NCBI GenBank assembly: GCA_019056805.1
Contig: DXJG01000002.1
Span: 154,178-218,177 of the forward strand
Direction of reading: 5' to 3'
Length of the DNA stretch: 64,000 nucleotides
Origin: Candidatus Baldrarchaeota archaeon
Lineage (GTDB): Archaea; Asgardarchaeota; Baldrarchaeia; Baldrarchaeales; DXJG01
Part shown: positions 1 through 64,000 of the stretch, piece after piece
Layout of the letters: every line of letters starts with the position of its first letter
How positions within the stretch are numbered: the first letter of the stretch is position 1
The notes under the pieces: generated by a model
Told to the model about the DNA's origin: nothing
Database searches by the model: none
The model's input: only the letters and a program-made list of their open reading frames with translations
Made by a program: the position numbers and the translations under genes

Positions 1-994
1 GAAATATAACTATCAATAATAGCTGTATATTTGCCAGGCATTGCTATTTTTACGGTTTCGTTGTACGTTTTGAATTTTTCTACGACTTGTTTCCAGCTTT
101 CAAGCGAAGGAGTACGATTTTGGAGATTTAAAATTCTAGATAAATATTCTCCAAGCCCCTGTTCCTCAAAAAGAAGCGGTAATTCGTAAATACAATCAGT
201 ATCAGGGTTTGAAATTACAGCTTCAACGGGTACATTACAATATAGACTAATTTTTTCTCTTATTTTTTGATCAAGAGGAATTTCAGCCCTACCAACAATA
301 ACATCAGGTTGAAGTCCCATGCCTTGGAGAACTTTAACACTATGTTGAGTAGGTTTTGTTTTGAGTTCTCTAACAGTCTTAAGGAATGGGAGAAGAGTAA
401 CATGTACTAATGCGGTATTTTCTCTAGGTTCTTCTAATCGAAATTGTCTTATAGCTTCGAGAAAAGGCATGGCTTCTATATCTCCTACAGTCCCCCCTAC
501 CTCAACAATCAATATATCTGGATTCTCTCTCTTAGCAACTTCCCTAATCCTGTTTTTTATTTCATCGGTAATATGTGGTATTATTTGAACAGTTTTACCA
601 AGATATTCTCCAACTCTTTCACGAAGAATAACCGATAAGTAAACCTGTCCACTAGTAATATTATTGCATGGATGAATATTTTTATCTAAAAATCTTTCAT
701 AAGTCCCAAAATCTTGATCAATTTCGGATATTCTAAATTTAAAACCATCAGCTGGTGTGAATTCCCAAACATCTTCAGTTACAAAAACCTCCCCATGTTC
801 GATTGGATTAAGAGTACCTGGGTCAACATTCAAATTCCCCCACGGCTAGAAATACTCTAGCCGCGTTAGGGGTCGATTTTTATAGCATCAACACTAAACC
901 CTCTAAATTGGAAAAGTTTGGCAATCGAAGCAACAGTAACACCCTTACCAATACCAGACATAACTCCTCCTGTTATAAATATGTATTTTGTCAA
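1..994 (-). CDS. pyrG: CTP synthase, partial (C-terminus beyond window start). Two exons: 867..994 (TTG start, [18 protein letters not shown]...IKIDPY) and <1..834 ([21 protein letters not shown]...), interrupted by a 32-nt BHB-type element at 835..866
   Basis: Minus-strand translation gives the PyrG N-terminal P-loop region and continues with [21 protein letters not shown]... The two segments are in different frames. Removing 835..866 joins them in frame as KIDPYLNVDPGT, the conserved CTP synthase motif. Confidence 0.85.
835..866 (-). other. Candidate bulge-helix-bulge (BHB) intron in pyrG mRNA
   Basis: In the mRNA sense the region folds as h (UCGA/UUGA, 4 bp), H (CCCC/GGGG, 4 bp), a 3-nt bulge UAA, a 10-bp stem (CGCGGCUAGA/UCUAGCCGUG) with GUAUU loop, and a 3-nt bulge AAU. 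Cleavage 2 nt into each bulge removes exactly 32 nt and restores the frame and the DPYLNVD motif. Confidence 0.6.
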
Positions 995-1136
995 TTTTTA
1001 ACACCTCACAAATAAACAAATTAAAATATTTTTCATGATATAATGTGATATTTTGGTAACTTTAAAATTTCGTTAAATTTCATCGATGTTTTGTTTTGCG
1101 ATAGATATTTTAAGCTAATGGAGATTTGTTAATATT

Positions 1137-1211
1137 GCGGGATGATATTACGACGGTCTCATGAGCTTTCATTGTTTCTTAGCAAGGATGAGAAATGGGC
1201 AGCATGACCGC
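1137..1211 (+). ncRNA. Candidate C/D box sRNA
   Basis: Terminal stem GCGG/CCGC encloses a C-like box GAUGAU at the 5' end and a UGAC D-like box at the 3' end. There is an internal GAUGAG C' box and a 12-nt spacer before D. It lies in the 650-bp non-coding region upstream of purA. Confidence 0.3.
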
Positions 1212-1646
1212 ACTAAATACTACTTTTTAAATTTTGAATGCTCTTATGCAAAAAGAAGTAACCTATAAAAAGGCGGTTACTAAAATTTTACGATAAAATT
1301 TGAGATGGGTAATATTTGATAGGTGGCTCATCCAAATGCCTTTTCATCACTTTTCAGTGCCGGAAGTATTAATCATCGACCAAGTAATTTACACTGTTTG
1401 AACTAGTTAAAAAGCTATCTCATTTTTGTAATTATTCATAATTAACTTAAAAACAGATGGGAACATTACATTATTCTCTTAGGTTTTGCTTAAAATGTTT
1501 AAAGTGGAATAGTCATTCTAATGAGGTTTCTTGAGGTACTAATCTATTGTTTTTGTTGGTATGATTTTTCTGAGAGAGTCTAAGAACATGTTACATGAAA
1601 ACGGAAAACTTATAAGAGAAAAAGTAGCAAAATGTGAGGGATTTAA

Positions 1647-2657
1647 ATGCCGTGCGAAATAGTTGTTGGTGGATTTTTTGGAGACGAGGGTAAAGGAAAA
1701 ATTATTTCTTATCTTGCTTCTAGAGATAAACCAGTAATTGTTGCTAGAGCTGGTGTTGGTACAAACGCTGGCCATACTGTAGTAGTCAATGGCAAACCTT
1801 TTAAATTGAGACAGATTCCCAGCGGATTTACCTACGAGAAGGCAAGGCTTTTAATAGGGCCAGGAGTTCTTATTAATCCGGAAATTTTCTTTAAAGAAGT
1901 CGAAGAAACAAATTGTAAAGATCGCATCGGCATAGATTATCAATGTGGTGTTATAGAGAAAAAACACATAGAAGAGGACCGTGGATCCTCACATTTACAT
2001 GGAAAAATTGGTAGCACTGGAAGTGGATGCGGTCCTGCAAATGCTGAACGAGTTCTAAGAAAACTGAAGCTTGCTAAAGATTTACCCGAACTGCAACCAT
2101 ATCTAACAGATGTTTCATTAGAAATAAATGAGGCTATAGACCGTGGAGATACGGTTCTTGTTGAGGGAACACAAGGTACCTATCTATCTCTCTATCATGG
2201 TACTTATCCCTTTGTTACATCAAAAGATGTATGTGCAGCCGCCGCATGCTCCGATGTAGGAATAGGTCCTACTAAAGTGGATGACGTTATAATAGTCTTT
2301 AAAGCCTACGTAACAAGGGTAGGAGCTGGCCCTCTTGAAGGTGAACTTTCAGAAGAAGAAGCAAAGAAAAGAGGATGGCTTGAAATAGCAACAGTAACGG
2401 GTAGAAAGAGAAGATCGGCTCCATTCAACTTCAAACTAGCTAAGAGAGCTGTAATGTTAAACGGTGCTACACAAATAGCAATAACTAAGATCGATATAGT
2501 TTTTCCCGATGCTCGTGGAGTGTCAAACTACGATGAACTTCCAGTTGAAGCGAAAAACTTTATTGAAAAGGTTGAAAAGGAAACAGGTATTCCAGTAACT
2601 TTAATTGGTACAGGGCCTGGAATTAATGAAATAATTGATCGAAGAAACGAAAAATAA
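1647..2657 (+). CDS. purA: Adenylosuccinate synthetase (short archaeal form)
   Basis: N-terminal GDEGKGK P-loop and the GHTVV motif. At 336 aa it matches the archaeal short PurA. Confidence 0.9.
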
Positions 2658-2673
2658 GTTTAAGGAACAAATT

Positions 2674-2898
2674 TTAACACTTTCTATTATATTGATACGG
2701 GTAAGATTGACAAACTGTTTGAAGCATTTTTTCTAACTCATTTTTTCTTATTGCAATTAAGGCGTTAGCTAATTCCACCGAGTTATACCTTAGCGTTAGA
2801 TATTCTGTTAGTCTTTCTTTCTTATAACCCCTTAATAACATTTCATCGATTATTTCTAACATCTTATGGATTCTCACTTGTTTAAATAGATGTTTCAT
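2674..2898 (-). CDS. Small hypothetical protein (74 aa)
   Basis: ORF only. It sits downstream of alaS on the same strand and has a helical, charged composition. Confidence 0.25.
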   Translation of the reverse strand: MKHLFKQVRIHKMLEIIDEMLLRGYKKERLTEYLTLRYNSVELANALIAIRKNELEKMLQTVCQSYPYQYNRKC

Positions 2899-3038
2899 TT
2901 CTAACCCCTGTTGTCTTATGTATGTCTTTATTTTTGTGCTTTTTTAGGCGTATTATTTTCTTTAAAATGACTTGAATAGAGGAAAGAGGGAGGTAACTGA
3001 AAGTATTCATATGCTATAAAAATTATTAAGATTAAAGA

Positions 3039-5801
3039 TTAATCAGTAGATAAGGATTCTATCTTTGCAATTATCGTTTGAAAAATTTTCTGCAATACTT
3101 TATCCAGATATTGGACTTTAGGACCTCCGCCAATTACTATTTTTCCCTTTCCTCCAGCAGATCCTCCAAGTTCTTTACAACCTTCCCTGACTATATTTGG
3201 TAGTTCAGTTTCGAGAATCTCTTTCGTGGCTCCAACAATTATGGCTCTATCGGTTCCTCCGCCTAATACTACTATGCAATTAGGCTCTTGTTTAATTATT
3301 TTTTCAGCTATCGAGATTAGATCTTTCTCGTTTAGGTTTATTCTCCTTACCACTACCTTATATTTTCCTACAGTCTCCGCCTCTTTGATTATTCTTTCTG
3401 CTATCATTGTTGAAAGCTGATTTCGTAGTCTTTCTATTTCTTTATTCAGTTCCTTCCATTCTTTGAAGAACCTCTCTGCTGTCTTCGGTAATTGTATCTG
3501 TGGTACTCGAAAGACGTTGGCAGTTTTTTCTAGTAATTCTTCTTGTTGTTGTATTTGCTGAACAGCAGCTAGTCCTGCACAGAATTCTATCCTGACAACT
3601 CCATCTTGAATCCTTTCTACTCTAATTATCTTAATAGGTCCTACTTCTCCAGTATTTTGGCAATGTAGTCCTCCACAAGCTTCAACATCCCAGTCCTTTA
3701 TTTCGATTATTCTAATATCTTTCCCTGGTACCACTCCTCCTTGATAGATTCTGAATCCATATTTTTGTTCTGCTTCGTTTCTGGGCATCCAAAAGATATG
3801 TACTGGGCGATTTTCCATAACTATTTTATTTGCCAATAATTCTATTTTTCTAACTTCATCTGTTGATAGCGATTTATAGTGAGTTATATCTAATCTTGCT
3901 CTATCCGGCCGTTTCTCCGCACCAGCTTGCCATACATGTTTCCCTAATACGCGTCTAGCCGCTTCGTTAATTATGTGGGTTGCTGTATGATGACGCATTA
4001 AAGATATTCTATGTTCTAAATCTACTTTCCCCTCAACTTTTTGTCCTTCATTTAACGTAGTTTGACCTTTTATTTCATGTACAATTACATGATTAACTTT
4101 TTGAACATTTATAACTCTATTTCCATTTATTTCTCCAATGTCGTGAAGCTGTCCTCCTCCCGTAGGGTAAAAACACGTCCTATTCAGCACTATATACTTG
4201 TTTTGAATTACTTTCAATACTTTTGCTTCGAAGGCAGTTTTCCACGGGTCTTCGTAGTATAATTCCTCTGTTGGAGGAAGTGATTCGGTTTGTTGTTTTA
4301 AATAGTCTTCGATACGTTTTTGCGGCTTTTCTCTTTTTTCTCTTTTTTCTCCAATTGTTGCGTAGAAGTCTGTTGGAATTTCTATTTGTAAGCCAAGCGT
4401 TTTTCCGATGTCCTGAACCATTTCTGGTTGTATACCTTTTGATTCATAAAGTGTTATAAGAGTGTCCTTATCGAGTTTCTTCTTCTTTGTTAGTAGACGT
4501 TTAACGTATGCCTCTCCTCTCTTTAATGCTTCATAATATCTCTGTTTTTCGATTTTAAATATATCATCTATTATATCTTCTGCTTCTAAAACCCTCTCGT
4601 AGGTTTTCTTTAAATAATCAATATGTCTGTGAAACAATTCTAGAAAATCTATGTTAAAGTTATAAAGATCATTTAGGCTTAATGCTCTTCTCAAAATTGT
4701 ACGTAAATTGTAGCCACCACCCACATTAGATGGCAATGCTCCATCTGCTATAGCGAAAATTAGGGCACGTGTATGATCTGCTATAGCGTAGAGAGCTTCT
4801 AATGGTTCTAATTCTCTTTTTAATTCCTCATAACTCGTTCTAAGTTGTTCAGCTATCTGTTTTCTAACAGCATCTATGTTTGTTATTTCGCTTACATCTA
4901 ACATTCCCATATAGGTTACATAGTTTTTCAGCAATTTTTCATCTATCTTTAAGTCAACTTGCGACTTTAACCATTCGAGAACTGGTCCAAAAACTGCTTC
5001 ATATGCGGTAGGAGTTCCTTGACTAAACCAGCAAATTCTTTCTATTCCCCATCCAACATCTATTACTCTGATCTTCATTTCTCGGTATGTTCCATCTGGT
5101 TGTACCTCATATTGCATAAAAACATTATTTACAATCTCGAGTCCTTTCGCAAAGGCCTCAAGGCATGGCCCAAAGTTTCCCCCTCCAATCCAAACATCTT
5201 CCCGGTATGTTATATCTTCTGGGGGAATTTTAAGCTCTTCCGTTAGAAACTTGAAGTTTAGCTCTATACAATGATCCATCCAATAACCTTTCCATTTATC
5301 CGAATTAAAAGCGTGCTGTCCACCCATTACAAAAAGAGAGAAGTGCCGACCAGTTCTTCCAACATTATCTACATCATTAAACCCTTTTCCTCCAAATCTC
5401 AAACATGGTTGTGGAACAACAAGTGGGTTTGCTGGAGGATCAACTATTCCGCTCACTACCCAAGGCTGAAAGTCCGCAATCGAAGCTATAGTAAATGTTA
5501 AGTCGTCTCTCCAACGTGCAACAACAGGATACTCCTTGATTCTTGTATGTCCATGTCTTTCAAAAAAATTACACCAGCGTTCAATAGTTTCGTGGTAATC
5601 CCAGTTACCTTTTTGTTCACCGATGAATTTATACCCATTTTCGCATGCAGGGTCTCCACATGTATCTCTATCGGGGTTTAGAGTCCAGAAAAAACCTCCA
5701 CATTTAGGACATCGCTTTCTTACAAATTCTTTTTCCTTAAACAAACTTACTCTGTACTTCTCTTCAGTTAGTATATCCTTCAACTGAGATTTATTGATCA
5801 A
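3039..5801 (-). CDS. alaS: Alanyl-tRNA synthetase (archaeal type)
   Basis: 920 aa with class II AlaRS catalytic and editing motifs (HxxxH..CGG region: HHTATHII, CGGLHC) and a C-terminal DHHA1-like tail. Confidence 0.9.
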   Translation of the reverse strand: MINKSQLKDILTEEKYRVSLFKEKEFVRKRCPKCGGFFWTLNPDRDTCGDPACENGYKFIGEQKGNWDYHETIERWCNFFERHGHTRIKEYPVVARWRDDLTFTIASIADFQPWVVSGIVDPPANPLVVPQPCLRFGGKGFNDVDNVGRTGRHFSLFVMGGQHAFNSDKWKGYWMDHCIELNFKFLTEELKIPPEDITYREDVWIGGGNFGPCLEAFAKGLEIVNNVFMQYEVQPDGTYREMKIRVIDVGWGIERICWFSQGTPTAYEAVFGPVLEWLKSQVDLKIDEKLLKNYVTYMGMLDVSEITNIDAVRKQIAEQLRTSYEELKRELEPLEALYAIADHTRALIFAIADGALPSNVGGGYNLRTILRRALSLNDLYNFNIDFLELFHRHIDYLKKTYERVLEAEDIIDDIFKIEKQRYYEALKRGEAYVKRLLTKKKKLDKDTLITLYESKGIQPEMVQDIGKTLGLQIEIPTDFYATIGEKREKREKPQKRIEDYLKQQTESLPPTEELYYEDPWKTAFEAKVLKVIQNKYIVLNRTCFYPTGGGQLHDIGEINGNRVINVQKVNHVIVHEIKGQTTLNEGQKVEGKVDLEHRISLMRHHTATHIINEAARRVLGKHVWQAGAEKRPDRARLDITHYKSLSTDEVRKIELLANKIVMENRPVHIFWMPRNEAEQKYGFRIYQGGVVPGKDIRIIEIKDWDVEACGGLHCQNTGEVGPIKIIRVERIQDGVVRIEFCAGLAAVQQIQQQEELLEKTANVFRVPQIQLPKTAERFFKEWKELNKEIERLRNQLSTMIAERIIKEAETVGKYKVVVRRINLNEKDLISIAEKIIKQEPNCIVVLGGGTDRAIIVGATKEILETELPNIVREGCKELGGSAGGKGKIVIGGGPKVQYLDKVLQKIFQTIIAKIESLSTD

Positions 5802-5957
5802 GTTTTACACCCATTCTGATTTTAGTAGAATCCTTGATTAATAGTAATATTCCATTTTAATTTAAGATGATATATTCTACGAAATCGTGTTTTCCTACAC
5901 TTAAATAATTTATGATCTAAGTTTCCCTTAGACTAAAAATAACATCTGATATAGGGG

Positions 5958-6698
5958 TTAAGGTACAAAACTCCTTAATTTTTTAACTAGTTCCTCGATA
6001 TTATCTATTTTTGACACCAATAATGGTATTTGTTCTATTTCAGCTATTTTTATAGCTAATGGGTCAATCTTTTCCAAACCGTGAAGAATAACTATTGCTG
6101 GTTTTAACGCTTTCCCTCCGGTCATTTGTGCAACACGAATTGCGATCATAGGAGATCTACCTGTTGTGACTCGTGTAAAAATGGCGGCTCTTTGAGGCGT
6201 TGCACCATATAATCGTAGTAATTGTGGTGGAGATAACTTGAGTATCGCATTCACAGAATCCACTACCGTATAACCGTAAATAACTTCGTTTTTAAGAACA
6301 TCGCCACAAGCATATACCTTGCAATTTAAATAATCTGCAAGATCCTTGGCATTAACTGGATACGGGAACTCTCTAATAGCAAGTATCACATCCGAAGGAA
6401 TTTCTGGAGACATTAGTTTCTTTAATGCGCCCGTAACGTATCCTCCTCGCTTTTCATCCATTTCTATTAATGCTTCAACAAACTTTTTCACAGTTTCAAC
6501 TCGAGGCGAAGAACGTCTCCCACTTTCATAATCACTTATCACTGATGGTGAAATATTAAGAAATTGTGCTAAGGTCTTTTGAGAAATTTGAAAAAGCTCT
6601 CTCCACTTTTTCATAATTTTTCCTGGTTCATTTGACAGAATTATTTCTCCTGCTATACTTTGTGCTATTCTTTCTAAGGCATTGTCTCTATAATTCAT
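5958..6698 (-). CDS. HTH (XRE-like) domain transcriptional regulator with C-terminal domain of unknown function
   Basis: Helix-turn-helix segment (QKTLAQFLNISPSVISDYESG). Similar in arrangement to conserved archaeal COG1395/COG1709-type regulators. Confidence 0.6.
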   Translation of the reverse strand: MNYRDNALERIAQSIAGEIILSNEPGKIMKKWRELFQISQKTLAQFLNISPSVISDYESGRRSSPRVETVKKFVEALIEMDEKRGGYVTGALKKLMSPEIPSDVILAIREFPYPVNAKDLADYLNCKVYACGDVLKNEVIYGYTVVDSVNAILKLSPPQLLRLYGATPQRAAIFTRVTTGRSPMIAIRVAQMTGGKALKPAIVILHGLEKIDPLAIKIAEIEQIPLLVSKIDNIEELVKKLRSFVP

Positions 6699-7097
6699 AT
6701 TTCTCTGAATAATTTTAATTGATATTTGAGTATTTCGATATTGCCGAATAACTATTCGACAAACGACGAAAAATTTTGAGCGCTTAATCGGGAAAATAGC
6801 TATAAATAAATAACCTATCTTGTCTTTCCGGATTCTTTAGCACATTTTCGTTGCTCAGAAGAACTTTGTTTTCAAGTTCAAGTTTTACCTTCAAAATATC
6901 TCATGAATATATGAGTAGTTATATGATTTTATCTGCTAGCTGGTATAAGCAAATGTTTGTTCCGTCGAAGAGATTTTTTATTCTAAGTACTTTGTTGCTT
7001 CAAAGAGCGATACTTTACATTTTCCAAGTGATAAAAATACGAAAACTTTAAATAATCTTTAAGTACGTGCTACGTTACTTGATTAACATTTACTGGA

Positions 7098-7385
7098 GTG
7101 ATATTAATGGAATTTTGTCCAAAATGCGAAAGTATGCTAGTACCCCAAAAACAAAAAGATGGTACAGTTGTTCTCGTCTGCAGAAATTGTGGATACACGG
7201 CTCCAGCAGAGAAAGAGAAGGGGGAATATAAACTAGTATTTAAAATAAGACATACGCCACAAGAAGAAATAATTGTAGTGGAGGGGGACCTAAAAAGAAA
7301 AATTCAAATAACAAAAGATGGAAGAGAAGAAGAATACAAAGCAGCATTAGACTATTATCAAGAATGGGAAACCGAAGAAGAATAA
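7098..7385 (+). CDS. TFS/RpoM-like N-terminal zinc-ribbon protein lacking the C-terminal TFIIS-type zinc ribbon
   Basis: MEFCPKCESMLVP...VCRNCGY matches the N-terminal Zn ribbon of archaeal TFS/Rpb9. The C-terminal half is acidic and has no cysteines. Probable start is the internal Met of MEFCPKC. Confidence 0.5.
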   Translation: MILMEFCPKCESMLVPQKQKDGTVVLVCRNCGYTAPAEKEKGEYKLVFKIRHTPQEEIIVVEGDLKRKIQITKDGREEEYKAALDYYQEWETEEE

Positions 7386-7510
7386 TCTAAAATGAATATT
7401 GAGAGTATACGATCCTTCACTGATGCTAACAACAAAGCAATTTTATTATTATAATTTCGGCCTAACTTTTATCTTTTTTATGAAATAAATAGGTGAGTTT
7501 TGAAATTATA

Positions 7511-8977
7511 TTAACCCTTGGTAACTCCCATTGGAACCATTCTTGCTACGAGAGTAGCAATACCTAGTTTGTGACTAACTTTAACAACTCTGTCAATATC
7601 TTTATATGCACCTGGAGCTTCTTCTGCAACTACCCTGATATTTGCAGCTCTAATTAATATTCCTCTTTGCTCCAAATCCTTTTTCACTGTAGAACCCCAA
7701 TAACGTCGAGTGGCAGCAGCTCGTGATAAGTGTCGCCCTGCACCATGGGCAGTACTGCCAAAAGAGATCTTCATAGCCTGTTTTGCTCCAATTAGCAAAT
7801 AACTAGCAGTACCCATACTTCCGGGAATCAGTACGGGTTGACCCATGCTTCTATAGTCAGCAGGAATATCTTTGTGTCCCGGTGGAAACGCCCTAGTAGC
7901 ACCTTTTCTATGAACAAATACTTTAACCTTCTTTCCATCGACATCATGTTCCTCTAATTTCGCTATATTATGGGCTACATCATAAATCAAATGTAAATCT
8001 AAGTCTTCAGCATCTTTTCTGAATATTTTTTGAAGAGCTTCTCTTGTCCAATGAGTTATTAGTTGTCTATTTGCCCAAGCAAAATTAGCTGCGCACTGCA
8101 TTGCTTGAAAATATTGTTCAGCTTCTTTGCTATTTGCTGGTGCACATGCCAATTCTCTATCTGGTAGTTTTATTCCATACTGGTGTACTGCTCTTTCCAT
8201 AACTCTGAGATAATCAGAACATACCTGGTGACCAAAACCTCTAGAACCTGTATGAATCATAACAGTTACTTGTCCTTCTTCATATATACCAAGTTTCTTG
8301 GCTACTTGAGGATTATAAATCTTATCTACATACTGTATTTCGAGGAAATGGTTTCCACTTCCTAGAGTTCCAAGTTGTGGTCGTCCTCTTTGTTTAGCTC
8401 TTGAAGATACTACATCTGGATTCGCATTCGGCATTGCCCCTTCTTCTTCGCAATGTTTCCAATCCTCATCCCAACCATATCCCTGTTCAACAGCCCATTT
8501 TGCACCACCTTGCATTGCTTCATCCAGTTCGGCAGTTGATAGCCTTAACTTTCCAGTGCTTCCCACTCCGCTAGGAATATTTCTGAATAAAGCTTCCAGA
8601 AGTTGAGGTAAGATTTTACGTACCTCATCTTTTTTCAAATTTGTTCTTAGTAATCTTACACCACAATTAATGTCGTAACCCACTCCACCTGGTGAAATTA
8701 CACCTGTTTCTAAATCACTTGCCGCTACTCCCCCTATTGGGAATCCGTATCCTTGATGTCCATCCGGAAGAACTATGCTATACTTGTAGACTCCCGGAAG
8801 ACATGCAATGTTTGCTGCTTGTTCTAATGTTAAATCTGTTCTCATTTTTTCTAGTAAAAATTCATCTGCATAAATTCTCGCTGGTACACGCATGCAATTC
8901 TTGTAAGTTCGTGGTATTTCCCATACGAATTCATCTATCTTTTCGATAGGCCCTCTATAACCCATTTTTTTCACCAT
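7511..8977 (-). CDS. rtcB: RNA-splicing ligase RtcB (3'-phosphate/5'-hydroxyl tRNA ligase)
   Basis: RtcB motifs (GSGNHF, metal-binding His/Cys). The ORF extends to 9061, but the start was adjusted to MVKKMGYRGPIEKID by comparison with the family N-terminus. Confidence 0.85.
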   Translation of the reverse strand: MVKKMGYRGPIEKIDEFVWEIPRTYKNCMRVPARIYADEFLLEKMRTDLTLEQAANIACLPGVYKYSIVLPDGHQGYGFPIGGVAASDLETGVISPGGVGYDINCGVRLLRTNLKKDEVRKILPQLLEALFRNIPSGVGSTGKLRLSTAELDEAMQGGAKWAVEQGYGWDEDWKHCEEEGAMPNANPDVVSSRAKQRGRPQLGTLGSGNHFLEIQYVDKIYNPQVAKKLGIYEEGQVTVMIHTGSRGFGHQVCSDYLRVMERAVHQYGIKLPDRELACAPANSKEAEQYFQAMQCAANFAWANRQLITHWTREALQKIFRKDAEDLDLHLIYDVAHNIAKLEEHDVDGKKVKVFVHRKGATRAFPPGHKDIPADYRSMGQPVLIPGSMGTASYLLIGAKQAMKISFGSTAHGAGRHLSRAAATRRYWGSTVKKDLEQRGILIRAANIRVVAEEAPGAYKDIDRVVKVSHKLGIATLVARMVPMGVTKG

Positions 8978-9208
8978 GTTTAGGGAGACTTTCAAAATTT
9001 TTAAGTGTTTTTGGTACATGAGCATGAATTTTGGTGTCTTATACCAAAATATTAGGTCCACTTACCGAGAAAATGAAGTCTTAACTAACTTGAGAACAAT
9101 GTTCTACGATGTTCATAATAACTCTTTAAAGAACTTAAAATCAAGGTATCAATTTGAAGTTATTTCTTTGTATTATGACAAAAGTGATATTAGTATGACA
9201 AAGAAAGT

Positions 9209-10009
9209 TCAGGGATTATATTCAGTATATAATATTTTTTTAATTTCTTTGATTGTTTGTAACCCTATACCTTTGAGCTGTTTCCATTTTTCAATATTTT
9301 GAATAGCTTTTATGGGTGTTTTAAAAACTTCTAGTATTTTTTGAGCTCTTATAGTTGATATGCCTGGTAGTCCTGCCAAAAAGAAGATTTGTTGCTGAAA
9401 TATGTCCGAAAACTTAGGTTTTGTCCTAATTATTGGTATTGCTTTTTTCCGCGGTTTCTTCTCTTTTTCTCCTAAAATCTCCTTTAGTTTTTGGAAAATG
9501 TATAATGCTGTATGCATCGCGTCGAAAGTTTCTACTACTAAAATACCTTTCCTTTCTGCTTCTTGTTTTAAAGCTTCATATGCCTTTGGACTAAATTTTA
9601 CCTTTTTTTCTATTACTATGTAATGTAGATGATCTTTTGTTGTTCGTTTTATTGGTACGTATATGCATTTATTTATAGGGTCTTTTCTAATAGCTAATCC
9701 ACCCTCAATAAGAAGTACAGGGTTGCTATACTTTTCTACCATGGTTTCCAATTGTTTTTCTAGTCTTGGTATTCCCTTCTGTGAACCCTTTAAAGTATGT
9801 ATGAGATCCATCACAGTCTTTCTTTCTATCACGGTTTCTTCTGGTAACAAGTAATCCCCTATTGGTAAAGATTCCACTCTGTATGTTATTTTTTCTTTCT
9901 CAAGGAGTTTAATAAGGATGCTTGCCGTTCCACCCTCGCTCCGAGCTTCATGTACATCAATTACGATAGAAGGAACTTCACCAAATAATGTTATTTGCAA
10001 GTAAAACAC
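9209..10009 (-). CDS. XPF/ERCC4-family nuclease (short form, nuclease plus HhH2)
   Basis: ERCC4 motif region (VIDVHEARS...LPIGDY) and a C-terminal helix-hairpin-helix pair (LAGLPGIS..). There is no helicase domain. Confidence 0.75.
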   Translation of the reverse strand: MFYLQITLFGEVPSIVIDVHEARSEGGTASILIKLLEKEKITYRVESLPIGDYLLPEETVIERKTVMDLIHTLKGSQKGIPRLEKQLETMVEKYSNPVLLIEGGLAIRKDPINKCIYVPIKRTTKDHLHYIVIEKKVKFSPKAYEALKQEAERKGILVVETFDAMHTALYIFQKLKEILGEKEKKPRKKAIPIIRTKPKFSDIFQQQIFFLAGLPGISTIRAQKILEVFKTPIKAIQNIEKWKQLKGIGLQTIKEIKKILYTEYNP

Positions 10010-10093
10010 CTTTTGGAGCCATAAACTCCTAATCTAGTATCTATCTATTAAATTCGAGATATATAAGTATGGATTAAAATGAAATCGATAACA

Positions 10094-11098
10094 TTAAAAG
10101 TGATAATCGATCGGCGGTTTTGTTTTTCTCCTTTCTTGTTTTGATTTTTTCCTCCATTTCTCAAATTCTTCCGATGGAGGGTATTGACGATATAACGTCT
10201 GTCTATTTGCTTCTAATAATTGTTGCTTCTTGTTTAAGTATTCTGAGACACATTTTATTTCATGTTTACTCATTTTCGCTTCTTCTATTACCGTTTTGAG
10301 CCATATTTTCCAATCTAAGTCCCTTAGTAGATGGTGATCTATAATTATTAGCGATATTTTTCTTGCAAGTTTAGCGATATTCTCTTTTGCTTTTCCAATA
10401 GCTTCCTCTTTGATTCTATATCTTTCTAAATAGGTTGGCGGGCCACTTATGTAAATCACGTTTGGTTTTTCCTTTAATATGAGATTTAATGTCCTATCGC
10501 TTATGGGTCCCTGCACATCCGATGCATGAATAAATGTTTCATCTTCATACTTTATTGTACACATTAAAACGTAGCCCAAGGGTGTGTTTTCTTCACCATG
10601 TGGCACTGGTGCTGAAAACTTTATTATAGTATCTCCGAACACATAGGACTTTCCGTCTGCAAAATCAATTTTTTTGGCTATTTTTTCAACATTTTTATAA
10701 AACGAGTAGCCCCGTTTCTTTTGGCTAAAATTAATGTTTTTCTGATAATCCTTTCCTAATATAATTTTATCTGCATATATTGTCTCTGCTATTTCCTTGC
10801 TGCTCCATATATACCTATATTCTTCAAAAAACGGTTTAAAGTGATCCCAATGCATATGACTTATTGTAACAATGTCCGCATAGTATGCATATTTCATAAT
10901 TTCTCTTGTCGTCCTTTCAACAGCTTTATACTCAAGAGGATGAGGTATTAATCCATATCTAAAACCCAGTGATGCTGAAGCATCAATTAACACATTTATA
11001 TCAGGTGTTTTCACAAACGTCGCCATAGATCGCACGCCAAGACTTTCTGCCGCCAAAGGCCTGATCTTTATATGTTTTAATATTATTTCTCTTGCCAA
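10094..11098 (-). CDS. Metallo-beta-lactamase-fold hydrolase (UPF0282-like)
   Basis: HMHWDH metal-binding motif and an archaeal MBL-fold family arrangement. Confidence 0.6.
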   Translation of the reverse strand: MAREIILKHIKIRPLAAESLGVRSMATFVKTPDINVLIDASASLGFRYGLIPHPLEYKAVERTTREIMKYAYYADIVTISHMHWDHFKPFFEEYRYIWSSKEIAETIYADKIILGKDYQKNINFSQKKRGYSFYKNVEKIAKKIDFADGKSYVFGDTIIKFSAPVPHGEENTPLGYVLMCTIKYEDETFIHASDVQGPISDRTLNLILKEKPNVIYISGPPTYLERYRIKEEAIGKAKENIAKLARKISLIIIDHHLLRDLDWKIWLKTVIEEAKMSKHEIKCVSEYLNKKQQLLEANRQTLYRQYPPSEEFEKWRKKSKQERRKTKPPIDYHF

Positions 11099-11167
11099 GG
11101 GTACATCTCCGCTTTCGAAGATTTAATTTTTAAACCAAGTAAATTGAAATAAAATTATGGGAATATT

Positions 11168-12226
<1,059 letters not shown>

Positions 12227-12523
12227 CTATTTAAACTTAAAGGTATTTTTTGATAAGCTTTTATGGCTTTTAAAAATTCTGATAGCATTATTCTAAATTC
12301 TTTCATTTTAACCATATTTTTCCAATAAATGTCAAAAGATAGCAAATTGATTTGATTAAGAAATAAACAGTAAGCTAATGAGGTCATAATGTCACCGTTT
12401 ATTACTTTCCTTTAGTTTGAACAAAGTTTGTTAGCAGATGGTCAAAATGAAATTCACGTAAAGGAAAGTGTTATTACATTTGATAATGAACTATTTGTAC
12501 TACAAAATAGATAGATAATCTGG

Positions 12524-12982
12524 GTGATAGTAATGTCTTTTAAAGTCGGCGATATAATGACAAAAGAGGTTGTAACTGTTAGTCTCGGAAAAACAGTTCA
12601 AGAAACAGTTGAGATAATGAATGAAAAAGAAATTGGATGTGTAGTTGTAGTTAAAGATAATACCCCAGTGGGAATTGTTACAGAAAGAGACGTTTTAAAG
12701 AAAATCGTAGTTGAAGGAAAAGATCCAAAGAAAACTAAGGTCGAAGAAATAATGTCATCCCCGCTTATAACAGGTTCCCCTGACATGACTCTAGAAGATG
12801 CTGCTAAACTTTTGGTTTTAAAAAGAATTAAAAAACTTCCAATAGTTGAAAAAGGAAAGTTAATAGGCATTATAACACTTTTTGACATTGTTAGATGGGA
12901 GCCTCTAGCAGTCAACATTTTAAAGAAAGCTTTAGCAGCAGAAAAACTACCTCCACATATGAAGAAATTTCTGAAAGAATAA
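12524..12982 (+). CDS. CBS domain pair protein
   Basis: Two CBS motifs (hydrophobic-G-hhTE-DV/L patterns). Confidence 0.7.
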   Translation: MIVMSFKVGDIMTKEVVTVSLGKTVQETVEIMNEKEIGCVVVVKDNTPVGIVTERDVLKKIVVEGKDPKKTKVEEIMSSPLITGSPDMTLEDAAKLLVLKRIKKLPIVEKGKLIGIITLFDIVRWEPLAVNILKKALAAEKLPPHMKKFLKE

Positions 12983-13000
12983 TCATTTGAGAGTGATCAT

Positions 13001-13504
13001 ATGCCTCTCATACCATACAAAAATAGATCACCTAACATAGATAAAGCGATTTTCATCGCATCTAATGCAACTCTCGTTGGACAGGTTACCTTAATGCGTG
13101 GAGTTAGCATCTGGTTTGGAGCGGTGCTTAAAGGCGATAGTAAGGAGGTTTTCATAGATGAAAATTCTGCGGTTCTTGAAAACTGCTTTGTCGAAGGATC
13201 TACTATAGGAAAAGAATCGCTAATTAGTCATGGAGCAATTTTACATTCATGCAACATAGGAAATAACGTCCTAGTTGGTATAGGTGCTATCATCCTGGAC
13301 AATGTTAAAATATGTGACAACAGCATAGTTGCTGCTGGTTCGGTAATTCCACCTGGAATCAAAGTTGCAGAGGGCACCGTAGTTGCTGGTGTACCTGCGA
13401 AAACCATTAGAAAAGTAAAGGAAGAAGACATCACTAACATTAAAAACTCGCTAAAAACTATTAGGGAGAAAGCATTAGTATATAGTAGAGTTCTGAATAT
13501 TTAG
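13001..13504 (+). CDS. Hexapeptide-repeat (left-handed beta-helix) protein, gamma-carbonic anhydrase/PaaY-like
   Basis: Repeating [LIV]G-x4 hexapeptide pattern throughout. 167 aa. Confidence 0.7.
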   Translation: MPLIPYKNRSPNIDKAIFIASNATLVGQVTLMRGVSIWFGAVLKGDSKEVFIDENSAVLENCFVEGSTIGKESLISHGAILHSCNIGNNVLVGIGAIILDNVKICDNSIVAAGSVIPPGIKVAEGTVVAGVPAKTIRKVKEEDITNIKNSLKTIREKALVYSRVLNI

Positions 13505-13518
13505 GAGGTGGAAATTAA

Positions 13519-14040
13519 ATGGATATATTTGAATGTATTAAGGGGAGAAGAAGTATCCGCGCGTTTACATCTGATCCAGTAAGAGAAGAAGACCTTAAAA
13601 AAATCTTAGAAGCTGCTATATATGCTCCTAGTGCAGGTAATCTTCAAAGCTGGGAATTTGTCATAGTTCGAGATAAGGATAGAAAGCTTCAATTAGCTCG
13701 AGCAGCATTAAACCAGACATTTATTGCTGAAGCACCTGTAGTAATAGTAGTTTGTGCAAATCTTGCAAGGTCGGGTAGAATTTATGGCGAACGAGGACGA
13801 ACCCTCTACTGTATTCAGGATACAGCAGCAGCCATTCAAAACATCCTACTCACAGCTTATGCTCTTGGTTATGGTACATGTTGGGTTGGCGCCTTTAGAG
13901 AGGAGGATGCTAGCAAAATATTAAAATTACCGCCAGATGTTCGGCCTGTTGCAATCATTCCAATTGGAAGACCAGCTGAAAGACCTGCTCCAAGACCGAG
14001 AATGCCGCTGGACAAAGTTGTACACTACGAAGTATTTTGA
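13519..14040 (+). CDS. Nitroreductase family protein
   Basis: RRSIRAF...APSAGNLQ motif typical of the FMN nitroreductase fold. Confidence 0.75.
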
Positions 14041-14127
14041 GAAAATTAATCATTCAATTACATGCAATCTAAGTAAAATATTATTTATTTTATGAATTAA
14101 AAAGGTAAGATTCAAGGTTAACAAGTT

Positions 14128-14817
14128 TTATCTTACTTTAATTGCTACTATTCTAACGAATTCAGCTGTGTCTTCGCTAAAATCTGCAATATTTTCAATG
14201 CATTCTATAAATGTGTGAAGGGTTATTGCGTTAAAAGGAGTTTTTAAATAATCCCATGACATCTTTAAGAGATGTTTTCTCACATTCATATGGCTTTCAT
14301 CTACAACATGCTCTAAACGGTCAACTGCGTCAGCATATTTGATTATTGTTTCTACAGGATCTTTGCCGAGCCTAATAATCATTTCGTACATCTTATCTAC
14401 GCAATTAACAACATCCTTTATCATTTTCAGGAGTTTTTCCTTAAATTCTGCATCTCCGGTAATTATACTTTCATCTAAAAGGTTTAAACGCCTTGCAGCA
14501 GCATTTGCAAAATTAGCTACACTATCTAATCTTTTAGCAAGATGTGCAAGGTCTTCTCTATGGGCGGAAACTAACGCTCCTTCAGTTAATATTACCATGA
14601 TTCTTTTTCTAATACTATCAGCTTCACTTTCAATTTCCGATATTCTTCTAATTCCGAGTTTTGCTTCATCTACTTTTCCATCGCTAAAAAGCTTAATTAC
14701 TTTTTCCAATTCTAGTACGCAATCATAAACCTTTCTAGCATGATCTCTTAGCAATGTTATGATTTTTGCTTCTCTCCTTCCCTTAAGCCATTCCAACAAG
14801 CCTGAACTCAATAGCAT
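14128..14817 (-). CDS. PhoU/DUF47-like helical protein
   Basis: All-helical protein with PhoU-like repeats. A paralog is at 44236..44889. Confidence 0.5.
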   Translation of the reverse strand: MLLSSGLLEWLKGRREAKIITLLRDHARKVYDCVLELEKVIKLFSDGKVDEAKLGIRRISEIESEADSIRKRIMVILTEGALVSAHREDLAHLAKRLDSVANFANAAARRLNLLDESIITGDAEFKEKLLKMIKDVVNCVDKMYEMIIRLGKDPVETIIKYADAVDRLEHVVDESHMNVRKHLLKMSWDYLKTPFNAITLHTFIECIENIADFSEDTAEFVRIVAIKVR

Positions 14818-14899
14818 TCACCATACATGATTTAAATAATATCTTACGTATACTTTCTTTTTTAAAAGTGTTGGTAAACTATATGTAAAGGGTTAGGCA

Positions 14900-15397
14900 C
14901 TACTTTAAGTGACCATATTCTTCTAAAAATTCTAACGCTGCCTCTGATAGATTTTCCTGTACAAAATTTACACCTTTCTGAGTTAAATGAGCTCTTACAT
15001 AAATGGGACCAATAGAAAGCAGCTTTATATATCCTTGCTTTTTTAACTTCCTAAGCGAAGTCATAACTAAATTAGTCATTTCCTGATCATTTAACATAGG
15101 TTTCCCATCTGGTAACTGAAACATAGAAACATGACGTAAAACACGTTTAATACTTGGAAGATAACGCTTTTTGCCTTCATAAGGACTAGCATAAAGCCAC
15201 AACAATATTATAATATCCACTAATACAAGTTCAGGATCCAGATTACGGATTCTTTCTATTTTTCGTGCCAATAATTCAACAACAGGCATTCTAACCACAA
15301 GCTTTATGTGAGCAACTAAAATTGCACTGTTTAACATAAAAGGATTAAGTATTTGTAAATTTTTCTTAATACAAAAAATCTTCCATGAGTTTTTCAT
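14900..15397 (-). CDS. Hypothetical protein, probable winged-helix fold
   Basis: ORF with a WH-like C-terminal segment. The true start may be the internal Met (MPVVELL..). Confidence 0.4.
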   Translation of the reverse strand: MKNSWKIFCIKKNLQILNPFMLNSAILVAHIKLVVRMPVVELLARKIERIRNLDPELVLVDIIILLWLYASPYEGKKRYLPSIKRVLRHVSMFQLPDGKPMLNDQEMTNLVMTSLRKLKKQGYIKLLSIGPIYVRAHLTQKGVNFVQENLSEAALEFLEEYGHLK

Positions 15398-15439
15398 ATT
15401 TTTCTCTATTTAATAAGCAAAAGGATTCAATGCAAAAAG

Positions 15440-16225
15440 CTACAAGTCTCCTACCCAGAGGAAATAACCCGGTTTTGGTTCTACAAGCAGTCCCTCTAAA
15501 AAAAGCTTTCTCATTGCTTCTTCGATTTCTTCCAAAGCGAAACCTTCACTTGTTAAAGTTTCGGTTAACTCTGCATAACTCGTTGGCTCTTTTCTTTCTC
15601 TTAAGATGCTAGCTATTATTTTTCGCAGGTCTTTCATTTGATATAGTGACTTTTTCTCTCGTAGATGTTTTGTTTTAGGCGTATATCCTTCCACATCTTC
15701 TTCACCTATATATTGTAGAAGCCATGGTCTCGGGAAAATTACCGTCCCCTCTTTTGCAAGTAACTCTAACTGTTCCCTAACCCAATCCCATTCCAAACCA
15801 TACTTTTTACATAATTTTCCTAATTCATCAATATTTATTGGATTTGAACATTCTTTCTTTAACATAACAATCATTCTTCTAGCCTTAGATAAACTTACGC
15901 TTGTTTCTTCTTCAGGTAATGTTTCAGAGGTTTGCTCTATCTCTTCAATTAAGTCTAATACCTTTTCTTTTTGAGTTTTTAAAGCCTCAAGATAGCTTTT
16001 CTCTCCTCCTTTCAAATTATATCTTTTTACAAGGAGGGATGCCCGTTTAGCATCATCAGTAATAACAGCGGTCCTAGGATCTATTCGAATAATTTTGCCA
16101 CAAAAACTACATAACCTAGTTTTTTGCCCTAAAGGAGCATACGTAAACTTACCACAAACAGGGCATCTAAAAACAACAAATTTCTTTCTCACAGAATCGC
16201 CTCGCAAAGGTATTTTCATAATCAA
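15440..16225 (-). CDS. Zinc-ribbon plus tandem winged-helix protein
   Basis: N-terminal CPVCG..CSFCG Zn ribbon, a charged coiled region, then two WH-like segments (..LGKLCKKYGLEWDWVREQLELLAKEG.. and ..SYAELTETLTSEGFALEEIEEAMRKLFLEGLL..). Confidence 0.5.
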   Translation of the reverse strand: MIMKIPLRGDSVRKKFVVFRCPVCGKFTYAPLGQKTRLCSFCGKIIRIDPRTAVITDDAKRASLLVKRYNLKGGEKSYLEALKTQKEKVLDLIEEIEQTSETLPEEETSVSLSKARRMIVMLKKECSNPINIDELGKLCKKYGLEWDWVREQLELLAKEGTVIFPRPWLLQYIGEEDVEGYTPKTKHLREKKSLYQMKDLRKIIASILRERKEPTSYAELTETLTSEGFALEEIEEAMRKLFLEGLLVEPKPGYFLWVGDL

Positions 16226-16311
16226 ATAAGTTATATGCTATTTTATCTCACTTTACATAGACATCTAGATTTAATATATCAACATTTCCTAAAAATATTG
16301 AGGGAACAATT

Positions 16312-16854
16312 TTGAAAACAGAAGAAACAGAAGAAGAAATTAAAACATTAGCAGACCTGAAAAAATACCTAGAAGATGAATTAGAAAAAAGAAGAAAAGA
16401 AATACAACAATTAGAAAAATTTCTTATAGTTGTTAATACCATGTTAGCGAAACATAGCTTTAAACCCGCAGTAACACTTATAGAAGAGAAAAAAGAACCA
16501 ACAAAAAAAGAACTAACCTTAAAATCAAAAAGTGGGAAAACCCTAGCTTACATGAAAATATATCCAACAACAATTAAAATAACAATTCCTGAAAGTTTGA
16601 AGGTAAGTCCAAAATCTCCACCTTTTAAATCCTTCTTTATAGGGCAAATATTGAGAAAAATGCAGCAAGAAGATCTTGAACTTGTAAAAGAAAGAAAAAT
16701 ACCTAGCGGGAAAGCCTTAGAATATAGAATAGAAATTTCAGACGGAAATGTCAAGGAAATTGTTATCAAAAATTATAGAGATGAGGAAAGGTTGAAGGAA
16801 ATAGAAAGAACAATAAAATGGACACTAGAAACTATACTTGAGAAAACTAAGTAG
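16312..16854 (+). CDS. Hypothetical charged/coiled-coil protein
   Basis: ORF only. K/E-rich. Confidence 0.4.
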   Translation: MKTEETEEEIKTLADLKKYLEDELEKRRKEIQQLEKFLIVVNTMLAKHSFKPAVTLIEEKKEPTKKELTLKSKSGKTLAYMKIYPTTIKITIPESLKVSPKSPPFKSFFIGQILRKMQQEDLELVKERKIPSGKALEYRIEISDGNVKEIVIKNYRDEERLKEIERTIKWTLETILEKTK

Positions 16855-16912
16855 TTAAATAAATAATTAACATTTAATAAAGGTAGTTTATGCGATATCT
16901 GTCAGTCCACGG

Positions 16913-17206
16913 CTAATCTTGGTAAGTTTTTACTTCCTCGACAAGCACCCTGCCTGCGACGACTTGGTCAATGGAGTGAATACTTGCACCTAACTTCTCT
17001 AGTTCTTGTCTTATTAATTCGTAGTCTAAACTGGTTCCTTCAATAGTTATTTTTACGTTTTCGGTGTCTGCATCAACTTCTATAAGAGAAATATTTACTC
17101 CTTCAACCCCTGGTAACTTTGCAAGATTCTCTGCAAGCTCAGGAGCGATAGGACGGTGAGGCTTTAAAACATCAAGTACAAGCCTTTTAATTCCCAAGCT
17201 TCCCAT
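16913..17206 (-). CDS. DUF211-family conserved archaeal protein
   Basis: About 95 aa with a conserved archaeal small-protein pattern (LDVLKPH...). Confidence 0.5.
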   Translation of the reverse strand: MGSLGIKRLVLDVLKPHRPIAPELAENLAKLPGVEGVNISLIEVDADTENVKITIEGTSLDYELIRQELEKLGASIHSIDQVVAGRVLVEEVKTYQD

Positions 17207-17393
17207 ATTTTTTCAAGACCTCCATCTAAACATCGTATGCACTTACTTTTAAATATAACGTGAACTACACTAAAATACCACAAATCCTCAGAAATTCTTG
17301 AGTTCTTCATCAACAACTGGAAAGACCAGCTGACACGCTTAACAATATTCAAATGTACTTCAGTGACAATAAAATATATGGGTAAGGTGTAAA

Positions 17394-18065
17394 GTGATGC
17401 GTAAAGCCACAGCAGAAACATATATCAAAAAACTGCTAAAAACTGAAAATGGGAAAAAAATAGGAGAAATATTACGAGAACAATACGAAAAATGGAAACG
17501 GACTCTTGAGTTAAAGGACTTTCACCACTTCATTCAGCTAATATGGAAGAAATATGAAAAAGAAATTATGAAAATACTTAAAGGAGAAATACAACTCATT
17601 GGACAATTCAGAGCGTTTGCTTTCGAAGAATATGTTCATGATCTTATCCTAAGAAAAACAAATCTAAAAAATCTCGGTCTAGATGTATTTTGGAACGAGC
17701 CAATAGAGGTTTGGCGGGGAATCATAATAGATCAAGGAAAAATAGTAGAAGAAACCTACACCACACAATTTGATCTAACAATAGGCAAGAGACAGGAAAA
17801 TAAAACAATAATACCATTAATTGTAATAGAAACAAAGGTAGATGTAGATGCTCCAAGACTAAAAGCAGTCATGGCTAACTTTTCTCTCCTAAAAACATTG
17901 AATCCCTCCGTGTCTTGCATGTTAATATACGTAAATTGGAACGCGAAAAAAACACTAAAACACATAGCAAAAGCGGTAATAAACAACATATACCAATTCA
18001 ATCCTGAAGAAAAAGATGAAACACAAAAATTCATTCAAGACATAAACAATTACTTAACAATCTAA
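17394..18065 (+). CDS. Hypothetical protein (possible PD-(D/E)xK-like core; very tentative)
   Basis: ORF. The segment IPLIVIETKVD resembles an E-x-K nuclease motif. No further support. Confidence 0.35.
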   Translation: MMRKATAETYIKKLLKTENGKKIGEILREQYEKWKRTLELKDFHHFIQLIWKKYEKEIMKILKGEIQLIGQFRAFAFEEYVHDLILRKTNLKNLGLDVFWNEPIEVWRGIIIDQGKIVEETYTTQFDLTIGKRQENKTIIPLIVIETKVDVDAPRLKAVMANFSLLKTLNPSVSCMLIYVNWNAKKTLKHIAKAVINNIYQFNPEEKDETQKFIQDINNYLTI

Positions 18066-18272
18066 CAAAGTGCAACAGCAAAATTTCAACTCAACAAACA
18101 TCCAAATTAATGATAAAATCAATTTCCCATAACATAAAAGTAGGATGTTGTCGTGAAAGCACACTTTCACGACTAGTTACTATATGATCTTCCACATAAT
18201 TAAGCAATGTTTTATCATGTTTTCGGTTTTATGTTGTTTATGAAAGGTTTAAAATATGGTTGTTATCGCTGA

Positions 18273-19643
18273 TTGATGGTGCTTTGGATGTCAGAACTAA
18301 AGTTACCTAAAAGATACGAGTACATAGTTTCTGTTTTATCTAGGGTTGAAAGGAGAAGAATTCCTCTCAAATCTGGGTTGGAAGATATTTTTTCAGAAGA
18401 ATCTGTGGATTGGAGAGTTCGTAGCACCGTTACTGCTCATGTACTTGGAATTTTACGCAACTTTAGATTGATTGACCAAGCTATTAATTTAACCTTGAAA
18501 AAAGGATCTATTCATATGTTTAAACCTGAACTTAAGAATATTTTGAGAGTTGCAGTTTACGATATTCATATTAGACGAGCAGTCCCAGCTAAAACCGCAA
18601 CTATGGTTGCGGTTAATTTAGCAAAGAAGATGCTTGGTGATAGCATTGCTCGTTTAGTTAATGCATTATTAAGGCAGATAGAGAATTTTGAAATAGAAAA
18701 GGTTTTGGAGAGAGAAGATAAAGCTGAGGTTTTGGCGTTAAAATATTCTCATCCTACTTGGTTTGTCCGCTATATAATCGAACTATTGGGCGAAGAAGAG
18801 GCTATAAAACTTCTAAGTACAAACAACTCTCCTGCACCAGTTTGGCTACGTGTAAACACATTAAAAACAGAAAGAGATAGGTTAATAAAGGTTTTAGAAA
18901 GAGAAGGTACGAAAGTTACCCTGGACTCTGATCTTCCAGATGTACTCAAGGTTATTGAAAGTAGAAAACCACCAGTTAGATTATCTAGTTTTTCTAAGGG
19001 CCTTTTCTATATTCAAGATAAAGCTTCCGTGCTTGCAGGACATGTCTTAAACCCTAAACCTGGTGAACTTATTGTTGACGTGTGTGCAGCTCCAGGTGGC
19101 AAAACTTCACATATTGCTCAGTTGATGGAAAATGAAGGTAAAATTATAGCAATTGACATATCGAGGCTTAGAATAAGAGCTCTTAAAAATAACATGAAAA
19201 GACTTGGTGTAAAAATTGTAGAAACCAAAGTTATGGATGCAAGAAAAATTCCCGAAAAACTTAAGGTAGAAGCTGATCGCGTAATTGTTGACCCGAGCTG
19301 TTCTTCTACTGGAAACTTCCGTTCCAGGCCTGAAGTCAGATTATGGATTAAAAAGAAAGATGTTAAACGATTTGCTAAGCTTCAATGGGAGATATTAAAC
19401 GCAGCGGCGGAAATTGTAAAGGAGGGCGGAACACTGATGTATTCTACTTGTTCTTTAACATTAGAGGAAAATGAACATTTAATTAAAAGATTTTTAGACG
19501 AGAAGAATACATTTAAGATTACTAAAGCAGAACCCTTTATCGGAAATCCCGGATTCAGCGATTTAACAGATACACAAAGACTTTTCCCACATATACACGA
19601 TACAGAAGGATTCTTCATAGCTAAACTTATTAAAATGGGATAA
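18273..19643 (+). CDS. NOL1/NOP2/Sun family RNA cytosine-C5 methyltransferase with N-terminal NusB-like domain
   Basis: SAM motif DVCAAPGGKT, and the catalytic Cys motifs DPSCSSTG and MYSTCS. Confidence 0.85.
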   Translation: MMVLWMSELKLPKRYEYIVSVLSRVERRRIPLKSGLEDIFSEESVDWRVRSTVTAHVLGILRNFRLIDQAINLTLKKGSIHMFKPELKNILRVAVYDIHIRRAVPAKTATMVAVNLAKKMLGDSIARLVNALLRQIENFEIEKVLEREDKAEVLALKYSHPTWFVRYIIELLGEEEAIKLLSTNNSPAPVWLRVNTLKTERDRLIKVLEREGTKVTLDSDLPDVLKVIESRKPPVRLSSFSKGLFYIQDKASVLAGHVLNPKPGELIVDVCAAPGGKTSHIAQLMENEGKIIAIDISRLRIRALKNNMKRLGVKIVETKVMDARKIPEKLKVEADRVIVDPSCSSTGNFRSRPEVRLWIKKKDVKRFAKLQWEILNAAAEIVKEGGTLMYSTCSLTLEENEHLIKRFLDEKNTFKITKAEPFIGNPGFSDLTDTQRLFPHIHDTEGFFIAKLIKMG

Positions 19644-19667
19644 TTTTAACGAATCTTATATTTTTCC

Positions 19668-19804
19668 CTAACCACCGGATCTCCTCTACAATTCTTGCAA
19701 AGATAAGCCTTAATTTTCTTCCCTTTTCTTGTATAGATAACTATTGGTTTCTCTCTCTTATCAGAAAGTATTGCACCGCATTCATAACATTTTCTCCTCG
19801 ACAT
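19668..19804 (-). CDS. Small C4 zinc-ribbon protein (45 aa)
   Basis: Translation MSRRKCYECGAILSD...AYLCKNCRGDPVV, immediately downstream of the KH-domain gene. It is below the 60-aa ORF-track threshold. Confidence 0.4.
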
Positions 19805-19809
19805 CTCTC

Positions 19810-20343
19810 TCACATCCACATCTTGAATTTTTTCATTTTAATGTCTATTCTCTTGCGTTCTAATTCTTGAATCACTTTATTTTGTGGCTTTCCTCTAATA
19901 ATTTTTAACAGCGCAATTCTAGCAATATCTGTATTTTCTGGTTTTCCAAGTATACCAACAGTCCCCTCTTCTTCATTTATTTTTATTCTAGTTTCTGTCA
20001 AGGCCTCTATTGCTTCTTTTACTTTTCCTTTTGTTCCAATAAGCCTTCCTAAAGTTCTCTTAAGCTTGTTTCCACTGCCAACCTCTTCTTTAACATCTAT
20101 TACCTGTAATACTGCATCAGTGTCTATCATTTGAAGTATGTCTAGTTCATCGTATCCCATGGAAATTGCTTCAACAACTTGCTTTACCTTCATAGCCACA
20201 AAGGGGTCTTCTGCCTCTATTTTAACAACACCACTAGGTTCCAACGTTAATGTTGTTTCCGTCCTTTCTTCTATTTTTTCCTTTAAATTCCTTAACTTTT
20301 CAATCATTTTTTCCTCTATTCTTGCATACATTGCAGGTGTCAT
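19810..20343 (-). CDS. KH-domain RNA-binding protein (aDim2/Pno1-like)
   Basis: Two KH-like segments with GxxG-type loops (LIGTKGK). Size is typical of archaeal Dim2. Confidence 0.65.
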   Translation of the reverse strand: MTPAMYARIEEKMIEKLRNLKEKIEERTETTLTLEPSGVVKIEAEDPFVAMKVKQVVEAISMGYDELDILQMIDTDAVLQVIDVKEEVGSGNKLKRTLGRLIGTKGKVKEAIEALTETRIKINEEEGTVGILGKPENTDIARIALLKIIRGKPQNKVIQELERKRIDIKMKKFKMWM

Positions 20344-20442
20344 TGCTCAGTCCTCAATTATTAGTTCTTTGAACTCTTAGAAAAATTTATTTTTGGATTT
20401 TGTGGTTTTAAGCTGGAACATGGGTGGCCGTGAATATGACCT

Positions 20443-22899
20443 TTGCACTTGAATTTAAGGACTGTGGGGGTGGTATTGGTGGCCACGGCTACCGACGAAG
20501 GAAAAGTTGAAATTAAAACGTGTTCTGAAAAATTTTTAAACGGTCTTGAGAAAATATCTGAACTTGCTATTAAAACTGCGATACAAAATAACCATAGAAG
20601 AATGTTTGTTTTTTGTGGAAGCGACATAAGAAGAATTGATGCCGCTTATAAGGTTTTTTCAAAATTTATTGAAATTAAAGGCAACATGCAAGTAAGAGTA
20701 CTTTACGTTGCAGTGGAGGTTTCTTCTGGAAAAGATAAAGAATTATATACGGAGTTTAAATCAAGAATAGAGAAGAATTTCAAGGACGTTGAAATTAATG
20801 GAATCAGTTTTAAAGATACAGATAACGTTATGGGTCAAACTTTTGACGTGTTAGTTTTAGATTTAAATAGAGACCTAAACCCCAACGATCTTGGTCGATT
20901 AATTGAAACCGTTAGCGGTGGAGGCATTATAATAGCAATAACTCCTCCAATGGATAAATGGTTAGTTTTGAAAACACGATTTCACAAGAAACTTATAACC
21001 CCCCCTTGGACGATTGACGATATTCCCGGTAGGTTTAACAAGAGATTCATAAGGAAACTAAAGGAGCATAAGGGAATTTACATTTTCGACGTAGACGAAG
21101 AAATTGCTTTAAAAGTTATTAAGGAAGAAGTTTCTGATAAAGGTAGGATAACCATAAGTATTCCTGAAGAACATCTGCTACCAAGAGAAGTTTATGAATT
21201 AGCTTTAACCCAAGGACAAGTTAGAGCTTTAAAAGTAATGGAAAGGTTCTTAGTAAGAAAGGAGAAAAAACCAGCTATTGTCATGATCGCCGATAGGGGT
21301 CGAGGAAAGAGCGCTGTCGTTGGGATAGCTATAGCCGCGATAGCACATGAGTTAAAGAAAATTTTTTCCTCAGGTAAAGTTTCTGTTCTTGTAACTTCTC
21401 CACAAATAGGAAATGTCAGGACACTTTTCGAGTTTGCCGTCAGGACGCTTAAAAGATTAGGTTATTCACCACAAGTAAAGAAGCGAGACTACGATATTGA
21501 GGAAGTAAGGGCTTCAGGTATCAAAATTTTTTATGAACCTCCATGGGAGGCAATTGAACGAAAAGCTGACATCACTGCCGTAGATGAAGCTGCTGGCATA
21601 CCAATTCCCTTACTTTTCCGATTCTTAAAAAGAGCTAAAAGAATTATTTATTCTTCCACTATTCATGGATATGAAGGAGCTGGCAGAGGTTTCTCTATAA
21701 GATTTCTGGGCGGATTAAGAGAAATTAAAAATATAGAGGTTAACATGGTTGAATTAGAAGAACCCATCCGATATAGTGACGGAGATCCCATTGAACAATG
21801 GCTCTATGATGCTCTTCTTCTTGACGCAGAACCAGCTCAACTTTCAGTAAGAGATATTAAACAAATCAAAAATATGCAAGTCGTATTTAAGAAAGCCGAT
21901 TTAGACAAGTGGTTTATTAACGGTAATGAGAAAAAACTGAGACAATTTATTGGCATTTATGTATATGCCCACTATAGAAACCAACCAAAAGATGTAGCTC
22001 TTTTAGCAGATGCACCTCATCATGAAGCCTTCATGCTTGAGACTAAAAACGGGAAAATTGTTAACGCTATCCAAGTAGCCTTGGAAGGAGGATTACCTGA
22101 CGAAGTCATAAAGGAGATTTATAGCGGATTTGAACCAGATGGAAACATAATACCAACAATTGTGGAGAAACATTTCCGAGATACTGAATTTCCAAAACTC
22201 AAAGGATATAGAATTGTTAGAATCGCAACACATCCGCAAGTTATGAGCATGGGACTAGGAAGTGAAGGGTTGTCAAAACTTTGCCAAGAAGCCGAAAAGA
22301 GAGGACTAGATTGGGTTGGAGCTGGTTTCGGCGCAACACCAGAACTCCTCCGCTTCTGGATAAAAAATGGTTTTATTCCAGTGCATGTTAGCCCAAGGAG
22401 AAATCCCATTAGCGGAGAATATTCTACAATAGTAATAAAACCTCTTTCTAAGAAAGCAAAAGAAATTACTAAGTTTATCTTTAAAGAATTTAAAATGAAG
22501 TTTGTTGAGTGGTTAAGAGACATACATTACGACATGGAACCTGAAATAGCCATGTACATCCTTAATTCAAAATTAGAAGATATATCAGAAAGACTTTACG
22601 AGTTAAAGCTAACAGAAAGTCAACAAAAGCGACTCGAAGCATACGTTAAAGGAGTATTATACTATGAAGTTGTCTGTGATGTAATTCGTGAATTGGTAAA
22701 AATGTACTTTTTAGATCATACTTCAGAGAGAACAAAACTTTCTGAGGGAAAAACATTGTTGCTTATCCTAAAGAGTTTACAAGCAAGAAGCTGGAAACAA
22801 ACTCTGGATGTTATTAATTTAGAGCCTGCAGCAGCATATACAATGTTTAGAGCGGCAATAAAGAAACTATACAAAGCTTACATCGGGAAAATAGACTAA
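20443..22899 (+). CDS. tmcA: tRNA(Met) cytidine acetyltransferase TmcA (Kre33/NAT10 homolog): helicase-like ATPase plus GNAT
   Basis: Walker A motif DRGRGKSA, the DEAA segment, and a C-terminal GNAT and tRNA-binding region. 818 aa. The exact start is uncertain. Confidence 0.8.
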   Translation: MHLNLRTVGVVLVATATDEGKVEIKTCSEKFLNGLEKISELAIKTAIQNNHRRMFVFCGSDIRRIDAAYKVFSKFIEIKGNMQVRVLYVAVEVSSGKDKELYTEFKSRIEKNFKDVEINGISFKDTDNVMGQTFDVLVLDLNRDLNPNDLGRLIETVSGGGIIIAITPPMDKWLVLKTRFHKKLITPPWTIDDIPGRFNKRFIRKLKEHKGIYIFDVDEEIALKVIKEEVSDKGRITISIPEEHLLPREVYELALTQGQVRALKVMERFLVRKEKKPAIVMIADRGRGKSAVVGIAIAAIAHELKKIFSSGKVSVLVTSPQIGNVRTLFEFAVRTLKRLGYSPQVKKRDYDIEEVRASGIKIFYEPPWEAIERKADITAVDEAAGIPIPLLFRFLKRAKRIIYSSTIHGYEGAGRGFSIRFLGGLREIKNIEVNMVELEEPIRYSDGDPIEQWLYDALLLDAEPAQLSVRDIKQIKNMQVVFKKADLDKWFINGNEKKLRQFIGIYVYAHYRNQPKDVALLADAPHHEAFMLETKNGKIVNAIQVALEGGLPDEVIKEIYSGFEPDGNIIPTIVEKHFRDTEFPKLKGYRIVRIATHPQVMSMGLGSEGLSKLCQEAEKRGLDWVGAGFGATPELLRFWIKNGFIPVHVSPRRNPISGEYSTIVIKPLSKKAKEITKFIFKEFKMKFVEWLRDIHYDMEPEIAMYILNSKLEDISERLYELKLTESQQKRLEAYVKGVLYYEVVCDVIRELVKMYFLDHTSERTKLSEGKTLLLILKSLQARSWKQTLDVINLEPAAAYTMFRAAIKKLYKAYIGKID

Positions 22900-22904
22900 T
22901 CAAG

Positions 22905-23531
22905 GTGATATCGTTGCCTAAAAAATTTAGAAAACATATATTTTTCGACGGAAAATATGCCGATAAAATTCTAAAAGGTGAGAAAACATCAACAATTAGG
23001 GTGGGAAAATATTCGATAAAAAAGGGACGAAGTTTTTATGTCCACGCTCGAGGACACGTACTCGGTAAAGCAGTTGTAACAGATGTTCAAATAAAAAAAT
23101 TAAATGAACTTACTGATAAAGATGCAAAAAGAGACGGTTTTAAAAACAAAAAAGAACTTTTAAAAGCTTTAAAAAAACATTACGGAAAACTCGATAAGGA
23201 TACCCCTGTAACAATCATAGAGTTCAAAATACAAGATAAATTTAAGGAAGAAGTAACTTCCTCTGATTTTGCATATGGTGGGTATAAAGCGACAGAGATA
23301 GCAAAACTTGCACTTACTCATAATGTTAACTTGTCCGAAAAAGAAAGAGAAATACTCAAAACACTTCTAAATACTGGTAGTATTAGAAAAACCGCGAGAC
23401 AAATTGGTAATTTAAACAAACGATTTATGATCAGAAAAATCTTAAAGAAAGTCTTCAGCAACCTAGTTAAAGAGGGAATTATATCACCAAAAATTAAAAG
23501 CTACTACGAAGAAAATAATAAAGAAACTTAA
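22905..23531 (+). CDS. ASCH (PUA-like) domain protein with C-terminal helical/HTH-like extension
   Basis: N-terminal ASCH signature (FFDGKYADKILKGEKTSTIR...). Only 5 nt downstream of tmcA. Confidence 0.65.
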   Translation: MISLPKKFRKHIFFDGKYADKILKGEKTSTIRVGKYSIKKGRSFYVHARGHVLGKAVVTDVQIKKLNELTDKDAKRDGFKNKKELLKALKKHYGKLDKDTPVTIIEFKIQDKFKEEVTSSDFAYGGYKATEIAKLALTHNVNLSEKEREILKTLLNTGSIRKTARQIGNLNKRFMIRKILKKVFSNLVKEGIISPKIKSYYEENNKET

Positions 23532-23556
23532 ATAAAAACCTATTAGAGGGGTAGGA

Positions 23557-24459
23557 ATGTCCATAAGAGAACCAGCAGCCATAGGTTTTTATCCCTTAGA
23601 CCCTCAAGAAACGTTAAAAGTGATAGAAGAATCTTATTTAAGCAAACACGGCCCTGGATCCTTACCAAAGGTTAACAAAAACGGAGAAAGAAGAATAGTT
23701 GCAGGGATAGTTCCTCATGCAGGATACCTCTATTCAGGACCTGTAGCAGCGCATTTTTACTATGAACTTGCAAAAGACGGCGAACCCGAAGTTTTTATCC
23801 TCCTCGGTCCAAGTCACACTGGTTACCCAGGCGTTGGAATAATGACAGAAGGCATCTGGAAAACTTCTTTAGGAGAAATATCAATAGATGAAACTCTCTC
23901 GAATACTATTTTAAATAATTGTGACCTAATACTTGATGCCCCCGAGGCACATGAAGGCGAACATAGCTTAGAAGTTCAACTTCCATTTCTTCAACACCTC
24001 TATGACGCAAAATTCAAGATCGTACCTATAGCAATAGGCATGACAGACTTTGAATCTTGCCAAGATGTAGGAATAGCAATAGCAAAAGCTATAAAAACGA
24101 GTAATAAGGATGCTGTAATAATAGCCAGCACAGACATGACACACTACGGCACCTACTATGGATACACACCAGCTGGTGTTGAACCATTAACCAAAGTTTT
24201 AGAATGGATATACCAGACGGACAAACAAGTTATTGAGAGAATTAAAAGATTAGATGGAGCAGGAGTAATAGAATATGTTTTTGACCAAGGCTTAACAATG
24301 TGTGGTTTTGCTCCAGTAGCGACAATGATAGAAGCCATTAGAAACCTCGGAAAAATTGAACCAAAAGTATTAAAATATGAAACAAGCTTTGGTATTCGAG
24401 GAGGAGATGCTACAGCAATAGTGGGATATTTAGCGATGGCTTTTTATAGGGCAGTTTGA
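23557..24459 (+). CDS. Memo1-like (AmmeMemoRadiSam system protein B family) protein
   Basis: PHAGYLYSG motif and a conserved His/Asp pattern of the MEMO family. Confidence 0.7.
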   Translation: MSIREPAAIGFYPLDPQETLKVIEESYLSKHGPGSLPKVNKNGERRIVAGIVPHAGYLYSGPVAAHFYYELAKDGEPEVFILLGPSHTGYPGVGIMTEGIWKTSLGEISIDETLSNTILNNCDLILDAPEAHEGEHSLEVQLPFLQHLYDAKFKIVPIAIGMTDFESCQDVGIAIAKAIKTSNKDAVIIASTDMTHYGTYYGYTPAGVEPLTKVLEWIYQTDKQVIERIKRLDGAGVIEYVFDQGLTMCGFAPVATMIEAIRNLGKIEPKVLKYETSFGIRGGDATAIVGYLAMAFYRAV

Positions 24460-24534
24460 AATCAATAACGCGTAATTTAAACCATTAATTACTTAGAAGT
24501 TTAATTTCCAAAATAACTGTTAGCTGACCTAACG

Positions 24535-24984
24535 GTGAATGAGGTGATGTTATTGACTGAAAAGTTCATTCCAATTGTTAAATCGCCATCTTGGAAACAC
24601 GGCACAAGAAAAGGGAAAGGATTTAGCATCGGTGAGATTAAAGCAGCCGAGATAGATATTAGTATGGCAGTTAAACTCGGTATACCCATTGATAAAAGAA
24701 GAAAAACCGTACATGAAGAAAATGTTGAAACCTTAAAAAACTACTACCGCGAATTTGCAAAAGAACTAGGGACGACTTCACTTCCTAAAGTTGACAAAAA
24801 AATAATAGAAGAGTTAACTAAAGTTCCTGGTATAAACATTCATGTTGCACGAATACTTGCCAAAAAAGCTTCAATATCTTCCATAGAAGACCTTATAAAC
24901 AGTGATATCAATGAATTATCAAAGAAAACAGGTTATTCGAAAAACAGAATCAAAAAATGGATTTCAGCTGCAAAAGGGGAATAA
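24535..24984 (+). CDS. Ribosomal protein L13e-like protein with C-terminal HhH-like tail
   Basis: The segment GKGFSIGEIKAAEI resembles the conserved L13e motif (G-FSLGELKAAGI). Confidence 0.5.
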   Translation: MNEVMLLTEKFIPIVKSPSWKHGTRKGKGFSIGEIKAAEIDISMAVKLGIPIDKRRKTVHEENVETLKNYYREFAKELGTTSLPKVDKKIIEELTKVPGINIHVARILAKKASISSIEDLINSDINELSKKTGYSKNRIKKWISAAKGE

Positions 24985-24997
24985 TAATTAAAATAAT

Positions 24998-25150
24998 GTG
25001 GCACACCTTTTAGCTTCTTTTCATCTCATATTTTCAAAGAAGCCTTCCAGGTGTGCCTCATCGGTGTCCCCCGCTGCGGAGACACGGTATCATCGTATCC
25101 GCCGAAGGAAACTCAACCGGCACTGTGACTGCGGGTTTTGTCCTCTGCTA
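24998..25150. ncRNA. GC-rich structured intergenic island (candidate ncRNA, family unknown)
   Basis: About 55-60% GC within a genome of about 33% GC. Nested hairpins GGCACACC..GGUGUGCC (25000..25057), an inner GCUUCUUU..AAAGAAGC, and GUGUC..GACAC. The region is non-coding. Confidence 0.35.
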
Positions 25151-25294
25151 AATATTTACATTTATATAGCTTTAAATAAGCTTTACTAAAACTGGAAAAC
25201 TATATCATTAGAATTTATCTCTAAAAGTTAGATGTGAGACACAATATAATTTATAATAAAATGCTAGATATCTCAAGCATGAAGATTATGATGC

Positions 25295-25771
25295 TTGCAT
25301 ATACCTTTAAGGGGGCTTTTTATGAGTTATATCAAGTCGGTGGTTATTGGGACAATTAGTATTTCAATAATATCCTTGTTTGCCATTTTAATGGAAATAC
25401 TCCCACCTTACGTACTGTATCATTTCCAAAACGAGTCAACAGGTAATTTTCTTCTTAGTTTGTTTAACTTTGTACTTTTTTATCAAGATGAAGGTGTTTT
25501 TCCATGGATACTATGGTATGTTGGTGGAGTAATAACTGGTTTAGTTGCACGAGGAGCAGTTAAAGGAACATTATCGGCATTTTCGGTGCCTATTATCTTG
25601 GTATTTCTCTACTGGATATTACTTATATTCCCGTTTATTAGTACTCCCACCTCCATCGATATATGGGAAATAGTGGATGAACTTTATTATCTTACGAATA
25701 TTGCAGTAAAATTTGCATTAATATCTGCGATCGGAGGCGTTCTAGGAGGGGCAGCAACGAGGCAAAGGTAG
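25295..25771 (+). CDS. Hypothetical integral membrane protein
   Basis: Multiple hydrophobic helices. Confidence 0.5.
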   Translation: MHIPLRGLFMSYIKSVVIGTISISIISLFAILMEILPPYVLYHFQNESTGNFLLSLFNFVLFYQDEGVFPWILWYVGGVITGLVARGAVKGTLSAFSVPIILVFLYWILLIFPFISTPTSIDIWEIVDELYYLTNIAVKFALISAIGGVLGGAATRQR

Positions 25772-25779
25772 GTGCTTTA

Positions 25780-26328
25780 ATGTCAATTAAAAGTTTTGTT
25801 TCAAAAATTCTTAACCTGACAATTCCAGCGTTCATAACTTATCTATGGTCAATTGACAAATACTCTAATGTGAATTATGACTCCTTACCGTTGTTTATTT
25901 TCTCAATACTTGAAGACCTTGGTACCCATTCGTGGAAAATTTTACTAGCATGGTTTTTGACGGGAATTTTAATTGGAATATTATCGAGAGATCCGCAAAA
26001 CTTTGTTTCTTCGATTTTAACCACCATTTTCACTTATCTATTTTTGGAGTTATACATACTTGTTCATTATAACATTGCATCTTGGAATACTCTGCCTCTT
26101 ATTCAAAGGATTTTTGATGTGTTTCTTATGAGTTTTAACCTATTGATAAATGGCGCAATCGCTGCAATTCCAATTATTATAATATATCTATCTAAAGGAA
26201 GAAATAGTGTGAAAATTATACGACAGGAGTTTAAACCTATAAATTGTCCGTCCTGCGGGAAAATTTATTATTCAAATCCTAAATACTGTGCTTTTTGTGG
26301 AGCACAAATAAATAAAGACGACGATTAA
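25780..26328 (+). CDS. Hypothetical integral membrane protein with C-terminal zinc ribbon
   Basis: Hydrophobic helices followed by CPSCGKIYYSNPKYCAFCG. Confidence 0.5.
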   Translation: MSIKSFVSKILNLTIPAFITYLWSIDKYSNVNYDSLPLFIFSILEDLGTHSWKILLAWFLTGILIGILSRDPQNFVSSILTTIFTYLFLELYILVHYNIASWNTLPLIQRIFDVFLMSFNLLINGAIAAIPIIIIYLSKGRNSVKIIRQEFKPINCPSCGKIYYSNPKYCAFCGAQINKDDD

Positions 26329-26452
26329 ATTAATATCACAAGATATTTTACTTATGTCAAAATTACATACCTCTTTTTTATCCTATGTTTCATTAAGAAC
26401 ATTACAATATTCAAACGAAACATTTAAATACTTCGCAATGTAGAGTTGTATT

Positions 26453-26548
26453 GGCCGAGCCAGTCCTGCAATTGTAGAATGTATTATTTGTCGAATTTTT
26501 CGTCCTCGCCCTCCTCCCCTCTCCCCCCAGGACTGGCAATGAGGCCGG
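26453..26548. ncRNA. GC-rich structured element (candidate ncRNA with K-turn-like base and CU-rich tract)
   Basis: Inverted repeat GGCCGAGCCAGUCCUG ... CAGGACUGGCAAUGAGGCC with tandem GA/AG next to a GGCC stem. The loop contains the CU-rich tract CUCGCCCUCCUCCCCUCUCCCCCC. It lies between convergent gene ends. Confidence 0.3.
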
Positions 26549-26578
26549 TACCCAATATTTTGATATTTTAACAGAACT

Positions 26579-28345
26579 TTAGTCATGAGTATAATAACAT
26601 AAAATTTCTTCTTTGGTTATTTCATCTATTCTTACAAAACCGAATCTCTCAAACTGAACAATCTGATCAACTTTCAAATCTTTACAGTTTGGTTCTCCTA
26701 ATCCCGTAGTTTCGTTTCCATCAGGCATGATCACCCTTATATTCACGTAATTCTGGCTAGGAACCCAATGAATAATTGGAGCCCTTATTTTTCTAGCTTC
26801 TTTGACACTCCAACTAAGAAACTTTCCTTCAATTATGTCTTTTTTAATCGATATAACTTCAAAATTAAACAAATCTTTTAATCTTATAATCTTCTTACTT
26901 TTTAAGAGGTCAAGATCTCTTGAACTTACGAATAGATCAACAATTTCATTTTTCACGGTGAGAGGTATATTTCTAAACCCTAATTCCGGCTTTTCTGGGT
27001 GAAGTGGAGATTTTGCTACGACGTTTTGTTCGGGAATATTAATAATTCTTAATTTTATTGGATTGTCTACAAAAAAGTATCTGAGAGCTACAGGGTCGAT
27101 TAATCTACGGTTATACGCGTAAAGATTTGAAGGACTGTATTCAATATCTACTATACTTAATCCTAAATTTAAAATAGCCTGTCTAAGAGCTTCAGGTCTT
27201 ATTCCTCTCTTTGCTAAAGATTGTAGACTCCAGGTTCTAGGATCATCCCAACCCCTAAAAATACCATTTTCTATCAGTTTTCTGGCCTTCCGTTTACTTA
27301 ATGTTATTCCCTTAAACAAGATCTTTCCATAGTGGATAAACTCCCTTTTAGGCCAGTTAAAAAGTCTCCATATAAATTCTTCCATCATATCTTCTTTTAT
27401 CAAATCTTTTCCGCGAAGGATATGAGTAACACCTAGGAGATAATCATCGATTCCCCAAGAAAACTCTAATAAAGGCCATACTCTATATCGTGTACCAACT
27501 CTGGGATGTTCTCTCTCAGATATTCGCATAATTACATGATCTCGCATGGCAGGATCTGGATGATCCATTCCCGTTTTTAATCGAACAACCGCTTCTCCTT
27601 GCGCGTATTCTCCACTTAACATTCTTTCCCAGTGTTCTAAGTTTTCTTCAATAGTTTGACTTCTATGCGGACATGGTTTTCCCAGTATCTTATATTTTGT
27701 TCTCCACTCTTCTGCATTACATAAACAAACATACGCATGTCCCTGTTCTAAAAGTTGTTTACAATATTTATAGAAGATTTCCAAGCGATCAGACTTGTAA
27801 ATGGTTTTATGCCATTTAACACCTAACCACTCTAGTCCCTCCTTAATAAGGTCATATGCTTCCGGGATAATTTTATGCTCTTTTGCCCCTATAGTGTCGT
27901 CATAAACTAGAAGAAGTTCTCCATTGTAACGTTTAACGTATTCATCGTTAAGAATGGCCATTCTTGCATTACCTATGTGTAGCGGTCCAGATGGAAAAGG
28001 AGCCATCCTCATAACGACTTTTCCCCATTTTTCAACATTGGGTAGTGGCGGTAATTCCTTTTTTTCCTCTTTTTTCTTTTCTTCAAGTAATTCTGGAGCG
28101 ATTGATTCTAATTTTTTAATTTGCTCTTCTAATGTAAGCAAATTTACACTTCTTACTACTTCTTTGACGATGCCCACGATTTCACGGGCTTTCGGTCTTA
28201 AATGAGGATGTTCTCCCATAACTTTACTTATAACAGCTTTTTCATCTGCTTTTCCATTATGTTTTACAGCGTTTGCTAATGCATACCTAATTGCTAAGGA
28301 TTTTATTTCATCACTAGAATTTATTTTCAACTTTGTTCCTCCCAA
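26579..28345 (-). CDS. gltX: Glutamyl-tRNA synthetase (archaeal/eukaryotic type) with N-terminal extension
   Basis: Class I HIGH motif (PSGPLHIGNAR) and an anticodon-binding beta-barrel C-terminal region. 588 aa. Confidence 0.8.
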   Translation of the reverse strand: MGGTKLKINSSDEIKSLAIRYALANAVKHNGKADEKAVISKVMGEHPHLRPKAREIVGIVKEVVRSVNLLTLEEQIKKLESIAPELLEEKKKEEKKELPPLPNVEKWGKVVMRMAPFPSGPLHIGNARMAILNDEYVKRYNGELLLVYDDTIGAKEHKIIPEAYDLIKEGLEWLGVKWHKTIYKSDRLEIFYKYCKQLLEQGHAYVCLCNAEEWRTKYKILGKPCPHRSQTIEENLEHWERMLSGEYAQGEAVVRLKTGMDHPDPAMRDHVIMRISEREHPRVGTRYRVWPLLEFSWGIDDYLLGVTHILRGKDLIKEDMMEEFIWRLFNWPKREFIHYGKILFKGITLSKRKARKLIENGIFRGWDDPRTWSLQSLAKRGIRPEALRQAILNLGLSIVDIEYSPSNLYAYNRRLIDPVALRYFFVDNPIKLRIINIPEQNVVAKSPLHPEKPELGFRNIPLTVKNEIVDLFVSSRDLDLLKSKKIIRLKDLFNFEVISIKKDIIEGKFLSWSVKEARKIRAPIIHWVPSQNYVNIRVIMPDGNETTGLGEPNCKDLKVDQIVQFERFGFVRIDEITKEEILCYYTHD

Positions 28346-28495
28346 GTATCAACATTTTTAACAAATGTATGAGTCGTGAATCAAGTTTCTTTCTTAGACT
28401 ATGTAAGTTATTTAAAAGTTTTTTAATCTAATGGCATTTAAAGACGTATAATTGTAACAAAAACTTAATGGCTACTAGTGTATAGTGACGGAGGT

Positions 28496-29242
28496 CTATT
28501 TTTGTGTTTTTAGAAATTTTTCAAAGCGTTTTGCATCTTCACCCATGTATATATTGTTAAATAATATGTAAATATTCTTTACGGGTAAAAGTGTTATTTT
28601 AGAAGCTAAATATTTGAAATCTTCCAAAGAATATTTATATTTATACATTTTTTTGCCAGGAGGGGAACCATGAAGCCTAAAATATGCAGTGTCTTCAATA
28701 AAATGTTGGGGGTCCTGCGCAAAGGGGTCAACTACATGTATCAAGCTTAGTTTTTCACAAATTTTTTTAATTAAATCAGGAGTCCAGCTTTTTCCTCTAG
28801 GTTCCCAACCAATAACTATATTATCCCTTTCAATGGAAGTGAAGAATTCAGTCATATTTTTTAAGTTTTCTTCTTCCGGTTTAAATTTCGCTGGAGTTTG
28901 CATTATGCATATTTTGCTTTTTAGAGTTTTACATATTTTCTTTGTGGTTTCCCATGCTTCAAACACTTCATCGGTAGGTTTAAAAAAACCGTATCTTTCT
29001 CTTTTTTGTTCCGATATATCTAATCCAGCTTTTTTATATGTTGGTGAGGTTGCGGGATGAGTTATTAATTGCCATGCCTTCACTACAAATTCAAAGTCCT
29101 CGGGAGCATTTTTTCGCCATTTTTCAAGTGTATCAAGTTTTGGAGGCTTATAAAATGTTTTTTGAACCTCAACAAGTTTAAATTCTTCAAAATATTTTTT
29201 CATACCACCTGGAAAACCACAACAACCAATTTTAATATTCAA
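28496..29242 (-). CDS. DUF72 family protein
   Basis: DUF72-like conserved segments (YGFF.., RLHG). Apparently co-transcribed downstream of the small GTPase gene. Confidence 0.6.
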   Translation of the reverse strand: MNIKIGCCGFPGGMKKYFEEFKLVEVQKTFYKPPKLDTLEKWRKNAPEDFEFVVKAWQLITHPATSPTYKKAGLDISEQKRERYGFFKPTDEVFEAWETTKKICKTLKSKICIMQTPAKFKPEEENLKNMTEFFTSIERDNIVIGWEPRGKSWTPDLIKKICEKLSLIHVVDPFAQDPQHFIEDTAYFRLHGSPPGKKMYKYKYSLEDFKYLASKITLLPVKNIYILFNNIYMGEDAKRFEKFLKTQK

Positions 29243-29244
29243 TG

Positions 29245-29772
29245 CTAATAGCCTCCAAAACTAGTTTCATATATAAACTTTGCAAGTTTGAAGAAAACAT
29301 CATTAACATTCTCACCTGTTTTTGCACTGGTTCTGTGACAAGGTATCTTAAGCTGCTCTGCAAGCCTCTTTTCTTCAGCTACACTAACCTTACTTTTGTT
29401 TGCTAAGTCTATCTTATTTCCTACCAAAAGTAAAGGAATTTTTCCACAATACTTTTGAATTTCATTAAACCAGCTTTTTAAATTTTTAAAGCTGTCCTTG
29501 TTTGTTACATCATAAACTAAGAGTCCACCAGCAGCCCCCTTATAATAAAGAGGTCTTAATTTTCTAAAACGTTCTTGACCTCCTGTATCCCATATTTGCA
29601 ATTTCACAGGTTTTCCTATGCCTAGATCTACATGTTTTGTTGCTAAATCCACCCCTATAGTCATCTTATAATTTTCAATGAAATATCCATGAGCAAAACG
29701 AACTGTTAAGCTGGTTTTTCCAACACCAGCATCTCCAACAACAATAACCTTAAACAAATAAACTCCAGCCAT
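29245..29772 (-). CDS. Rab/Ras-like small GTPase
   Basis: G1 GDAGVGKT, switch I TIGVD, G3 WDTGGQERF, G4 GNKIDL and G5 SAK. 175 aa. Confidence 0.85.
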   Translation of the reverse strand: MAGVYLFKVIVVGDAGVGKTSLTVRFAHGYFIENYKMTIGVDLATKHVDLGIGKPVKLQIWDTGGQERFRKLRPLYYKGAAGGLLVYDVTNKDSFKNLKSWFNEIQKYCGKIPLLLVGNKIDLANKSKVSVAEEKRLAEQLKIPCHRTSAKTGENVNDVFFKLAKFIYETSFGGY

Positions 29773-29900
29773 TATGTAAACCTCTAATTTCCTAAAAATA
29801 TTTCAACAGAACAATATAAAATTGTTTTTGATAAGTAAAGATTTTCACAAAATTTTTTATAATAACTTCATGAAAATATTAATGGTTAATATCTTTACGT

Positions 29901-31265
29901 CTAAGCAGCTTTGATGAATTTTTCCTCGTACTTTCGTAGAAACTCAGAAGTTTCCTTGATATCCGAGAACAATTTTCGTACTCGTTCAATATCATCAATA
30001 CTTACTTCCCTTCTGCCTTCTTCCTTTGCATTCACAGCCGCTGGTGTGATCAGAAGAGATGCAAATCTCAAAGAACTTTCTACAGCAATGTCTGCTAGTT
30101 TTTCTAAAGCATCCTTGTTAAGTTCCACACCTTCGGCTTTTGCTCTTATTTTTAAGATCTCTATTACTTCTTCTCGAGAATATGGCCTAGTACAGATGAT
30201 TAGAAGTCTGTCTAAGAAGTCTAGCGGCATTCCCATTGGAGATACATAGTCGGTTCCTCGTATTTTCGTTACTCCACGGTTTGTAGCTAAGATTATAATT
30301 GGTGCTAGTTCACTTTCCATCGCTCGTGTAAGAAATGAAAATGCTTCCAAATCTAAGAGACTTGCTTCATCAATGAATAACACTCCTGGGAGAATCTCTG
30401 CTTTTCCTTGTTCGACCCATTCTTTCACCATCTCATCGACTTGTTCTCTGATTTCTGGGTCAATTTCTTTTTCTTCTCTTCCACCAAAGAACAAAGAAAG
30501 CAAAGTACCACTTGATCTCCTTGCTGTCATTTCATCTAGGTCGTTTAAAGTGACTGTGTAAACAAATTCTTTTTCTTTTAATATTGGCCCTGATGGTACC
30601 GGAATTATACGTTCAGCTTCAATATCGTAAGTTTTTTCTCTTTCGGCACTGCGTCCAAGTCTGGTTACCCTTCCTGTTTCAGCATCTATCATTATTATAT
30701 CACCTTCTGAGATTCCCTGATTTATTAGTTGCATTGCTACACTTTGTCCTACTTCAAAGGTCTTTGTTTCACTTTTTGTTCTTAATGTAATCCTAGCTGA
30801 TTCTGGTATTTGCATATAGGGATTGTAGGGGTTCCTAGTCATTTTTATATTCAGACTTTTCACTTCTCCTTCGTAGATTTTTCTTAGTTCATGTATTCTG
30901 ATTCCAATGGATTTTCGCATAGCGCTCATAAGAATTTCTGTCTTTTTCTTCTCTTCACTATAAATTTCACTGCCAGCAATCATTACAAAGGGTACATCTT
31001 CACCTAACTCTTTTGCAATCGCGATGGCAATTGCAGTTTTACCTGTCCCAGGTGGCCCGGCTAGAAGAACAGCTCTTCCAGCCATTTTTCCTTCTTTAAT
31101 CATATTAACTATTATACCAGCCGCTTCTCTTGCTTCAGTTTGTCCTACCATTCCATCTGCAATAAGTTCAGCTTTTAAATTTTTTAATCCGAGGCCTTTA
31201 ATATGGCTATGGGCACCAATTCTTTCAAATCTGCCTGGTCCACGAACTTCCCGAATTTCCGTCAC
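29901..31265 (-). CDS. RuvB-like AAA+ ATPase (TIP49/RuvBL family)
   Basis: N-terminal IGAHSHIKGLGL, Walker A motif GPPGTGKTAIA, the inserted OB-like domain II, and Walker B ahead of ..VLFIDE.. Size is that of a TIP49 homolog. Confidence 0.8.
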   Translation of the reverse strand: MTEIREVRGPGRFERIGAHSHIKGLGLKNLKAELIADGMVGQTEAREAAGIIVNMIKEGKMAGRAVLLAGPPGTGKTAIAIAIAKELGEDVPFVMIAGSEIYSEEKKKTEILMSAMRKSIGIRIHELRKIYEGEVKSLNIKMTRNPYNPYMQIPESARITLRTKSETKTFEVGQSVAMQLINQGISEGDIIMIDAETGRVTRLGRSAEREKTYDIEAERIIPVPSGPILKEKEFVYTVTLNDLDEMTARRSSGTLLSLFFGGREEKEIDPEIREQVDEMVKEWVEQGKAEILPGVLFIDEASLLDLEAFSFLTRAMESELAPIIILATNRGVTKIRGTDYVSPMGMPLDFLDRLLIICTRPYSREEVIEILKIRAKAEGVELNKDALEKLADIAVESSLRFASLLITPAAVNAKEEGRREVSIDDIERVRKLFSDIKETSEFLRKYEEKFIKAA

Positions 31266-31355
31266 CCCACAACCCTCCCTTTTACTCAGTATTCAGTATT
31301 AAATTAAATATTTAAAATTTAAAGTTCACGCTAAGGTTATGGTTTTTTTAAAGAT

Positions 31356-31413
31356 TAAAATTTATATTGATTTCTTTGCATCCTTTTTTACTGGAAATAA
31401 AAATTTATATTGA
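31356..31413. repeat. Direct repeat of a TATA-like AT-rich 15-nt motif (UAAAAUUUAUAUUGA, 2 copies)
   Basis: Copies at 31356..31370 and about 31398..31413, in the divergent promoter region upstream of the RuvB-like gene. Confidence 0.5.
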
Positions 31414-31599
31414 AATGTTTTTAAAATGTCGGGATTTAAAATCATATTAACGTTTATTTTTGAAGCTGATGATTTTTCTAATAACATTGTGATAATTACA
31501 AAAATCGATGTAGATATCTTAAAAATTAATTTAATAAAACCGTGGTTTTTAATTTTTTTCTAAAGCAAAACTTAAATCTATATGTAGTTACATATATAC

Positions 31600-31740
31600 G
31601 CGATATGCGGATAGTATGGAGGAAGGAGATAAAAGGGTGAGAGGCTCCGTCAACGTGTGAGTAGGTCTCCCCCCTCCTCCCCCTCGCCACTGATATCACG
31701 CATTTGTGGCGTGTTTCTGTTTTTTGACGGGGCCCGCCAA
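31600..31740. ncRNA. GC-rich intergenic island (candidate structured RNA or 5' leader)
   Basis: A purine-rich tract (GGAGGAAGGAGAUAAAAGGGUGAGAGG) followed by a CU-rich tract (UCUCCCCCCUCCUCCCCCUCGCC) that can pair with it, then a hairpin CACGC-AUUUGUG-GCGUG. It lies 55-190 nt upstream of the 31795 gene. Confidence 0.3.
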
Positions 31741-31794
31741 ACTTTAATTTACTACTTTTAACATTTTTATCACAATAATTCGGAGGTTCTGATC

Positions 31795-32688
31795 GTGTAT
31801 CATCACATGCTTATAGGTACAAATATAGAACCAGAAGTTTCGCGGATAGAAAACGGGTTATCTTTACATTTTTATAAGTTAGGGGAGGGGAAACCAAGGA
31901 TTTTTATTACAAGCGGGATTCATGGAGATGAACAAACGGGGGTGTATGTGGCAGAGGATCTTCTTCAAAGGCTTGGTAAAATGGAACTCTTTGGTAGTAT
32001 CACCATTCTTCCAGTTGCGAATCCTCCCGCTTTTAGATGTAAAACTCGAATTTCACCATTAGACGGTCTAGATTTGAACCGAGTGTTTCCAGGAAATAGT
32101 GAAGGTACTGTTACAGAACGCTTAGCTGCGGAAATATGGGAACAAGCAAGACAAGCAGATTATATAATAGATTTGCACTGCTGCGAGTATGATTGCGTGC
32201 CTTACGTATTAGCTTTACATAGAGAATTCAGTTATGTTAGGACATTTTCTTATAAGCTTGGAATACCTCACATTATCGAATCGACTGGGTTACGTGGACA
32301 ATTATTTGTTGAGGCAAGTCATGAAGGTATTCCAGCAGTAATAATAGAAATGAGAGGAAGTAGATATATTGATTTACAGTCAGCAGTTCAAGTCAGAGAG
32401 GTACTCCTAAATTTTCTTACGACATTAGGTCTAGTTCAAGGTCGTGCATTAGAAAGTAAGTCGGAATTTTATGGAAGAATAACGGAAATAAAGTCACCTG
32501 CAAACGGTGTATTTATACCAAAACTTTTGTGTGGAGCTGAGGTAAACGAGGAAACTTTGCTTGGAGAAATAAGGGGAGGTAGCAAGATACACTCTCCAAT
32601 TAGTGGATTACTAGTTTACATTGAAAAACCAGCATATGTATTTAAAGGCGATAAAGTTGCGGGAGTAGCAGCAAAACTAAAATATTAA
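31795..32688 (+). CDS. Succinylglutamate desuccinylase/aspartoacylase (AstE/AspA) family zinc hydrolase
   Basis: HGDEQTG zinc-binding motif and a downstream His/Glu pattern. Confidence 0.7.
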   Translation: MYHHMLIGTNIEPEVSRIENGLSLHFYKLGEGKPRIFITSGIHGDEQTGVYVAEDLLQRLGKMELFGSITILPVANPPAFRCKTRISPLDGLDLNRVFPGNSEGTVTERLAAEIWEQARQADYIIDLHCCEYDCVPYVLALHREFSYVRTFSYKLGIPHIIESTGLRGQLFVEASHEGIPAVIIEMRGSRYIDLQSAVQVREVLLNFLTTLGLVQGRALESKSEFYGRITEIKSPANGVFIPKLLCGAEVNEETLLGEIRGGSKIHSPISGLLVYIEKPAYVFKGDKVAGVAAKLKY

Positions 32689-33202
32689 TCACTATGAGCT
32701 GGATAACACCATTAGCCATTTAATTACTATGATTATGGATATTACAAAAGATGAGACTCTTAATAAAATGGCAACAATTGGATTATTAGATAAGACCGAA
32801 GAAAACTTTATCATCAGGAAGAAAGAGACAAAAAATGGTATACATGAAATAAATAGACTAACAGCATCATTTGAGACAGCTATTAAGAAAGCATCAAGAA
32901 ACCAAATAAGCAGTACTATAAAAACAATTGTAAGTAAATTCATGTCTATCTTCCTCAATAATTTAGTATCGAAGCTAGGTATATAAAGAAAACATAATTC
33001 ACAAAATCTAAATCTGAAGTTTTTATATCACGAAGTTAATAAGGCTAATGAATAAGCCACCAATTATAATTGATGGACAAAATATATTTAGTTCACGCGA
33101 GTTATGTAGAGTAAATGTTAGATATCGGGTGTTGCAGAAATTTATCCCTTAAATACATTAAATCGGAAATTTATTTAACTATTTATTGGAAGTGACTCAA
33201 AA

Positions 33203-34306
33203 TTGTTTAAAATATGGATCGATGTTCTTACACCTAAACAACTGTTATTTTTCACAAAAATTTCCGAAAAATTGAAAAATGAAGGTTTAGAAACACTTCT
33301 AACTTCGAGAGACTATCAAGAAGTTAACGACCTAATAAAACAGAAAAACCTAAATATTCCCGCTATCGGTAAACATGGAGGCTATAGACTTAAAGATAAA
33401 CTACTAGCAAGTACTGAAAGAATTCTACTCCTAACCCAATACGTAGATAAAATGCAGCCAGACGCAGCCTTATCTTTTTCCTCGCCAGAAGCAGCACGAG
33501 TAGCATATGGACTTAACATACCACATATATGCATAAACGATTCACCCCACTCCGAAGCTGTTGCTCGACTAACAATACCATTGTCTAAATTACTTTTCAC
33601 ACCAAAAATAATCCCAAAAAAAGTCTGGAGAAAATTTGGAATATCTGAACAATATATTATACAATACCGAGCTCTAGACCCAATTGTTTGGCTTAAAGAC
33701 TTCAAACCAGATATTAAGGTAATAAAAGAGTTAAAGTTAAACCTAGACCAGCCAATTGTAGTAATAAGACCAGCAGAAACCTATGCAGCCTACCTCAGGG
33801 ATCAAATATCTGATATTTGTCCAATTACAGCGAAAATAACACAAAAATTATTAAAAATCTTGAATAGCGATGTTCAAATCGTAATTGTTCCAAGATATAA
33901 GGAACAAAGAAAAATGTTAAAGACAAAATTTATGGAAAATGTTATAATTCCAGAACATGCCATTGATACAATCAGCTTGCTGTATTATTCCAGCTTACTT
34001 ATAGGGGCAGGAGGTACAATGAATGCAGAAGCAGCTCTCTTGGGAAGGCCGGTTATTTCATGTTTTCCCGGAGAAACCACACTTGTTGAACGGTATTTAA
34101 TAAATAGAAAACTTGTATATAGAGTAAAAAGTCCAGAAGAAGCAGTAAAATTAGCGTTAAATATTTTGCAAAATGTAGAAAAATTTTTAAACATTCACAA
34201 GGAACGAGCACTTAAAATATTGAGCAATATGGAAAACCCAGCTGAAGTTATTTCAAAAAAGCTGAAAAGTTATCTAAATAAATATTACAGGACAAGGAGA
34301 AGATGA
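33203..34306 (+). CDS. DUF354 family protein (glycosyltransferase/epimerase-like fold)
   Basis: Conserved archaeal DUF354 pattern. Adjacent to the GT4 transferase gene. Confidence 0.55.
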   Translation: MFKIWIDVLTPKQLLFFTKISEKLKNEGLETLLTSRDYQEVNDLIKQKNLNIPAIGKHGGYRLKDKLLASTERILLLTQYVDKMQPDAALSFSSPEAARVAYGLNIPHICINDSPHSEAVARLTIPLSKLLFTPKIIPKKVWRKFGISEQYIIQYRALDPIVWLKDFKPDIKVIKELKLNLDQPIVVIRPAETYAAYLRDQISDICPITAKITQKLLKILNSDVQIVIVPRYKEQRKMLKTKFMENVIIPEHAIDTISLLYYSSLLIGAGGTMNAEAALLGRPVISCFPGETTLVERYLINRKLVYRVKSPEEAVKLALNILQNVEKFLNIHKERALKILSNMENPAEVISKKLKSYLNKYYRTRRR

Positions 34307-34309
34307 ATA

Positions 34310-35314
34310 ATGGTATCATTTTCCGATGTAATATATGCGGTACTGGGATTTACTGTCTCTTTCGTCGTAACTTTTATCCTAGTACCATTACTAATTCGCA
34401 AATTCAAAGAAAAAGGAATAGTAGGAACAGATATTCATAAATCTGAAAAACCAGAAATACCCGAAATGGGTGGATTAAGTATTTTAATTTCTACTATCAT
34501 CGCTGGCATCCTGCTTTCTGCATTATACAGAGAGTTAGCAAATATTTTTATCGTATTTTTAATAGTTGTTGTCGCTGTGGGAATAATTGGAGCAATAGAC
34601 GATATTAGACCTCTAAATCCGAAATTAAAACCGATTTTAACAGCTCTAGCAGGATTACCAATAATACTTCTTGGAACATATGTTCCAAGACCTGTGCTTC
34701 CTATAATAGGGAAAACAAGATTAACTATCGTATATCCACTACTCATTCTTGCAAGCTTTGCTGTATCAACTAATGCTGTTAACATGTTAGATATATTCAA
34801 TGGTGCTATGGCTGGTACTTGTGGTATACTCTTTCTTGCACTGCTAATAGCATCGATTATTTTAGGTTCTGAAGCTGGACTTATACTATCCGCTATAATG
34901 CTCGGTTCTTTAATTGCCTTTTACTATTACAACAAATATCCGGCCAAAATATTTTCTGGAGATGTAGGATCTCTTGCAGTAGGTGCTGCAATAGCTGCAA
35001 CTGCAATAATTGGAAGACTTGAGATAATAACGATAGTTGCAATGATGCCTCATATTATGAATGGGTTTCATAGCTTAGCAAGTATTGGTGGGCTTTTAGA
35101 AAGAAGACAAATAAAGGCAAGACCTACAAAAATACTTTCAGATGGAAGACTTGTAGCCAATGAAGATCCTAAAGCTCCAATAACGCTTGCCAGGCTAATA
35201 TTAGCAGGAGGCCCTCTCTATGAATATGAAATAGTGAAAGTGCTTTTCCTGCTGTCAGCATATAGCGGACTACTTGCTATAATCACCGCACTAATAATTG
35301 CATGGGGGTTATAA
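34310..35314 (+). CDS. aglH: Glycosyltransferase family 4 (MraY/WecA/AglH-like) UDP-GlcNAc:dolichyl-phosphate GlcNAc-1-P transferase
   Basis: Multi-pass membrane protein with GT4 polyprenyl-phosphate sugar-1-P transferase motifs (..NMLDIFNG.., DD pattern). Confidence 0.7.
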   Translation: MVSFSDVIYAVLGFTVSFVVTFILVPLLIRKFKEKGIVGTDIHKSEKPEIPEMGGLSILISTIIAGILLSALYRELANIFIVFLIVVVAVGIIGAIDDIRPLNPKLKPILTALAGLPIILLGTYVPRPVLPIIGKTRLTIVYPLLILASFAVSTNAVNMLDIFNGAMAGTCGILFLALLIASIILGSEAGLILSAIMLGSLIAFYYYNKYPAKIFSGDVGSLAVGAAIAATAIIGRLEIITIVAMMPHIMNGFHSLASIGGLLERRQIKARPTKILSDGRLVANEDPKAPITLARLILAGGPLYEYEIVKVLFLLSAYSGLLAIITALIIAWGL

Positions 35315-35576
35315 ACACTTGAACAATAAACATATACTCAATATTCTTGGTATAATGACCTTAGTATGGGTTACAATGTTAATAGGGCTTGTTATTATCT
35401 GGAAATTTATTGTCCCATTATCTTATCCTTCAAATTCTTACCTTATTACATTTTTAATTAGCACTTTCAAAGTTGGAGTTTCTGGTATCTTAGCTTTTAT
35501 ATGGCTCTATCTCTGGAACAAACTTGTAAAAACATATTTCTGGAAAACACTACGAGGTAACCGTGACAATGAATAA
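35298..35576 (+). CDS. Small membrane protein
   Basis: Two predicted hydrophobic helices. Overlaps neighbouring genes by a few nt (operon-like). Confidence 0.4.
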   Translation: MHGGYKHLNNKHILNILGIMTLVWVTMLIGLVIIWKFIVPLSYPSNSYLITFLISTFKVGVSGILAFIWLYLWNKLVKTYFWKTLRGNRDNE

Positions 35577-36246
35577 AGAAAATGAAGGTAGCAATGAAAT
35601 GAAATCTTACGAATCGAAGTCAATAAGTATAAAACTACCGTCAAATTATCCAGAAATCGATCTAAAAGACGTTTTCATAGCTTCATATATTGCTGTTACA
35701 AAATTTAATGCAAAAATATTAAAAATAAACGAAACAATCAGAAAAGATAATTTAATATCTGGAGAATTACTTTTTAAAATCCCCAAAAATGAAGACATCC
35801 TTATAAATATACTGCTCGACGGAACATCTAAACAACTAATAATAACATGTCAATACGAAAAAACAAATGAAATTGATAACTTGATCCGCGACATTGAGAA
35901 CAACATATCTTTTCTTGTAGAAAAGTTTTCAAAACTAAGTGAAGAAGAAAGAACAAAAATAAGAAGAGTAGTTAAAGTATTGAAAGAAATAGATAGAACA
36001 TCTTTGTCGATCCTAAGCCAAGAAGATGTTGAAAAAATATACTTTTTACTTTCATTGTTGCGAGAGAGAATATGCGAATATACAAAAAACCTAATAGAAA
36101 TATCCCTTAAAACAGAGCGGTGGTTAAAAATCCTTAATAACCTTAGGACAGAACCTAATACGAAACTCGATAACGATACAGCTAAAAAACTTCTATCAGA
36201 ATTATCTCATTGGAAAGAAAAGATATGTGAGAGAATAAAAATATAA
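35563..36246 (+). CDS. Hypothetical helical protein
   Basis: ORF only. Confidence 0.4.
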   Translation: MTMNKENEGSNEMKSYESKSISIKLPSNYPEIDLKDVFIASYIAVTKFNAKILKINETIRKDNLISGELLFKIPKNEDILINILLDGTSKQLIITCQYEKTNEIDNLIRDIENNISFLVEKFSKLSEEERTKIRRVVKVLKEIDRTSLSILSQEDVEKIYFLLSLLRERICEYTKNLIEISLKTERWLKILNNLRTEPNTKLDNDTAKKLLSELSHWKEKICERIKI

Positions 36247-36248
36247 AG

Positions 36249-36494
36249 GTGGCAGGCAAAATGGGAAAAGTAAAAAAGGGAGTTAATTGCAGTGTAGCAG
36301 GATGTAGCGATCGCGCGATTCAATCGATATCCATAGATAAAGTCCAAGAAGCGGCCCAATCTATGGGATTAAAATTCGACACCAAAAAATCAAGAAGAAT
36401 TTACCTGTGTGAAAAACATTACAAAGAAGTTAAAAAATATCTTAAAAAAACTAAAAAACTAGAAAAATGGAAACACGGCCTACCATTTACCTAA
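36249..36494 (+). CDS. Small Cys/His-containing basic protein
   Basis: CSVAGC...CEKHY pattern. 81 aa. Confidence 0.4.
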   Translation: MAGKMGKVKKGVNCSVAGCSDRAIQSISIDKVQEAAQSMGLKFDTKKSRRIYLCEKHYKEVKKYLKKTKKLEKWKHGLPFT

Positions 36495-36756
36495 TAAAAC
36501 TAAAAGATATACCAGCCAAAATACGATCCATATGATCCTGAACTGTTTCCCAGATAATTTCTAATTCACCAGCAGTTAACCCAATACCGATAAGTGACAA
36601 CGCAATTGAGATGAATATCAAAGCAATAATTTTATCACGCATTTTGTAACACCCTTAAGTTTGCTATGGATATATAAAAGTGATAAATTTAAAATTTATG
36701 TATCACCGGTAGTAAACCGTAAAATTTATTCCAATGCAACTGTATAGTTAAATTAC

Positions 36757-36828
36757 GCCCGATGACATTGCTCGGCCAGCCTGATGAAGCAGACTAGCTC
36801 ATGATGAACCTACGCAGGCAGGAAGGGC
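36757..36828 (+). ncRNA. GC-rich element with C/D-box-like motifs (weak candidate sRNA)
   Basis: GCCC...GGGC terminal complementarity, a cGAUGA box, two UGAUGA boxes and a CUGA. The spacing is non-canonical. Confidence 0.2.
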
Positions 36829-37001
36829 ATAATTTTTTCTATCCTAATCATTTAATCTTCATACTATATATGTTAGTGAGCAATCAGCATAAATAATATT
36901 TTCATTTATTGTCCGCACAAAAGATTTAGCAAAAAAGATAAAAATAGAACCTTTATTTGATATCAACAAGTATTAAAAAATCGAGTTATGGGAGGAGAAA
37001 A

Positions 37002-37940
37002 ATGCAAATTACGGACTTATTACTGGGACCATCGATTTGGGTAATAGCCTTCCTTCTACTCATACTAGTGGTTATAGTCCTTTCATGCATACGAGTACTA
37101 GCGGAATATGAAAGGGGAGTAATATTCAGACTTGGAAGAGCATTACCTGGAGTAAAAGGTCCCGGAATTATATTTCTAATACCTATAATTGACAGATTAG
37201 TTAAAGTAGACCTAAGAGAACACTTCTTTGAAATACCAAGACAAAGATGTATAACCAAAGATAACGCCCCTGTAGACATAGATGTTTTGATCTATTATAA
37301 AGTAGTTAACGCGCGAGATTCGGTAATCAAAGTTAAAGACTTTAAAGGTGCATCCGTTGGAATCGCGCAAACAACACTAAGAGCTGTCGTTGGAGACATT
37401 GTTTTAGATGACGTGTTAGCCAAAAGAGAATACATAAACACGGTGCTCAGAGACAAACTTGACGAGGCTACAGAAAGATGGGGAGTAAAAGTTACAACAG
37501 TAGAAATTAGAGAAATAGATCCCCCAAGACAAGTCCAAGACGCGATGATTAAACAGATGGAAGCAGAAAGAATTAGAAGAGCAATGGTTACGGAAGCAGA
37601 CGGTAAAAGGGAAGCATCGATAAAGGTTGCTGAAGGTGAAAAACAGGCAGCCATACTAAAAGCAGAAGGTAAACGAAGAGCAATGATTTTAGAAGCTGAA
37701 GGTGAAAGACAAGCAGCAATCTTAAAAGCAGAAGGTTACTCTGCCGCTCTTAATAAAATCTATTCTGTTGCAAAGAACCTTGACTATAAAACAATGGCAC
37801 TGCAATACCTAGAAACATTGAAATCTCTTGGAGCAAGCCCATCAACTAAGTTTATATTCCCAGCAGAGTTCATGCAATTAATTGCTCCAATAAGAGAATT
37901 CCTAGGCGGGGTTTCGAAGTCTTCAAGTGACAAAGAGTAA
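37002..37940 (+). CDS. SPFH/band-7 (stomatin/prohibitin-like) membrane protein
   Basis: N-terminal transmembrane segment, then an SPFH domain, then an A/E/K-rich coiled coil. Start adjusted to the Met after the GGGAGGAG Shine-Dalgarno. Confidence 0.8.
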   Translation: MQITDLLLGPSIWVIAFLLLILVVIVLSCIRVLAEYERGVIFRLGRALPGVKGPGIIFLIPIIDRLVKVDLREHFFEIPRQRCITKDNAPVDIDVLIYYKVVNARDSVIKVKDFKGASVGIAQTTLRAVVGDIVLDDVLAKREYINTVLRDKLDEATERWGVKVTTVEIREIDPPRQVQDAMIKQMEAERIRRAMVTEADGKREASIKVAEGEKQAAILKAEGKRRAMILEAEGERQAAILKAEGYSAALNKIYSVAKNLDYKTMALQYLETLKSLGASPSTKFIFPAEFMQLIAPIREFLGGVSKSSSDKE

Positions 37941-37981
37941 ACTACCCTACTACGAAGTTAAAGAAGATACAATAAATAATT

Positions 37982-38347
37982 TCACATACCTTCTTTTATT
38001 CTTTCTATTATTTTGTTTAACCTTTCCTTGTCTTCAGCTGCTATTACAACATTTTTATAGCTTGGAAGAGCAATGGAAACTTCTTTAATGAAAAGTTGTA
38101 GAGCTATATGAGCAGGGTGTTCCGAGACATCCAGCGATCCGTCTTCGAAAACAAATGACGCTTCCTTCCATGTCTTTTTTTCTTCGTCCACAGGCCATAA
38201 TGCATAAGCATAATCATCCGTCATAAGCACTATTGATGGAGAGCTTTTCCAAGCTTCTTCTACATATTCTAACATTTTTTGGGCATTTTCCTTTTTCCCC
38301 ATAGCTTTCAACCCTCCACTATTACTCACTCCAAATAAGTACAGCAA
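37982..38347 (-). CDS. Small alpha/beta protein, possible profilin-like fold
   Basis: N-terminal helix with aromatic residues (MLEYVEEAWKS), beta region (IVLMTDDYAYALWP) and a C-terminal helix (KERLNKIIERIKEG). The topology resembles profilin. Confidence 0.3.
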   Translation of the reverse strand: MLYLFGVSNSGGLKAMGKKENAQKMLEYVEEAWKSSPSIVLMTDDYAYALWPVDEEKKTWKEASFVFEDGSLDVSEHPAHIALQLFIKEVSIALPSYKNVVIAAEDKERLNKIIERIKEGM

Positions 38348-38634
38348 TATTAGTAACGTCCTTACTTTCTTTAAGTTTTCACTAGCTTTTTACTTTCACT
38401 TTTATAGTTAAACCTAAATAAACACTATCATCGGTACCATCATAACATTTTTCACCTTGCCAAATCAGTAATATTAACTTGGTGTACTAAGTTACTTGAA
38501 ACCACATTTAAAACTGTATTAAAAGTATATTAATTGCAGAGTGTAGAAACTGTCATTTAATCGATCATATATGGTCGTGCTTAACGAGATATTAATTCAA
38601 AATAGGGAATGTCGAAACTTAGGAGGCATATGTT

Positions 38635-41600
38635 TTGAAAGCGATGTTTAAGCATGCTTGCCCGAATTGTGAAGGTAAAATTTCTGATGAAAGATTAGCT
38701 ATGGGAGTACCATGCGAAAACTGTCTGTCTATAGATATTAATCAACTAAAAAACCTATGTTCAAAAATGAATCCCTTGGAATTTAAAATAAAAATTCTGG
38801 ACATTTTAAGGGCTCAAGGAACACTAAAAAAGTATTATGAACTTGTTAAAATCGAAAAAGAATTGGCCGAGTTTGAAGATTTATTTAGAAAGGGAACTGG
38901 AAGCAGGCTTTGGAGTGCACAGCGAGAGTGGGCAAGAAGAGTCTTAAAAGGGGTAAGCTTTGCCATAACCGCTCCCACGGGCATAGGTAAAACAGTATTT
39001 GGAATGACTATGGCCATATATCTAAGCACTAAAGGCAAAAAATCCTATATTATTCTCCCCACAACAGTACTTGTTAAGCAGACACTAGATAGAATCAAAG
39101 AGTTTTTAGAAAAAACAGGAATTCAAATTAAGGTTGCTGGTTATTACGCCAAACTTTCCAAGGATGAAAGAGAAGAATTTAAGCATATGGTTGAAACTGG
39201 AGACTTTAATATACTTGTTACAACTTCACAATATCTTGCATTAAAATTTGACGAAGTATCAAAACATAAATTCGATTTTGTATTCGTTGACGATGTAGAT
39301 GCGCTCCTTAAGTTATCAAAAAACATCGATAGAGTTTTGTTACTATTAGGGTTCAGCAACGAAGCTATTAATCTAAGTTTAAGATTAATAAAATTAAAGA
39401 AAGCGTATGTACGAGCAAGAGCAAATGAAATAGATAAAATAGAACACGAAATAGAAGAAATAACAGAAAAAATAAATTCTCTAAAAGAAAAAACAAAGCC
39501 GGGAACATTAATAGTCTCCACTGCAACTGGTAAAGCAAGAGGCGATCGAGTGAAGTTGTTTAGAGAGTTGTTAAACTTTACAATCGGGTCAGCAAGTGAA
39601 GGTTACAGAAACGTTCAAGACCTTTATATTCCAAGAGAAAGAAACGTAGAAGAACAGTTACATGCATTAGTTAAAAAACTAGGAGCAGGTGGAATTATCT
39701 TTGTCACACTCGAAGAAGGAATAGATTTTGCTGAAAAAATCGCCAATTTTCTAAATGAAAGGGGAGTTAAAGCTGAAGCTTTCCACGCAGGCAAGAAAAG
39801 CCCTGAAATCATAGATCAGTTTTCTAATGGTGAAATAGACATACTTATTGGGGTTGCAAGTCATTATGGACTTTTAGTCAGAGGTCTTGATCTACCACAT
39901 CGCGTACGCTACGCTATTTTCACCGGGGTTCCAAAATTCAAATTCAGCTTAGATGTTAGCGAAGAAACCAGTCCAACAAGAATATACATGCTTCTATCCG
40001 AAATATCAGAATACTTACCCAGCGAGGAAAAAGAAAAAGCCGAAAACTTTCTCAGGAAAATCAGACAATACTTAATGAGACTAACACCAACACAGTTACA
40101 ACAAATTAGAGATGCACTAACTGCCAAAACAAAAATAAATAATACATATCTTCAAAACATCTTAGACCTCTATGTCAACGTCATAAATTTTGTTGATTCC
40201 ATGCTTAAAAGAAAAGACATTCTTGATAAGATAAGAGAAAGTCCATTTATATCTCTAGAAAAAATAGACGAAGAACTCTATATACTAATACCAGATGTAA
40301 GAACCTACATTCAAGCTTCGGGAAGAACATCGAGATTATTTGCAGGAGGAGTAGCTAAAGGGATTTCAATACTCCTAGTAGATAATGAAAAGATCTTCAA
40401 CGGTCTTGTAAGGCAACTAAGATGGAGATTCGAAGAAAGCGAATGGAAACATCTAAACGAAGTAGACCTAACTTCGCTACTTAAAGAAGTCGATGCCGAC
40501 AGAGAACTTATTTTAAAAATTAAACGAGGAGAAATAACGATAGAATTAAAAGACCCAGTAAAATCAGCACTTCTCATAGTAGAATCTCCAAGTAAAGCAT
40601 TTACTATTTCCACATTTTTCGGCAAACCAGCAAGAAGAAGATTACATGGATTACCAGTCTACGAAGTTGTAACTGGAGATTTAGACTTAAACGTAGCTGC
40701 AAGCGGAGGTCATATTTTTGATCTAGTTACTGAAGAAGGGTTCCACGGTGTGATGACCGAAAACGGGGTTTTCATACCAATATATACAACAATAAAAAGA
40801 TGTATGACATGCAGAGAACAATTTGTAGAAGATGTAGACAGGTGTCCACGATGTAAATCCACAGAAATAAAAAACTCCCTAGATAATGTAAAAGCACTAA
40901 GCGAAATAGCCTCTGAAGTAGATATAATCCTTATAGGAACCGATCCAGATTCTGTTACGGGAGATTCAGAAGTTTTGGTGAATTTAAATGGAAAAGTATT
41001 CCTATCTAGGATCGACGAACTATTTGAAAGATTAAAGAGTTCAAAAGAATTTTACTTTTTCACTAAGAGAAATCATGAATATCTTGAACCAAAAGATAAT
41101 AGTTATTTAAAAGTATTAGGAGTTGATAAGCACTTTGACACTCGATGGGTAAATGTAAATTATTTCATTAGGCATAAAGTTCAAAAAGAAATTTATGAAA
41201 TCGAAACAGCAACAGGCAGAAGTATAAAAGTGACTGGAGACCACTCCTTATTTACACTTAAAGATTTCCAGCTTCAAGAACTTAAAATAAGCGAAATTAA
41301 AATCGGAGATATGTTAGTAGTTCCACGAAGACTGGTATGTAATGAAAATAGTCTTGAATATATTGACATTTTAGATTTTAAAGACTTAGGTGCGAAAAAA
41401 GTAGACGAAAAACATGTTAAGATTGGAAAAAGTAAACCTATACCAAGATACATAAAGCTTGATAAAATTTTTCTCGAGTTTCTCGGTCTATGGATAGGTG
41501 ATGGTTCATTCCACAAAGATAGATATGTACGCATTTCTGTCATTGATAAAGAGTCAAGAAAAGTTGTAAAGGAAATAGCTAAGAGATTCGGAGCAAAGAT

Positions 41601-43629
41601 ATATGAAGAAAAGGACAATGCAACACTTACAATAATGTCAAGGGCTCTTTACCTTATTTTAAAGAAAGTTTTCGGTTTAAAGCATGGTGCAGGTTCAAAA
41701 GAAGTTCCATCTATAATTTTTTCTCTTTCTAAAGAACAAATATCAGCTTTTCTAAGAGGATACATCAGTGCTGATGGTACTGTGTCTAAAGGAGAACCTA
41801 ATTTTTCAACAAAATCCAAAAAACTCTTTGAACAACTTAGAACGCTATTTCTAATGTTAGGAATTGTGGTTAAAAAATACGAAGATAACGGGGTTCTTAG
41901 AGGATTTATCCATGCAGAGTGGATATCCGATTTCATAAATAAAATTGGCTTTCTTCAGGAAAGTAAAAATAGTAAGATAACTCCTAAGAAAGGAATAAGG
42001 AATTACATAGATGTATTTCCCGTGGAAGGGTTAAAAGGATGCATTAAGACGAATCCCAGTTATGCAGAGGCAATATATAGATCTGGGATAATGGGAAGAC
42101 GGAGATTGGAGAACTTTTTGCCATTTATAAAAAATGAAACATTGAAAGAGACTGTTAAAAGCGTTCTAAATTCGGATATTATGGTCGAAAAAGTTGTTAA
42201 AATTAGAAAAATAGAAAAATTTAATGATTATGTTTATGATTTTGATACGGAAACTGATAACTTTATAGCAAACAATATTCTCGCCCATAATACCGAGGGG
42301 GAGAAAATTGGTTGGGATATAGCTACTGTCTTATCACCGTATGCGCACCAAATTAAACGTGTAGAATTTCATGAAATAACAAAAATGGCGATTAGGAATG
42401 CGCTTGAAAATCTTAAAGAAATAGATGAAAACAGAGTATCAGCACAACTGGTACGTAGAATAGAGGATAGATGGATAGGTTTCGAGTTAAGTAGACGTCT
42501 TTGGCAAAGATTTCGGGATTATCATCTCTCTGCAGGCAGAGTTCAGACCCCGGTTTTAGGTTGGATAATAGAAAGATATAAGGAATTTCTAAAAAGTTGG
42601 AAATATGTTTTCTGGGTGAAGCTATCAAATCAATACATAGTGGAGCTCAGAGATCTTGGGGGAAAGCCTTACGAGATTGCTGAGAAACTTCGCGGTTCAG
42701 ATGTTAAAATTATATTCCTTGAGGAAACTTTAGAAGATTTGAATCCACCTCCACCATTTACAACTGATGAAATGTTGAGAGAAGCATCAAGACTCTTAAA
42801 ATTCGGTGCACAAGAAACTATGATTCTTGCACAAGCGCTTTTCGAATCCGGTCTAATAACTTACCATAGAACGGATAGTCACCGAGTAAGTAATGTAGGA
42901 ATAAGAATCGCTAAGGAATACATAACTCAAGAAATTGGTGAAGAGTATTTTCATGCAAGAAAATGGGGAACAGAGGAAGAAGGAGCTCATGAATGTATCC
43001 GTCCAACACGTCCACTAAACGTGGAAAGACTAAGAACTCTAATAGAGGAAGGAGTAATAAAAACAGCAGAAACAATGACATGGCAACACTACAAACTATA
43101 TCAACTCATATTCAACAGATTTATTGCAAGCCAAATGACACCTGCGAAAATAAAAAGAATGAAGGCAAAAATAAAGTTCAATGAAATAGTTGAGACTGAA
43201 ATAGAAGGAATTACAGAAATAGTTGAACCAGGATTTACAACGATACAACCAATAAAAACGATACCCAAATTAAAAGAACCACTAAGCGTAGTTGATGTTA
43301 AATTCAAAAAAATACCAACAATAAGTCTTTATACGCAAGGAGATATTGTTGAACTCATGAAAAAGAGAGGAATAGGAAGACCATCTACGTATGCAACAAT
43401 AATACAAACATTACTTGAAAGAGGTTATGTAGAAGAGAAAAACAAAATGTTAAAACCTACAAAACTGGGAATCAAAGTATACGAGTACCTATCAAAATTT
43501 TACAGCAACTTAGTATCAGAAGAAAGAACTAGAGAACTGGAAAGAAAAATGGAAGAAATAGAAGAAGGAAAGGTAAATCATCAACAAATCTTAAAGGATC
43601 TCTACCAGGAAATAAAAAGTCTCAAATGA
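38635..43629 (+). CDS. rgy: Reverse gyrase (helicase plus topoisomerase IA) carrying an intein
   Basis: N-terminal Zn finger, SF2 helicase motifs (APTGIGKT, DDVD), the TOPRIM motif TDPD//TEGEKI split by an insert, and topo IA domains. 1664 aa total, 1217 aa without the insert. Confidence 0.9.
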   Translation: MKAMFKHACPNCEGKISDERLAMGVPCENCLSIDINQLKNLCSKMNPLEFKIKILDILRAQGTLKKYYELVKIEKELAEFEDLFRKGTGSRLWSAQREWARRVLKGVSFAITAPTGIGKTVFGMTMAIYLSTKGKKSYIILPTTVLVKQTLDRIKEFLEKTGIQIKVAGYYAKLSKDEREEFKHMVETGDFNILVTTSQYLALKFDEVSKHKFDFVFVDDVDALLKLSKNIDRVLLLLGFSNEAINLSLRLIKLKKAYVRARANEIDKIEHEIEEITEKINSLKEKTKPGTLIVSTATGKARGDRVKLFRELLNFTIGSASEGYRNVQDLYIPRERNVEEQLHALVKKLGAGGIIFVTLEEGIDFAEKIANFLNERGVKAEAFHAGKKSPEIIDQFSNGEIDILIGVASHYGLLVRGLDLPHRVRYAIFTGVPKFKFSLDVSEETSPTRIYMLLSEISEYLPSEEKEKAENFLRKIRQYLMRLTPTQLQQIRDALTAKTKINNTYLQNILDLYVNVINFVDSMLKRKDILDKIRESPFISLEKIDEELYILIPDVRTYIQASGRTSRLFAGGVAKGISILLVDNEKIFNGLVRQLRWRFEESEWKHLNEVDLTSLLKEVDADRELILKIKRGEITIELKDPVKSALLIVESPSKAFTISTFFGKPARRRLHGLPVYEVVTGDLDLNVAASGGHIFDLVTEEGFHGVMTENGVFIPIYTTIKRCMTCREQFVEDVDRCPRCKSTEIKNSLDNVKALSEIASEVDIILIGTDPDSVTGDSEVLVNLNGKVFLSRIDELFERLKSSKEFYFFTKRNHEYLEPKDNSYLKVLGVDKHFDTRWVNVNYFIRHKVQKEIYEIETATGRSIKVTGDHSLFTLKDFQLQELKISEIKIGDMLVVPRRLVCNENSLEYIDILDFKDLGAKKVDEKHVKIGKSKPIPRYIKLDKIFLEFLGLWIGDGSFHKDRYVRISVIDKESRKVVKEIAKRFGAKIYEEKDNATLTIMSRALYLILKKVFGLKHGAGSKEVPSIIFSLSKEQISAFLRGYISADGTVSKGEPNFSTKSKKLFEQLRTLFLMLGIVVKKYEDNGVLRGFIHAEWISDFINKIGFLQESKNSKITPKKGIRNYIDVFPVEGLKGCIKTNPSYAEAIYRSGIMGRRRLENFLPFIKNETLKETVKSVLNSDIMVEKVVKIRKIEKFNDYVYDFDTETDNFIANNILAHNTEGEKIGWDIATVLSPYAHQIKRVEFHEITKMAIRNALENLKEIDENRVSAQLVRRIEDRWIGFELSRRLWQRFRDYHLSAGRVQTPVLGWIIERYKEFLKSWKYVFWVKLSNQYIVELRDLGGKPYEIAEKLRGSDVKIIFLEETLEDLNPPPPFTTDEMLREASRLLKFGAQETMILAQALFESGLITYHRTDSHRVSNVGIRIAKEYITQEIGEEYFHARKWGTEEEGAHECIRPTRPLNVERLRTLIEEGVIKTAETMTWQHYKLYQLIFNRFIASQMTPAKIKRMKAKIKFNEIVETEIEGITEIVEPGFTTIQPIKTIPKLKEPLSVVDVKFKKIPTISLYTQGDIVELMKKRGIGRPSTYATIIQTLLERGYVEEKNKMLKPTKLGIKVYEYLSKFYSNLVSEERTRELERKMEEIEEGKVNHQQILKDLYQEIKSLK
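40951..42291 (+). mobile_element. Intein (447 aa) with LAGLIDADG homing endonuclease domain inside the reverse gyrase TOPRIM motif
   Basis: Begins with Ser after TDPD and ends with HN before TEGEKI. Contains LAGLIDADG motifs LGLWIGDGSF and LRGYISADGTVS. Confidence 0.8.
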
Positions 43630-43670
43630 TTCTAATAGAAATATTTCGAGATAATTTTCACCATCGCTTT

Positions 43671-44225
43671 TTAAGCTCTAAACCACGTAAATACGTAATA
43701 TATCGGTTTACCGTCAGGACTTATTGTTGATATTATGAATTTCTTTCTCACGGTAGTTGCAAGTCTACCGGATCTCACTATTTCTAATGCAGAAAGTTTC
43801 GAGTTCATCGGTAAAACATGAACTAAGAAAGGGGCGTGATCAATTCCAGGACCATGCTCATAAACAGCAAAATCAGCACCAAACTTCATTCCAGGCCGAA
43901 CAACATATCCTTTCTCCCTAAGATCTTTATACACTATGTATTTTTCCTCAAATTTTTCGTGAATTTTTGACGCAATTTTCTTAAATTCTTCAAATGTTAA
44001 TTCACGGTTCGTCTCCGCATCTATTAAAATAAGTCTATTCTTTTCCATTAAATATAACGCTTCTAAAAAAGATAGTTCTAAAGGCTTATTGAAACTAGGG
44101 GCTTTCGGCTTTCTGATTCCAAGAGGTTTACCATAAAATCCTTCAGCATAAAGTTTTGAGCCTTGTTCAGGATTCCAAACGACAACTCTACTTCCAAGAA
44201 ATTCTCCTCGAATCTTTTCCGACAT
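43671..44225 (-). CDS. endA: tRNA-splicing (BHB) endonuclease
   Basis: 184 aa. The C-terminal catalytic region (GADFAVYE..HAPFLVHV..) is typical of archaeal EndA. Confidence 0.75.
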   Translation of the reverse strand: MSEKIRGEFLGSRVVVWNPEQGSKLYAEGFYGKPLGIRKPKAPSFNKPLELSFLEALYLMEKNRLILIDAETNRELTFEEFKKIASKIHEKFEEKYIVYKDLREKGYVVRPGMKFGADFAVYEHGPGIDHAPFLVHVLPMNSKLSALEIVRSGRLATTVRKKFIISTISPDGKPIYYVFTWFRA

Positions 44226-44235
44226 TTTTTCCCTC

Positions 44236-44889
44236 CTAACCTAACTTACCGACTGCTATGATTCTTACCGCATCCGCTGCATCTTCTGCAATATCAGCAA
44301 TCTCCTCAATATGCCTAACAAAATCTATCACTTTAATTAAGGTTTTTGCGCTTATATCCAAGTTGTAAAGCGTGTGGACAATAACTCTTTGTAGTACATC
44401 AACTTTTCTCTCCGATTCGTCAACTTCTTCAGCTATCTTTATGGCTTTTTCCACGTTTTGAGGAAGCATGAAAATTGCTTCTCTTAATTTTTCAACAGAC
44501 TTTACAACCCATTCAATGAATTCTCTAAACATGTCAGCTAATTCGCCCTGAGGACGCCAATCACGTAAATGTGATAGTCTAAAGCTCGTTGCGTCAGCAT
44601 AATCAGCTATTTCATCTGCAATAAGACTTAATCGCATAAGATCTTCTCGCTGTATTAATGTAGCAGCCTTAGAAACCTCATCTAGTAATGCTCTTTTTAT
44701 TTCATCTGCTTCTTTTTCTAAGGACGAAATTTTTTCTAACCTTTGCTCAATTGATTCCCATCTGTTGTTTATCCAATCTTCTACCATAAGAGATAGTTCT
44801 TTTACGGCTGTTATTACTTTTCTTATATGGTCTTGGTACATATCAAGTGCTTTTCTTTCTTCGTCATTTGTATATGGATTTATAACCAT
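44236..44889 (-). CDS. PhoU/DUF47-like helical protein (paralog of 14128..14817)
   Basis: Helical repeats. Similar architecture to the other PhoU-like gene. Confidence 0.5.
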   Translation of the reverse strand: MVINPYTNDEERKALDMYQDHIRKVITAVKELSLMVEDWINNRWESIEQRLEKISSLEKEADEIKRALLDEVSKAATLIQREDLMRLSLIADEIADYADATSFRLSHLRDWRPQGELADMFREFIEWVVKSVEKLREAIFMLPQNVEKAIKIAEEVDESERKVDVLQRVIVHTLYNLDISAKTLIKVIDFVRHIEEIADIAEDAADAVRIIAVGKLG

Positions 44890-45209
44890 GAACGCTACCT
44901 CCTAGGAAATATTGAGCCATTTCAAGTTTAAATTGAATGTTAAATCTTTATCGTTATTTCTAAATCGCTGTGCAACAAATGATAACCCCCATTTATAATG
45001 TTTTCGTAAAACTTAGGAACGTACATTGATGTGGATTTGCGTCAAATAAACATAGACTTTTCGATTGATATCGGTAAATTGAAGTTGATCAATAAATTAG
45101 CAAGAAAAATATTGGAAATGTTCTAACAATATTTTTAAATAGCTGTTTTTGTTAAGTACGCTTCAAATCTTATTTCGGAAGTCTTATATAACTCTCGTAA
45201 GAACATAAT

Positions 45210-45276
45210 ATGCCGATGAAGAGTGGCATCAGCTGGCTAGGCTTTGCCGATGGCCTGGGATCAACCACCTGAGCAT
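45210..45276 (+). ncRNA. Candidate C/D box sRNA
   Basis: Terminal stem AUGC/GCAU enclosing a cGAUGA C box at the 5' end and a CUGA D box at the 3' end. There are internal GCUG (D') and GAUG (C') boxes. 67 nt, intergenic. Confidence 0.4.
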
Positions 45277-45379
45277 CCTACTTATAATTATACGAGACTT
45301 CCTTAGAATAATTTTTAAATATTGAAGATAGTTTTAGTCTGATAAATTCCATTCCTGATCAAAACTCTAGGCGAGAAAA

Positions 45380-46354
45380 ATGTTATTGACAGACCTTTTT
45401 GAAAAAAATAAATTAAGATTTCTACTGTTTGGCGGTAAAGGCGGTGTAGGAAAAACAAGTTGTGCAGCAGCGACTTCCCTTTGGGCAGCAGAAAATGGAA
45501 AAGAAACCCTAGTAATTAGTACAGACCCAGCTCACAGTTTATCGGATAGTTTCGGAGAAAAAATAGGAGATTCTATCAAAAAAATAAACGGAATAAAAAA
45601 CCTCTATGGTCTTGAAATAGACCCTAAAAAAGCAATACGTGAATATAGCGAAAAACTACAATCAACACCAGATTTAGGCCTACCAATAGATGTACAAACG
45701 GACGAACTCGAGGAATTGACATCTCTTACGCCGCCAGGAGCTGACGAGGCTCTTGCTTTTGCAAAAGTTTTAGAATTTATAGAAAGACCCGAATATGACC
45801 TCATAATTTTCGACACTGCTCCAACTGGGCATACTTTAAGACTTCTTAGTTTACCTGATATTTTAAACAGTTGGGTTGGAAAACTCATTAAAATGAGAGC
45901 ATGGATTCTTCGAATGACCTCCTTCTTTAAAAGAATTTTAGGTAAAGGAGGAGAAGAGGACAAAACGATGGAATATCTTGAAAAACTAAAAAATACTATT
46001 GAGACAGCAAGAGCAGAACTGTCAAATGAAGAGGAGACACGATTTATACCAGTTATGATTCCAGAGGCCATGTCAATCTACGAGACGGAGCGCTTAGTAA
46101 GAACTTTATACGAATACGAGATTCCAGTTACACACATCATTGTTAATATGATTCATCCAGAAGTTCTAGGATGTACTTTTTGTGCAGCTCGTAGAAGCAT
46201 GCAAATAGAGAATCTAAAAATTATTAATGAGTATTATTCTGACTTTTCAATAGTTTATATGCCTCTCTTTCCGACCGAAATTAGAGGTATTTCGAAGCTT
46301 AGGGAATTTGCAAAATACCTTTTTGAGGAGGAATTTATACCTAAATTATATTAG
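45380..46354 (+). CDS. ArsA/Get3-family ATPase (single domain, with CxxC motif)
   Basis: P-loop GGKGGVGKTS, the DTAPTGHT signature, and a CTFC CxxC pair as in Get3/TRC40. Confidence 0.8.
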   Translation: MLLTDLFEKNKLRFLLFGGKGGVGKTSCAAATSLWAAENGKETLVISTDPAHSLSDSFGEKIGDSIKKINGIKNLYGLEIDPKKAIREYSEKLQSTPDLGLPIDVQTDELEELTSLTPPGADEALAFAKVLEFIERPEYDLIIFDTAPTGHTLRLLSLPDILNSWVGKLIKMRAWILRMTSFFKRILGKGGEEDKTMEYLEKLKNTIETARAELSNEEETRFIPVMIPEAMSIYETERLVRTLYEYEIPVTHIIVNMIHPEVLGCTFCAARRSMQIENLKIINEYYSDFSIVYMPLFPTEIRGISKLREFAKYLFEEEFIPKLY

Positions 46355-46547
46355 GAAGGTGAAAAAGTTGAACGGAAGATTTAGAAGTAAATTGTTTGCA
46401 CTATTATTTCTTCTCCTTGTATGTATTAGTTTCTTTCTATACGCATTTTTAATTTTTAGTCCCTAATCTATTTACTTCCTTTCAGAAATATATTTTAATC
46501 AAGATATATGATAATATAAATTCGCTAACAACTTGTGAGGGCTACAA

Positions 46548-47879
46548 GTGACACAAACATCTACTATAGTATTCCTAGGAGGAGCGCGAGAAGTAGGTAG
46601 AACATCGATATTATTGGAGCTTGAAGATCTAAATATTCTACTTGATTGTGGAATTAATGTAGGTGGAAAGGGAGAGAATAGATATCCCCTCTCAATGCCG
46701 AAAAAACCAGACATAACAATTTTATCTCATGCTCATCTTGATCATGCAGGCTATATTCCAGCGATTGCTAAAAAATATCAATGTAAAATTTATGCTACAC
46801 CCCCGACACAAGATATATCCGAAATTTTACACATAGACCTACTAAAAATCGCTAAAGAAAGTAGAGATGCTTTACCCTTTGAAATGAAAGATGTTATGGC
46901 TCTCAGAAAATACTTTATTGATTCCTCATACAGAATACCAATTTCCCTAAACGATAATGTCAAGCTTACCATGTATAGGTCTGGTCACATCTTAGGCTCA
47001 GCTATGATAAAAATTGAAACAGAGTCACTTTCCATCCTTTACACCGGAGATTTATCAATGCGAAATAGTAAAACTCTTGAAATGGCAGATACAGATGTTG
47101 GAAAAGTAGACATACTCATAATTGAATCTACCTATGGGCATTCCTCAGATAAACATCCAAGTAGACAAAAAACAGAACAAGAGTTCATAAAAGCAATCCA
47201 AAAGACCATTAAAAGAGGAGGAAAAATTCTGGTACCTGCATTTGCAGTAGGCAGAGCTCAAGAAGTCATGCTTACATTAGAATCTTACATGAGAAGTAAA
47301 GCCCTATCAAATGTCCCAATCTATATTGATGGAATGATAAGAAAAATTAACGAACTCTACAGAATCTACTGGTTTTACTTAAGACCGCAAATAAGAAGAA
47401 CAATAAGATATGCAAAAAGAAACCCACTAGAATCTAAACTATTTACGATAGTAAGAGACAGAGATGAACCCGTTGAACGAGAAGAACCATGTATAATCAT
47501 AAGTACCTCAGGGATGTTAGAAGGCGGACCGGCAATGTTTTATCTAAAAGAACTTGGCAATGATCCTAAAAACCTTATTTGTCTAACAGGTTACCAAGTA
47601 CCAGGTACTAGAGGAAGAAAATTACTTGATGGAGAGAAAGAAATAGAATTACCAACCGGAGAGGAAATTGAAGTTTCAGCAGAAGTAAAATTATTTGATT
47701 TTAGCGCGCACGCAGATCAACCCAGCTTGTTCAGGTTTATTTCTTATTTAAAAGGAGTACAAAAAGTATTTTGCATACACGGAGAAGAAAATAAAGTATT
47801 AGATTTTTCAGAAAGAATAAAGAAAAATAAAAAAATTGAAGCATATGCCCCCAAAGTCGGAGAAGAAATAACGCTCTAA
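46548..47879 (+). CDS. Beta-CASP family metallo-beta-lactamase ribonuclease (aCPSF2/RNase J-like)
   Basis: HAHLDHAG motif and beta-CASP C-terminal motifs. 443 aa. Confidence 0.75.
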   Translation: MTQTSTIVFLGGAREVGRTSILLELEDLNILLDCGINVGGKGENRYPLSMPKKPDITILSHAHLDHAGYIPAIAKKYQCKIYATPPTQDISEILHIDLLKIAKESRDALPFEMKDVMALRKYFIDSSYRIPISLNDNVKLTMYRSGHILGSAMIKIETESLSILYTGDLSMRNSKTLEMADTDVGKVDILIIESTYGHSSDKHPSRQKTEQEFIKAIQKTIKRGGKILVPAFAVGRAQEVMLTLESYMRSKALSNVPIYIDGMIRKINELYRIYWFYLRPQIRRTIRYAKRNPLESKLFTIVRDRDEPVEREEPCIIISTSGMLEGGPAMFYLKELGNDPKNLICLTGYQVPGTRGRKLLDGEKEIELPTGEEIEVSAEVKLFDFSAHADQPSLFRFISYLKGVQKVFCIHGEENKVLDFSERIKKNKKIEAYAPKVGEEITL

Positions 47880-47881
47880 AT

Positions 47882-48157
47882 TCAGGTAGAAACAGCTTTC
47901 CTGACGGTTGCTATAGAATTATCCGCGATACCTTTTTCTTGTAATTCATCTGGGTTCATCCACACTTCGTTTATGGGAACTTCACCTTTCGAAAAAGAGA
48001 TGCTTCTGAACTTTTTCTTCTTAGCTACAACTATTTCAATTTCCTGGCCGTCTTCAATTTCTAGAAAAGACATGGTTTCGGGATTTAAAAAAGATTTTCC
48101 TCTCTCCACCTCTACACGATGTCTAAGTCTCATTCTTTTTTGTCTAATTCCATCCAT
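47882..48157 (-). CDS. Small hypothetical protein (91 aa)
   Basis: ORF only, immediately downstream of the GlyRS gene on the same strand. Confidence 0.35.
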   Translation of the reverse strand: MDGIRQKRMRLRHRVEVERGKSFLNPETMSFLEIEDGQEIEIVVAKKKKFRSISFSKGEVPINEVWMNPDELQEKGIADNSIATVRKAVST

Positions 48158-48171
48158 TCCATCACCTCAAA

Positions 48172-49953
48172 TTATTTTGATGATTTACCTAGCTCCTCGA
48201 AATTCTTTCTACCTTTAAAGTAATCTAAAAGTTCATTGGTTAAATCATGTACAGAAATCCGAATTTGCTGCCATGTATCTCTATCTCTTAACGTAACGGT
48301 ATCGTCCTTTTGAGTTTGGTAATCGATAGTAACCGCTATAGGGACACCTACTTCATCAGCGCGGGCATATCGTCTACCAATGGAACCAGAGTTATCATAC
48401 ATTGCTCTAATTCCTTCATCTCTAAGACTCATCCATACTCTTTGTGCGGTACTTGGAAGATTATCTTTATTAACCAGAGGAAACACTGCAACCTGTATAG
48501 GTGCCAAATCCCTTGGTAATTTAAGAACTACTCTATTTTCCTTCACAGAATAACTGCATTCAAGTGTAGCGTAAACCAACCTATCTGCACCAAAACTTGG
48601 CTCAAAAACATGGGGAATAAATCTTCTACCTGTTATTTTCTCTGTTTTCTTCTCTATTTTTACATGTTTAGGTTCTATACGGATACCATCGAATTCATAA
48701 TAACCCTTTTTATCAAATGAGACTTTTATATCCATAGGATTAACATTTTTAAGCATACTGAACACTTTTTGAGCATTGTCACCGAAATCCGATTTAATAA
48801 TTTCCTTTAAGGGTTGAACAACAATTTTTTCGATAATTTGCGGCTCTTTAAATCGTTTAAATACTGTTAAATCAACTCTACTGTGTTCCATATGACGCTT
48901 TAGGTCATAGTCTGTTCTATAAGCATGCCCAGCAACTTCTACCCATCCAAAACGCTGCAAATAAATCTCGTGATCAAAAGTTTGTTTGGAATAGTGAGCC
49001 TTTTCCCAGGGCATCTGTTCTTTAAATCGCTGTCTTTCCCATGGAATACCCAAGCTAGAGATGAAGTATTTAGATATAACCATAAAATAAGCCTGCCATT
49101 CGGCAGAAATATAACCTTTATCAACTGCTTCACGAGCAGTTACAATCAAGGGCTCTTCCTCATTTCTCGCTCGCATATCAGCAGTCACTAATTTCAACTC
49201 TTCGTCTTCAACTTCACTTAACTTCGGACACGAAAGATCTTCAGGATCAACGAACACTTCAACTTCCATAATAGTAAATTCTCTTAAACGAATCAAACCC
49301 TTTCTCGGGCTAATTTCATTTCTCAACACTTTACCAATTTGAGCAATTCCTAGCGGTAATTTTTCTCTAGTAACTGTGAAAATTCTTTTGAATTCAACAA
49401 ACATGCCTTGAGCAGCTTCAGGCCGTGCATATCCTCTGTTTTCACTATAAGGGCCAATTGTTGTTTTAAACATTAAGTTAAATTGACCGACTTTACCAAG
49501 CCGACCTCCACATTCTGGACATTTAATATTCTCTTTTTCAATAATTTCTTCTATTTCTTCGATACCTAATCCTTCAGCAACTTTACCAGTAGCGTCCTCA
49601 ATTATATGATCTGCTCTAAATTTCCTTTTACAATCTAAACATTCAACAACTGGATCTGTAAAATGATCCAGGTGTCCACTAGCTTTAAAAATTACCTCAG
49701 GCATAATTATCGGACTTTCAATTTCAACAAATCCCTGTTTATAAATAAACCACTCTCTCCATTTTTCCTCTATTCTGTGCTTTAACTCTATTCCGAGAGG
49801 CCCGTAAGTAACAAAACCCCTAAGACCACCATATATTTCAAAACTGGGCCAAAGGAACCCTCTTCTTTTCAAGAGCTCCACAATTTTTTCATAAATGTCC
49901 ACATATCCTACCTCCATACTTCTAAAATAACCGTATGAAGCCTCAACGAACAA
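48172..49953 (-). CDS. glyS: Glycyl-tRNA synthetase (archaeal/eukaryotic dimeric type)
   Basis: Class II motifs, insertion domains and a C-terminal anticodon-binding domain. 593 aa. Confidence 0.85.
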   Translation of the reverse strand: MFVEASYGYFRSMEVGYVDIYEKIVELLKRRGFLWPSFEIYGGLRGFVTYGPLGIELKHRIEEKWREWFIYKQGFVEIESPIIMPEVIFKASGHLDHFTDPVVECLDCKRKFRADHIIEDATGKVAEGLGIEEIEEIIEKENIKCPECGGRLGKVGQFNLMFKTTIGPYSENRGYARPEAAQGMFVEFKRIFTVTREKLPLGIAQIGKVLRNEISPRKGLIRLREFTIMEVEVFVDPEDLSCPKLSEVEDEELKLVTADMRARNEEEPLIVTAREAVDKGYISAEWQAYFMVISKYFISSLGIPWERQRFKEQMPWEKAHYSKQTFDHEIYLQRFGWVEVAGHAYRTDYDLKRHMEHSRVDLTVFKRFKEPQIIEKIVVQPLKEIIKSDFGDNAQKVFSMLKNVNPMDIKVSFDKKGYYEFDGIRIEPKHVKIEKKTEKITGRRFIPHVFEPSFGADRLVYATLECSYSVKENRVVLKLPRDLAPIQVAVFPLVNKDNLPSTAQRVWMSLRDEGIRAMYDNSGSIGRRYARADEVGVPIAVTIDYQTQKDDTVTLRDRDTWQQIRISVHDLTNELLDYFKGRKNFEELGKSSK

Positions 49954-50014
49954 TGAATAACCTTAATAAAATAGTTATTGTATAAAGCAGGATTCCTTTA
50001 TGCAGAGGCATTGC

Positions 50015-50158
50015 CTACCTTGCTTTAACTCTTTTAATTAGAGGTGGTCTAGCCTTATAGAGTATCCTATGACCACAATAAGGACATCTTACCCCCGGTA
50101 GGGCCTTCAAATCTTCTGATGTCATCTGACGTCCACACTTAGCACAAACATATGGCAT
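50015..50158 (-). CDS. rpoP: DNA-directed RNA polymerase subunit P (Rpb12/RpoP)
   Basis: 47 aa, MPYVCAKCGRQM...RCPYCGHRILYKARPP. A GGAGG Shine-Dalgarno lies 7 nt upstream. It is below the ORF-track threshold. Confidence 0.75.
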   Translation of the reverse strand: MPYVCAKCGRQMTSEDLKALPGVRCPYCGHRILYKARPPLIKRVKAR

Positions 50159-50277
50159 TAATATTCCTCCTTGTAGGAACATCCTTCTCCTTTTGCTTAT
50201 ACTCTAAATTACTTAAACTCTTCGACGTGAGACATGTAAGACAAAAATTTATTTATGTTTCGTATTACTATAAAAAG

Positions 50278-51921
50278 TCATAAAACCTCTTCTGCTTCCA
50301 CTAATCTATCAGAAATAACACGAACAACTTTCACTTTAAGTTTTTTACCTATCTTATCTCCAGCGTTTTTAACAATAACAACAGGGCCTTCAGAAATCAC
50401 ATATCCTATACCATCACCTCTCCTTTTCTTAAAAGGTTCAGCTATAATAACATCGAGTACCTTGCCAATCAATTTCACTTTCCTTTCTCTATTAACCTTA
50501 CTAACTTCTTTAACTATTTCCTTACTTAAAGGATCTCTTACAGCAGGTGGAGGAGTTTGAAAATCTCCAAAAGCAGAAAATGGTAATGGCTTGAACCTAT
50601 AGATGGTTATTTTCTCAACGTCATAGGCATTCATTTTACGTATAACATTAATTGTTTCCTTAACGGTTTCTTTGGACTGACCAGGTAATCCATGGATAAA
50701 ATAAACATAAGGTCTTAAACCATATTTCTTTGCTATCTTTACAGCATTTAACGCTTCCATTGGAGTTGAAGGTCTACCAAGAAGCCTAGAATGTGTCTCT
50801 GACCCGGTCTCGCAACCTATATGAATAGTACTACCAGGAAGATAACTGGAAATGATCTCTGCCACTTTTTCATCAAAAAGATTAGGCTTAACATTTTCAA
50901 TAGTTACATATACTTCTCCATCAGCTACTTCGGGAATACTAGTAATATTTGAAAGTAATTGTTCAATAGCTCTATAATTTGGAGGAGGGTTCCTAGGATC
51001 TGTTAAAGGTTCTGGAAAAACGATGTTATCTCGCTGATAATCCAGAAAATCCGGTGCACCAAGGACAATTCTCCTTACACCTTTATTAATAAGTGATTTA
51101 ATCTCTCGAACAATATTTTTCCAATTTCTACTTCGAGGAGGACCAAAAAGAGAAGGAACTGAACAATAACCACAACCCGGAGGTATATTTTGAGGACATG
51201 CGTATCTCTGCGCAAGTTTTCCACTAAAGCAAGTACCGCATTCCGAACATTTTCTACCATCTGGTAACATTATTCTTGTCCTGTAAAAATTTGAACATCC
51301 CCGAACACATTCAACATGAACCCTACAAGCCCAGAAAGCTGGATAATCTGCAACTTTCTCAACAGAGGGGAAGAACTTATTTAATTTTTCCTTGGGAATA
51401 ACAGGACGTAACGGATTAATATGTACATTTTTTCCATTAAACCAAGCTATGCCCTTAATATTCTTCAAAACATTCTCTTCAGGAATTTTTCCATCAATTA
51501 ACCCGCTACGTAAAAGTTCCTCCAAGGTCTCTTCTCCTTCACCAATAACCGCAACAGAACATCTTGTCTTTAGGATCAAGCTATAGGGATCCGAAGCAAC
51601 CGGACCACCCACAACAACGGGGTAATCGTTGCCCTTAATTTTTCTCCATTTTGAAACAACCCTTACAATGCATGGTAAATCCATACTCATACCGCTTACA
51701 AGCAAAACATCAAAGTTATCAATAGCTGCTTTACTTCCAAGAAAATGTTCCGCCAAAAGTATTCTGCAATTTAAATCACTTCGTTCCAAGACACCAGCAA
51801 TGCTTCTCGGACCAGCACCTATAACATCCTTCGTAGATCTCCTATAATTTTTCCCAGCACCTAAAGCGTCAACAATAAGCACGTCCATAAACGCCCTTCC
51901 CAGACTCTTAAAATTATTCAA
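50278..51921 (-). CDS. B12-binding-like/radical-SAM-like domain protein with C-terminal TRAM domain
   Basis: N-terminal Rossmann-like domain, a Cys-rich core (CVRGCSNF..., CSECGTC) and a C-terminal TRAM beta-barrel (KVKLIGKVLDVI..VVRV). The radical SAM motif is atypical. Confidence 0.5.
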   Translation of the reverse strand: MNNFKSLGRAFMDVLIVDALGAGKNYRRSTKDVIGAGPRSIAGVLERSDLNCRILLAEHFLGSKAAIDNFDVLLVSGMSMDLPCIVRVVSKWRKIKGNDYPVVVGGPVASDPYSLILKTRCSVAVIGEGEETLEELLRSGLIDGKIPEENVLKNIKGIAWFNGKNVHINPLRPVIPKEKLNKFFPSVEKVADYPAFWACRVHVECVRGCSNFYRTRIMLPDGRKCSECGTCFSGKLAQRYACPQNIPPGCGYCSVPSLFGPPRSRNWKNIVREIKSLINKGVRRIVLGAPDFLDYQRDNIVFPEPLTDPRNPPPNYRAIEQLLSNITSIPEVADGEVYVTIENVKPNLFDEKVAEIISSYLPGSTIHIGCETGSETHSRLLGRPSTPMEALNAVKIAKKYGLRPYVYFIHGLPGQSKETVKETINVIRKMNAYDVEKITIYRFKPLPFSAFGDFQTPPPAVRDPLSKEIVKEVSKVNRERKVKLIGKVLDVIIAEPFKKRRGDGIGYVISEGPVVIVKNAGDKIGKKLKVKVVRVISDRLVEAEEVL

Positions 51922-52080
51922 TTATACATAACCTATGTATTTAAAACATTAACCGAGAATTTTAGAGATAGTAGTATTAATATATCAATGCAATGTAAAT
52001 AATTTACCCATCAATAAAAATAAATATCAGATAAACTTACAAAGTCAAAAGAACAAATAAAAGAAAGGAGGCGCAAAGTT

Positions 52081-52392
52081 ATATCCTTAGAAAGATGTCC
52101 GATCTGTGGTTTACCAAAAGATATCTGCCAATGCGAAGCAATTGCAAAAGAAGAACAAAGAATAAAGATTAGAGTAGAAAAAAGAAAATGGGGGAGAGAA
52201 GTAACAATAATAGAAGGAATAGACGAAAAAGACATAGACCTCCACCAACTAGCTACAAAATTAAAACATAAACTTGCATGCGGAGGAACTGCTAAAAACG
52301 GAAAAATAGAACTTCAAGGAGACCACAGAGAAAGGGTAAAAACGCTACTTATCCAAGAAGGATTCTCAGAAGATAACATAGACATAACCTAA
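52081..52392 (+). CDS. Translation initiation factor aSUI1 (eIF1 homolog), probable AUA start
   Basis: Translation ..[42 protein letters not shown]...[22 protein letters not shown].. matches the archaeal SUI1 pattern. There is no in-frame ATG/GTG/TTG after the upstream stop. GGAGG at 52067..52071 is followed 9 nt later by ATA at 52081. Confidence 0.7.
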
Positions 52393-52506
52393 GGTCATCA
52401 ACATTTATCCCTAAAATTTAGAGGCTTTCCAAAATTCAATACGAATTTATTATCCCAGCTTTTTATTTCTTAATAACGGTTTAAAGCGTAAAAAAATATT
52501 GTAGTC

Positions 52507-53457
52507 TTAAGGTTCTATTTTTATCTCCAGCTGTTTTATGAGTTCTTTATATCTATTGCGTACCGTCACTTCTGTTACATGTGCTATTTCTGCTATTTCT
52601 CGTTGTGTTCGTCTTTCACCTTCAACAATGCCCGCAATATAAATCGCTGCCGCAGCTAATCCCGTAGGATCTTTGCCCGCAGTTAAACCGAGTTCTCGCG
52701 CCCGCCTTACAATATCAATAGCTAATCTCAGTACCTTGCCCGATAAATTTAATTCTTCGCCAAAACGCCCCACAAAAACAACCGGGTCACAACCCGGGAC
52801 ACTTACATCTAATCTACGCAGCAATAGTCGATAACAGCGACCTAATTCTTTTTTATTAACCCTGCTTTCCCTACTAATTTCGTCTAAGGTTCTAGGCACA
52901 CCATGCAGTCTGCATGCTGCATATACGCTTGCAGCAATCATAGCTTCAATACTACGGCCCCTAATCATACCACCTACAACTGCACCTCTATATAGTAGTG
53001 CGGCTTCGTCTTTGACTGGTTTAGGCAACTGGAGTTGTGATGTTAAACGATCAAGCTCAGCCAGTGCAAAAGTAAGATTGCGATCTATGCTGTTATGAAC
53101 CCTCGTTCTGATTTGCCATTTTCTTAGTCTATAGATCTGTGCCCTTCTTATAGGACTTAATTTTCTTCCAAGCGCATCTCTATCACGCCAATCTATTACT
53201 GTTGATAACCCCTTGTCGTGTATAGTTGGCGTCATGGGACCTCCAGTTCTTGCACGTTTCTCTCTTTCCTCTGCCGTAAACGCTCTCCATTCTGGTCCTG
53301 GATCTACCATATGTTCCCTAACAACTAAACCGCATTTTCCGCAGATTAATTCTCCACGAGTTGAATCCAAAAGTAGTTCTCGGCTACCACATTCTGGACA
53401 CCAATCAATAGTCTCAAAAAGCTTTTTTGAAGTTTTTTCAGAATCTTTTTCAGCCAC
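52507..53457 (-). CDS. tfb: Transcription initiation factor IIB (TFB)
   Basis: N-terminal Zn ribbon (CPECGS...CGKCG), B-reader region and two cyclin repeats. A GTG start at 53457 is preferred because a GGAGGG Shine-Dalgarno precedes it. The ORF extends to 53511. Confidence 0.85.
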   Translation of the reverse strand: MAEKDSEKTSKKLFETIDWCPECGSRELLLDSTRGELICGKCGLVVREHMVDPGPEWRAFTAEEREKRARTGGPMTPTIHDKGLSTVIDWRDRDALGRKLSPIRRAQIYRLRKWQIRTRVHNSIDRNLTFALAELDRLTSQLQLPKPVKDEAALLYRGAVVGGMIRGRSIEAMIAASVYAACRLHGVPRTLDEISRESRVNKKELGRCYRLLLRRLDVSVPGCDPVVFVGRFGEELNLSGKVLRLAIDIVRRARELGLTAGKDPTGLAAAAIYIAGIVEGERRTQREIAEIAHVTEVTVRNRYKELIKQLEIKIEP

Positions 53458-53706
53458 AATATCCCTCCAAGCCGTGGACAAACAAATTAAAGAATTATGA
53501 AATATCCACACTTTATAGCTACATGATTAAGGAAATTTAACCGAAAATAATTCCTATGTTGTTTGTTATTTAAGGTTACCGATATATTTTTAAGCAAACT
53601 TCAAAATCGATTTAAATATTTTACGGATTGTGACAAAAAACTAAGTCAATCCACAAAATAGAAACCATTATTTAGCTAAATCAGAGTTTCACAAATTTTT
53701 GACCAA

Positions 53707-54672
53707 CTAAATGCCCTGTTTATACTCATTTTTAAGCCAATTAACATACAAAGCTATACCTTTTTCAATTGGGACATCTGGCTTCCAACCCAACGCCTTT
53801 ATTTTCGATATGTCAAGTAACATTACCGGAACATCACCAGGCCAACCTCTATCTCCACCTGTATATTTTATCTTTACGTTTTCCAATCCTAGGTTCTTAA
53901 TGACAATTTTAGCTATTTCACTGACAGTTATCCAATCATCAGATCCAATGTTAAAAACATCAAATCCTTTACGATGCTTTTCAGCGGCTAACATACTTGC
54001 TTCAATACAATCCGAAATATAAAGATACGACTTTTTTTGTTTCCCATCACCCAAAACCAACAGTTCATTAGGATTCCTTTTAAGTTTCATAAAGAAATCA
54101 TAAATAACACCATGAGTGGATCTAGGACCAATAATGTTTGCATATCTGAGTGAAACTGCATTTAGGTCATAGAAGCCACAATATGCCGAAATATAAGCTT
54201 CACATGCCGCTTTAGAGGCACCATAGACACTTATCGGCCTTGGTGGATAGTTTTCAGGAGTCGGTACAACCTCAGCTTCACCATACAAAGTTCCGCCACT
54301 TGAAGCAAAAACCATATTAGTTACGTCATTAAGACGCATTGCCTCAAGTACATTAAAAGTACCTTCAACATTTATTTTAAAATCTATTTCTGGCTTTTCT
54401 ACACTTAATCGGACATCAGGATTAGCAGCATAGTGAAATACTATATCTACATCCCTAAGTAGAGATTTAAGCAGATTAAAATCTCTTATATCACCTTTTA
54501 TAAACTTAAAATCCTTCTTTGACATATGATGTTCAATATTTTTTATAGTTGACGAAGATAAATTATCTAAAACAATGATCTCATTCTTACGTCTAACTAA
54601 TTCATCAACTATATGGCTCCCAATAAATCCACATCCACCAGTAACCAAAATTCTTTGTTCCAGTAAATTCAC
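53707..54672 (-). CDS. NAD-dependent sugar-nucleotide epimerase/dehydratase (UDP-glucose 4-epimerase family)
   Basis: GGCGFIGSH Rossmann motif and a YxxxK catalytic pair. Confidence 0.8.
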   Translation of the reverse strand: MNLLEQRILVTGGCGFIGSHIVDELVRRKNEIIVLDNLSSSTIKNIEHHMSKKDFKFIKGDIRDFNLLKSLLRDVDIVFHYAANPDVRLSVEKPEIDFKINVEGTFNVLEAMRLNDVTNMVFASSGGTLYGEAEVVPTPENYPPRPISVYGASKAACEAYISAYCGFYDLNAVSLRYANIIGPRSTHGVIYDFFMKLKRNPNELLVLGDGKQKKSYLYISDCIEASMLAAEKHRKGFDVFNIGSDDWITVSEIAKIVIKNLGLENVKIKYTGGDRGWPGDVPVMLLDISKIKALGWKPDVPIEKGIALYVNWLKNEYKQGI

Positions 54673-55628
54673 AGCTCTTCCCCTTTATCCATCGTTATTA
54701 TCTCGCAACCATCTTCTGTTACAATGACTGTATGTTCCGCTTGAGCAACCATACTTTCTTTCTCATCTGCGAGGACACGATATTCATAAAGAATTCCTTT
54801 AGTAGTTAACTCCTTTATTGCAAGCCTTATTGCAGGAATATCCTTAACCAACCAGCGCTCAGCAAAAGGTAAACCCTTAAATCTTTCACTAGCTAACTTC
54901 AAAAGCTTACGAGAACTTGAAAACCTTACAGGAATCCTCACAGGCAATATACGATAAATATAAGCATAAGGCTTTTCATGAACAGTCCCAGAACCAGTAG
55001 ACGCAAAAGTCTCTACAGCATAAACCTCTCCAACCTCTATAGGTTCTCCGTGCGGTAACGTGATATTTGGTATAATTTTAGCACCATGAAGCGAATATTC
55101 ATCTAATAAATGACCTGAAAGATCCCTAATCGGCGTATAACCATATTCCCTAATTTTTTCATGAATTAATTTACCAATATCATTTGTTTTAACCCCAGGC
55201 TTAATATTTTCAATCGCTATCCTAAGAGCCTCTTCTGCAGCTTCCTTAAGTTTTTCAAAACCAGAATTTAAATCGAAAGTAATTGCTGTATCAGCTATAA
55301 ACCCATCAACATGTACACCAAAATCAACTTTAACTATACTATTATCCTCAAGCACCGTTTCATCGTTTGGAGGAGAAGTATAGTGAGCAGCAATATTATT
55401 TATAGATACGTTACATGGAAAAGCCGGGCTACCACCTAACTCCTTTATAAGGGATTCAACCCGATTACAGATCTCAATTACGGGAGTCCCAACTCTAACA
55501 AGTTGTTCTAGCTGTTTACGCACCTTAACAGCTATCTGACCAGCCTTACGATACTTTTCGAATTTTTCCTCTTCCTCTACTTCCTCTTCTGTTTCTTCTA
55601 CTGTTTTTTCCTCTTTTTTCTCGTTCAA
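54669..55628 (-). CDS. map: Methionine aminopeptidase type 2 with acidic/lysine-rich N-terminal extension
   Basis: MetAP2 pita-bread fold motifs (the metal-binding region FDLNSGF.., HGAKII). The N-terminal 25 aa is an E/K-rich stretch. Confidence 0.8.
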   Translation of the reverse strand: MNEKKEEKTVEETEEEVEEEEKFEKYRKAGQIAVKVRKQLEQLVRVGTPVIEICNRVESLIKELGGSPAFPCNVSINNIAAHYTSPPNDETVLEDNSIVKVDFGVHVDGFIADTAITFDLNSGFEKLKEAAEEALRIAIENIKPGVKTNDIGKLIHEKIREYGYTPIRDLSGHLLDEYSLHGAKIIPNITLPHGEPIEVGEVYAVETFASTGSGTVHEKPYAYIYRILPVRIPVRFSSSRKLLKLASERFKGLPFAERWLVKDIPAIRLAIKELTTKGILYEYRVLADEKESMVAQAEHTVIVTEDGCEIITMDKGEEL

Positions 55629-55851
55629 TTTTCTCCCTCTTTTCGAGGTCTTTTAATAACATCAAAAATATATAAATTGTTTCTATATTTTCATCTGGGA
55701 AGGAAACAATTAGTTAAACTATGAAATTACCGTATTACGAGCCGTATAAAAAGTTTATGAATAGACATTTATTCAATAAACCTACCAATTATATGGCAAA
55801 ATCTTTTTACACATAGTGCACATTTTTAAGATTAATTACGGGGCGAGTAAC

Positions 55852-56226
55852 ATGTCTGGCAAAGTGAACCAAATAAAGCAAATACTCCAACTCTTAGAGA
55901 TAAACACACCAGGAATCGAAGCCAGCGCTATAGTATCTCTTCAAGGTCTGCCAATAGTCTCTGCCATGCCAGCAGGTGTAAACGACGATGTAGTCGCTGC
56001 AATGACAGCCGCCGTACTCAGCGTAGGCGAAAAAGCCTTACAAGAATTAAGAAAAGGAAGACTAGTAAAAATATTGGTTGAAGGAGAAGAAGGATACATA
56101 ATAATGACAACTATCGGCCGAAACGCCATACTTACAGTTCTAGCCAAACAATCCGCAAATCTAGGGCTAATTTTCCTAATGATGAAACAAACAGCCCAAA
56201 AAATAGAAAATCTCCTAGCAGAATAA
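55852..56226 (+). CDS. Roadblock/LC7 (MglB-like) domain protein
   Basis: About 125 aa alpha-beta-alpha pattern typical of roadblock/LC7 (..IEASAIVSLQGLPIVSAM..). Confidence 0.7.
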   Translation: MSGKVNQIKQILQLLEINTPGIEASAIVSLQGLPIVSAMPAGVNDDVVAAMTAAVLSVGEKALQELRKGRLVKILVEGEEGYIIMTTIGRNAILTVLAKQSANLGLIFLMMKQTAQKIENLLAE

Positions 56227-56330
56227 ATTCACGACATTTAAACCTAAATTCTTAAGTATCACGTAATGCGAAATTACATTTTATGATCAAATGTTATGAT
56301 ATCTCTTTTTCATAAATATAAGAATTATAA

Positions 56331-56391
56331 GGTTCAGTCCGCCCGTCGTCCACATCCACGAGGTCAGTACTGCAATGGAACATCATCACCC
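56331..56391 (-). ncRNA. C/D box sRNA (strong candidate)
   Basis: Minus-strand reading is 5'-GG G UGAUGA (C box) - 14-15 nt - CUGA (D') - CCUCG - UGGAUG (C'-like) - 12-15 nt - CUGA (D) - A CC-3'. The GG/CC terminal pairs enclose the C and D boxes. 61 nt, GC-rich and intergenic. Confidence 0.55.
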
Positions 56392-57029
56392 AACATACGA
56401 TACAAATACTATTAACGGTTGTTAACTAATAAATTTATCTTACCGGGTTCTGTTAACTTACTGTTGGTATAAAGACTCACGGATATACGAAGTATCGAAT
56501 GAAATAAAAGACTTGAGCTTAGTCGAAGATGAAGATGTTTGTACGTTGTTAGGCTTTTTCATAACCTATAATCTTGGACTTAAAATTTCTTCATCACACC
56601 TTTTGGTTCTTCGATTTCTCTATCTATTGCTTCAATACACCCTTTGATAAGCATCCTTAATTTTCCTGGTCTAGTTCTTTCATATTTTTAGATAGATTTT
56701 TTCTTGTTACCAATGCAGGAAGAGGTTCACTAGGACTTGATGATAAAACTGTACCTGGAGCCGAAGGAGGGTCTGAGAGATCAACAGCCGTAATAACCAA
56801 ACTGTCTCCTAACATCCTTAACATTCCTTAAAATGGACGGTTAGGAGAATGGTGGTTAGTAGTAAAGATTTTCGGAAATATATATTCTATAAGGAGGGCA
56901 AAAATCTTGCCACATTAGCAACTAGAATCATAAGTGTGGAGAAAATCTGAATGAGCGAGAATAATTAAAATTCCAAAGGGCCATGGGTGTTAAGTTGCCT
57001 CTGATGACACAAAAAATGTGAGGGAGTGG

Positions 57030-59129
57030 TTAAAGTTCTGGATTTATGAGAAGTCCTGCCTTCACAAGTTCGAGCTTGTTCTTTAACTCTGTTATTCTAT
57101 TGTGCAACATGAGAAGTCTTGACGCAGAAGTTAACAGTTTTGCTCCGAGCGCAATGTCCTGCACGAACCCCAAAACCATCATGAAGGTACTAAAGGTTTC
57201 ACTAACATTTCCCAGTACTCTTTCAACCAAAAGTTCAATGAAGCTTTCCCAACTTTCTTCTATGGCCTGATATAGATCCATCATGAATGAATAGTCTATT
57301 TCTTCCATCCCCGGTATTGTGCCCAGTAATAGTTTCTCGATTCTTTCAGTCAACATTTCCCATGCCTCTTTATGTAGTAAAAGTTCCTTCATGTATTCTC
57401 TCGCCACTCTAGCTAGTTCTTTGGTGATCCGTTCGATGTCATGTTGCCTCTGTTTCTCGAGATCCGTCCTGTCCAACTCTTCTTGTACTCTCTGTATCTG
57501 TTCGGAAAGTCCACTCTCCTTCAATATGTCCTCGACATAATCTATCGGTTCATCCACAAGTTCTTTCAGAGGAGTTGAGAGTTCTTTATCTATCATTTCG
57601 TGATCTATCTTAAGCATGCTTTTCAGAAATGACAAGAAGGCCACTCTCAGTACCGGATTCACCTGCAAGGCGTTCTTGTTTGTCTCGTACATTTTGACGA
57701 GATCTTCTTTGGTTTTGATCGTCCGCATAAGTTTGTCCTGTAAGGTCCTGATGGTCATCCTAGTAGGTTCATCGATCTCTATGGGTTTTACTATTTCCTC
57801 AGGAGCAGCAAGTTTTGGTGGCTTCAGCTTTGTCGCCTTTGATGCAACCTCTTTCAACTTCCTTACCTTCTTTTTGACTTTCTTAGGCTTAGGTGGTTTG
57901 GGCTTTTTCGGCTTGGCAATCACTTTCTTCTTTATACGAACCTCCACTTCCCTCTTCGGTTTCTTGGGCACCCGCTCGACTTCCGGTTTCGTGACCTTTG
58001 TTGCAATTTCTTTCGGCAATTTTACCTCAATTTCCTCTATTTTCACTTTACTTTTTATTTTATTCACCATTGCTTTTTCGATATCACTTATCGGTGGTAT
58101 TATTTTCTCGATATCGCATTCTTCTGGTGCCATCTTCTTCTTTGCCTTCTTAACCTTAACAGTATACTTAATATGATCCTTAAAGGAATTGGTGGGAAGA
58201 GGTGGTATTTGTTGCACTCGTCCATCCGGAGTGATACTTATATTATAAATCTCTTCACTGACGACGGTATGAATCTCATCACACTCAACAATCAACGGAA
58301 ATCCGACAAATGCCACCTTACCAGTGGCTTTACACTCACTTCTAGAAATGGAAAAAGTCTCAAACTTACCGCCGTCCTTGGCGTGGCCTCTGTGTATGTT
58401 CCTTTTGTGCTCAAATGATTCATACGTAAATTCATATGCGCTTATCGTAATGTCTTCAGAAATTTGGTAGGGAATCTTTTTCCCCAACTTTATTGTCAAG
58501 TGAAAATCTCCTGATACTGTATCATAAACGGACATTCCAGCTTTTTCGGATCTGCCTTCGGAGGATATGGGTTTCTTTATGGCAAAACTTTTTCCTTCCT
58601 CAAATGGGAGTAGCTTTTCGAAGTCCGAGTAGTAGACAGAAACATTGGAATACCTCTTAACAATACCAGGTGCGTGTAGAATCCATAAAGTTCCATAAGG
58701 ACTCCCACTAGCCCTAGAAATCTCTTCCATAATTCCCTTATCCGATTTTATTGATACATGTTTATAAGCCTCCATATGATCTCCGGATACTTCAATGAAT
58801 ATCTTCCGCTTAGTCCTAGAACCAGCAAAACTGGTAATAGATGTATATGTCCACTTATATTCGTCGGGTGAGACGTAGTATATTCTATGATGGCCTTCAG
58901 TGTTTGCGATATAAAAATTATCCTCTAAGATCAGCAGTCCTTTTTCATCAAATATTTGTCTTAGTTTAGGGTGCGCCAGTTCATAGAATTTCTTATCACC
59001 AGATGTCAGAACTCTCACAGTATACTCTATTATATCTTTTAAAACAAATGATCGCTCTTTACTTTGCCATTCTCTAATACTGGTCTTGACCAAGATGTCC
59101 CCACTTTCCAGTTCGAACATCTTGTACAC
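57030..59129 (-). CDS. Large hypothetical protein with central K/P-rich low-complexity linker
   Basis: N-terminal globular region, then a linker (KPKKPKPPKPKKVKKKVRK...), then a C-terminal helical domain. No recognisable family. Confidence 0.45.
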   Translation of the reverse strand: MYKMFELESGDILVKTSIREWQSKERSFVLKDIIEYTVRVLTSGDKKFYELAHPKLRQIFDEKGLLILEDNFYIANTEGHHRIYYVSPDEYKWTYTSITSFAGSRTKRKIFIEVSGDHMEAYKHVSIKSDKGIMEEISRASGSPYGTLWILHAPGIVKRYSNVSVYYSDFEKLLPFEEGKSFAIKKPISSEGRSEKAGMSVYDTVSGDFHLTIKLGKKIPYQISEDITISAYEFTYESFEHKRNIHRGHAKDGGKFETFSISRSECKATGKVAFVGFPLIVECDEIHTVVSEEIYNISITPDGRVQQIPPLPTNSFKDHIKYTVKVKKAKKKMAPEECDIEKIIPPISDIEKAMVNKIKSKVKIEEIEVKLPKEIATKVTKPEVERVPKKPKREVEVRIKKKVIAKPKKPKPPKPKKVKKKVRKLKEVASKATKLKPPKLAAPEEIVKPIEIDEPTRMTIRTLQDKLMRTIKTKEDLVKMYETNKNALQVNPVLRVAFLSFLKSMLKIDHEMIDKELSTPLKELVDEPIDYVEDILKESGLSEQIQRVQEELDRTDLEKQRQHDIERITKELARVAREYMKELLLHKEAWEMLTERIEKLLLGTIPGMEEIDYSFMMDLYQAIEESWESFIELLVERVLGNVSETFSTFMMVLGFVQDIALGAKLLTSASRLLMLHNRITELKNKLELVKAGLLINPEL

Positions 59130-59174
59130 CTTTCTTGACCTTTATAATAATCCTTTCTTGACCTTATATAATAA
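59128..59174. repeat. Tandem direct repeat (2 x about 23 nt) containing TATA-like elements
   Basis: CCUUUCUUGACCUUUAUAAUAAU / CCUUUCUUGACCUUAUAUAAUAAU, immediately upstream of the minus-strand 699-aa gene. Confidence 0.5.
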
Positions 59175-59438
59175 TACTCTCGCCCGAAGATATCGATCTA
59201 CAAATTCTTGAGTGACATTACAAATAAGACGGGTCTAGGGGGAAGATATTCTTGTTGTTTTCCGGATTACAATTAAAGGGAAATAGAGAGAAGGATTAAG
59301 CTTATTGAATGGTAGTCTTCTTCGAAAATAACTGAAGTTTTAGGTAAATGGTGTAGACATCTTGCAGGATTTATGCTTCTAAGATTAAAGTTCAATGTTG
59401 TTGATAAAAACACCAATAAAAACGATATACTTATTCTC

Positions 59439-60044
59439 TTAAATTAATTTCCTTTGTAATAGAGTTGATACGATTTTTCTTATTTTTTCCTGAACTTTGT
59501 TAATGGGTTCTGTTGTATCAATTACTATGTAATTTTTGATTTTTGCTCGTTCTAAAAATATTCCACGAACTTTTTTAAGAAAGTCTACGTTTTCAAATTT
59601 TGTCGATTTTTTTCCTTCTTTCCTTTTTAGTGCTGTTTTAGGATCTATGTCTAATATGATGTTCATGTCTGGTTGGATTGCGTATTTATTTATTTCAAGT
59701 ACCCAGGTTGGATCTAGACCTTGAGCTACTTGATAAGCCAAGGAGGATTCGATGTATCGATCGGAAATAACAATATTACCTTTTTCAAGCATGGGTTTTA
59801 TTTCTTCATGTAAATGTAAAATTCTATCAGCAGCAAAAAGAAGCGCATCAACTGCGGGTGGGACTTTTTTGTACAAAAGATGTCTAATTAACTTACCTAT
59901 TTGATTTTCTGAAGGCTCCCTAGTTAATAAAACTTCATATCCTTGCTCTTTTAACCATTTTGAAAGCAGAATGCTATGTGTCGTGCTTCCAGCTCCGTCA
60001 ATTCCCTCAAATACTATGAAAACGCCCTTATACTCTCTTGACAT
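59439..60044 (-). CDS. tmk: Thymidylate kinase
   Basis: P-loop FEGIDGAGSTT, a DRY-like motif (SDRY) and lid residues. Confidence 0.85.
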   Translation of the reverse strand: MSREYKGVFIVFEGIDGAGSTTHSILLSKWLKEQGYEVLLTREPSENQIGKLIRHLLYKKVPPAVDALLFAADRILHLHEEIKPMLEKGNIVISDRYIESSLAYQVAQGLDPTWVLEINKYAIQPDMNIILDIDPKTALKRKEGKKSTKFENVDFLKKVRGIFLERAKIKNYIVIDTTEPINKVQEKIRKIVSTLLQRKLI

Positions 60045-60132
60045 TCAATTCACCTAAAAATACTGTAAATTATGAAATATTAGAAGCTTCGTTTATGCAA
60101 TACTATGCAATGCTTTAAATATATTTTGAGAA

Positions 60133-60360
60133 CTATACTTCTTCAAGAAGTGCTTTCTTGACAATGGCCGAGAATTTTTCTCCCCTTTCCTCTTCCATGC
60201 TTATATTTCTTTGTTTTTCCCAAAGTTCTCTTTTCAACAGATCTCTAATAGCAACACGAATAGCCTCACTTCTGTTTGGATAAAACCCTGTTTTGACGAG
60301 TTCTTCTATTCCTTCCAGATATACCTCTGGTAATTTCACCGAAATCAGTTTCATCCTCAT
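60133..60360 (-). CDS. Ribbon-helix-helix (CopG/NikR-like) DNA-binding protein
   Basis: N-terminal beta-strand then two helices ([19 protein letters not shown]...[13 protein letters not shown]). Start adjusted to MRMKL. Confidence 0.6.
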
Positions 60361-60532
60361 TTTTGGATCACCAGGTTTGAATGGTAAGTTGTAATATAAA
60401 ACCTTTAGTAAAATCATGGTTCTTAAGAAGATTTAAAGGCGCCATATTTTAGGGAAATGTTTAAGTTTTAATTTATATATCTACAATTGAATTCACCCTC
60501 TTGAAATATTAACATAAAGGAGAACCCAAATT

Positions 60533-61333
60533 ATGGATATTTTGAGAAGAATGGTCCTTGACATTGACATCAAAAGCCTTAGAGACCCGATATGTATACA
60601 AGGGATGCCCGGAATAGCACTTGCTGGAAAAACCGCGGTAGACTATATTATTAAGCTTTCTGATGCTAAAAAATTTATGGAAGTATGCTATGCAGATTTT
60701 CCGCCAAACGTAGTTGTTGAAGGAGACGGCAGAGTTAGAACGGCACAATGTGAATTCTACATATGGAGAAATGATAATATCAGTAGAGATTTCATCCTTT
60801 TAACAAGCGATTGGCAACCTACTACAATTGCAGGAATGAATGAACTATCAGCACATATAGCTGATGTTTTGAATGAATTAAAAGTAGAAATGATCGTAGC
60901 ACTTGCTGCTTCACCCGTTAGCATGCCCAAAAAAGATCCAAAAGTCTTTTTAACCGGCACATCAGGAGAAGTTATTGAATTTTTCCGGTCAAAGGATGAA
61001 AATTTAATAGTACTCACAGATGGAGTTATTACAGGTATGAACGGCTTAGTACCAATATTAGCAAAAGTTTTTTATGATATAGATGGAGCAATTCTCCTTG
61101 GAGAGGCAGCTCAAAGAATAGATAGATGGCTTACTCTCTCTAAAGATCTGTCGGCATCCAAGGCACTAGTTAAAACTTTAAATAGAGTATTTGGTTTCAA
61201 CCTAGACACGTCTCAGTTAGACGAAGAAACAGAAAAAATGTTTAAGTTACTCGATGAGATAAGGGTAAAAACAGCTAAAAGAGTGAAAACAATCAAAAAA
61301 GAAGAAAGGAGAGAACCTGAATATATTGGGTGA
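60533..61333 (+). CDS. PAC2 (proteasome assembly chaperone 2)-family protein
   Basis: Conserved archaeal COG1938/PAC2-like N-terminal pattern (..CIQGMPGIALAGKTAVDY..). Confidence 0.55.
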   Translation: MDILRRMVLDIDIKSLRDPICIQGMPGIALAGKTAVDYIIKLSDAKKFMEVCYADFPPNVVVEGDGRVRTAQCEFYIWRNDNISRDFILLTSDWQPTTIAGMNELSAHIADVLNELKVEMIVALAASPVSMPKKDPKVFLTGTSGEVIEFFRSKDENLIVLTDGVITGMNGLVPILAKVFYDIDGAILLGEAAQRIDRWLTLSKDLSASKALVKTLNRVFGFNLDTSQLDEETEKMFKLLDEIRVKTAKRVKTIKKEERREPEYIG

Positions 61334-61350
61334 AATATGAGGCTTAAATT

Positions 61351-61650
61351 ATGCAGAAAAAAGAAGATCTAGAGAAAATTTCAAAGGCTATTTACGAAGA
61401 ACTGCAACGTTTAGACCTGGAGAACATGCTTGTAAATGTCATAAGGTCTTTAGTTAAAGAAGTTTTAGAGAAAAAAATTACGTCAGTGATAGACGATATA
61501 GATTTTCCATTACTTTTAAAAACTGCCATAAAGGAAATATTAGAACCAATTATATTAAAGTCGGTTGAAGAATCAATAGGTGAAAAATTACCGATTTTAA
61601 GACTAATAGAGGAAAGCAGAAAACGCGATGACCGTGAATTATTGAAATGA
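61351..61650 (+). CDS. Hypothetical small helical protein
   Basis: ORF only. Confidence 0.35.
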   Translation: MQKKEDLEKISKAIYEELQRLDLENMLVNVIRSLVKEVLEKKITSVIDDIDFPLLLKTAIKEILEPIILKSVEESIGEKLPILRLIEESRKRDDRELLK

Positions 61651-61707
61651 TGTAAATCCGGTTCGCGGAGACATTTGTCGATGAAGATCCCCTACCTACT
61701 GATCAAT
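61641..61707 (+). ncRNA. Candidate C/D box sRNA overlapping the stop codon of the upstream ORF
   Basis: Terminal stem AUUGA/UCAAU, a C box AUGAUGU at the 5' end, an internal cGAUGA, and a D box CUGA 12 nt after the guide region. Confidence 0.4.
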
Positions 61708-61844
61708 ATTACAAAATGCCTCAGACAAAATTGCATATAATTAGATGAGAAAAGTGATTATATAGAGAAAATCGTTATTTGATTTGAGAAGAACACGGTT
61801 AACTTTTTAGGTTATGGTTAAGATATTATATTGGAGGTTACTAC

Positions 61845-64000
61845 TTGCGAAAGTCGCAAAATATCAGAAACTTCCTTTTAACTGGAAGGTGCAAAGTCGC
61901 GATATTACTAATATTATTTATATTACTGTTGAGTCTTTACATTCTAACAGCAAATTCCAGCATCTCATTTTTAACTAAACAGTCTCAAGAACCATATGAT
62001 GAAATACCACCATATTCTCCATCCTCTATACCATCTGGAACCTTCCCACTTAGTGGTAGCTGGGCTCAAGAAATTTTTGAAAATATATCACTATCAGAAA
62101 ACGTAACATTAGAAGAAGTTGATTGGCTTTATTATCTAACATACCAAGGAATAGAAGACTTAGAAAAAATATTATTTACAGTCTACCCTGAAAACCCGCC
62201 TAGATACTGGAGAATTACAGCTTATGACAATTACACAGGTAGAGTAGGAGATTCTGCAGGTAGATGGACACATCTAAACGAAACAACATCCCCATTAGGA
62301 TACGCCCCTTCTCCTAATTCACTTAACTACACTGTAATAATGGACATAGACTATAATACTCGTTTCATACGTAATCTTCCAGTCCTTTGGCCGGACCCCC
62401 TAATATTAAGCGGGTCCCTTGAAATCGGTGTCGAGCCTCTACGATATGAACTGCTTATTGATAATTATCAAGGCGTTATTTTTAATGCAACTTTTACAGA
62501 CTCTGGATCTACAACTCTAAAATATAAAGTCTCATATGTCCCTGTCAATTTAACAGAGGTTAGACTTAATGCTCTGCCACCAAACTATACTCCTGATGAA
62601 ATTGCTAATGTTTACACGAGTCTTCCACCATTATCTCAAGATGTTTATAATTTTGCATCTCAATTTGCAGATAAAGGTGAAAATACCTTTGAAACAGCGT
62701 TAATAGTTCTAAGATATTTTCAAGTCACTTTTGAATACGATTACGAAATGCTATTTGGAACTTCAACTGACCCTGGCCCAGCTCAAGACCAAGACTATGT
62801 TGAATGGTTTTTACAAAGAGGCAAGGGACTTTCGATACACTTTGCCACAGCCTACGTTGTAACGCTTAGAATTTTAGGGATACCAGCAAGGATGGTTTTT
62901 GGCTTTCTACCTGGAGAGGAAAGTGGAAACGGTAGAGTCATAAAAAATAAACATTTACACTTTTGGGCAGAAGTTTGGATACCCACATCGACAACTGGCG
63001 ATGGAGTCTGGGTACCCTTCGATCCAGCACCTCCAGGTTATTTAGAGGCTTTAAACACTGAGAGAGATTCCTATGTAATAAATCCAAAATACACATTGAC
63101 TCTTGAAGCATCTCAAGGAAATGTTACAAGAGGGGTACCAGTTAATTTAACGGCAACTTTGCTAAGTGATGGCGAGCCTTTGACTGGCGAGATAATAACC
63201 TTTACCGATATGTATGATCTCTTAACATTGAATGGTGCAACGAGAGTAACGAACGATAGTGGAGTAGCAGTTCTAACACTGATCTTCAATGATACATCTA
63301 TTGTAGGCTTTCATGTAATTATAGCAAGTTGGAAAATTCTGAGTAATCAAACTACCGTAGTTTTGATGGGTAACACCACTATTTCAGTTACTGTTACGCC
63401 AAGCGAAGTAGCAAGAACCGAAATAGCACAAATAAGAGGAAGTTTGTGTGACGCTAAAAATGGAAGAGGACTGCCCAATCATCAGGTAACAATTATCTGG
63501 GGTGAAGGGAATTTTACCGATGTTCTTTACACGACAACCTCATCAGATGGTAGCTTTAATTACAACTATAGGGTACCCCTTGATCATCCACTGGGTAATA
63601 CTACGGTTCAGGCAATTTACGAAGGATATCCTCTTCTCATCTCGCCTTCGTCCAATGTTACAAATGTAACTGTTGTTGCTAACGTTAGACTCGTTATATA
63701 TGCAACTCCAAATGAAGTTAGATGGAATGAAACAGTAATAATAGAGGGGGCACTATTACTTGATAATTCCACTCCTCTTTCATATCAAAATCTTACTATT
63801 TATTGGGATAATTCAACGGTTGAAGGAGGGCTATATGTTCTTGGAGTTGTTACAACCGATGAAAGCGGAAGTTATAATTTTACCATAAATATTCCAATAA
63901 ATCACCCTCTAGGTTTTTCACAAGTCTTTTGCAGCTATAATTCCACAATTAAATACGTAAAAAGCGGGAATTCTTCAAAATTACAAATTCTAATTTACGA
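61845..64000 (+). CDS. Secreted/membrane-anchored transglutaminase-like (TGc) domain protein with Ig-like repeats. Partial; continues beyond window end.
   Basis: TTG start 7 nt after GGAGG, an N-terminal signal anchor, a TGc core with the Cys position occupied by Ser (GKGLSIHFATAY), His (HLHFWAEVWIP) and Asp (WVPFDP), then repeated beta-rich domains. Many N-x-S/T sequons. Confidence 0.65.
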   Translation, partial: MRKSQNIRNFLLTGRCKVAILLILFILLLSLYILTANSSISFLTKQSQEPYDEIPPYSPSSIPSGTFPLSGSWAQEIFENISLSENVTLEEVDWLYYLTYQGIEDLEKILFTVYPENPPRYWRITAYDNYTGRVGDSAGRWTHLNETTSPLGYAPSPNSLNYTVIMDIDYNTRFIRNLPVLWPDPLILSGSLEIGVEPLRYELLIDNYQGVIFNATFTDSGSTTLKYKVSYVPVNLTEVRLNALPPNYTPDEIANVYTSLPPLSQDVYNFASQFADKGENTFETALIVLRYFQVTFEYDYEMLFGTSTDPGPAQDQDYVEWFLQRGKGLSIHFATAYVVTLRILGIPARMVFGFLPGEESGNGRVIKNKHLHFWAEVWIPTSTTGDGVWVPFDPAPPGYLEALNTERDSYVINPKYTLTLEASQGNVTRGVPVNLTATLLSDGEPLTGEIITFTDMYDLLTLNGATRVTNDSGVAVLTLIFNDTSIVGFHVIIASWKILSNQTTVVLMGNTTISVTVTPSEVARTEIAQIRGSLCDAKNGRGLPNHQVTIIWGEGNFTDVLYTTTSSDGSFNYNYRVPLDHPLGNTTVQAIYEGYPLLISPSSNVTNVTVVANVRLVIYATPNEVRWNETVIIEGALLLDNSTPLSYQNLTIYWDNSTVEGGLYVLGVVTTDESGSYNFTINIPINHPLGFSQVFCSYNSTIKYVKSGNSSKLQILIY

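Follow-up and report, generated by a model that had tools for sequence, protein, structure and literature searches.

The broken reading frame of pyrG

The CTP synthase gene pyrG at one end of the 64-kb stretch of DNA analysed here (the window) raises the question of how an active enzyme can be obtained from a reading frame that is broken after 42 codons. The gene was located on the minus strand, and its reading, taken directly from the sequence, started at 994 and ran downwards. The first predicted exon (867..994, minus strand) opened with a TTG start codon (994-992) with GAGGTG ahead of it, comprised 42 codons plus the UA of a Tyr codon, and coded for the nucleotide-binding loop GGVxSxxGKG. 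The second (1..834, minus strand) extended past the window start. Between them lay a predicted intron of 32 nt (835..866, minus strand; ACGCGGCUAGAGUAUUUCUAGCCGUGGGGGAA), in phase 2 within the Tyr codon, the length of which was not a multiple of 3. The G+C content of this insert was 56%, compared with 35% for the window, and its context on the minus strand was AAAAUCGA CCCC UAA CGCGGCUAGA GUAUU UCUAGCCGUG GGGG AAU UUGA AUGUU. A previous sequence-only reading of the window had placed a UAA stop 3 nt into the element of the unspliced mRNA, and translation in frame 0 indeed ended there, right after ...KIDP and 42 codons, at an in-frame UAA completed by the first base of the intron. The rest of pyrG after this UAA was in another frame.

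Removal of 866..835 produced an open frame of 320 codons up to the window edge, and the spliced product matched the Pfam model CTP_synth_N over positions 1-265 of 265 with an E value of 4.6e-113. The join after the predicted cuts (marked here by a slash) read GAC CCC UA/U UUG AAU GUU, which decodes as DPYLNVDPG. An analysis of the homologues revealed DPYLN[VI]D[PA]G in 117 of the 117 full-length CTP synthases retrieved, and the only homologues without the DPYLN motif were three truncated gene calls, all from the same clade as the window. The proposal that cuts 2 nt into each bulge would remove 835..866 and restore both the motif and a single frame was upheld by the Pfam match and by the homologues. 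When the cut registers from -3 to +3 were tested, DPYLNVDPG was rebuilt only by register 0, which is the canonical bulge-helix-bulge (BHB) rule, and by register -1; the remaining registers put Asn or a stop where the Tyr belongs. Compared with the intronless orthologs, the pyrG of the window has 32 additional nt, and the cut sites defined by the rule coincided exactly with both of their ends. The predicted spliced junction in the mRNA of the window was GACCCCUA/UUUGAAU, or GACCCCTA/TTTGAATGTTGA as DNA, and those of the insert variants described below were GACCCTTA/TTTGAATGTCGA and GACCC[CT]TA/TTTAAATGTTGA. The predicted circle (back-spliced) junction of the excised intron was ...GTGGGGGAA/ACGCGGCTAG...

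The spliced coding sequence would comprise 550 codons in the Logan contig L083, which was identical to the window sequence, and 556 codons in two relatives. The public annotations seen treated exon 1 as a separate CTP_synth_N fragment of 42 or 31 aa, and the database proteins P0001-P0003 were N-terminally truncated calls of 507 aa that started at the UUG just past the intron. No full-length (550-aa) entry at approximately 100% identity, of the kind to be expected from a spliced cDNA, was found in the protein collection, which held only the truncated 507-aa calls. Automated pipelines misannotate the intron-bearing pyrG in this way, and would score the pathway as damaged.

Fold of the element

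The predicted BHB motif covered 830..876 on the minus strand, with predicted cuts between 867 and 866 and between 835 and 834. Helix h (876-873/833-830) was composed of four base pairs (U-A, C-G, G.U, and A-U), and helix H was formed by four pairs between CCCC (872-869) and GGGG (840-837). The bulges UAA (868-866) and AAU (836-834) were 3 nt each, and the stem h' (865-856/850-841, 10 bp) was closed by the loop GUAUU (855-851). Both the minimum-energy and the centroid structures calculated by ViennaRNA for 820-886 of the minus strand showed exactly this hBHBh' layout, with two 3-nt bulges on opposite strands and a 4-bp helix between them, as a BHB requires. The fold energy was -24.1 kcal/mol (z = -3.78), and none of 200 dinucleotide shuffles folded as well. 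The helices, bulges, and loop assigned in the sequence-only reading agreed with these coordinates, and the minimum-energy fold was identical to the one it had drawn.

The same reading had called the motif canonical, and this description was correct for the geometry of the window sequence but not for the strength of helix h. Helix H and stem h', the latter G+C-rich and 9-10 bp long, persisted in silico at 60-85 °C in all four sequence variants of the insert, whereas helix h was missing from the folds of every variant at 60 °C or higher; it was predicted at 37 °C, and there for the window sequence alone. In relatives, helix h contained two wobbles in the variant L081 and an A.A mismatch in L001, where three of the four positions were paired. 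As modelled, the motif is thus strict in its geometry and relaxed (H-B-h') in its stability, and its conserved core, probably also the functional motif, is the relaxed H-B-h' form, as has been described for many cbf5 introns (PMC2738675). With helix h so weak, the 3' cut would depend on an enzyme that tolerates a relaxed motif.

The BHB geometry itself was common: a simple scanner counted about 120 occurrences of a 4/4/4-bp motif across the window, and dinucleotide-shuffled sequences gave, per window, about 3 motifs with an h' of at least 8 bp and about 0.5 with an h' of at least 10 bp. The geometry alone was therefore dropped as evidence, since chance motifs were too frequent both in the window and in the shuffles. 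The significance of the pyrG motif is that it coincides with a gene break, an exact codon repair, and conservation.

Distribution and conservation of the insert

The alanyl-tRNA synthetase and the neighbouring genes placed the window in the Asgard archaea. The best named matches were to Baldrarchaeia (82%), followed by Lokiarchaeia and Jordarchaeia (at most 64%) and Odinarchaeum yellowstonii (48%), and one close MAG was labelled Odinarchaeota. A reverse gyrase, a marker of hyperthermophiles, was also encoded in the window.

A genome scan with the spliced protein yielded 80 species-representative loci. The insert was found at the same codon, with a length of 31 nt, in two of them (L001, labelled Odinarchaeota AUK032, and L002), and the motif was uninterrupted in the other 78. 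The nearest relative, Ca. Baldrarchaeum yapensis (L003, 78% identity), carried GACCCTTATCTCAAC without the insert. The gene order alaS-purA-pyrG-nurA was common to intron-bearing and intronless loci, and L003, which shares this order, is the positional ortholog. The named Odinarchaeia, including O. yellowstonii, had full-length pyrG proteins over the whole query, which implied that the intron is not present there. Look-ups of the 507-aa proteins added contigs from two Logan run assemblies, from a JGI sample of the Guaymas Basin, and from an ENA assembly of a hydrothermal vent, and a metagenome scan for the intron core added three more contigs, in each of which the hit was in pyrG. The source environments included Guaymas Basin sediment (JGI 3300003332) and the hydrothermal-vent project PRJNA312413, and the isolate name of the AUK032 MAG suggests Auka. 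Altogether, at least 10 independent contigs (NCBI, JGI, ENA, and Logan) from related Asgard genomes carried the insert, always at this codon; the organisms were Baldrarchaeia, some of them labelled Odinarchaeota. Two points raised in the sequence-only reading were answered by these data: the alignment of orthologs showed the insert kept at the same codon in relatives and absent from the syntenic L003, and an assembly error was contradicted by the independent assembly of these contigs. The most parsimonious and most likely history is a single gain of the intron in the ancestor of a Baldrarchaeia-like Asgard sub-clade.

Four sequence variants of the insert were distinguished, two of 32 nt (the type of the window and L083, and L081) and two of 31 nt (L001 and L002). 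The variation was concentrated in the terminal loop, which read GUAUU, AGGUU, AUUCGC, or UUUG. Across the four variants, 97% of the pair cells were paired, helix H was paired in 16 of 16, and the bulges were invariant. Three one-sided pair changes were observed (C-G/U.G; G.U/A-U; and A-U and G.U versus an A.C mismatch), together with one compensatory pair, in which C-G was changed to U-A in helix h via two synonymous substitutions. Covariation was not significant with only four variants, the observed score being reached by 331 of 500 shuffles. No further copy was picked up by a covariance model of the motif, either in the window with the filters off or in 87 loci, and since both this model and the metagenome scan returned pyrG only, the element was concluded not to be a dispersed mobile element.

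Selection on pyrG

Nei-Gojobori estimates on the spliced coding sequences of the variants gave a dN/dS of 0.03-0.04 over the whole of pyrG. The dS was 0.43 for the closest pair and 1.2-1.5, near saturation, between the two sub-groups. Exon 1 alone showed 9-20 synonymous and 0-4 non-synonymous differences across relatives. Both exons were thus under strong purifying selection, which ruled out a pseudogene. A frame break without a BHB fold in the orthologs, which the sequence-only reading had named as the mark of a true pseudogene, was likewise not what was found, given the paired stems and the low dN/dS. The intron stems were nearly invariant while the synonymous sites were near-saturated, and this suggests selection on the RNA structure. 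The argument relied on this comparison because covariation was uninformative with four variants.

Predicted enzymes for cleavage and ligation

The sequence-only reading had located genes for both processing enzymes in the window, and both assignments were confirmed by Pfam matches on the minus strand. EndA (43671..44225, minus strand, 184 aa) was the alpha-type catalytic subunit of a tRNA-splicing endonuclease and matched the Pfam models tRNA_int_endo_N and tRNA_int_endo. Its best solved match was chain B of the heterotetrameric Aeropyrum pernix enzyme (3P1Z_B, 1.4e-44). Residues in FAVY, IDHAPF, and VRKKF aligned to the catalytic Tyr, His, and Lys positions, respectively; the His was assigned via 3AJV, which reads Ala there and is apparently a His-to-Ala mutant. 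The alignment was free of gaps across the Crenarchaea-specific loop, with K39 and K41 opposite K44 and R46 of the A. pernix enzyme (APE). This loop, and K44 especially, gives a broad specificity that includes relaxed motifs (PMC3241643), and the Asgard EndA has been reported as an (alpha-beta)2 enzyme with an L1 loop (PMC5829648). We predict from the alignment that this EndA is the cleaving enzyme and that it is of the (alpha-beta)2 broad-specificity type. The type matters because the relaxed H-B-h' core is suited to an (alpha-beta)2 EndA (PMC2738675). A beta subunit of EndA was not seen within the 64-kb window.

The second enzyme, the 3'-phosphate RNA ligase RtcB (7511..8977, minus strand, with a likely ATG at 8977), matched its Pfam model in full (1e-182) and is predicted to join the exons and to circularise the intron. 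ARAGORN found no tRNA genes in the 64 kb.

Proposed splicing of the pyrG mRNA

The insert in pyrG is, in our judgment, very likely a BHB intron within the coding sequence of the mRNA that is spliced by EndA and RtcB, and the intron reading as first put forward is supported by the present analysis of sequences. In the proposed reaction, the CCCC of the Asp-Pro codons would pair with the GGGG at the 3' end of the intron to create the central 4-bp helix, a pairing of exon with intron 3' end that mirrors that between a tRNA anticodon loop and its intron, and the remaining intron would fold into the G+C-rich 10-bp hairpin. EndA would cut after the second base of each bulge (UA/A and AA/U), leaving ends with a 2',3'-cyclic phosphate and a 5'-OH. 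RtcB would then join the exons to regenerate the Tyr codon UAU between GAC CCC and UUG AAU GUU, and would probably circularise the excised 32-mer. The unspliced mRNA would give only a 42-residue peptide, and an active CTP synthase would for this reason depend on splicing. The structure, the exact restoration of frame and motif, the conservation of the insert, the selection on both exons, and the presence of the enzymes are established, and we infer from them that cleavage, ligation, and circularisation take place in vivo.

Alternatives to splicing

A split gene would dispense with RNA splicing if the 42-aa peptide and the 507-aa protein, started from the UUG at 833, were translated separately and then associated. 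Gene callers predict exactly these two open reading frames, purifying selection on both pieces is also expected for a functional split protein, and the sequence immediately before the UUG includes a G-rich run, GGGGG; however, no more than 3 nt separate this run from the UUG, and helix H would sequester it. The break falls inside DPYLN and would remove the Tyr found in every full-length homologue, and the GGVxSxxGKG loop would be parted from the rest of its domain. A split gene also leaves unexplained why the bulges, the 4-bp helix, and the stem were conserved while synonymous sites saturate, and why cuts made by the canonical BHB rule bring back precisely the ancestral codon. From these sequence features, a split protein of 42 aa plus 507 aa is unlikely, and we give it only a small chance.

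Cleavage by EndA without rejoining of the exons, acting as a down-regulator of the pyrG mRNA or marking a recently inactivated gene, has a precedent in the mRNA decay initiated by TSEN in yeast (PMC10485636). No active CTP synthase would be possible under this explanation, yet dN/dS stayed at 0.03-0.04 across a dS above 1. The exact restoration of frame and codon would be pointless, and RtcB joins the products of EndA generically. We consider this explanation improbable.

A translational frameshift or a hop across the 32 nt, as in gene 60 of phage T4, is very improbable, although a stop codon beside a stable hairpin resembles known bypass signals. With an insert of 32 nt in one pair of lineages and of 31 nt in another pair, the frame of exon 2 relative to exon 1 differed among them, and a stop was present inside the insert in the frame of exon 2. 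No matched take-off and landing codons were found, and no hop creates UAU from a Tyr codon split as UA/U. The differing insert lengths, the stop in the exon-2 frame, and the split Tyr codon were taken to exclude frameshifting and bypass.

Errors of assembly or sequencing, or the decay of a pseudogene into which a small palindromic mobile element has inserted, are hardly credible: the insert is a near-perfect inverted repeat, as assembly errors and MITE-like elements can be, but identical or variant inserts occurred in at least 10 contigs assembled independently from different samples with different pipelines, which excludes an assembly artefact, and the element was a single copy in the window, occurred only in pyrG among the 87 loci and in the metagenome scan, and was flanked by two exons under strong purifying selection. 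A group I or group II self-splicing intron, which has a ribozyme core hundreds of nucleotides long and recognisable by Rfam models, was rejected as well: the element was 32 nt long, and Rfam at gathering thresholds matched nothing in the window.

Other candidates in the window

Other genes interrupted by a BHB were searched for by excisions that fuse open frames; the loose version of this search returned noise in the window, and a stricter version returned 13 candidates, among which pyrG alone was convincing. The other 12 were weak motifs joining neighbouring genes or off-frame ORFs, as judged by their coordinates against the ORF list, and were rejected.

The BHB scan also drew attention to a G+C-rich island at 31636-31748 on the plus strand, located in the gap upstream of a gene for an AstE/AspA-family deacylase. 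Three related contigs that share the gene order preserved approximately 105 nt of this island, with about 90% of aligned columns identical, in a gap that by eye was otherwise poorly conserved; the neighbouring protein was 66-85% identical. RNAalifold showed a 4-bp helix, a 3-nt 5' bulge, a 9-bp stem, and then AAA, which is the H-B-h' layout, and two one-sided changes kept the 4-bp helix paired. Canonical cuts at the island would release 31642-31740 (99 nt). Rfam gave no family match for the island or elsewhere in the window. The element at 31642-31740 may be an intron of a 5'-UTR or a circularised RNA.

Taken further, this Asgard lineage might use EndA and RtcB routinely on transcripts other than tRNA, with the pyrG intron making CTP synthesis dependent on splicing and the RNA at 31642-31740 serving as a second substrate. 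We offer this wider proposal only tentatively and consider it less probable than its opposite.

Comparison with known systems

Archaeal protein-coding genes hardly ever contain introns. In reviews up to 2023, two archaeal mRNAs were listed as processed by EndA, namely the cbf5 pre-mRNA of some Crenarchaeota (Desulfurococcales and Sulfolobales) and the 5'-UTR of HVO_1309 in Haloferax (PMC10485636, PMC7714728, PMC2738675), and one review expected that more mRNA substrates of EndA were likely to be found (PMC10485636, PMC7714728, PMC2738675). The view in the sequence-only reading that known BHB introns in archaeal mRNAs are essentially limited to cbf5 was accordingly right about cbf5 but incomplete, since HVO_1309 belongs with it (PMC10485636, PMC7714728). 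No description of a BHB intron in pyrG, CTP synthase, Asgard archaea, or Odinarchaeota was found in the literature searched, in which subscription journals were mostly outside the scope. The predicted pyrG intron is very probably the first such case in Asgard archaea and in pyrG, and would be the third archaeal mRNA processed by EndA. It would extend the phenomenon to the coding sequence for a metabolic enzyme that is essential and to the Asgard archaea, where it has been kept until synonymous sites saturate, and, if true, it would show such introns to be capable of persisting under selection. The 47-nt motif of pyrG also offers a clean substrate for studying the specificity of Asgard EndA.

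The cbf5 intron of Aeropyrum and Sulfolobus is the subject of Watanabe 2002, Yoshinari 2006, and Yokobori 2009 (PMC2738675). The introns of cbf5 and pyrG are both short, lie within the coding sequence, and are bounded by a BHB that is often relaxed (PMC2738675). Their hosts are alike in having a hetero-tetrameric (alpha-beta)2 EndA with the specificity loop, as predicted here for pyrG, and the patchy distribution of both introns points to lineage-specific gain or loss. Ligation of the exons is required for a functional protein in cbf5 (PMC10485636), and the same is predicted for pyrG. However, cbf5 is an RNA-modification gene (pseudouridine synthase) of Thermoproteota, whereas pyrG encodes a metabolic enzyme in an Asgard archaeon; the two introns are unrelated in sequence and insertion site, and the splicing of pyrG is a prediction. 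Judged by gene, site, sequence, and phylum, the pyrG intron stands outside the cbf5 intron lineage but would share its mechanism.

The 5'-UTR intron of HVO_1309 in Haloferax volcanii resembles that of pyrG in that the substrate of EndA (a predicted one for pyrG) is an mRNA, neither a tRNA nor an rRNA. It differs in that it lies in an untranslated leader and leaves the reading frame intact, and the EndA of its host is of the alpha'2 type. The HVO_1309 intron was demonstrated by CRISPRi knock-down and in vitro cleavage (PMC7714728; PMC10485636), whereas that of pyrG is known from its sequence.

The resemblance to the archaeal tRNA intron at position 37/38 is closer in structure. The two share one topology, in which the central 4-bp helix takes one strand from the 5' exon and the other from the intron's 3' end, either strand runs 5'-H(4)-bulge(3)-outer helix, and the bulges measure 3 nt. 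The cut, a prediction in the case of pyrG, is placed after the second nucleotide of each bulge, with EndA and RtcB as the enzymes that would act. The pyrG insert of 31-32 nt is inside the range of tRNA introns, which is 11-175 nt (PMC2738675). The host of the pyrG intron is instead an mRNA, and its helix h, formed from the codons AUC GAC and UUG AAU, is much weaker than an anticodon stem.

Outside the archaea, the splicing of XBP1 and HAC1 mRNA by IRE1 and RtcB likewise takes out a very short intron, of 26 nt in XBP1, by means of protein enzymes and independently of the spliceosome. The excision shifts the reading frame there, and the ends are a 2',3'-cyclic phosphate and a 5'-OH, which are joined by RtcB in metazoans. 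The IRE1 system recognises twin 7-nt stem-loops, not a BHB, and is stress-regulated. It is thus set apart from the proposed splicing of pyrG by its endonuclease, which is IRE1 and not EndA, and by the stress regulation that belongs to it. If the tentative proposal of routine EndA and RtcB use on transcripts other than tRNA were true, splicing of mRNA by protein enzymes of the RtcB type, as in XBP1 and HAC1, would already be a layer of gene expression in the closest archaeal relatives of eukaryotes.

Annotation of the split pyrG gene

The CTP synthase gene pyrG was broken in two by the public gene calls (JGI, ENA, Logan, and NCBI). One piece was a CTP_synth_N fragment of 31 or 42 aa, and the other was a protein of 507 aa beginning at the UUG immediately 3' of the putative intron. 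In the related contig L081, the two calls lay at 2840-2968 and 3001-4524, in the same region as window 1-994, and split calls were also found in L082, L083, and L084. Since the calls were split at the intron, the 507-aa database proteins P0001-P0003 are N-terminally truncated annotation artefacts.

Reverse gyrase intein and the origin of the window

A second interrupted gene was the 1664-aa reverse gyrase ORF (38635-43629, plus strand), in which Pfam matches to Intein_splicing and LAGLIDADG_3 were located between the Toprim and topoisomerase domains. With this intein and the pyrG insert, protein-level and putative RNA-level intervening sequences therefore occurred together in one window. Reverse gyrase is a pointer to a hyperthermophile.

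The taxon labels of the clade were inconsistent (L001, JAGGSW010000075.1, versus P0132 and P0251). One of its MAGs, L001, was named Candidatus Odinarchaeota archaeon AUK032, whereas close relatives of the window AlaRS (82%) and deacylase (66%) were labeled Baldrarchaeia or Baldrarchaeota. The AlaRS of Odinarchaeum yellowstonii showed only 48% identity to that of the window. Homology with the called genes of the related contigs L088-L090 placed a eukaryote-like TIP49/RuvBL-type AAA+ gene of 454 aa at 29901-31265 on the minus strand, with Arf/Ras-family small GTPase genes adjoining it (28496-31265, minus strand). This arrangement, judged from that homology, is consistent with an Asgard origin of the window.

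A conserved G+C-rich island

ARAGORN found no tRNA gene in window 1-64000, although intron-containing or split archaeal tRNAs could escape it, and no Rfam family reached gathering thresholds over the same span. An intergenic, AT-rich, and otherwise poorly conserved gap separated the TIP49/RuvB-like gene from a deacylase gene of the AstE/AspA family, and within this gap lay a G+C-rich island some 105 nt long (31636-31748, plus strand). The island recurred in L088 (2330-2473), L089, and L090 (both 2327-2469), and about 90% of the aligned columns were identical among the four lineages, while the flanking protein was just 66-85% identical. Its boundaries showed the H-B-h' arrangement seen at the pyrG intron, with the helix GGUG/CGCC, bulges AGA and AAA, and a stem of 9-11 bp. 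The predicted canonical cuts would free 31642-31740 (99 nt), carrying a CCCCCCUCCUCCCCCUC tract. An Rfam search of the island returned no matching family. The island may be a circularised ncRNA or a 5'-UTR BHB intron, and for the latter reading the comparison case is HVO_1309, the 5'-UTR BHB intron of Haloferax.

Follow-up and report, generated by a model that had tools for sequence, protein, structure and literature searches.

The ASCH protein YqfB acts on free N4-acetylcytidine (ac4C), with a kcat/Km of up to 2.8e6 M-1 s-1, through an octapeptide in which the Lys serves as the base, the Thr as the nucleophile and the Arg as part of the oxyanion hole (PMC6972931). Deletion of yqfB in E. coli leaves tRNA ac4C levels unaltered. 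Human EOLA1 is likewise reported to deacetylate free ac4C, the cellular RNA being spared (bioRxiv 10.64898/2026.08.01.741249). Close archaeal ASCH relatives of the protein studied here are ac4C deacetylases in vitro. With intact tRNA as the in vitro substrate, all the archaeal ASCH proteins tried, including Afu2ASCH, stripped off ac4C, and even the D-stem ac4C was readily deacetylated by Afu2ASCH (bioRxiv 10.64898/2026.02.27.708502). Afu3ASCH and Pku4ASCH are tRNA ac4C deacetylases composed of an ASCH domain and an AAAD_HTH domain, and their HTH domains bind tRNA tightly and none of the DNA substrates tried (bioRxiv 10.64898/2026.02.27.708502). The reversibility of ac4C is contested: ASCH proteins are tRNA "erasers" in one 2026 preprint and recyclers of free ac4C only in another. 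In vivo, the chief clue on this point comes from the genetic linkage between writer and remover. The tmcA-ASCH pairing is already noted in the 2026 preprints, and the August one mentions operons that combine TmcA/Nat10 with ASCH genes of the YqfB clade (bioRxiv 10.64898/2026.08.01.741249).

Here, we analyzed such a pair in the Asgard archaea, inside a 64-kb stretch of Baldrarchaeia DNA (hereafter, the window). The novelty is modest and consists in the Asgard example itself and in a predicted tRNA-binding two-domain form found in the tmcA-linked position. With moderate confidence, we read this locus as a two-gene ac4C writer/remover cassette of thermophilic Baldrarchaeia, endowed with a tRNA-tethered deacetylase of the YqfB clade. 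The first-pass annotation of this DNA assumed a hyperthermophilic setting, a premise backed by the reverse gyrase that the window encodes. The locus is organized as follows:

20381..20394, + strand: A/T-rich, TATA-box-like element AAAAATTTATTTTT upstream of tmcA, read from the sequence
20443..22899, + strand: tmcA, RNA cytidine N4-acetyltransferase of the TmcA/NAT10/Kre33 family, 818 aa, four Pfam domains, intact
22900..22913, + strand: tmcA-ASCH junction, 5 nt long with the start GTG 22905, 14 nt long with TTG 22914
22905..23531, + strand: ASCH-HTH gene, predicted ac4C amidohydrolase with a predicted tRNA-binding domain, 208 aa from GTG 22905, 205 aa (likelier) from TTG 22914
22941..23234, + strand: ASCH beta-barrel domain of the YqfB/GKTR clade, residues 13-110 (208-aa numbering)
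22977..23000, + strand: octapeptide GEKTSTIR, residues 25-32, whose Lys27/Thr30/Arg32 align with YqfB K21/T24/R26
23133..23135, + strand: Asp77, within a D-G-F motif that is invariant; YqfB has its catalytic acid Glu74 at this alignment position
23181..23183, + strand: Tyr93, aligned with YqfB Tyr89 (substrate positioning)
23250..23489, + strand: C-terminal domain of AAAD_HTH type in the ASCH-HTH protein (HMM match; domain model pLDDT 85.9)
23557..24459, + strand: Memo-like / AmmeMemoRadiSam protein B gene, separated by 25 nt from the preceding ASCH-HTH gene

The first gene was initially described as an 818-aa, TmcA/Kre33-like gene, and this description holds: the ORF lies at 20443..22899 on the + strand, and a Pfam search finds in its product all four TmcA/NAT10 domains, each above cutoff (TmcA_N, E=2e-49; NAT10_TcmA_helicase, E=2e-54; GNAT_acetyltr_2, E=4e-45; tRNA_bind_2, E=2e-12). 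Moreover, an alignment of 10 archaeal TmcAs including the window protein shows no variation in the Walker-A RGRGKS (P-loop GRGKS) or in the HGYEGAGRG motif. The NCBIfam TmcA model matches with E=5e-158. The score of 527 bits does not reach the cutoff of 700 of the NCBIfam TmcA equivalog NF041296, a Halobacteria-trained model; as this model is lineage-specific, such a score is no argument against membership in the wider TmcA/NAT10/Kre33 family. A database TmcA, 100% identical to the window product, is annotated at 807 aa, so the true tmcA start is probably TTG 20476.

The second gene follows immediately. The 5-nt spacing given by the first-pass annotation is correct when counted from GTG 22905. 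However, a start at TTG 22914 (205 aa, 14-nt gap) is more likely, because most homologues are 201-205 aa long and because a Shine-Dalgarno-like GGTGAT (22904-22909) precedes this TTG by 4 nt. There is too little space between both genes for a separate promoter. From this spacing, and from the overlapping junctions of other lineages, we infer that tmcA and the ASCH gene are co-transcribed; the element AAAAATTTATTTTT at 20381..20394 is a possible archaeal operon promoter. A scan for sigma-70-type promoters and terminators gave counts that do not exceed shuffle expectation, its sigma-70 model being uninformative for an archaeon. The Memo-like gene is possibly co-transcribed with the pair in the lineage of the window, but stands outside the conserved pair, as the Memo adjacency is found only in this lineage (loci L001 and L002). 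In Geoglobus, a radical-SAM gene overlaps the ASCH-HTH gene. The enzyme that it encodes is not of the AmmeMemoRadiSam type and, the Memo adjacency being limited to L001/L002, a functional link between ASCH-HTH proteins and AmmeMemoRadiSam was rejected.

The N-terminal ASCH (PUA-like) domain that had been proposed for the second protein is confirmed by profile search. Indeed, Pfam ASCH (PF04266) matches residues 13-109 of the 208-aa protein over 100 of its 103 positions (E=9.5e-20; 71.7 bits versus a cutoff of 21.2). The AF2 model of the protein has a pLDDT of 85.5 overall and of about 88-94 over the ASCH domain, and the PUA-like beta-barrel fold is supported by the best 16 Foldseek PDB matches, which are all ASCH or ASCH-like (DUF984). 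The best match for this domain is YqfB with bound ac4C (9kyf/9kyh; E=1e-6, TM 0.80, rmsd 2.1 Å, 29% identity), and a sequence search against solved structures retrieves YqfB entries only. The window octapeptide fits the YqfB-type G-x-K-x-x-T/S-x-R, and its K, T and R are kept by all of the short tmcA-linked ASCH proteins (19/19) and by at least 56/58 sequences of each representative set. Among 141 family sequences, the Asp77 column is D or E in 100% and the Tyr93 column is Tyr in about 98%; the whole Lys/Thr/Arg/acid/Tyr set is invariant across all tmcA-linked ASCH proteins. The kinship with the ac4C amidohydrolase YqfB, suggested from the outset, is thus upheld by both the fold match and the catalytic set. 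Two other YqfB residues that we looked for by alignment, Asp27 and His70, are replaced by Val33 and Asp73 in the window protein. Both are 100% conserved among close YqfB relatives, and H70A cuts YqfB activity only about tenfold (PMC6972931). Furthermore, the window protein scores 15 bits against the NCBIfam YqfB equivalog NF003443, the cutoff of which is 93. Hence, this protein has the clade and the active site of YqfB, yet it is not an orthologue of YqfB. Judging from these residues and from its relatives, it would hydrolyze ac4C.

The first-pass account of the ASCH protein did not include its predicted C-terminal HTH domain. An HMM constructed only from two-domain proteins of lineages other than Baldrarchaeia matches this domain with E=1.5e-29 (residues 113-192 of the 205-aa form). 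The full-length profile matches of the window protein comprise dozens of two-domain representatives, including the Afu3ASCH-like P0158 and the Pku4ASCH-like P0133, which primer-derived termini suggest to represent the clusters of Afu3ASCH and Pku4ASCH, respectively. No family matches were obtained for the C-terminal domain in a Pfam search, and its matches to HTH folds (sigma70-r4/LuxR/LysR-type) are weak and non-significant. The HTH core is basic (13 K/R versus 4 D/E, pI 11.1), which is consistent with tRNA binding, predicted here, like the ac4C/tRNA deacetylase activity, by analogy with the published relatives. We also considered that the 192-aa tmcA-linked ASCH protein of a second Baldrarchaeia lineage has the same C-terminal domain, and rejected it, as neither the non-circular HMM nor BLASTP gives a match. 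Homology between AAAD_HTH and the C-terminal tRNA-binding tail of TmcA is not supported (hhalign probability 1.9%, E=0.026; no TmcA/NAT10 structure retrieved by Foldseek). The resemblance to the TmcA C-terminal helices seen by hhalign is faint and non-significant, and can be taken as a hint only.

The conservation of the adjacency in related genomes, which had been put forward as a check, was surveyed by retrieving tmcA loci from genome contigs with the HGYEGAGRG pattern. The pairing turns out to be conserved across phyla and widespread in archaea. Of the 78 archaeal species-level loci sampled, 20 (about a quarter), spread over about six lineages, have tmcA directly followed by a same-strand ASCH gene. 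The background rate of an ASCH gene in such a position being about 0.25%, the naive probability of this result is around 1e-34, and around 6e-10 if the count is restricted to six lineages taken as independent. The arrangement is seen in L001, L002, L004, L005 and 20 further loci. Almost none of the flanking genes are common to these lineages, so the pairing is conserved independently of the surrounding synteny. The junction usually consists in a 4-47 nt overlap in other archaea. Outside Baldrarchaeia, the tmcA-linked ASCH proteins are all short and single-domain (20/20) and are carried by Archaeoglobaceae, Bathyarchaeia, Nezhaarchaeales, Methanomethylicota and Aenigmatarchaeota. No ASCH gene was found within 6 kb of tmcA in the Thermococcales loci, and a 43%-identical homologue from the first search (L003) is located away from tmcA. 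Similarly, none of the five two-domain ASCH genes examined elsewhere (Geoglobus, Thermoprotei and others) is tmcA-linked. The Undinarchaeota locus L018 was rejected as a tmcA-ASCH operon, three opposite-strand genes being located between tmcA and the ASCH-HTH gene. The termini of the Archaeoglobaceae tmcA-linked proteins agree with those of the highly active Afu2ASCH. These proteins are probably its orthologues, so that the Afu2ASCH tested in vitro is probably itself tmcA-adjacent, as judged from the orthologues of six Archaeoglobaceae species other than A. fulgidus DSM 4304 and from primer-derived termini.

In the cassette that we propose, TmcA would acetylate cytidines in tRNA and rRNA using acetyl-CoA and ATP, and the gene translationally coupled behind tmcA would provide a YqfB-clade ASCH amidohydrolase. 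By analogy with YqfB, Lys27 would activate Thr30, which would attack the N4-acetyl carbonyl, Arg32 stabilizing the oxyanion and Asp77 acting as the acid, to give cytidine and acetate. As the basic C-terminal AAAD_HTH domain would tether the enzyme to tRNA, the two-domain protein most likely deacetylates ac4C still within tRNA. It would then be an eraser or a proofreader of TmcA output, free ac4C being perhaps also a substrate. An eraser acting at the RNA level and co-expressed with the writer would seem to make a futile pair, except where this eraser is selective or under regulation. We can imagine, speculatively and as a rather unlikely extension, that in Baldrarchaeia a tmcA-linked deacetylase gained a tRNA-binding HTH and became the editor of a writer-editor pair. 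The ASCH protein would trim the broad CCG-type acetylation at particular tRNAs or positions, and thereby determine which sites carry ac4C or how its level varies with temperature. Both proteins might even form a physical TmcA-ASCH complex, their related C-terminal helices recognizing one common tRNA element. The first reading of the locus as a compact ac4C regulatory module therefore stands for the pair formed by a writer and a predicted remover, but its "regulatory" part is not established, salvage of free ac4C being a live alternative.

According to this alternative, the ASCH protein deacetylates only the free ac4C nucleoside or nucleotide released by the degradation of heavily acetylated RNA, and the cytidine re-enters salvage. 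The linkage with tmcA would match the clean-up capacity to the ac4C output, and the HTH would merely localize the enzyme near RNA. Free ac4C is indeed the established substrate of YqfB (PMC6972931). The EOLA1 preprint describes free-ac4C salvage in human cells, shows a narrow mononucleotide pocket and the protection of ac4C in structured RNA, argues that ASCH pockets prefer mononucleotides, and reads the TmcA-YqfB-clade operon as salvage (bioRxiv 10.64898/2026.08.01.741249). In addition, no futile cycle is needed, the unaltered tRNA ac4C levels of the E. coli deletant speak against erasure, and the 20 short proteins devoid of an RNA-binding module better fit a free nucleoside. On the contrary, the window protein carries a domain that is a tight tRNA binder in its relatives, and intact tRNA is stripped in vitro by all the archaeal ASCH proteins tried, among them Afu2ASCH, which appears to be tmcA-linked. 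Salvage alone appears to us a less probable account for this locus, but a serious one.

The ASCH-HTH protein could also be a non-catalytic reader or adaptor, binding tRNA and/or ac4C and assisting TmcA, as one of its subunits, in substrate delivery or in product release. THUMPD1/Tan1, a small RNA-binding adaptor of NAT10/Kre33 with a THUMP fold, is non-catalytic and promotes acetylation, and eukaryotic NAT10 requires an adaptor for tRNA, which counts for this possibility. The tight translational coupling, which suggests stoichiometric co-production, the predicted RNA-binding domain and the faint, non-significant likeness of the HTH core to the TmcA C-terminal helices go in the same direction. 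However, the full catalytic set is invariant in all tmcA-linked ASCH proteins, which implies selection for catalysis; moreover, the relatives are active enzymes and an RNA-binding domain is absent from the short tmcA-linked forms. A purely adaptor role is therefore very unlikely. Another function, that of a one-component regulator with the ASCH domain as a sensor of free ac4C or acyl-cytidines and with an HTH that binds DNA to regulate the transcription of tmcA or other genes, seems to us hardly probable. In its favor, one-component regulators are standardly built from a ligand-binding domain and an HTH placed after it, the C-terminal domain is most like DNA-binding HTHs of the sigma70-region-4/LuxR/LysR type (from weak matches and the preprint), and Pku2ASCH bound DNA weakly. 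Yet Afu3ASCH and Pku4ASCH have HTH domains that bound tRNA and none of the DNA substrates tried, the catalytic residues are conserved, and the two-domain homologues of other lineages occur in unrelated contexts (5/5 examined) without a consistent target operon. Finally, a coincidental adjacency, the ASCH protein being unrelated to the TmcA product and, for instance, a ribonuclease like ZmASCH, could invoke the functional diversity of ASCH domains (ZmASCH cleaves ssRNA) and the unlinked homologue L003, but is effectively refuted by the conservation statistics, with order, strand and overlap kept across about six lineages with unrelated flanks. The octapeptide, of the YqfB GKTR type where ZmASCH has the GKER type, also speaks against it.

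The writer/remover cassette with an enzyme acting on tRNA remains our preferred reading, and nucleoside salvage alone hardly accounts for the predicted tRNA-binding domain on the linked Baldrarchaeia enzyme. The system itself is of no new kind, but specific proteins and lineages are now at hand for telling erasure from salvage. If the writer-editor reading were true, the archaea nearest to eukaryotes would possess a genuine RNA-level ac4C eraser that is firmly tied to its writer by gene linkage.

Compared with known systems, the window protein shares with YqfB (PDB 9KYF/9KYH/1TE7) the ASCH beta-barrel, the GxKTxTIR motif and the Lys/Thr/Arg/acid/Tyr positions, the acid being Glu74 in YqfB and the aligned Asp77 here. 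However, YqfB is a 103-aa single domain without an RNA-binding module, whereas the window protein has two domains and 205-208 aa; yqfB is not known to lie next to tmcA in E. coli. EOLA1, of the TRIP4-like clade, has in common the ASCH fold, the octapeptide Lys and Arg, and the reported action on ac4C, but it belongs to the GKER clade, where Glu replaces the Thr of GKTR, and its structure (5y7d) is a weak match to the window protein (E=6e-3). THUMPD1/Tan1 has an unrelated fold and aids acetylation instead of reversing it. The short tmcA-linked ASCH proteins resemble the window pair in gene order, strand, tight coupling, ASCH clade and catalytic residues, and differ by their size (103-120 aa) and the absence of an HTH domain; the window ASCH domain is slightly nearer to that of the two-domain proteins than to theirs. 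Afu3ASCH (O28463) and Pku4ASCH (A0A127B833) are like the window protein in their two domains, similar length and GKTR octapeptide, although identity to this type is only about 37-45%, and it is the window protein, unlike the two-domain homologues inspected elsewhere, that lies directly behind tmcA.

The gene pair of the window consists of two ORFs on the same strand:

20443..22899, plus strand: tmcA (TmcA/NAT10), 818 aa, four Pfam domains
22905..23531, plus strand: ASCH gene, 208 aa, Pfam ASCH at residues 13-109

TmcA/NAT10 proteins are defined by four Pfam domains, TmcA_N, NAT10_TcmA_helicase, GNAT_acetyltr_2, and tRNA_bind_2, and all four were matched in the window TmcA (E 2e-12 to 2e-54), which the NCBIfam TmcA model also recognizes (E=5e-158). 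The profile search of 22905..23531 assigned the N-terminal domain of its product to ASCH (E=9.5e-20, 71.7 bits vs. a 21.2-bit cutoff). The first-pass annotation, which had described an 818-aa TmcA and, 5 nt downstream, a 208-aa ASCH protein, was thus right on both ORFs. The tmcA stop codon (TAA, 22897-22899) is followed, after 5 nt, by the GTG at 22905. An identical database TmcA is annotated at 807 aa, which implies a tmcA start at TTG 20476. For the ASCH gene, TTG 22914 is the probable start, giving a 205-aa protein and a 14-nt gap to tmcA: homologues are mostly 201-205 aa long, and this codon is preceded, at 4 nt, by a GGTGAT motif. Whichever start holds, both genes are tightly coupled.

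We compared an AlphaFold2 model of the window protein (pLDDT 85.5) with the PDB using Foldseek. E. coli YqfB crystal structures, among them the ac4C complex, are the best matches, followed by other ASCH structures; the match to YqfB has E=1e-6, a target-normalized TM of 0.80, an rmsd of 2.1 A, and 29% identity. YqfB is also the sole PDB sequence match to the profile of the window protein and its close relatives, end-to-end but weak (E ~1e-3). In YqfB, Lys21 acts as base, Thr24 as nucleophile, Glu74 as acid, and Arg26 in the oxyanion hole, while Tyr89 and His70 contribute (PMC6972931). These residues align, in this order, with Lys27, Thr30, Asp77, Arg32, Tyr93, and Asp73 of the window protein (208-aa numbering). 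Across 141 aligned sequences (tmcA-linked ASCH, two-domain and short representatives, and YqfB), the Lys, Thr, and Arg are essentially invariant, the acidic column is 100% D/E, and the Tyr is kept in ~98%. The classes of ASCH octapeptides include the YqfB-type 'GK[T/S]R' class (10.64898/2026.02.27.708502) and the GKER class, to which ZmASCH, TRIP4, and EOLA1 belong. The octapeptide GEKTSTIR places the window protein in the former class and not in the latter. Its first Gly (22977..22979) is shared by the homologue P0001 (GEKTSTIR), but the other close Baldrarchaeia homologues (P0002-P0008) have Glu (EEKTSTIR) and two Archaeoglobaceae proteins have Arg, so that the 'G' of the GKTR motif is dispensable. 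On the other hand, Asp27 and His70 of E. coli YqfB are not conserved in the window protein, which scores 15 bits vs. a 93-bit cutoff against the YqfB equivalog NF003443. By its sequence, it is a member of the YqfB-type class, yet no YqfB equivalog.

For both proteins, the nearest homologues (82-100% identity) are encoded in metagenome-assembled genomes that carry the label of the Asgard class Candidatus Baldrarchaeia. These genomes share with the window the local order of RsmB-like methyltransferase, KH protein (opposite strand), TmcA, ASCH, Memo, and L13e. Several surrounding genes deserve mention:

18273..19643, plus strand: RsmB/NOP2-type RNA m5C methyltransferase with NusB domain, ~0.8 kb upstream of tmcA
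24535..24984, plus strand: ribosomal L13e fragment (residues 8-72) with C-terminal HHH_5 helix-hairpin-helix, 149 aa
38635..43629, plus strand: reverse gyrase with intein, 1664 aa (zf_Rg, DEAD helicase, Toprim, Topoisom_bac)

Reverse gyrase is a hallmark of hyperthermophiles, and its presence makes reasonable the earlier premise of a (hyper)thermophilic organism. The gene is split at about residues 792-1219 by an intein with a LAGLIDADG homing endonuclease, of interest in its own right. RsmB/NOP2-type homologues also lie just 3' of the tmcA-ASCH pair in two Archaeoglobi-like loci (L060 8904..10280, L054 13693..14226), and RNA cytosine-modification genes may thus be loosely clustered. The L13e-HHH_5 fusion recurs in two database loci of the window's own lineage (L001 and L002). 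A 223-aa ORF (17394..18065, plus strand) without significant Pfam match is kept in L001, adjoining the RNA-modification gene cluster; a 699-aa ORF (57030..59129, minus strand) matches no Pfam family at E<=1e-5.

We then looked for the adjacency in other archaea, as the first-pass annotation had proposed. Conserved TmcA motifs were used to retrieve 80 tmcA loci (one per GTDB species), and all their ORFs were scanned with an ASCH HMM. Of the 78 loci that extend far enough downstream, 20 have an ASCH gene directly 3' of tmcA on the same strand, mostly at start-to-stop distances of -4 to -47 nt, which implies translational coupling. The pair was found in Bathyarchaeia (7 loci), Archaeoglobaceae (6, plus two Archaeoglobi-like MAGs), Nezhaarchaeales (2), Methanomethylicota (1), and Aenigmatarchaeota (2), and was absent from the sampled Thermococcales, Thermofilaceae, Desulfurococcales, Pyrodictiaceae, Njordarchaeota, and Helarchaeota. 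Different lineages have essentially no flanking genes in common, except for Nezhaarchaeales with Methanomethylicota and Archaeoglobi with their look-alikes. Hence, the adjacency is conserved, and the conserved unit is the tmcA-ASCH pair itself. As for a chance adjacency, only two further ASCH matches occur in ~720 kb of flanking DNA; the chance probability is ~1e-34 naively and ~6e-10 when just six independent lineages are counted, and this explanation is very improbable. In the Njordarchaeales locus L006, an ORF (8894..9097) in the 900-bp uncalled gap 3' of tmcA reads 'GGFEPPTSG', a typical sign of translation through a tRNA gene, and a tRNA gene probably adjoins tmcA there.

Residues ~116-195 of the window protein form a helical domain modelled with confidence (core pLDDT >90), without Pfam assignment. 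When 1.84 billion representatives were searched exhaustively with a profile, 1,066 relatives were obtained; of the best 150, dozens of 175-211-aa proteins align over both domains, nearly all with GxKxxTxR. A C-terminal HMM built without Baldrarchaeia sequences recognizes the window protein (E=1.5e-29), and some representatives of the family have termini that agree with those derived from the primers for Pku4ASCH (MKNLKFDG...) and Afu3ASCH (MKHLEF...KRGLI). In Pku4ASCH and Afu3ASCH, the AAAD_HTH domain is necessary and sufficient for tRNA binding, the DNA substrates tested gave no detectable binding, and the ASCH domains take ac4C off tRNA in vitro (Statkeviciute et al., 10.64898/2026.02.27.708502). 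Fold and profile searches with the C-terminal domain gave only non-significant matches, enriched in sigma70-region-4/LuxR-type HTH (sigma-H, sigma-B, FixJ, RcsB, DesR); the HTH core is strongly basic (pI 11.1). Given the strong HMM match, membership of the AAAD_HTH family is solid, but the HTH fold label is suggestive. Comparing the AAAD_HTH and TmcA profiles, hhalign returned a single, non-significant match (probability 1.9%, E=0.026) between the HTH core (LSEKEREILKTLLNTGSIRKTARQIG..., 23331..23462) and the extreme C-terminus of TmcA (LSEGKTLLLILKSLQARSWKQTLDVIN..., 22710..22850, residues ~755-801 of the 807-aa form). Writer and remover may have a tRNA-recognition module in common. One TmcA homologue, P0108, bears a Pfam Sigma70_r4_2 annotation.

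Outside Baldrarchaeia, all 20 tmcA-linked ASCH proteins consist of a single domain and are short, at 103-120 aa (the L059 copy, cut by the contig end, has 67 aa). Those of Archaeoglobaceae (MERINFD...HFEVVKS) agree with the primer-derived termini of Afu2ASCH (O28749; MERINL...FEVVK). Afu2ASCH thus probably represents the orthologue linked to tmcA, which the February 2026 preprint does not point out. Afu2ASCH is among the most active enzymes: it wholly hydrolyses free ac4C within 4 h, brings E. coli tRNA ac4C down to among the lowest levels, and removes ac4C12 from the tRNA D-stem (10.64898/2026.02.27.708502). The two-domain genes examined in other lineages are all (5/5) unlinked to tmcA, lying after T2SSF, radical-SAM, or ThrRS genes or amid unrelated genes, for instance:

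L089 3252..5594: ASCH-HTH directly behind the threonyl-tRNA synthetase gene, 27-nt gap
L088 (Geoglobus) 3859..5534: 4-nt overlap between ASCH-HTH and a MoaA-like radical-SAM gene

ThrRS and radical-SAM proteins are possible other functional partners of HTH-bearing forms. In Undinarchaeota, a two-domain gene lies 2 kb from tmcA, with opposite-strand genes between. In a distance analysis, the ASCH domains of the short tmcA-linked proteins are interspersed with those of the two-domain proteins, the window domain being marginally nearer the latter; the simplest reading is one archaeal YqfB-type clade within which the HTH domain was gained or lost. On this reading, an extended form in the tmcA-linked slot would be a peculiarity of Baldrarchaeia. 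A second Baldrarchaeia lineage (L004/L005) has two ASCH genes within ~2 kb of tmcA:

3832..4221, minus strand: short ASCH, 129 aa, upstream of tmcA
8477..9055, plus strand: tmcA-coupled ASCH, 192 aa, overlapping tmcA

Its TmcA is 48% identical to that of the window and is followed by the ASCH gene with a 20-nt overlap; all other neighbours differ. The coupled protein resembles the window protein in the ASCH domain only (39% identity), and its 80-residue C-terminal extension gave no match to Pfam or to the AAAD_HTH HMM.

The initial interpretation, an ac4C writer with its putative remover, is judged correct: the ASCH protein is YqfB-type with catalytic residues kept, and the adjacency is statistically robust. 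Taking erasure and salvage together, the downstream gene very likely encodes an ac4C amidohydrolase acting on the TmcA product. For the HTH-bearing version, we slightly favour tRNA-embedded ac4C as the substrate, an action at the RNA level suggested by its tRNA-binding domain and by in vitro tRNA deacetylation by relatives. Salvage, in which it would act on free ac4C only, is a less probable but serious alternative: a writer co-expressed with an eraser looks futile, the linked slot elsewhere mostly holds short, RNA-binding-deficient forms, E. coli without yqfB keeps the same tRNA ac4C level (10.64898/2026.02.27.708502), and ASCH pockets are argued, on structural grounds, to favour mononucleotides (10.64898/2026.08.01.741249); the same tRNA-binding domain and tRNA deacetylation speak against it. 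That the ASCH protein serves as a TmcA adaptor or as a transcription regulator is, in each case, highly unlikely.

The tmcA-ASCH finding is real and statistically robust, and provides useful starting points for telling erasure from salvage. For the ASCH and AAAD_HTH families, the biochemistry was established by the February 2026 preprint, in which the gene linkage goes unmentioned (10.64898/2026.02.27.708502). The August 2026 preprint on EOLA1 argues from the YqfB-clade/TmcA operon that such proteins act on acetyltransferase-made ac4C, favouring free-nucleotide salvage; there is no mention in it of archaea, Asgard lineages, or HTH fusions (10.64898/2026.08.01.741249). Since this operon is stated there, the writer-remover idea is already in the literature. 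This kind of system is thus described by the two preprints and constitutes no new category; what is new compared with them is that the pair occurs in Baldrarchaeia, that a two-domain form takes the tmcA-linked position, that the linkage extends broadly among archaea, and that Afu2ASCH is probably the orthologue linked to tmcA.

Follow-up and report, generated by a model that had tools for sequence, protein, structure and literature searches.

A Rab-like small GTPase gene and its DUF72 neighbor in a Baldrarchaeia genome: a lineage-specific pairing

The window analyzed here is a 64,000-nt stretch of contig DXJG01000002.1 (assembly GCA_019056805.1). Near its middle, genes for a TIP49/RuvBL ATPase, a Rab-like GTPase, a DUF72 protein and an archaeal GluRS follow one another in this order on the minus strand. 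The first three open reading frames were found where the first-pass annotation had placed them. The genes and signals discussed below are as follows.

29901..31265, minus strand: TIP49/RuvB-like AAA+ ATPase, 454 aa, GTG start after GGGAGGG (PF06068, 491 bits)
29812..29827, minus strand: AAACAATTTTATATTG, BRE/TATA-like box, about 45 nt ahead of the ATG of the GTPase, candidate GTPase-DUF72 promoter
29245..29772, minus strand: Rab-like small GTPase, 175 aa, without a C-terminal Cys tail (PF00071, motifs, AF2 fold)
29252..29256, minus strand: GGAGG within the last GTPase codons, 9 nt before the DUF72 TTG, candidate Shine-Dalgarno sequence for coupled translation
28496..29242, minus strand: DUF72 protein, 248 aa, TTG start, TIM barrel (PF01904, 126 bits)
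28459..28463, minus strand: T5 run 33 nt past the DUF72 stop, possible archaeal oligo-T terminator
28408..28423, minus strand: AAAAACTTTTAAATAA, BRE/TATA-like box ahead of GluRS, which may have its own promoter here
26579..28345, minus strand: archaeal GluRS (glutamate-tRNA ligase; NF003169, 712 bits against a cut-off of 516; Pfam tRNA-synt_1c)
55816-56226: Robl_LC7 (Pfam/NCBIfam)
24535-24984: L13e (Pfam/NCBIfam)
45380-46354: ArsA/Get3 (Pfam/NCBIfam)
23557-24459: Memo (Pfam/NCBIfam)
60533-61333: PAC2 (Pfam/NCBIfam)

The E-values of these domain matches are far beyond chance expectation. Orthologs of the GTPase, DUF72 and TIP49 proteins with 80–93% identity are labeled Candidatus Baldrarchaeia or Baldrarchaeota (GTPase 82–84%, DUF72 about 80% and TIP49 more than 90% at cluster level), and the 16-kb neighborhood is fully syntenic in Baldrarchaeia relatives. 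Public data already contain identical GTPase and TIP49 sequences. The window also encodes a reverse gyrase with an intein (38635-43629; Pfam/NCBIfam), and Baldrarchaeia are a published Asgard class that is hyperthermophilic and bears reverse gyrase (PMC10307638). By the closest orthologs of several genes and by synteny, the contig comes from a hyperthermophilic member of the Asgard class Baldrarchaeia, and the early guess of a thermophilic Asgard lineage was right. No tRNA was found by ARAGORN. Rfam assigned no family in the whole window at the gathering threshold, nor in the GC-rich islands at E-values up to 1, where one sub-threshold H/ACA-like match appeared.

Roadblock, ArsA/Get3, Memo, PAC2 and L13e are widespread archaeal families. 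All five, as well as the reverse gyrase, had been named by the first-pass annotation and were recovered by Pfam/NCBIfam. A possible profilin, also named there, was seen in none of the open reading frames tested, including relaxed Pfam scans of unassigned frames of at least 90 aa. The TIP49/RuvBL-type ATPase indeed lies immediately upstream of the GTPase (128-nt spacer) and carries, in addition to PF06068, the TIP49_C AAA-lid (PF17856, 78 bits). It aligns over its full length with human and yeast RuvBL2 (422 bits; residues 2–451 with RuvBL2 8–451) and RuvBL1 (401 bits), including the region between the Walker motifs. The two scores are nearly equal: in contrast to the eukaryotic RuvBL1/RuvBL2 pair (TIP49a/b, Rvb1/2), the archaeal TIP49 is a single gene equally similar to both paralogs. 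Because homologs with 60–70% identity occur not only in Asgard but also in TACK lineages (Methanomethylicia, Bathyarchaeia, Korarchaeota, Thaumarchaeota, Nezhaarchaeales), TIP49 is not Asgard-specific, and the view that the window is enriched in eukaryotic signature proteins was not supported. Among the genes listed in that annotation, the Rab-like GTPase is the only Asgard-typical signature protein. A TIP49 homolog from the same metagenomes (P0249) was set aside; it belongs to a different organism and has no GTPase neighbor.

The GTPase matches the Ras family with 191.5 bits (PF00071, E = 1e-56, cut-off 21.6). All five G motifs reported for it, including WDTGGQERF and GNKIDL, are present: GDAGVGKT at residues 13–20, the switch-I T38, DTGGQ at 62–66, NKID at 119–122 and SAK at 149–151. 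With G1–G5 and a PF00071 score above the gathering score, it qualifies as a member of the Ras superfamily. The RabF motifs IGVDL (39–43), KLQIW (57–61), RFRKLR (68–73), YYKGA (76–80) and LVYDVT (85–90) were compared with RabF1–RabF5 of the eukaryotic Rab definition (IGVDF, KLQIW, RFrsiT, YYRGA and LVYDIT). The substitutions are conservative and match the pattern of archaeal Rab-like proteins, of which the Lys-for-Arg change in RabF4, also found here, is typical (PMC4915359). The best 60 matches of a PDB sequence search are all Rabs, headed by Rab1A/B, Sec4 and Ypt1 (E about 1e-44), and so are the best 50 PDB matches of the AF2 model (pLDDT 88.7), with TM-scores of 0.85–0.93 and rmsd of 1.3–2.3 Å. 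By motifs, sequence matches and fold matches, the GTPase is Rab-like.

Eukaryotic Rab1, Ypt1 and Sec4 (PDB 3NKV, 4FMC, 1G16) are 47–52% identical to the GTPase across the G domain, with all RabF motifs recognizable, and the model superposes on them with TM-scores of 0.89–0.92 and rmsd of 1.5–2 Å. They differ from it in having a hypervariable tail and a CC/CXC geranylgeranylation site; fungal Ypt1 sequences aligned to it extend by a 35-aa tail ending in GCC. The GTPase itself ends in KFIYETSFGGY and has Cys residues only at positions 109 and 145, so that it has no prenylatable end. No sign of REP/GDI, TRAPP or TBC partners was seen at its locus.

In these respects the protein resembles the archaeal and Asgard Rab-like GTPases described before (Surkont and Pereira-Leal 2016, PMC4915359; Thor-Rab structure, Tran et al. 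2024, PMC10933270), with which it has the domain and the G and RabF1–F5 motifs in common. It agrees with them in the short C-terminus without prenylatable Cys or polybasic signals and in its archaeal context (PMC4915359). In line with both papers, trees do not resolve its position relative to eukaryotic Rabs, and its gene shares no operon with regulators of the roadblock, longin or TRAPP type (PMC4915359, PMC10933270). Unlike them, it represents Baldrarchaeia, forms its own well-supported branch and is followed by a DUF72 gene. A conserved neighborhood around a Rab-like GTPase is also known from the Asgard operon of a LAMTOR1-like roadblock protein, a Rab-like GTPase and DENN (Liu et al., bioRxiv 10.1101/2020.10.19.343400), whereas the present gene adjoins TIP49, DUF72 and GluRS, with no roadblock or DENN gene adjacent. 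Judging from its sequence, the GTPase is a typical representative of the archaeal Rab-like small GTPases known from earlier work. Its P-loop and catalytic Gln66 are intact, and GTP hydrolysis and switching are predicted; among Asgard examples, such activity has been demonstrated only for Thor-Rab (PMC10933270).

The presence of a roadblock/MglB-like gene in the window (Robl_LC7) could bring to mind an MglA-type polarity GTPase of bacterial or archaeal kind working with it. However, that gene lies 26 kb from the GTPase and adjoins no GTPase, no MglA label occurs among the best 120 homologs, 60 PDB sequence matches and 50 PDB fold matches listed, and the RabF motifs are present. We rejected this reading as extremely improbable; the affinity to MglA-type proteins that could have overturned the first-pass assignment was not observed among these matches.

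The nearest homologs of the GTPase are Baldrarchaeia proteins, followed by other Asgard sequences annotated as Rab family GTPases (50–60% identity). BLASTP identities fall from Asgard proteins (53–59%) through Rab1/Ypt1 (51–52%) and other Rabs (41–43%) to Ran, Rac and Ras (34–36%), where the ranking of Rab over Ran, Rac and Ras used reference sequences entered by hand. The identity of 51–52% to fungal Ypt1 and fish Rab1 might suggest a eukaryotic contaminant or a recent eukaryote-to-archaeon transfer. Against such a source, the gene is surrounded by an archaeal gene array whose order recurs in several independent assemblies, it lacks introns and is preceded by a GAGG ribosome-binding motif, its closest relatives are Asgard proteins, and the hypervariable tail and CC motif of the fungal sequences are missing. 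The local GC content (32% at 28001–30000) is slightly under the 33–39% found elsewhere in the window. A eukaryotic origin was therefore rejected and deserves almost no credence.

A neighbor-joining tree of 126 taxa (120 homologs plus reference GTPases, 200 bootstraps) supported shallow clades only, with backbone bootstrap values of 0.2 or less. On this backbone, eukaryotic Rabs cluster weakly (0.54) and apart from the Asgard sequences, and membership of the GTPase in the Rab1 subfamily is not supported. In a separate metagenome scan with the GTPase alignment, at least 80 loci were retrieved, mostly on contigs of about 1 kb, with Rab-type genes of 37–51% identity that are probably largely eukaryotic; it gave nothing useful for synteny.

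The DUF72 protein scores well above the gathering cut-off of PF01904 (25.3). Its TTG start is supported because residues 6–11 (GCCGFP), which precede the first ATG codon, are invariant in homologs. The AF2 model (pLDDT 90.5) is closest to the crystal structures 1VPY and 1VPQ (TM-score 0.71–0.74; Foldseek E = 2e-12 and TM-score 0.74 to 1VPY), and the next folds are UV-damage endonuclease and endonuclease IV (TM-score about 0.6, 8–12% identity). It thus has PF01904 and the predicted fold in common with the known DUF72 family (TM1631, EF0366; PDB 1VPQ, 1VPY, 1ZTV), and resembles the TIM-barrel nucleases UVDE and endonuclease IV (Nfo) by predicted fold only. The family has been predicted to comprise DNA-repair endonucleases (PMC3828134, PMC11791011), and in the literature found no activity has been demonstrated for any DUF72 protein. 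On the basis of the model, we regard the protein as a putative metal-dependent endonuclease of DNA-repair type. Its homologs are 50–60% identical across many archaeal and some bacterial phyla, and it belongs to a compact archaeal subfamily with the N-terminus GCCGFPGG, unlike the DUF72 protein of a second Baldrarchaeia lineage (36% identity).

The first-pass annotation had suggested that the GTPase and DUF72 genes are tightly spaced and co-transcribed. They are adjacent and on the same strand as stated, with a gap of 2 nt instead of 3 (GTPase stop TAG at 29247–29245, DUF72 TTG at 29242). Co-transcription is plausible, given this gap, an overlap of 4 nt between the two genes in Baldrarchaeia relatives and the GGAGG placed 9 nt before the DUF72 start. 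A scan for sigma-70 promoters and intrinsic terminators returned fewer sites than shuffled sequences, the model being wrong for an archaeon, and the conservation of TATA-like boxes was used for promoters instead. AAACAATTTTATATTG is unchanged across six Baldrarchaeia loci, in contrast to the remainder of the spacer between TIP49 and the GTPase, which has diverged. Similarly, 15 of the 16 positions of AAAAACTTTTAAATAA are invariant in these loci (T-to-A in one of them), whereas the spacer around it has diverged. At the place of the T5 run, relatives are T-rich as well, although the terminator reading is weak. The promoter, terminator and Shine-Dalgarno assignments are candidates read from sequence conservation, and the conserved boxes suggest a division into three transcription units: TIP49, GTPase-DUF72 and GluRS. 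The true start of GluRS is likely the TTG at 28330, which is preceded by GGAGG and matches a 583-aa gene call at one of the loci examined.

To what extent is the GTPase-DUF72 pairing conserved? Among 80 GTDB species-level DUF72 loci, the two genes are adjacent in only two, both from Baldrarchaeia of about 80% identity with the order TIP49-GTPase-DUF72-GluRS. None of the remaining 78, including those of Asgardarchaeia, Jordarchaeia and Freyarchaeota, has an adjacent GTPase. In the second Baldrarchaeia lineage, the order is TIP49-DUF72-GluRS and the GTPase is absent at the site; the DUF72 found there is of a different subfamily (36% identity, compared with 61–78% for the flanking genes). This finding is not explained by a simple single insertion and could hint at selection for a DUF72 gene at this position. 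No report of the GTPase-DUF72 arrangement was found in the literature.

One might suppose that the two genes form a functional module in which the GTPase switches or localizes the nuclease-like DUF72 enzyme. The overlapping or nearly overlapping genes with GGAGG placed for coupled translation, the promoter-like box ahead of the pair and its retention in all close Baldrarchaeia loci would fit such a module. However, agreement among close relatives is not independent evidence, because the whole 16 kb is common to them. The lack of an adjacent GTPase at all 78 DUF72 loci beyond close Baldrarchaeia and of the GTPase at the site in the second lineage argues against it, as does the occurrence of this DUF72 subfamily, at 50–60% identity, in Archaeoglobi, Bathyarchaeia and Chloroflexota, lineages without Rab-like GTPases. 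Furthermore, small GTPases make up as much as about 2% of Asgard genes (PMC10307638), so that one chance adjacency is unremarkable. We consider the module very improbable; the linkage singled out by the first-pass annotation, once checked for synteny across genomes, is a lineage-specific gene-order event and not a conserved functional module. A defense-system reading of TIP49, GTPase and DUF72 was also dismissed, since PADLOC models gave generic P-loop matches only.

In other Asgard classes, GluRS has a Rab-like GTPase as its immediate upstream neighbor in Odinarchaeia (21-nt gap), Atabeyarchaeia (177 nt) and one Promethearchaeota MAG (263 nt), and TIP49 has one immediately downstream in Freyarchaeota. 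The top-scoring GTPases of Wukong-, Hel- and Heimdall-archaeia adjoin neither gene. The GluRS- and TIP49-adjacent cases suggest an old orthogroup defined by position, with DUF72 as an insertion. No published account of these two arrangements, or of a link behind them, was found.

Could this position be functionally meaningful, that is, could the orthogroup be an Asgard-wide switch tied to aminoacylation or translation status, or to TIP49-dependent assembly? In Odin-, Atabey- and one Promethearchaeota genome, whose other neighbors differ, GluRS comes right after the GTPase on the same strand, and likewise in Baldrarchaeia with DUF72 interposed. That one specific single-copy gene should be the neighbor in three of eight sampled loci is very unlikely by chance, at an estimated one in a few thousand per locus. 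Frey- and Baldrarchaeia both have it immediately downstream of TIP49. On the other hand, the adjacency may be mere inherited ancestral gene order, the sample is a handful of genomes, and the gaps of 177–263 nt together with the separate GluRS promoter-like box argue against obligatory co-transcription. The tree, with its weak backbone, does not settle the orthology of the GluRS- and TIP49-linked GTPases of other classes. We regard a meaningful link as unlikely. The fuller scenario, in which a single orthogroup was kept through joint function since early Asgard evolution beside GluRS (Odin-, Atabey- and Baldrarchaeia and another member of Promethearchaeota) and TIP49 (Frey- and Baldrarchaeia), the Baldrarchaeia unit taking up DUF72 twice from two subfamilies, also appears quite doubtful. 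If true, a functional tie between the GTPase and GluRS or TIP49 would be an archaeal forerunner of GTPase-aaRS signaling, and the GTPase could couple aminoacylation or translation status, or TIP49-dependent complex assembly, to downstream processes. Such a link would loosely resemble the signaling between Rag GTPases and aminoacyl-tRNA synthetases in eukaryotes, an imperfect comparison given that the protein is Rab-like and not Rag-like.

Taken as a whole, the locus is quite probably an ordinary Baldrarchaeia housekeeping stretch with a Rab-like GTPase of known kind, a lineage-specific DUF72 pairing and separate TIP49 and GluRS units. In this preferred reading, the GTPase would act as a GDP/GTP switch, with an intact P-loop, switch-I Thr, catalytic Gln in DTGGQ, guanine specificity through NKID and Rab surface motifs; lacking a prenylated C-terminal tail, it most likely works in soluble form or is recruited by partners. 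The Baldrarchaeia gene probably has a conserved TATA-like promoter of its own, from which the DUF72 gene behind it is transcribed as well, the upstream TIP49 and downstream GluRS genes appearing as separate units. The DUF72 gene would have come between the Rab-like GTPase and GluRS, which are direct neighbors in other Asgard classes.

That Rab-like GTPases and other eukaryote-like proteins occur in hyperthermophilic Baldrarchaeia is already published. The analysis indicates that an Asgard archaeal fragment is recognizable from raw sequence by a reader without tools, and that the GTPase-DUF72 link can be put down to a gene-order event in one lineage. Across several classes, the genomic address of at least one Asgard Rab-like GTPase, downstream of TIP49 and upstream of GluRS, seems to be stable. 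Since small-GTPase trees are notoriously unresolved, orthology by position could be useful for assigning the dozens of Asgard paralogs to orthogroups and for choosing a conserved, probably housekeeping, GTPase for experiments.

Four co-directional ORFs were found on the minus strand of the window, from 26.5 to 31.3 kb, and the Pfam scores of the first three are unambiguous.

29901–31265, minus strand, TIP49/RuvB-like ATPase of 454 aa (Pfam TIP49, 491 bits)
29245–29772, minus strand, small GTPase of 175 aa (Pfam Ras family, 191.5 bits)
28496–29242, minus strand, DUF72 protein of 248 aa (Pfam DUF72, 126 bits)
26579–28345, minus strand, class-I Glx-tRNA synthetase, the archaeal glutamate-tRNA ligase (GluRS; NCBIfam, 712 bits vs a cut-off of 516)

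The first-pass annotation had placed the TIP49, GTPase, and DUF72 ORFs in this region, which was borne out by the ORF calls and Pfam scores. It had also described the GTPase and DUF72 genes as closely spaced on one strand; the tight same-strand arrangement is right, but 2 nt rather than 3 nt separate the GTPase stop codon (29247–29245) from the DUF72 TTG start. This start is credible because residues 6–11 (GCCGFP), located ahead of the first in-frame ATG, do not vary among homologs. The spacer between the TIP49 and GTPase genes is 128 nt.

The exact GTPase and TIP49 sequences are already public (JGI metagenomes 3300004069 and 3300002532, NCBI, and Logan), the GTPase on contigs of up to 612 kb. 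The names of the source metagenome records follow a series similar to that of the "JdFR" MAGs, and the habitat may therefore be subseafloor crustal fluids. Orthologs named Candidatus Baldrarchaeota or Baldrarchaeia were identified for the GTPase (82–84% identity), DUF72 (approximately 80%), and TIP49 (same 90% cluster), and the 16-kb neighborhood is syntenic throughout in those genomes. Baldrarchaeia is a published Asgard class (bioRxiv 10.1101/2020.10.19.343400), whose members are inferred to be hyperthermophiles with reverse gyrase (PMC10307638); thus, the initial guess of a thermophilic Asgard-like lineage was correct. One member of the TIP49 90%-identity cluster, MCD6164915.1, carries the NCBI label 'Candidatus Odinarchaeota archaeon', the others being labelled Baldrarchaeia; the Odinarchaeota label of that metagenome-assembled genome (MAG) is probably outdated or wrong.

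All five G motifs are present in the GTPase, and RabF1–F5 are recognizable (IGVDL, KLQIW, RFRKLR, YYKGA, and LVYDVT). The protein has no C-terminal cysteine, and its chain stops 8 residues past the last helix. The best 60 matches of a PDB sequence search were only Rabs (Rab1A/B, Sec4, Ypt1, Rab43, Rab8, Rab35, and others; E about 1e-44 to 1e-39), as were the 50 best PDB fold matches (TM 0.85–0.93) of its AlphaFold model (pLDDT 88.7), so that the Rab-like identity initially proposed is right. No MglA-labelled entries were present among the matches listed. BLASTP identity decreased from other Asgard GTPases (53–59%) to Rab1/Ypt1 (51–52%), Rab5/11/7 (41–43%), and Ran/Rac/Ras (34–36%). A neighbor-joining tree (126 taxa, 200 bootstraps) gave no resolution at depth; in it, the Baldrarchaeia GTPases group together on a separate branch (support 1.00). 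This profile is that of the archaeal "Rab-like" proteins of Surkont and Pereira-Leal, which keep the RabF motifs with Lys for Arg in RabF4, end in a short tail that lacks a lipidation signal, and have a phylogeny that could not be resolved (PMC4915359). The Thor-Rab structure of Tran et al. bears out the same picture (PMC10933270).

DUF72 is broadly distributed: homologs with 50–60% identity were detected in Loki-, Jord-, Frey-, and Asgard-archaeia, as well as in Bathyarchaeia, Archaeoglobi, Thermoplasmata, Methanocellales, Hydrothermarchaeota, and several bacterial phyla. The closest folds to its model (pLDDT 90.5) are the DUF72 crystal structures 1VPY and 1VPQ (TM 0.71–0.74), followed by UV-damage endonuclease and endonuclease IV. 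These model-based matches agree with the DNA-repair nuclease role predicted for DUF72 (PMC3828134, PMC11791011). The window TIP49 aligns over its full length with eukaryotic RuvBL2 and RuvBL1 and fits both about equally. Its homologs with 60–70% identity occur across TACK lineages; hence, TIP49 is not an Asgard-specific signature. A defense-system reading was rejected, as no PADLOC model fits TIP49, the GTPase, or DUF72.

The initial reading of the region as a cluster of eukaryotic signature proteins was overstated, because the listed families other than the GTPase are common archaeal housekeeping genes. The commonness of TIP49 outside Asgard follows from the listing of TACK homologs; Roadblock/LC7, L13e, ArsA/Get3, Memo, and PAC2 are common archaeal families. 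All five, together with reverse gyrase, were indeed found by Pfam/NCBIfam, the Roadblock/LC7 gene being 26 kb from the GTPase. A possible profilin had also been suggested, and none was found in the window ORFs tested, including by relaxed Pfam scans of all unassigned ORFs of at least 90 aa. The L13e homolog (24535–24984, plus strand) carries a C-terminal helix-hairpin-helix (HHH_5) fusion, an architecture shared by Baldrarchaeia relatives. The Toprim and topoisomerase domains of the reverse gyrase ORF (38635–43629, plus strand, 1664 aa) are separated by an intein that contains a LAGLIDADG homing-endonuclease domain; the ortholog of this gyrase in a second Baldrarchaeia lineage has 1235 aa and therefore probably lacks the intein. 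ARAGORN detected no tRNA genes across the 64-kb window, and no complete ORF of at least 60 aa was listed in the last 2.3 kb (61651–64000), perhaps because a long ORF runs past the window end.

To investigate the GTPase–DUF72 linkage, six-frame ORFs from 80 species-representative DUF72 loci with 6-kb flanks were scanned with the four window proteins. The order TIP49-GTPase-DUF72-GluRS was present in two loci, both from Baldrarchaeia, and a GTPase adjoined DUF72 in none of the remaining 78. Three of these had a weak GTPase match 2.6–4 kb away on the opposite strand, which is unremarkable because small GTPases can make up as much as approximately 2% of the genes in Asgard archaea (PMC10307638). 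In the second, more distant Baldrarchaeia lineage (loci L173–L175, GCA_016840465.1 and relatives; 5001–9348), TIP49, DUF72, and GluRS are found without the GTPase. Identity to the window proteins is 78% for TIP49, 61% for GluRS, and only 36% for DUF72, which is longer there, belongs to a different subfamily, and has a C-terminal extension of approximately 60 aa; this reflects either in-place replacement or independent acquisition at the same site. Hence, the linkage occurs only in a single sub-lineage of Baldrarchaeia, and since the whole region is syntenic, agreement among its genomes is not independent evidence. Thus, the proposed GTPase–DUF72 operon is real as a local gene organization but lineage-specific.

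Two boxes are conserved inside otherwise diverged spacers and look like archaeal BRE/TATA elements, which makes them candidate promoters.

29812–29827, minus strand, AAACAATTTTATATTG, approximately 45 nt ahead of the GTPase start codon (ATG), unchanged across six Baldrarchaeia loci
28408–28423, minus strand, AAAAACTTTTAAATAA, upstream of GluRS, 15 of 16 positions invariant

In addition, GGAGG (29252–29256) lies within the last GTPase codons, leaving 9 nt to the DUF72 start; the GTPase and DUF72 genes of relatives overlap by 4 nt; and a T5 run (28459–28463) is located downstream of DUF72. Taken together, these features suggest three putative transcription units: TIP49, GTPase–DUF72, and GluRS. 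A scan for bacterial-type promoters and terminators, a model not suited to an archaeon, found fewer sites than in shuffles and says nothing about these units.

Three spacers in and near the array contain GC-rich elements.

31634–31760, minus strand, GC-rich island of approximately 127 nt between an AstE/AspA-like gene and TIP49 (53–61% GC; spacer approximately 19% GC)
24992–25260 (GC island 25024–25152), minus strand, between L13e and the next gene, up to 62% GC
26452–26552, in the spacer before GluRS

The first is 92% identical across all close Baldrarchaeia loci within diverged flanking spacer, with a conserved AAAAGTAGTAAATTAA box approximately 20 nt upstream. Its fold has a lower stem of 16 bp and an upper stem of 6 bp, between which lies a large, asymmetric internal loop with GGGGGAGGAGGGGGG. 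It has no Rfam match and, because variants are too few, shows no covariation; it is regarded as a candidate for a structured sRNA that has so far escaped annotation. The second matched the archaeal H/ACA sRNA HgcG/Pab40 (Rfam) below threshold (21 bits, gathering score 77, E 0.0024). In the third, CCAGTCCTG/CAGGACTGG close a hairpin around the C-rich tract CGCCCTCCTCCCCTCTCCCCCC (plus strand), which is roughly of the type complementary to the G-tract of the 31.7-kb element.

The neighborhood of the best-scoring GTPase homologs from other Asgard classes was also analyzed, and a uniform rescan gave the same arrangements.

Freyarchaeota (locus L090): TIP49, 80 nt, GTPase, L24e
Odinarchaeia (L091): GTPase, 21 nt, GluRS
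Atabeyarchaeia, complete genome CP147779 (L176): GTPase, 177 nt, GluRS
Promethearchaeota MAG (L180): GTPase, 263 nt, GluRS
Wukong-, Heimdall-, and Hel-archaeia top matches: neither TIP49 nor GluRS beside the GTPase

A Rab-like GTPase is thus directly upstream of GluRS in three of these loci and directly downstream of TIP49 in L090, and the remaining neighbors vary. By our own estimate, chance falls far short of explaining why the same single-copy gene adjoins the GTPase in three of the eight lineages sampled, and the GluRS- and TIP49-linked GTPases are probably positional orthologs. We found no mention of this adjacency in these lineages in the literature. A thermosome gene lies divergently upstream in L091 and L180. 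In a near-identical Odinarchaeia locus (L092, GCA_054383415.1; 5547–7256), GluRS, intact in L091, is in three ORF pieces, which may be due to frameshifts or assembly errors; IS605-family OrfB/TnpB-like genes are just downstream.

In the simplest history, the ancestral order would be TIP49-GTPase-GluRS, the DUF72 gene would have been interposed in Baldrarchaeia, and the GTPase would have been lost or moved in one Baldrarchaeia sub-lineage. This history leaves the DUF72 subfamily replacement at the same site unexplained. The essentials of the region are already known for Asgard archaea, and only one observation is mildly new: this Rab-like GTPase seems to have kept its place between TIP49 and GluRS for a long time.

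Follow-up and report, generated by a model that had tools for sequence, protein, structure and literature searches.

The window, by which we mean the whole 64-kb stretch of DNA analysed here, carries a gene for aIF1, the archaeal SUI1/eIF1 homologue, on the plus strand. The gene sits between a divergent radical-SAM gene on the opposite strand and a convergent TFB gene that ends at 52507 (minus strand). The following features of the locus are referred to throughout:

52016..52027, plus strand: candidate TATA element, the A/T-rich box AAAAATAAATAT
52065..52071, plus strand: Shine-Dalgarno (SD) sequence AAGGAGG, with the core GGAGG at 52067-52071
52072..52080, plus strand: SD-to-start spacer CGCAAAGTT, 9 nt
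52081..52083, plus strand: ATA, the probable aIF1 initiation codon
52081..52392, plus strand: aIF1/SUI1 coding sequence, 103 codons followed by TAA (stop at 52390-52392)
52095..52097, plus strand: out-of-frame ATG (+2 frame), 23 nt from the SD, opening a 25-codon ORF that ends in TAG
52096, 52105, 52126 and 52132, plus strand: Cys codons of the aIF1 zinc knuckle
52460..52471, plus strand: candidate oligo-T terminator, the T-rich run TTTTTATTTCTT

The initial annotation read the frame as SUI1 and noted that it has no canonical start codon, and both statements hold. The product matches the Pfam SUI1 family (PF01253) with an E-value of 1.1e-23 (83.9 bits, cutoff 25.5), NCBIfam NF002096 with 158.6 bits (cutoff 98) and TIGR01158 with a score of 123.2 (cutoff 111.65). 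The match to the solved aIF1 chain 4mo0_A, which is also found in entries 5jb3 and 5jbh, has an E-value of 3.1e-34 and aligns residues 4-102 of the query to residues 3-101 of the chain. The archaeal-type N-terminal zinc knuckle (C-x2-C ... C-x-C) is present as C6, C9, C16 and C18, which are invariant in the ortholog alignment. A KRKWGR motif occupies K34-R39, with K34 nearly invariant and R35-R39 invariant across the alignment, and the ACGGT motif at A66-T70 is kept as well. All family-invariant residues are intact in the window protein, whose C-terminus ends ...NIDIT*. The NCBI family models apply the name YciH. The E. coli protein of that name has the SUI1 fold domain in common with the window protein, but its match (1d1r_A, E = 1e-11) is far poorer than that of 4mo0_A and covers only query residues 30-95, without the N-terminal four-Cys segment. 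Because of the better match to 4mo0_A and the four invariant archaeal cysteines, aIF1 is the right name for the protein and YciH is not. The stretch 52081..52392 evidently encodes a functional, full-length aIF1. No second aIF1 copy was found in the 64-kb window, and the exact protein is absent from the protein collection that we searched. The aIF1 proteins of S. solfataricus and P. abyssi are known to bind the small ribosomal subunit and to discriminate against non-AUG starts; by homology, the window protein would be expected to bind the small subunit and to reject non-AUG starts likewise.

Since the gene upstream is on the opposite strand, aIF1 needs its own promoter. The box AAAAATAAATAT is kept between the window and the leaders of six relatives (L001, L002 and L081-84), with 10-nt and 1-nt indels in its flanks, and it is a candidate archaeal TATA element. 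The aIF1 transcript would be monocistronic, with a 5′ end predicted near 52045-52055 and a leader of ~30 nt. This transcript may terminate at the T-rich run TTTTTATTTCTT, which lies where aIF1 and TFB converge. No RNA structure stood out around the start, as folding of 52030-52150 gave z = 0.04. A hairpin in which the SD pairs with codons 2-3 (AAGGA/UCCUU) was considered and dropped, as it is not kept in L162, the most divergent of the relatives described below. An Rfam search of the window returned no matches. Neither tRNA nor rRNA genes were found in the 64 kb, hence the initiator tRNA and the 16S 3′ end do not lie there.

Genes elsewhere in the window that bear on the organism or on the candidates discussed below, or that we noted in passing, are:

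20443..22899, plus strand: NAT10/TmcA-type RNA cytidine acetyltransferase
29901..31265, minus strand: TIP49/RuvBL-type ATPase
38635..43629, plus strand: reverse gyrase ORF of 1664 aa, whose Toprim and topoisomerase parts are separated by an intein with a LAGLIDADG endonuclease domain
55816..56226, plus strand: Roadblock/LC7 protein
57030..59129, minus strand: ORF of 699 aa with a lysine- and proline-rich central stretch and no Pfam match at E<=1e-5

Reverse gyrase is the usual marker of a hyperthermophile, and the organism can be taken to be one because it encodes this enzyme.

The start codon of aIF1 and its conservation

The frame of aIF1 is closed upstream by TAA 52021. Between this TAA and the stop codon of the gene it contains no ATG, GTG or TTG, and for this reason an ORF lister that relies on canonical starts gives no ORF in it. 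The initial annotation placed the start at ATA 52081, 9 nt past GGAGG, and called this the only near-cognate codon between the upstream stop and the first conserved Cys. The start itself is strongly supported: in the protein alignment the ATA stands where orthologues of the Odin, Frey and TACK types have their Met, it is kept in four lineages, and NCBI independently annotates close orthologues from the same codon. The claim that no other near-cognate codon exists is too broad for the interval given, as in-frame single-mismatch codons also occur at ATA 52024, AAG 52042, ATA 52057 and AGG 52066/52069. All of these are upstream of or inside the SD, and between the SD and the first zinc-knuckle Cys the claim is correct.

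The ATG at 52095 is out of frame, as had been noted, and the ORF that it opens is a dead end. A start there would delete Cys1. The ATG appears to result from the juxtaposition of the codons AGA and TGT and not to serve as a start, and the same kind of overlapping ATG (xxA-TGY) is seen in many orthologues that begin with a normal ATG.

GGAGG is found 6-10 nt before the canonical start of 12 of the 45 long ORFs in the window, so the organism uses SD-led initiation, and a 9-nt spacer is normal for it. Seven of these 12 GGAGG-led ORFs start with GTG or TTG. The aIF1 gene is the sole SD-led long ORF without a canonical start in the 64 kb. A wider use of AUN starts in this genome was considered, but the only two other candidates in the window, weak ones that combine an SD with ATT near 11829 (plus strand) and 56204 (minus strand), were rejected because they are antisense to real genes, the former to a 342-aa ORF at 11168-12196 and the latter to the Roadblock/LC7 gene.

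Orthologous loci were recovered by tblastn-based scans, which are independent of gene calling, and by exact-protein look-ups. The arrangement of AAGGAGGC, a 9-nt spacer and ATA-TCN was found in the window and in 13 further sequences, drawn from no fewer than 10 assemblies, and spans four lineages. The 14 sequences are the window, L001 and L002 (species-representative genomes), L081 (an ENA contig), L082-84 (JGI metagenomes), L173-175, L176-178 and L162; the four lineages are the window, L173-175, the L001 group and the deep branch L162. The assemblies with the ATA arrangement come from different projects. The gene order radical-SAM/B12 gene, aIF1, TFB is seen in all four lineages, in every sequence that reaches far enough, and Freyarchaeota have the same arrangement. 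The SD AAGGAGG is identical in 14/14 clade sequences, L162 included, and the ATA is likewise kept in all of them, aligned with Met1 of the orthologues. The spacer varies in sequence from lineage to lineage (CGCAAAGTT, CGCAAAAAC, CCGGATGGT) and is constant in length, at 9 nt in all four. In the triplet directly before the ATA, none of the three bases is shared by the window and the L001 group. A 1-nt indel that would make ATG 52095 an in-frame start, which the initial annotation had proposed to look for, is ruled out by the agreement of the 14 sequences from at least 10 independent assemblies. The same annotation had suggested a comparison of ortholog 5′ ends; the close orthologues keep ATA, and ATG occurs at the aligned position only in the distant Odin, Frey/Jord and TACK lineages.

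The close relatives carry the record labels Baldrarchaeia or Baldrarchaeota, which put the window among the Asgard archaea. The aIF1 genes of L001 and L002 differ at 8 of 312 nt, yet one record is labelled Baldrarchaeota and the other, an older record, Odinarchaeota; at least one of these phylum labels is outdated.

The substitutions in aIF1 are those of a working protein-coding gene. Between L173-175 and the window there are 20 differences in 312 nt, all of them synonymous (20 vs 0 changed codons). The L001 group differs from the window at 35-38 positions, with 27-32 synonymous vs 3-4 non-synonymous codons; the neighbouring radical-SAM protein is 76% identical between the two. The L162 protein has ~71-72% amino-acid identity to that of the window, and the third positions of conserved codons are identical in 35 of 72 cases (49%). 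These patterns point to strong purifying selection on the aIF1 coding sequence. Lineages whose coding sequences have diverged at 11-12% of positions are identical over the opening 32 nt (P ~0.02), which hints at an additional constraint on the initiation region. Identity of the third base of the ATA across the deepest split would by itself say little, given the 49% background identity.

L162 has an in-frame TAA five codons before the ATA, with only the SD in between (TAA AGG AGG CCG GAT GGT ATA), and L173-175 have one nine codons before it; these stops exclude longer N-termini. Within the 13 in-frame codons before the ATA, the window and the L001 group differ by three non-synonymous and two synonymous changes, and the 10-nt and 1-nt indels mentioned above lie farther upstream. 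This substitution pattern and the indels argue that the region upstream of the ATA is not coding.

A further ATG was seen in L162 (JBQSHC010000001, Baldrarchaeia), out of frame and inside the SD-to-start spacer (GGAGGCCGGATGGTATA). With GGAGG 4 nt away and the ATA 5 nt downstream, it begins an overlapping ORF of 21 codons; the window lineage lacks this ATG. It could compete with the AUA start in L162.

Start codons of archaeal aIF1 genes

We surveyed the aIF1 start codon at 179 loci, grouped into 74 clusters at 90% identity, by reading the codon in the Met column. ATG is used in 66 clusters, TTG in four, GTG in one, ATA in two (both of them from this clade) and CTG in one. The Odin-, Frey- and GB-1867-type orthologues start with ATG, and two near relatives start with TTG and GTG. 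A general bias of archaeal aIF1 genes toward weak starts was considered and discarded, with ATG in 66 of 74 lineages standing against it. The ATA start appears to be limited to one class and is not a general archaeal trait.

The single CTG cluster is from Hadarchaeota. The aIF1 genes at L035 and L054 (MAG157 and MAG026) have no ATG, GTG or TTG, and a CTG stands in the ortholog Met column behind GGAGGTG. The junction reads GGAGGTG CG TAA GAG CTG CAG GAA ATC TGC, which places the CTG ~12 nt upstream of the Cys1 codon and one codon past the TAA of a co-directional gene, whose C-terminus is uL29-like by eye. Around this junction ~70 nt are identical in the two genomes, which diverge elsewhere, and the NCBI records of Hadarchaeota aIF1 (MEW6222302.1 and MEW6592463.1) are annotated from the CTG. 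The case differs from that of Baldrarchaeia in that the mismatch of CUG is in the first codon position and that of AUA in the third, and in that reinitiation or translational coupling with the upstream gene may be involved. The Hadarchaeota start has an independent origin, and rare starts arose in two separate clades. When the clade in which the trait was ascertained is set aside, there is one rare-start lineage among ~72, for which P is ~0.07 at a background of 0.1%; this recurrence is only suggestive.

A different pattern was noticed in L105-L160, which are mostly metagenome contigs labelled Bathyarchaeia or unlabelled. These have a strongly conserved TTGAG-N-A-NN-ATG, 12 nt upstream of the aIF1 ATG, with an in-frame TTG three codons before the ATG and no obvious SD. 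The motif may be a short-leader or promoter-proximal signal, or the TTG may be an alternative start.

Possible feedback through the AUA codon

Two factors that guard start-codon selection are established to limit their own synthesis through their start sites. The bacterial infC gene is autocontrolled through its AUU start (Butler et al., 1987, as cited in PMC4705826), and eukaryotic eIF1 is autoregulated through an AUG in poor context (Ivanov et al., 2010, as cited in PMC6237735 and PMC4705826). The 30S complexes of S. solfataricus bind both AUG and AUU mRNAs without aIF1, and only AUG mRNA with it (PMC4705826). The analogy to infC and eIF1, together with the rejection of AUU by aIF1 in vitro, makes a feedback on aIF1 plausible. 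The CTG start in Hadarchaeota and the unchanged opening 32 nt of the coding sequence add weakly to this. The window aIF1 resembles infC and eIF1 in that its own initiation site is non-canonical or suboptimal. This site is kept in all four of the Baldrarchaeia-type lineages sampled (14 sequences), in a gene that has ATG in 66/74 archaeal lineages and CTG in Hadarchaeota.

The feedback would work as follows. The aIF1 gene would be transcribed alone, between the divergent radical-SAM gene and the convergent TFB gene, and the strong AAGGAGG would position the 30S subunit on its mRNA. Initiator Met-tRNA would then pair with the AUA that follows the 9-nt spacer, leaving a C:A mismatch in the third codon position, and the protein would begin (M)SLERCPICG. 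As aIF1 destabilises near-cognate complexes, abundant aIF1 would reject its own AUA and scarce aIF1 would let it through. We give the reading as a whole, i.e., AUA initiation combined with aIF1-dependent feedback, a probability of roughly 0.45. Negative translational feedback through the conserved AUA codon of Baldrarchaeia, considered on its own, we put forward tentatively and at not quite even odds. The initial annotation had drawn the same parallel to infC and eIF1; its structural half is strongly supported and its autoregulatory half is reasoned by analogy, so that the interpretation is partly supported overall.

The likeness to infC is closest at the level of the mRNA. In both cases the gene of a fidelity factor would begin with a near-cognate AUN codon, mismatched in the third position, behind a good SD, and IF3 itself rejects such codons, which makes a simple negative feedback loop. 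The folds of IF3 and aIF1 are unrelated, however, and the AUU start of infC is widespread in bacteria with its feedback experimentally proven, whereas the AUA start is found in one archaeal class with a feedback that is proposed. The likeness to eukaryotic eIF1 (SUI1) is at the level of the protein: the two factors are homologous (PF01253), they would share the logic of a factor that discriminates against its own suboptimal start, and the organism of the window is an Asgard archaeon. In the eukaryotic case the AUG is kept, its context is weakened and the start is found by scanning, whereas in Baldrarchaeia the codon would be non-AUG and positioned by an SD.

The proposed loop presupposes that translation begins at AUA 52081, which we consider very likely. 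Initiation might instead occur upstream at a near-cognate codon (ATA 52057 or AAG 52042), downstream at ATC 52102, or at ATG 52095 with a programmed frameshift. There are indeed further near-cognate codons in frame upstream and an ATG 14 nt downstream of the ATA, and the aIF1 of S. solfataricus was once annotated with a -1 frameshift, but resequencing showed that frameshift to be a sequencing error (PMC8211752). The upstream candidates precede the SD, are removed by in-frame stops in L173-175 and L162, and lie in a region with indels and without coding-type constraint. ATC 52102 and ATG 52095 would both lose the invariant Cys1 and are 30 and 23 nt from the SD, and an xxA-TGY ATG is common in orthologues with a normal start. 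A start at any of these sites is improbable in our view. Still less probable, to the point that we give it hardly any credence, is that the gene is decaying or that its ATG is masked by a base-call or assembly error. Such an explanation draws only on the absence of a canonical start and on the failure of Prodigal-type pipelines to find the full gene, and it would have to account for an initiation region that 14 sequences share in identical or homologous form, in at least 10 assemblies made by different projects. The changes between lineages are overwhelmingly synonymous (20 vs 0; 27-32 vs 3-4), which rules out a pseudogene, and the family-invariant residues are intact in what is the only aIF1 copy of the window.

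It is also quite possible, although we would put it below even odds, that AUA is the start and has no regulatory role. It would then have been fixed by drift, or would serve a constitutively lower translation, with the strong SD and an A-rich, unstructured leader compensating for the weak codon. All of the structural evidence given for the feedback is equally expected here. The confinement of the trait to one clade, with ATG in 66 of 74 aIF1 lineages, is compatible with it, and GTG or TTG in seven of 12 GGAGG-led ORFs suggests that start selection in this organism is permissive and that AUA may be tolerated. One third-position base kept over a nearly saturated split (35/72 identical) is not decisive. 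The literature that we searched, with incomplete coverage that leaves absence unproven, describes neither a non-AUG start nor autoregulation of an archaeal aIF1; the idea of autoregulation is apparently unpublished. Against a start without a regulatory role is the fact that a single A-to-G transition restores ATG, yet this has been fixed in none of the four lineages, whose synonymous sites have diverged from 6% up to near saturation. The gene that is affected is, moreover, the very one whose product discriminates against such codons, as with infC, and the eIF1 gene also has a weak site; in 64 kb, aIF1 is the only gene of its kind.

If the feedback reading is true, autoregulation of a fidelity factor through start-site stringency would occur in all three domains, and aIF1 would be the first archaeal fidelity factor found to limit its own synthesis in this way. 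The archaeal case would combine a bacterial device, the near-cognate AUN codon behind an SD, with a eukaryotic-type protein, and, in a lineage that lies near the stem of the eukaryotes, it would link the circuits of infC and eIF1. The unit of SD, 9 nt and AUA is a natural and compact test substrate for the existing archaeal in vitro initiation systems.

Database annotation of the gene

The 90%-identity cluster that contains the window aIF1 has 22 members. The NCBI entries OYT26605.1, OYT37218.1, MEX2702230.1, MCD6164087.1, MHA1582004.1 and MHA1723018.1 are 103 aa long and start at the ATA, and the L162 protein (MHA1593807.1) is likewise annotated by NCBI from its ATA. The gene, its neighbours, the SD, the spacer and the ATA of these Baldrarchaeia entries, named YciH, are all as in the window, and the close group has 95-97% amino-acid identity to the window aIF1. 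Neither the start codon nor its meaning is remarked on in the entries.

The JGI, ENA and Logan calls are shorter, with 93 aa from a TTG (Leu11) or 72 aa from a GTG (Val32), and among them we found no full-length aIF1 call for this clade. The shortened calls, which extend over dozens of contigs, lose the zinc knuckle. Unless rare starts are allowed, Baldrarchaeia genomes may thus seem to have a defective aIF1 or none, and analyses of genome completeness or of gene presence could misjudge the factor.
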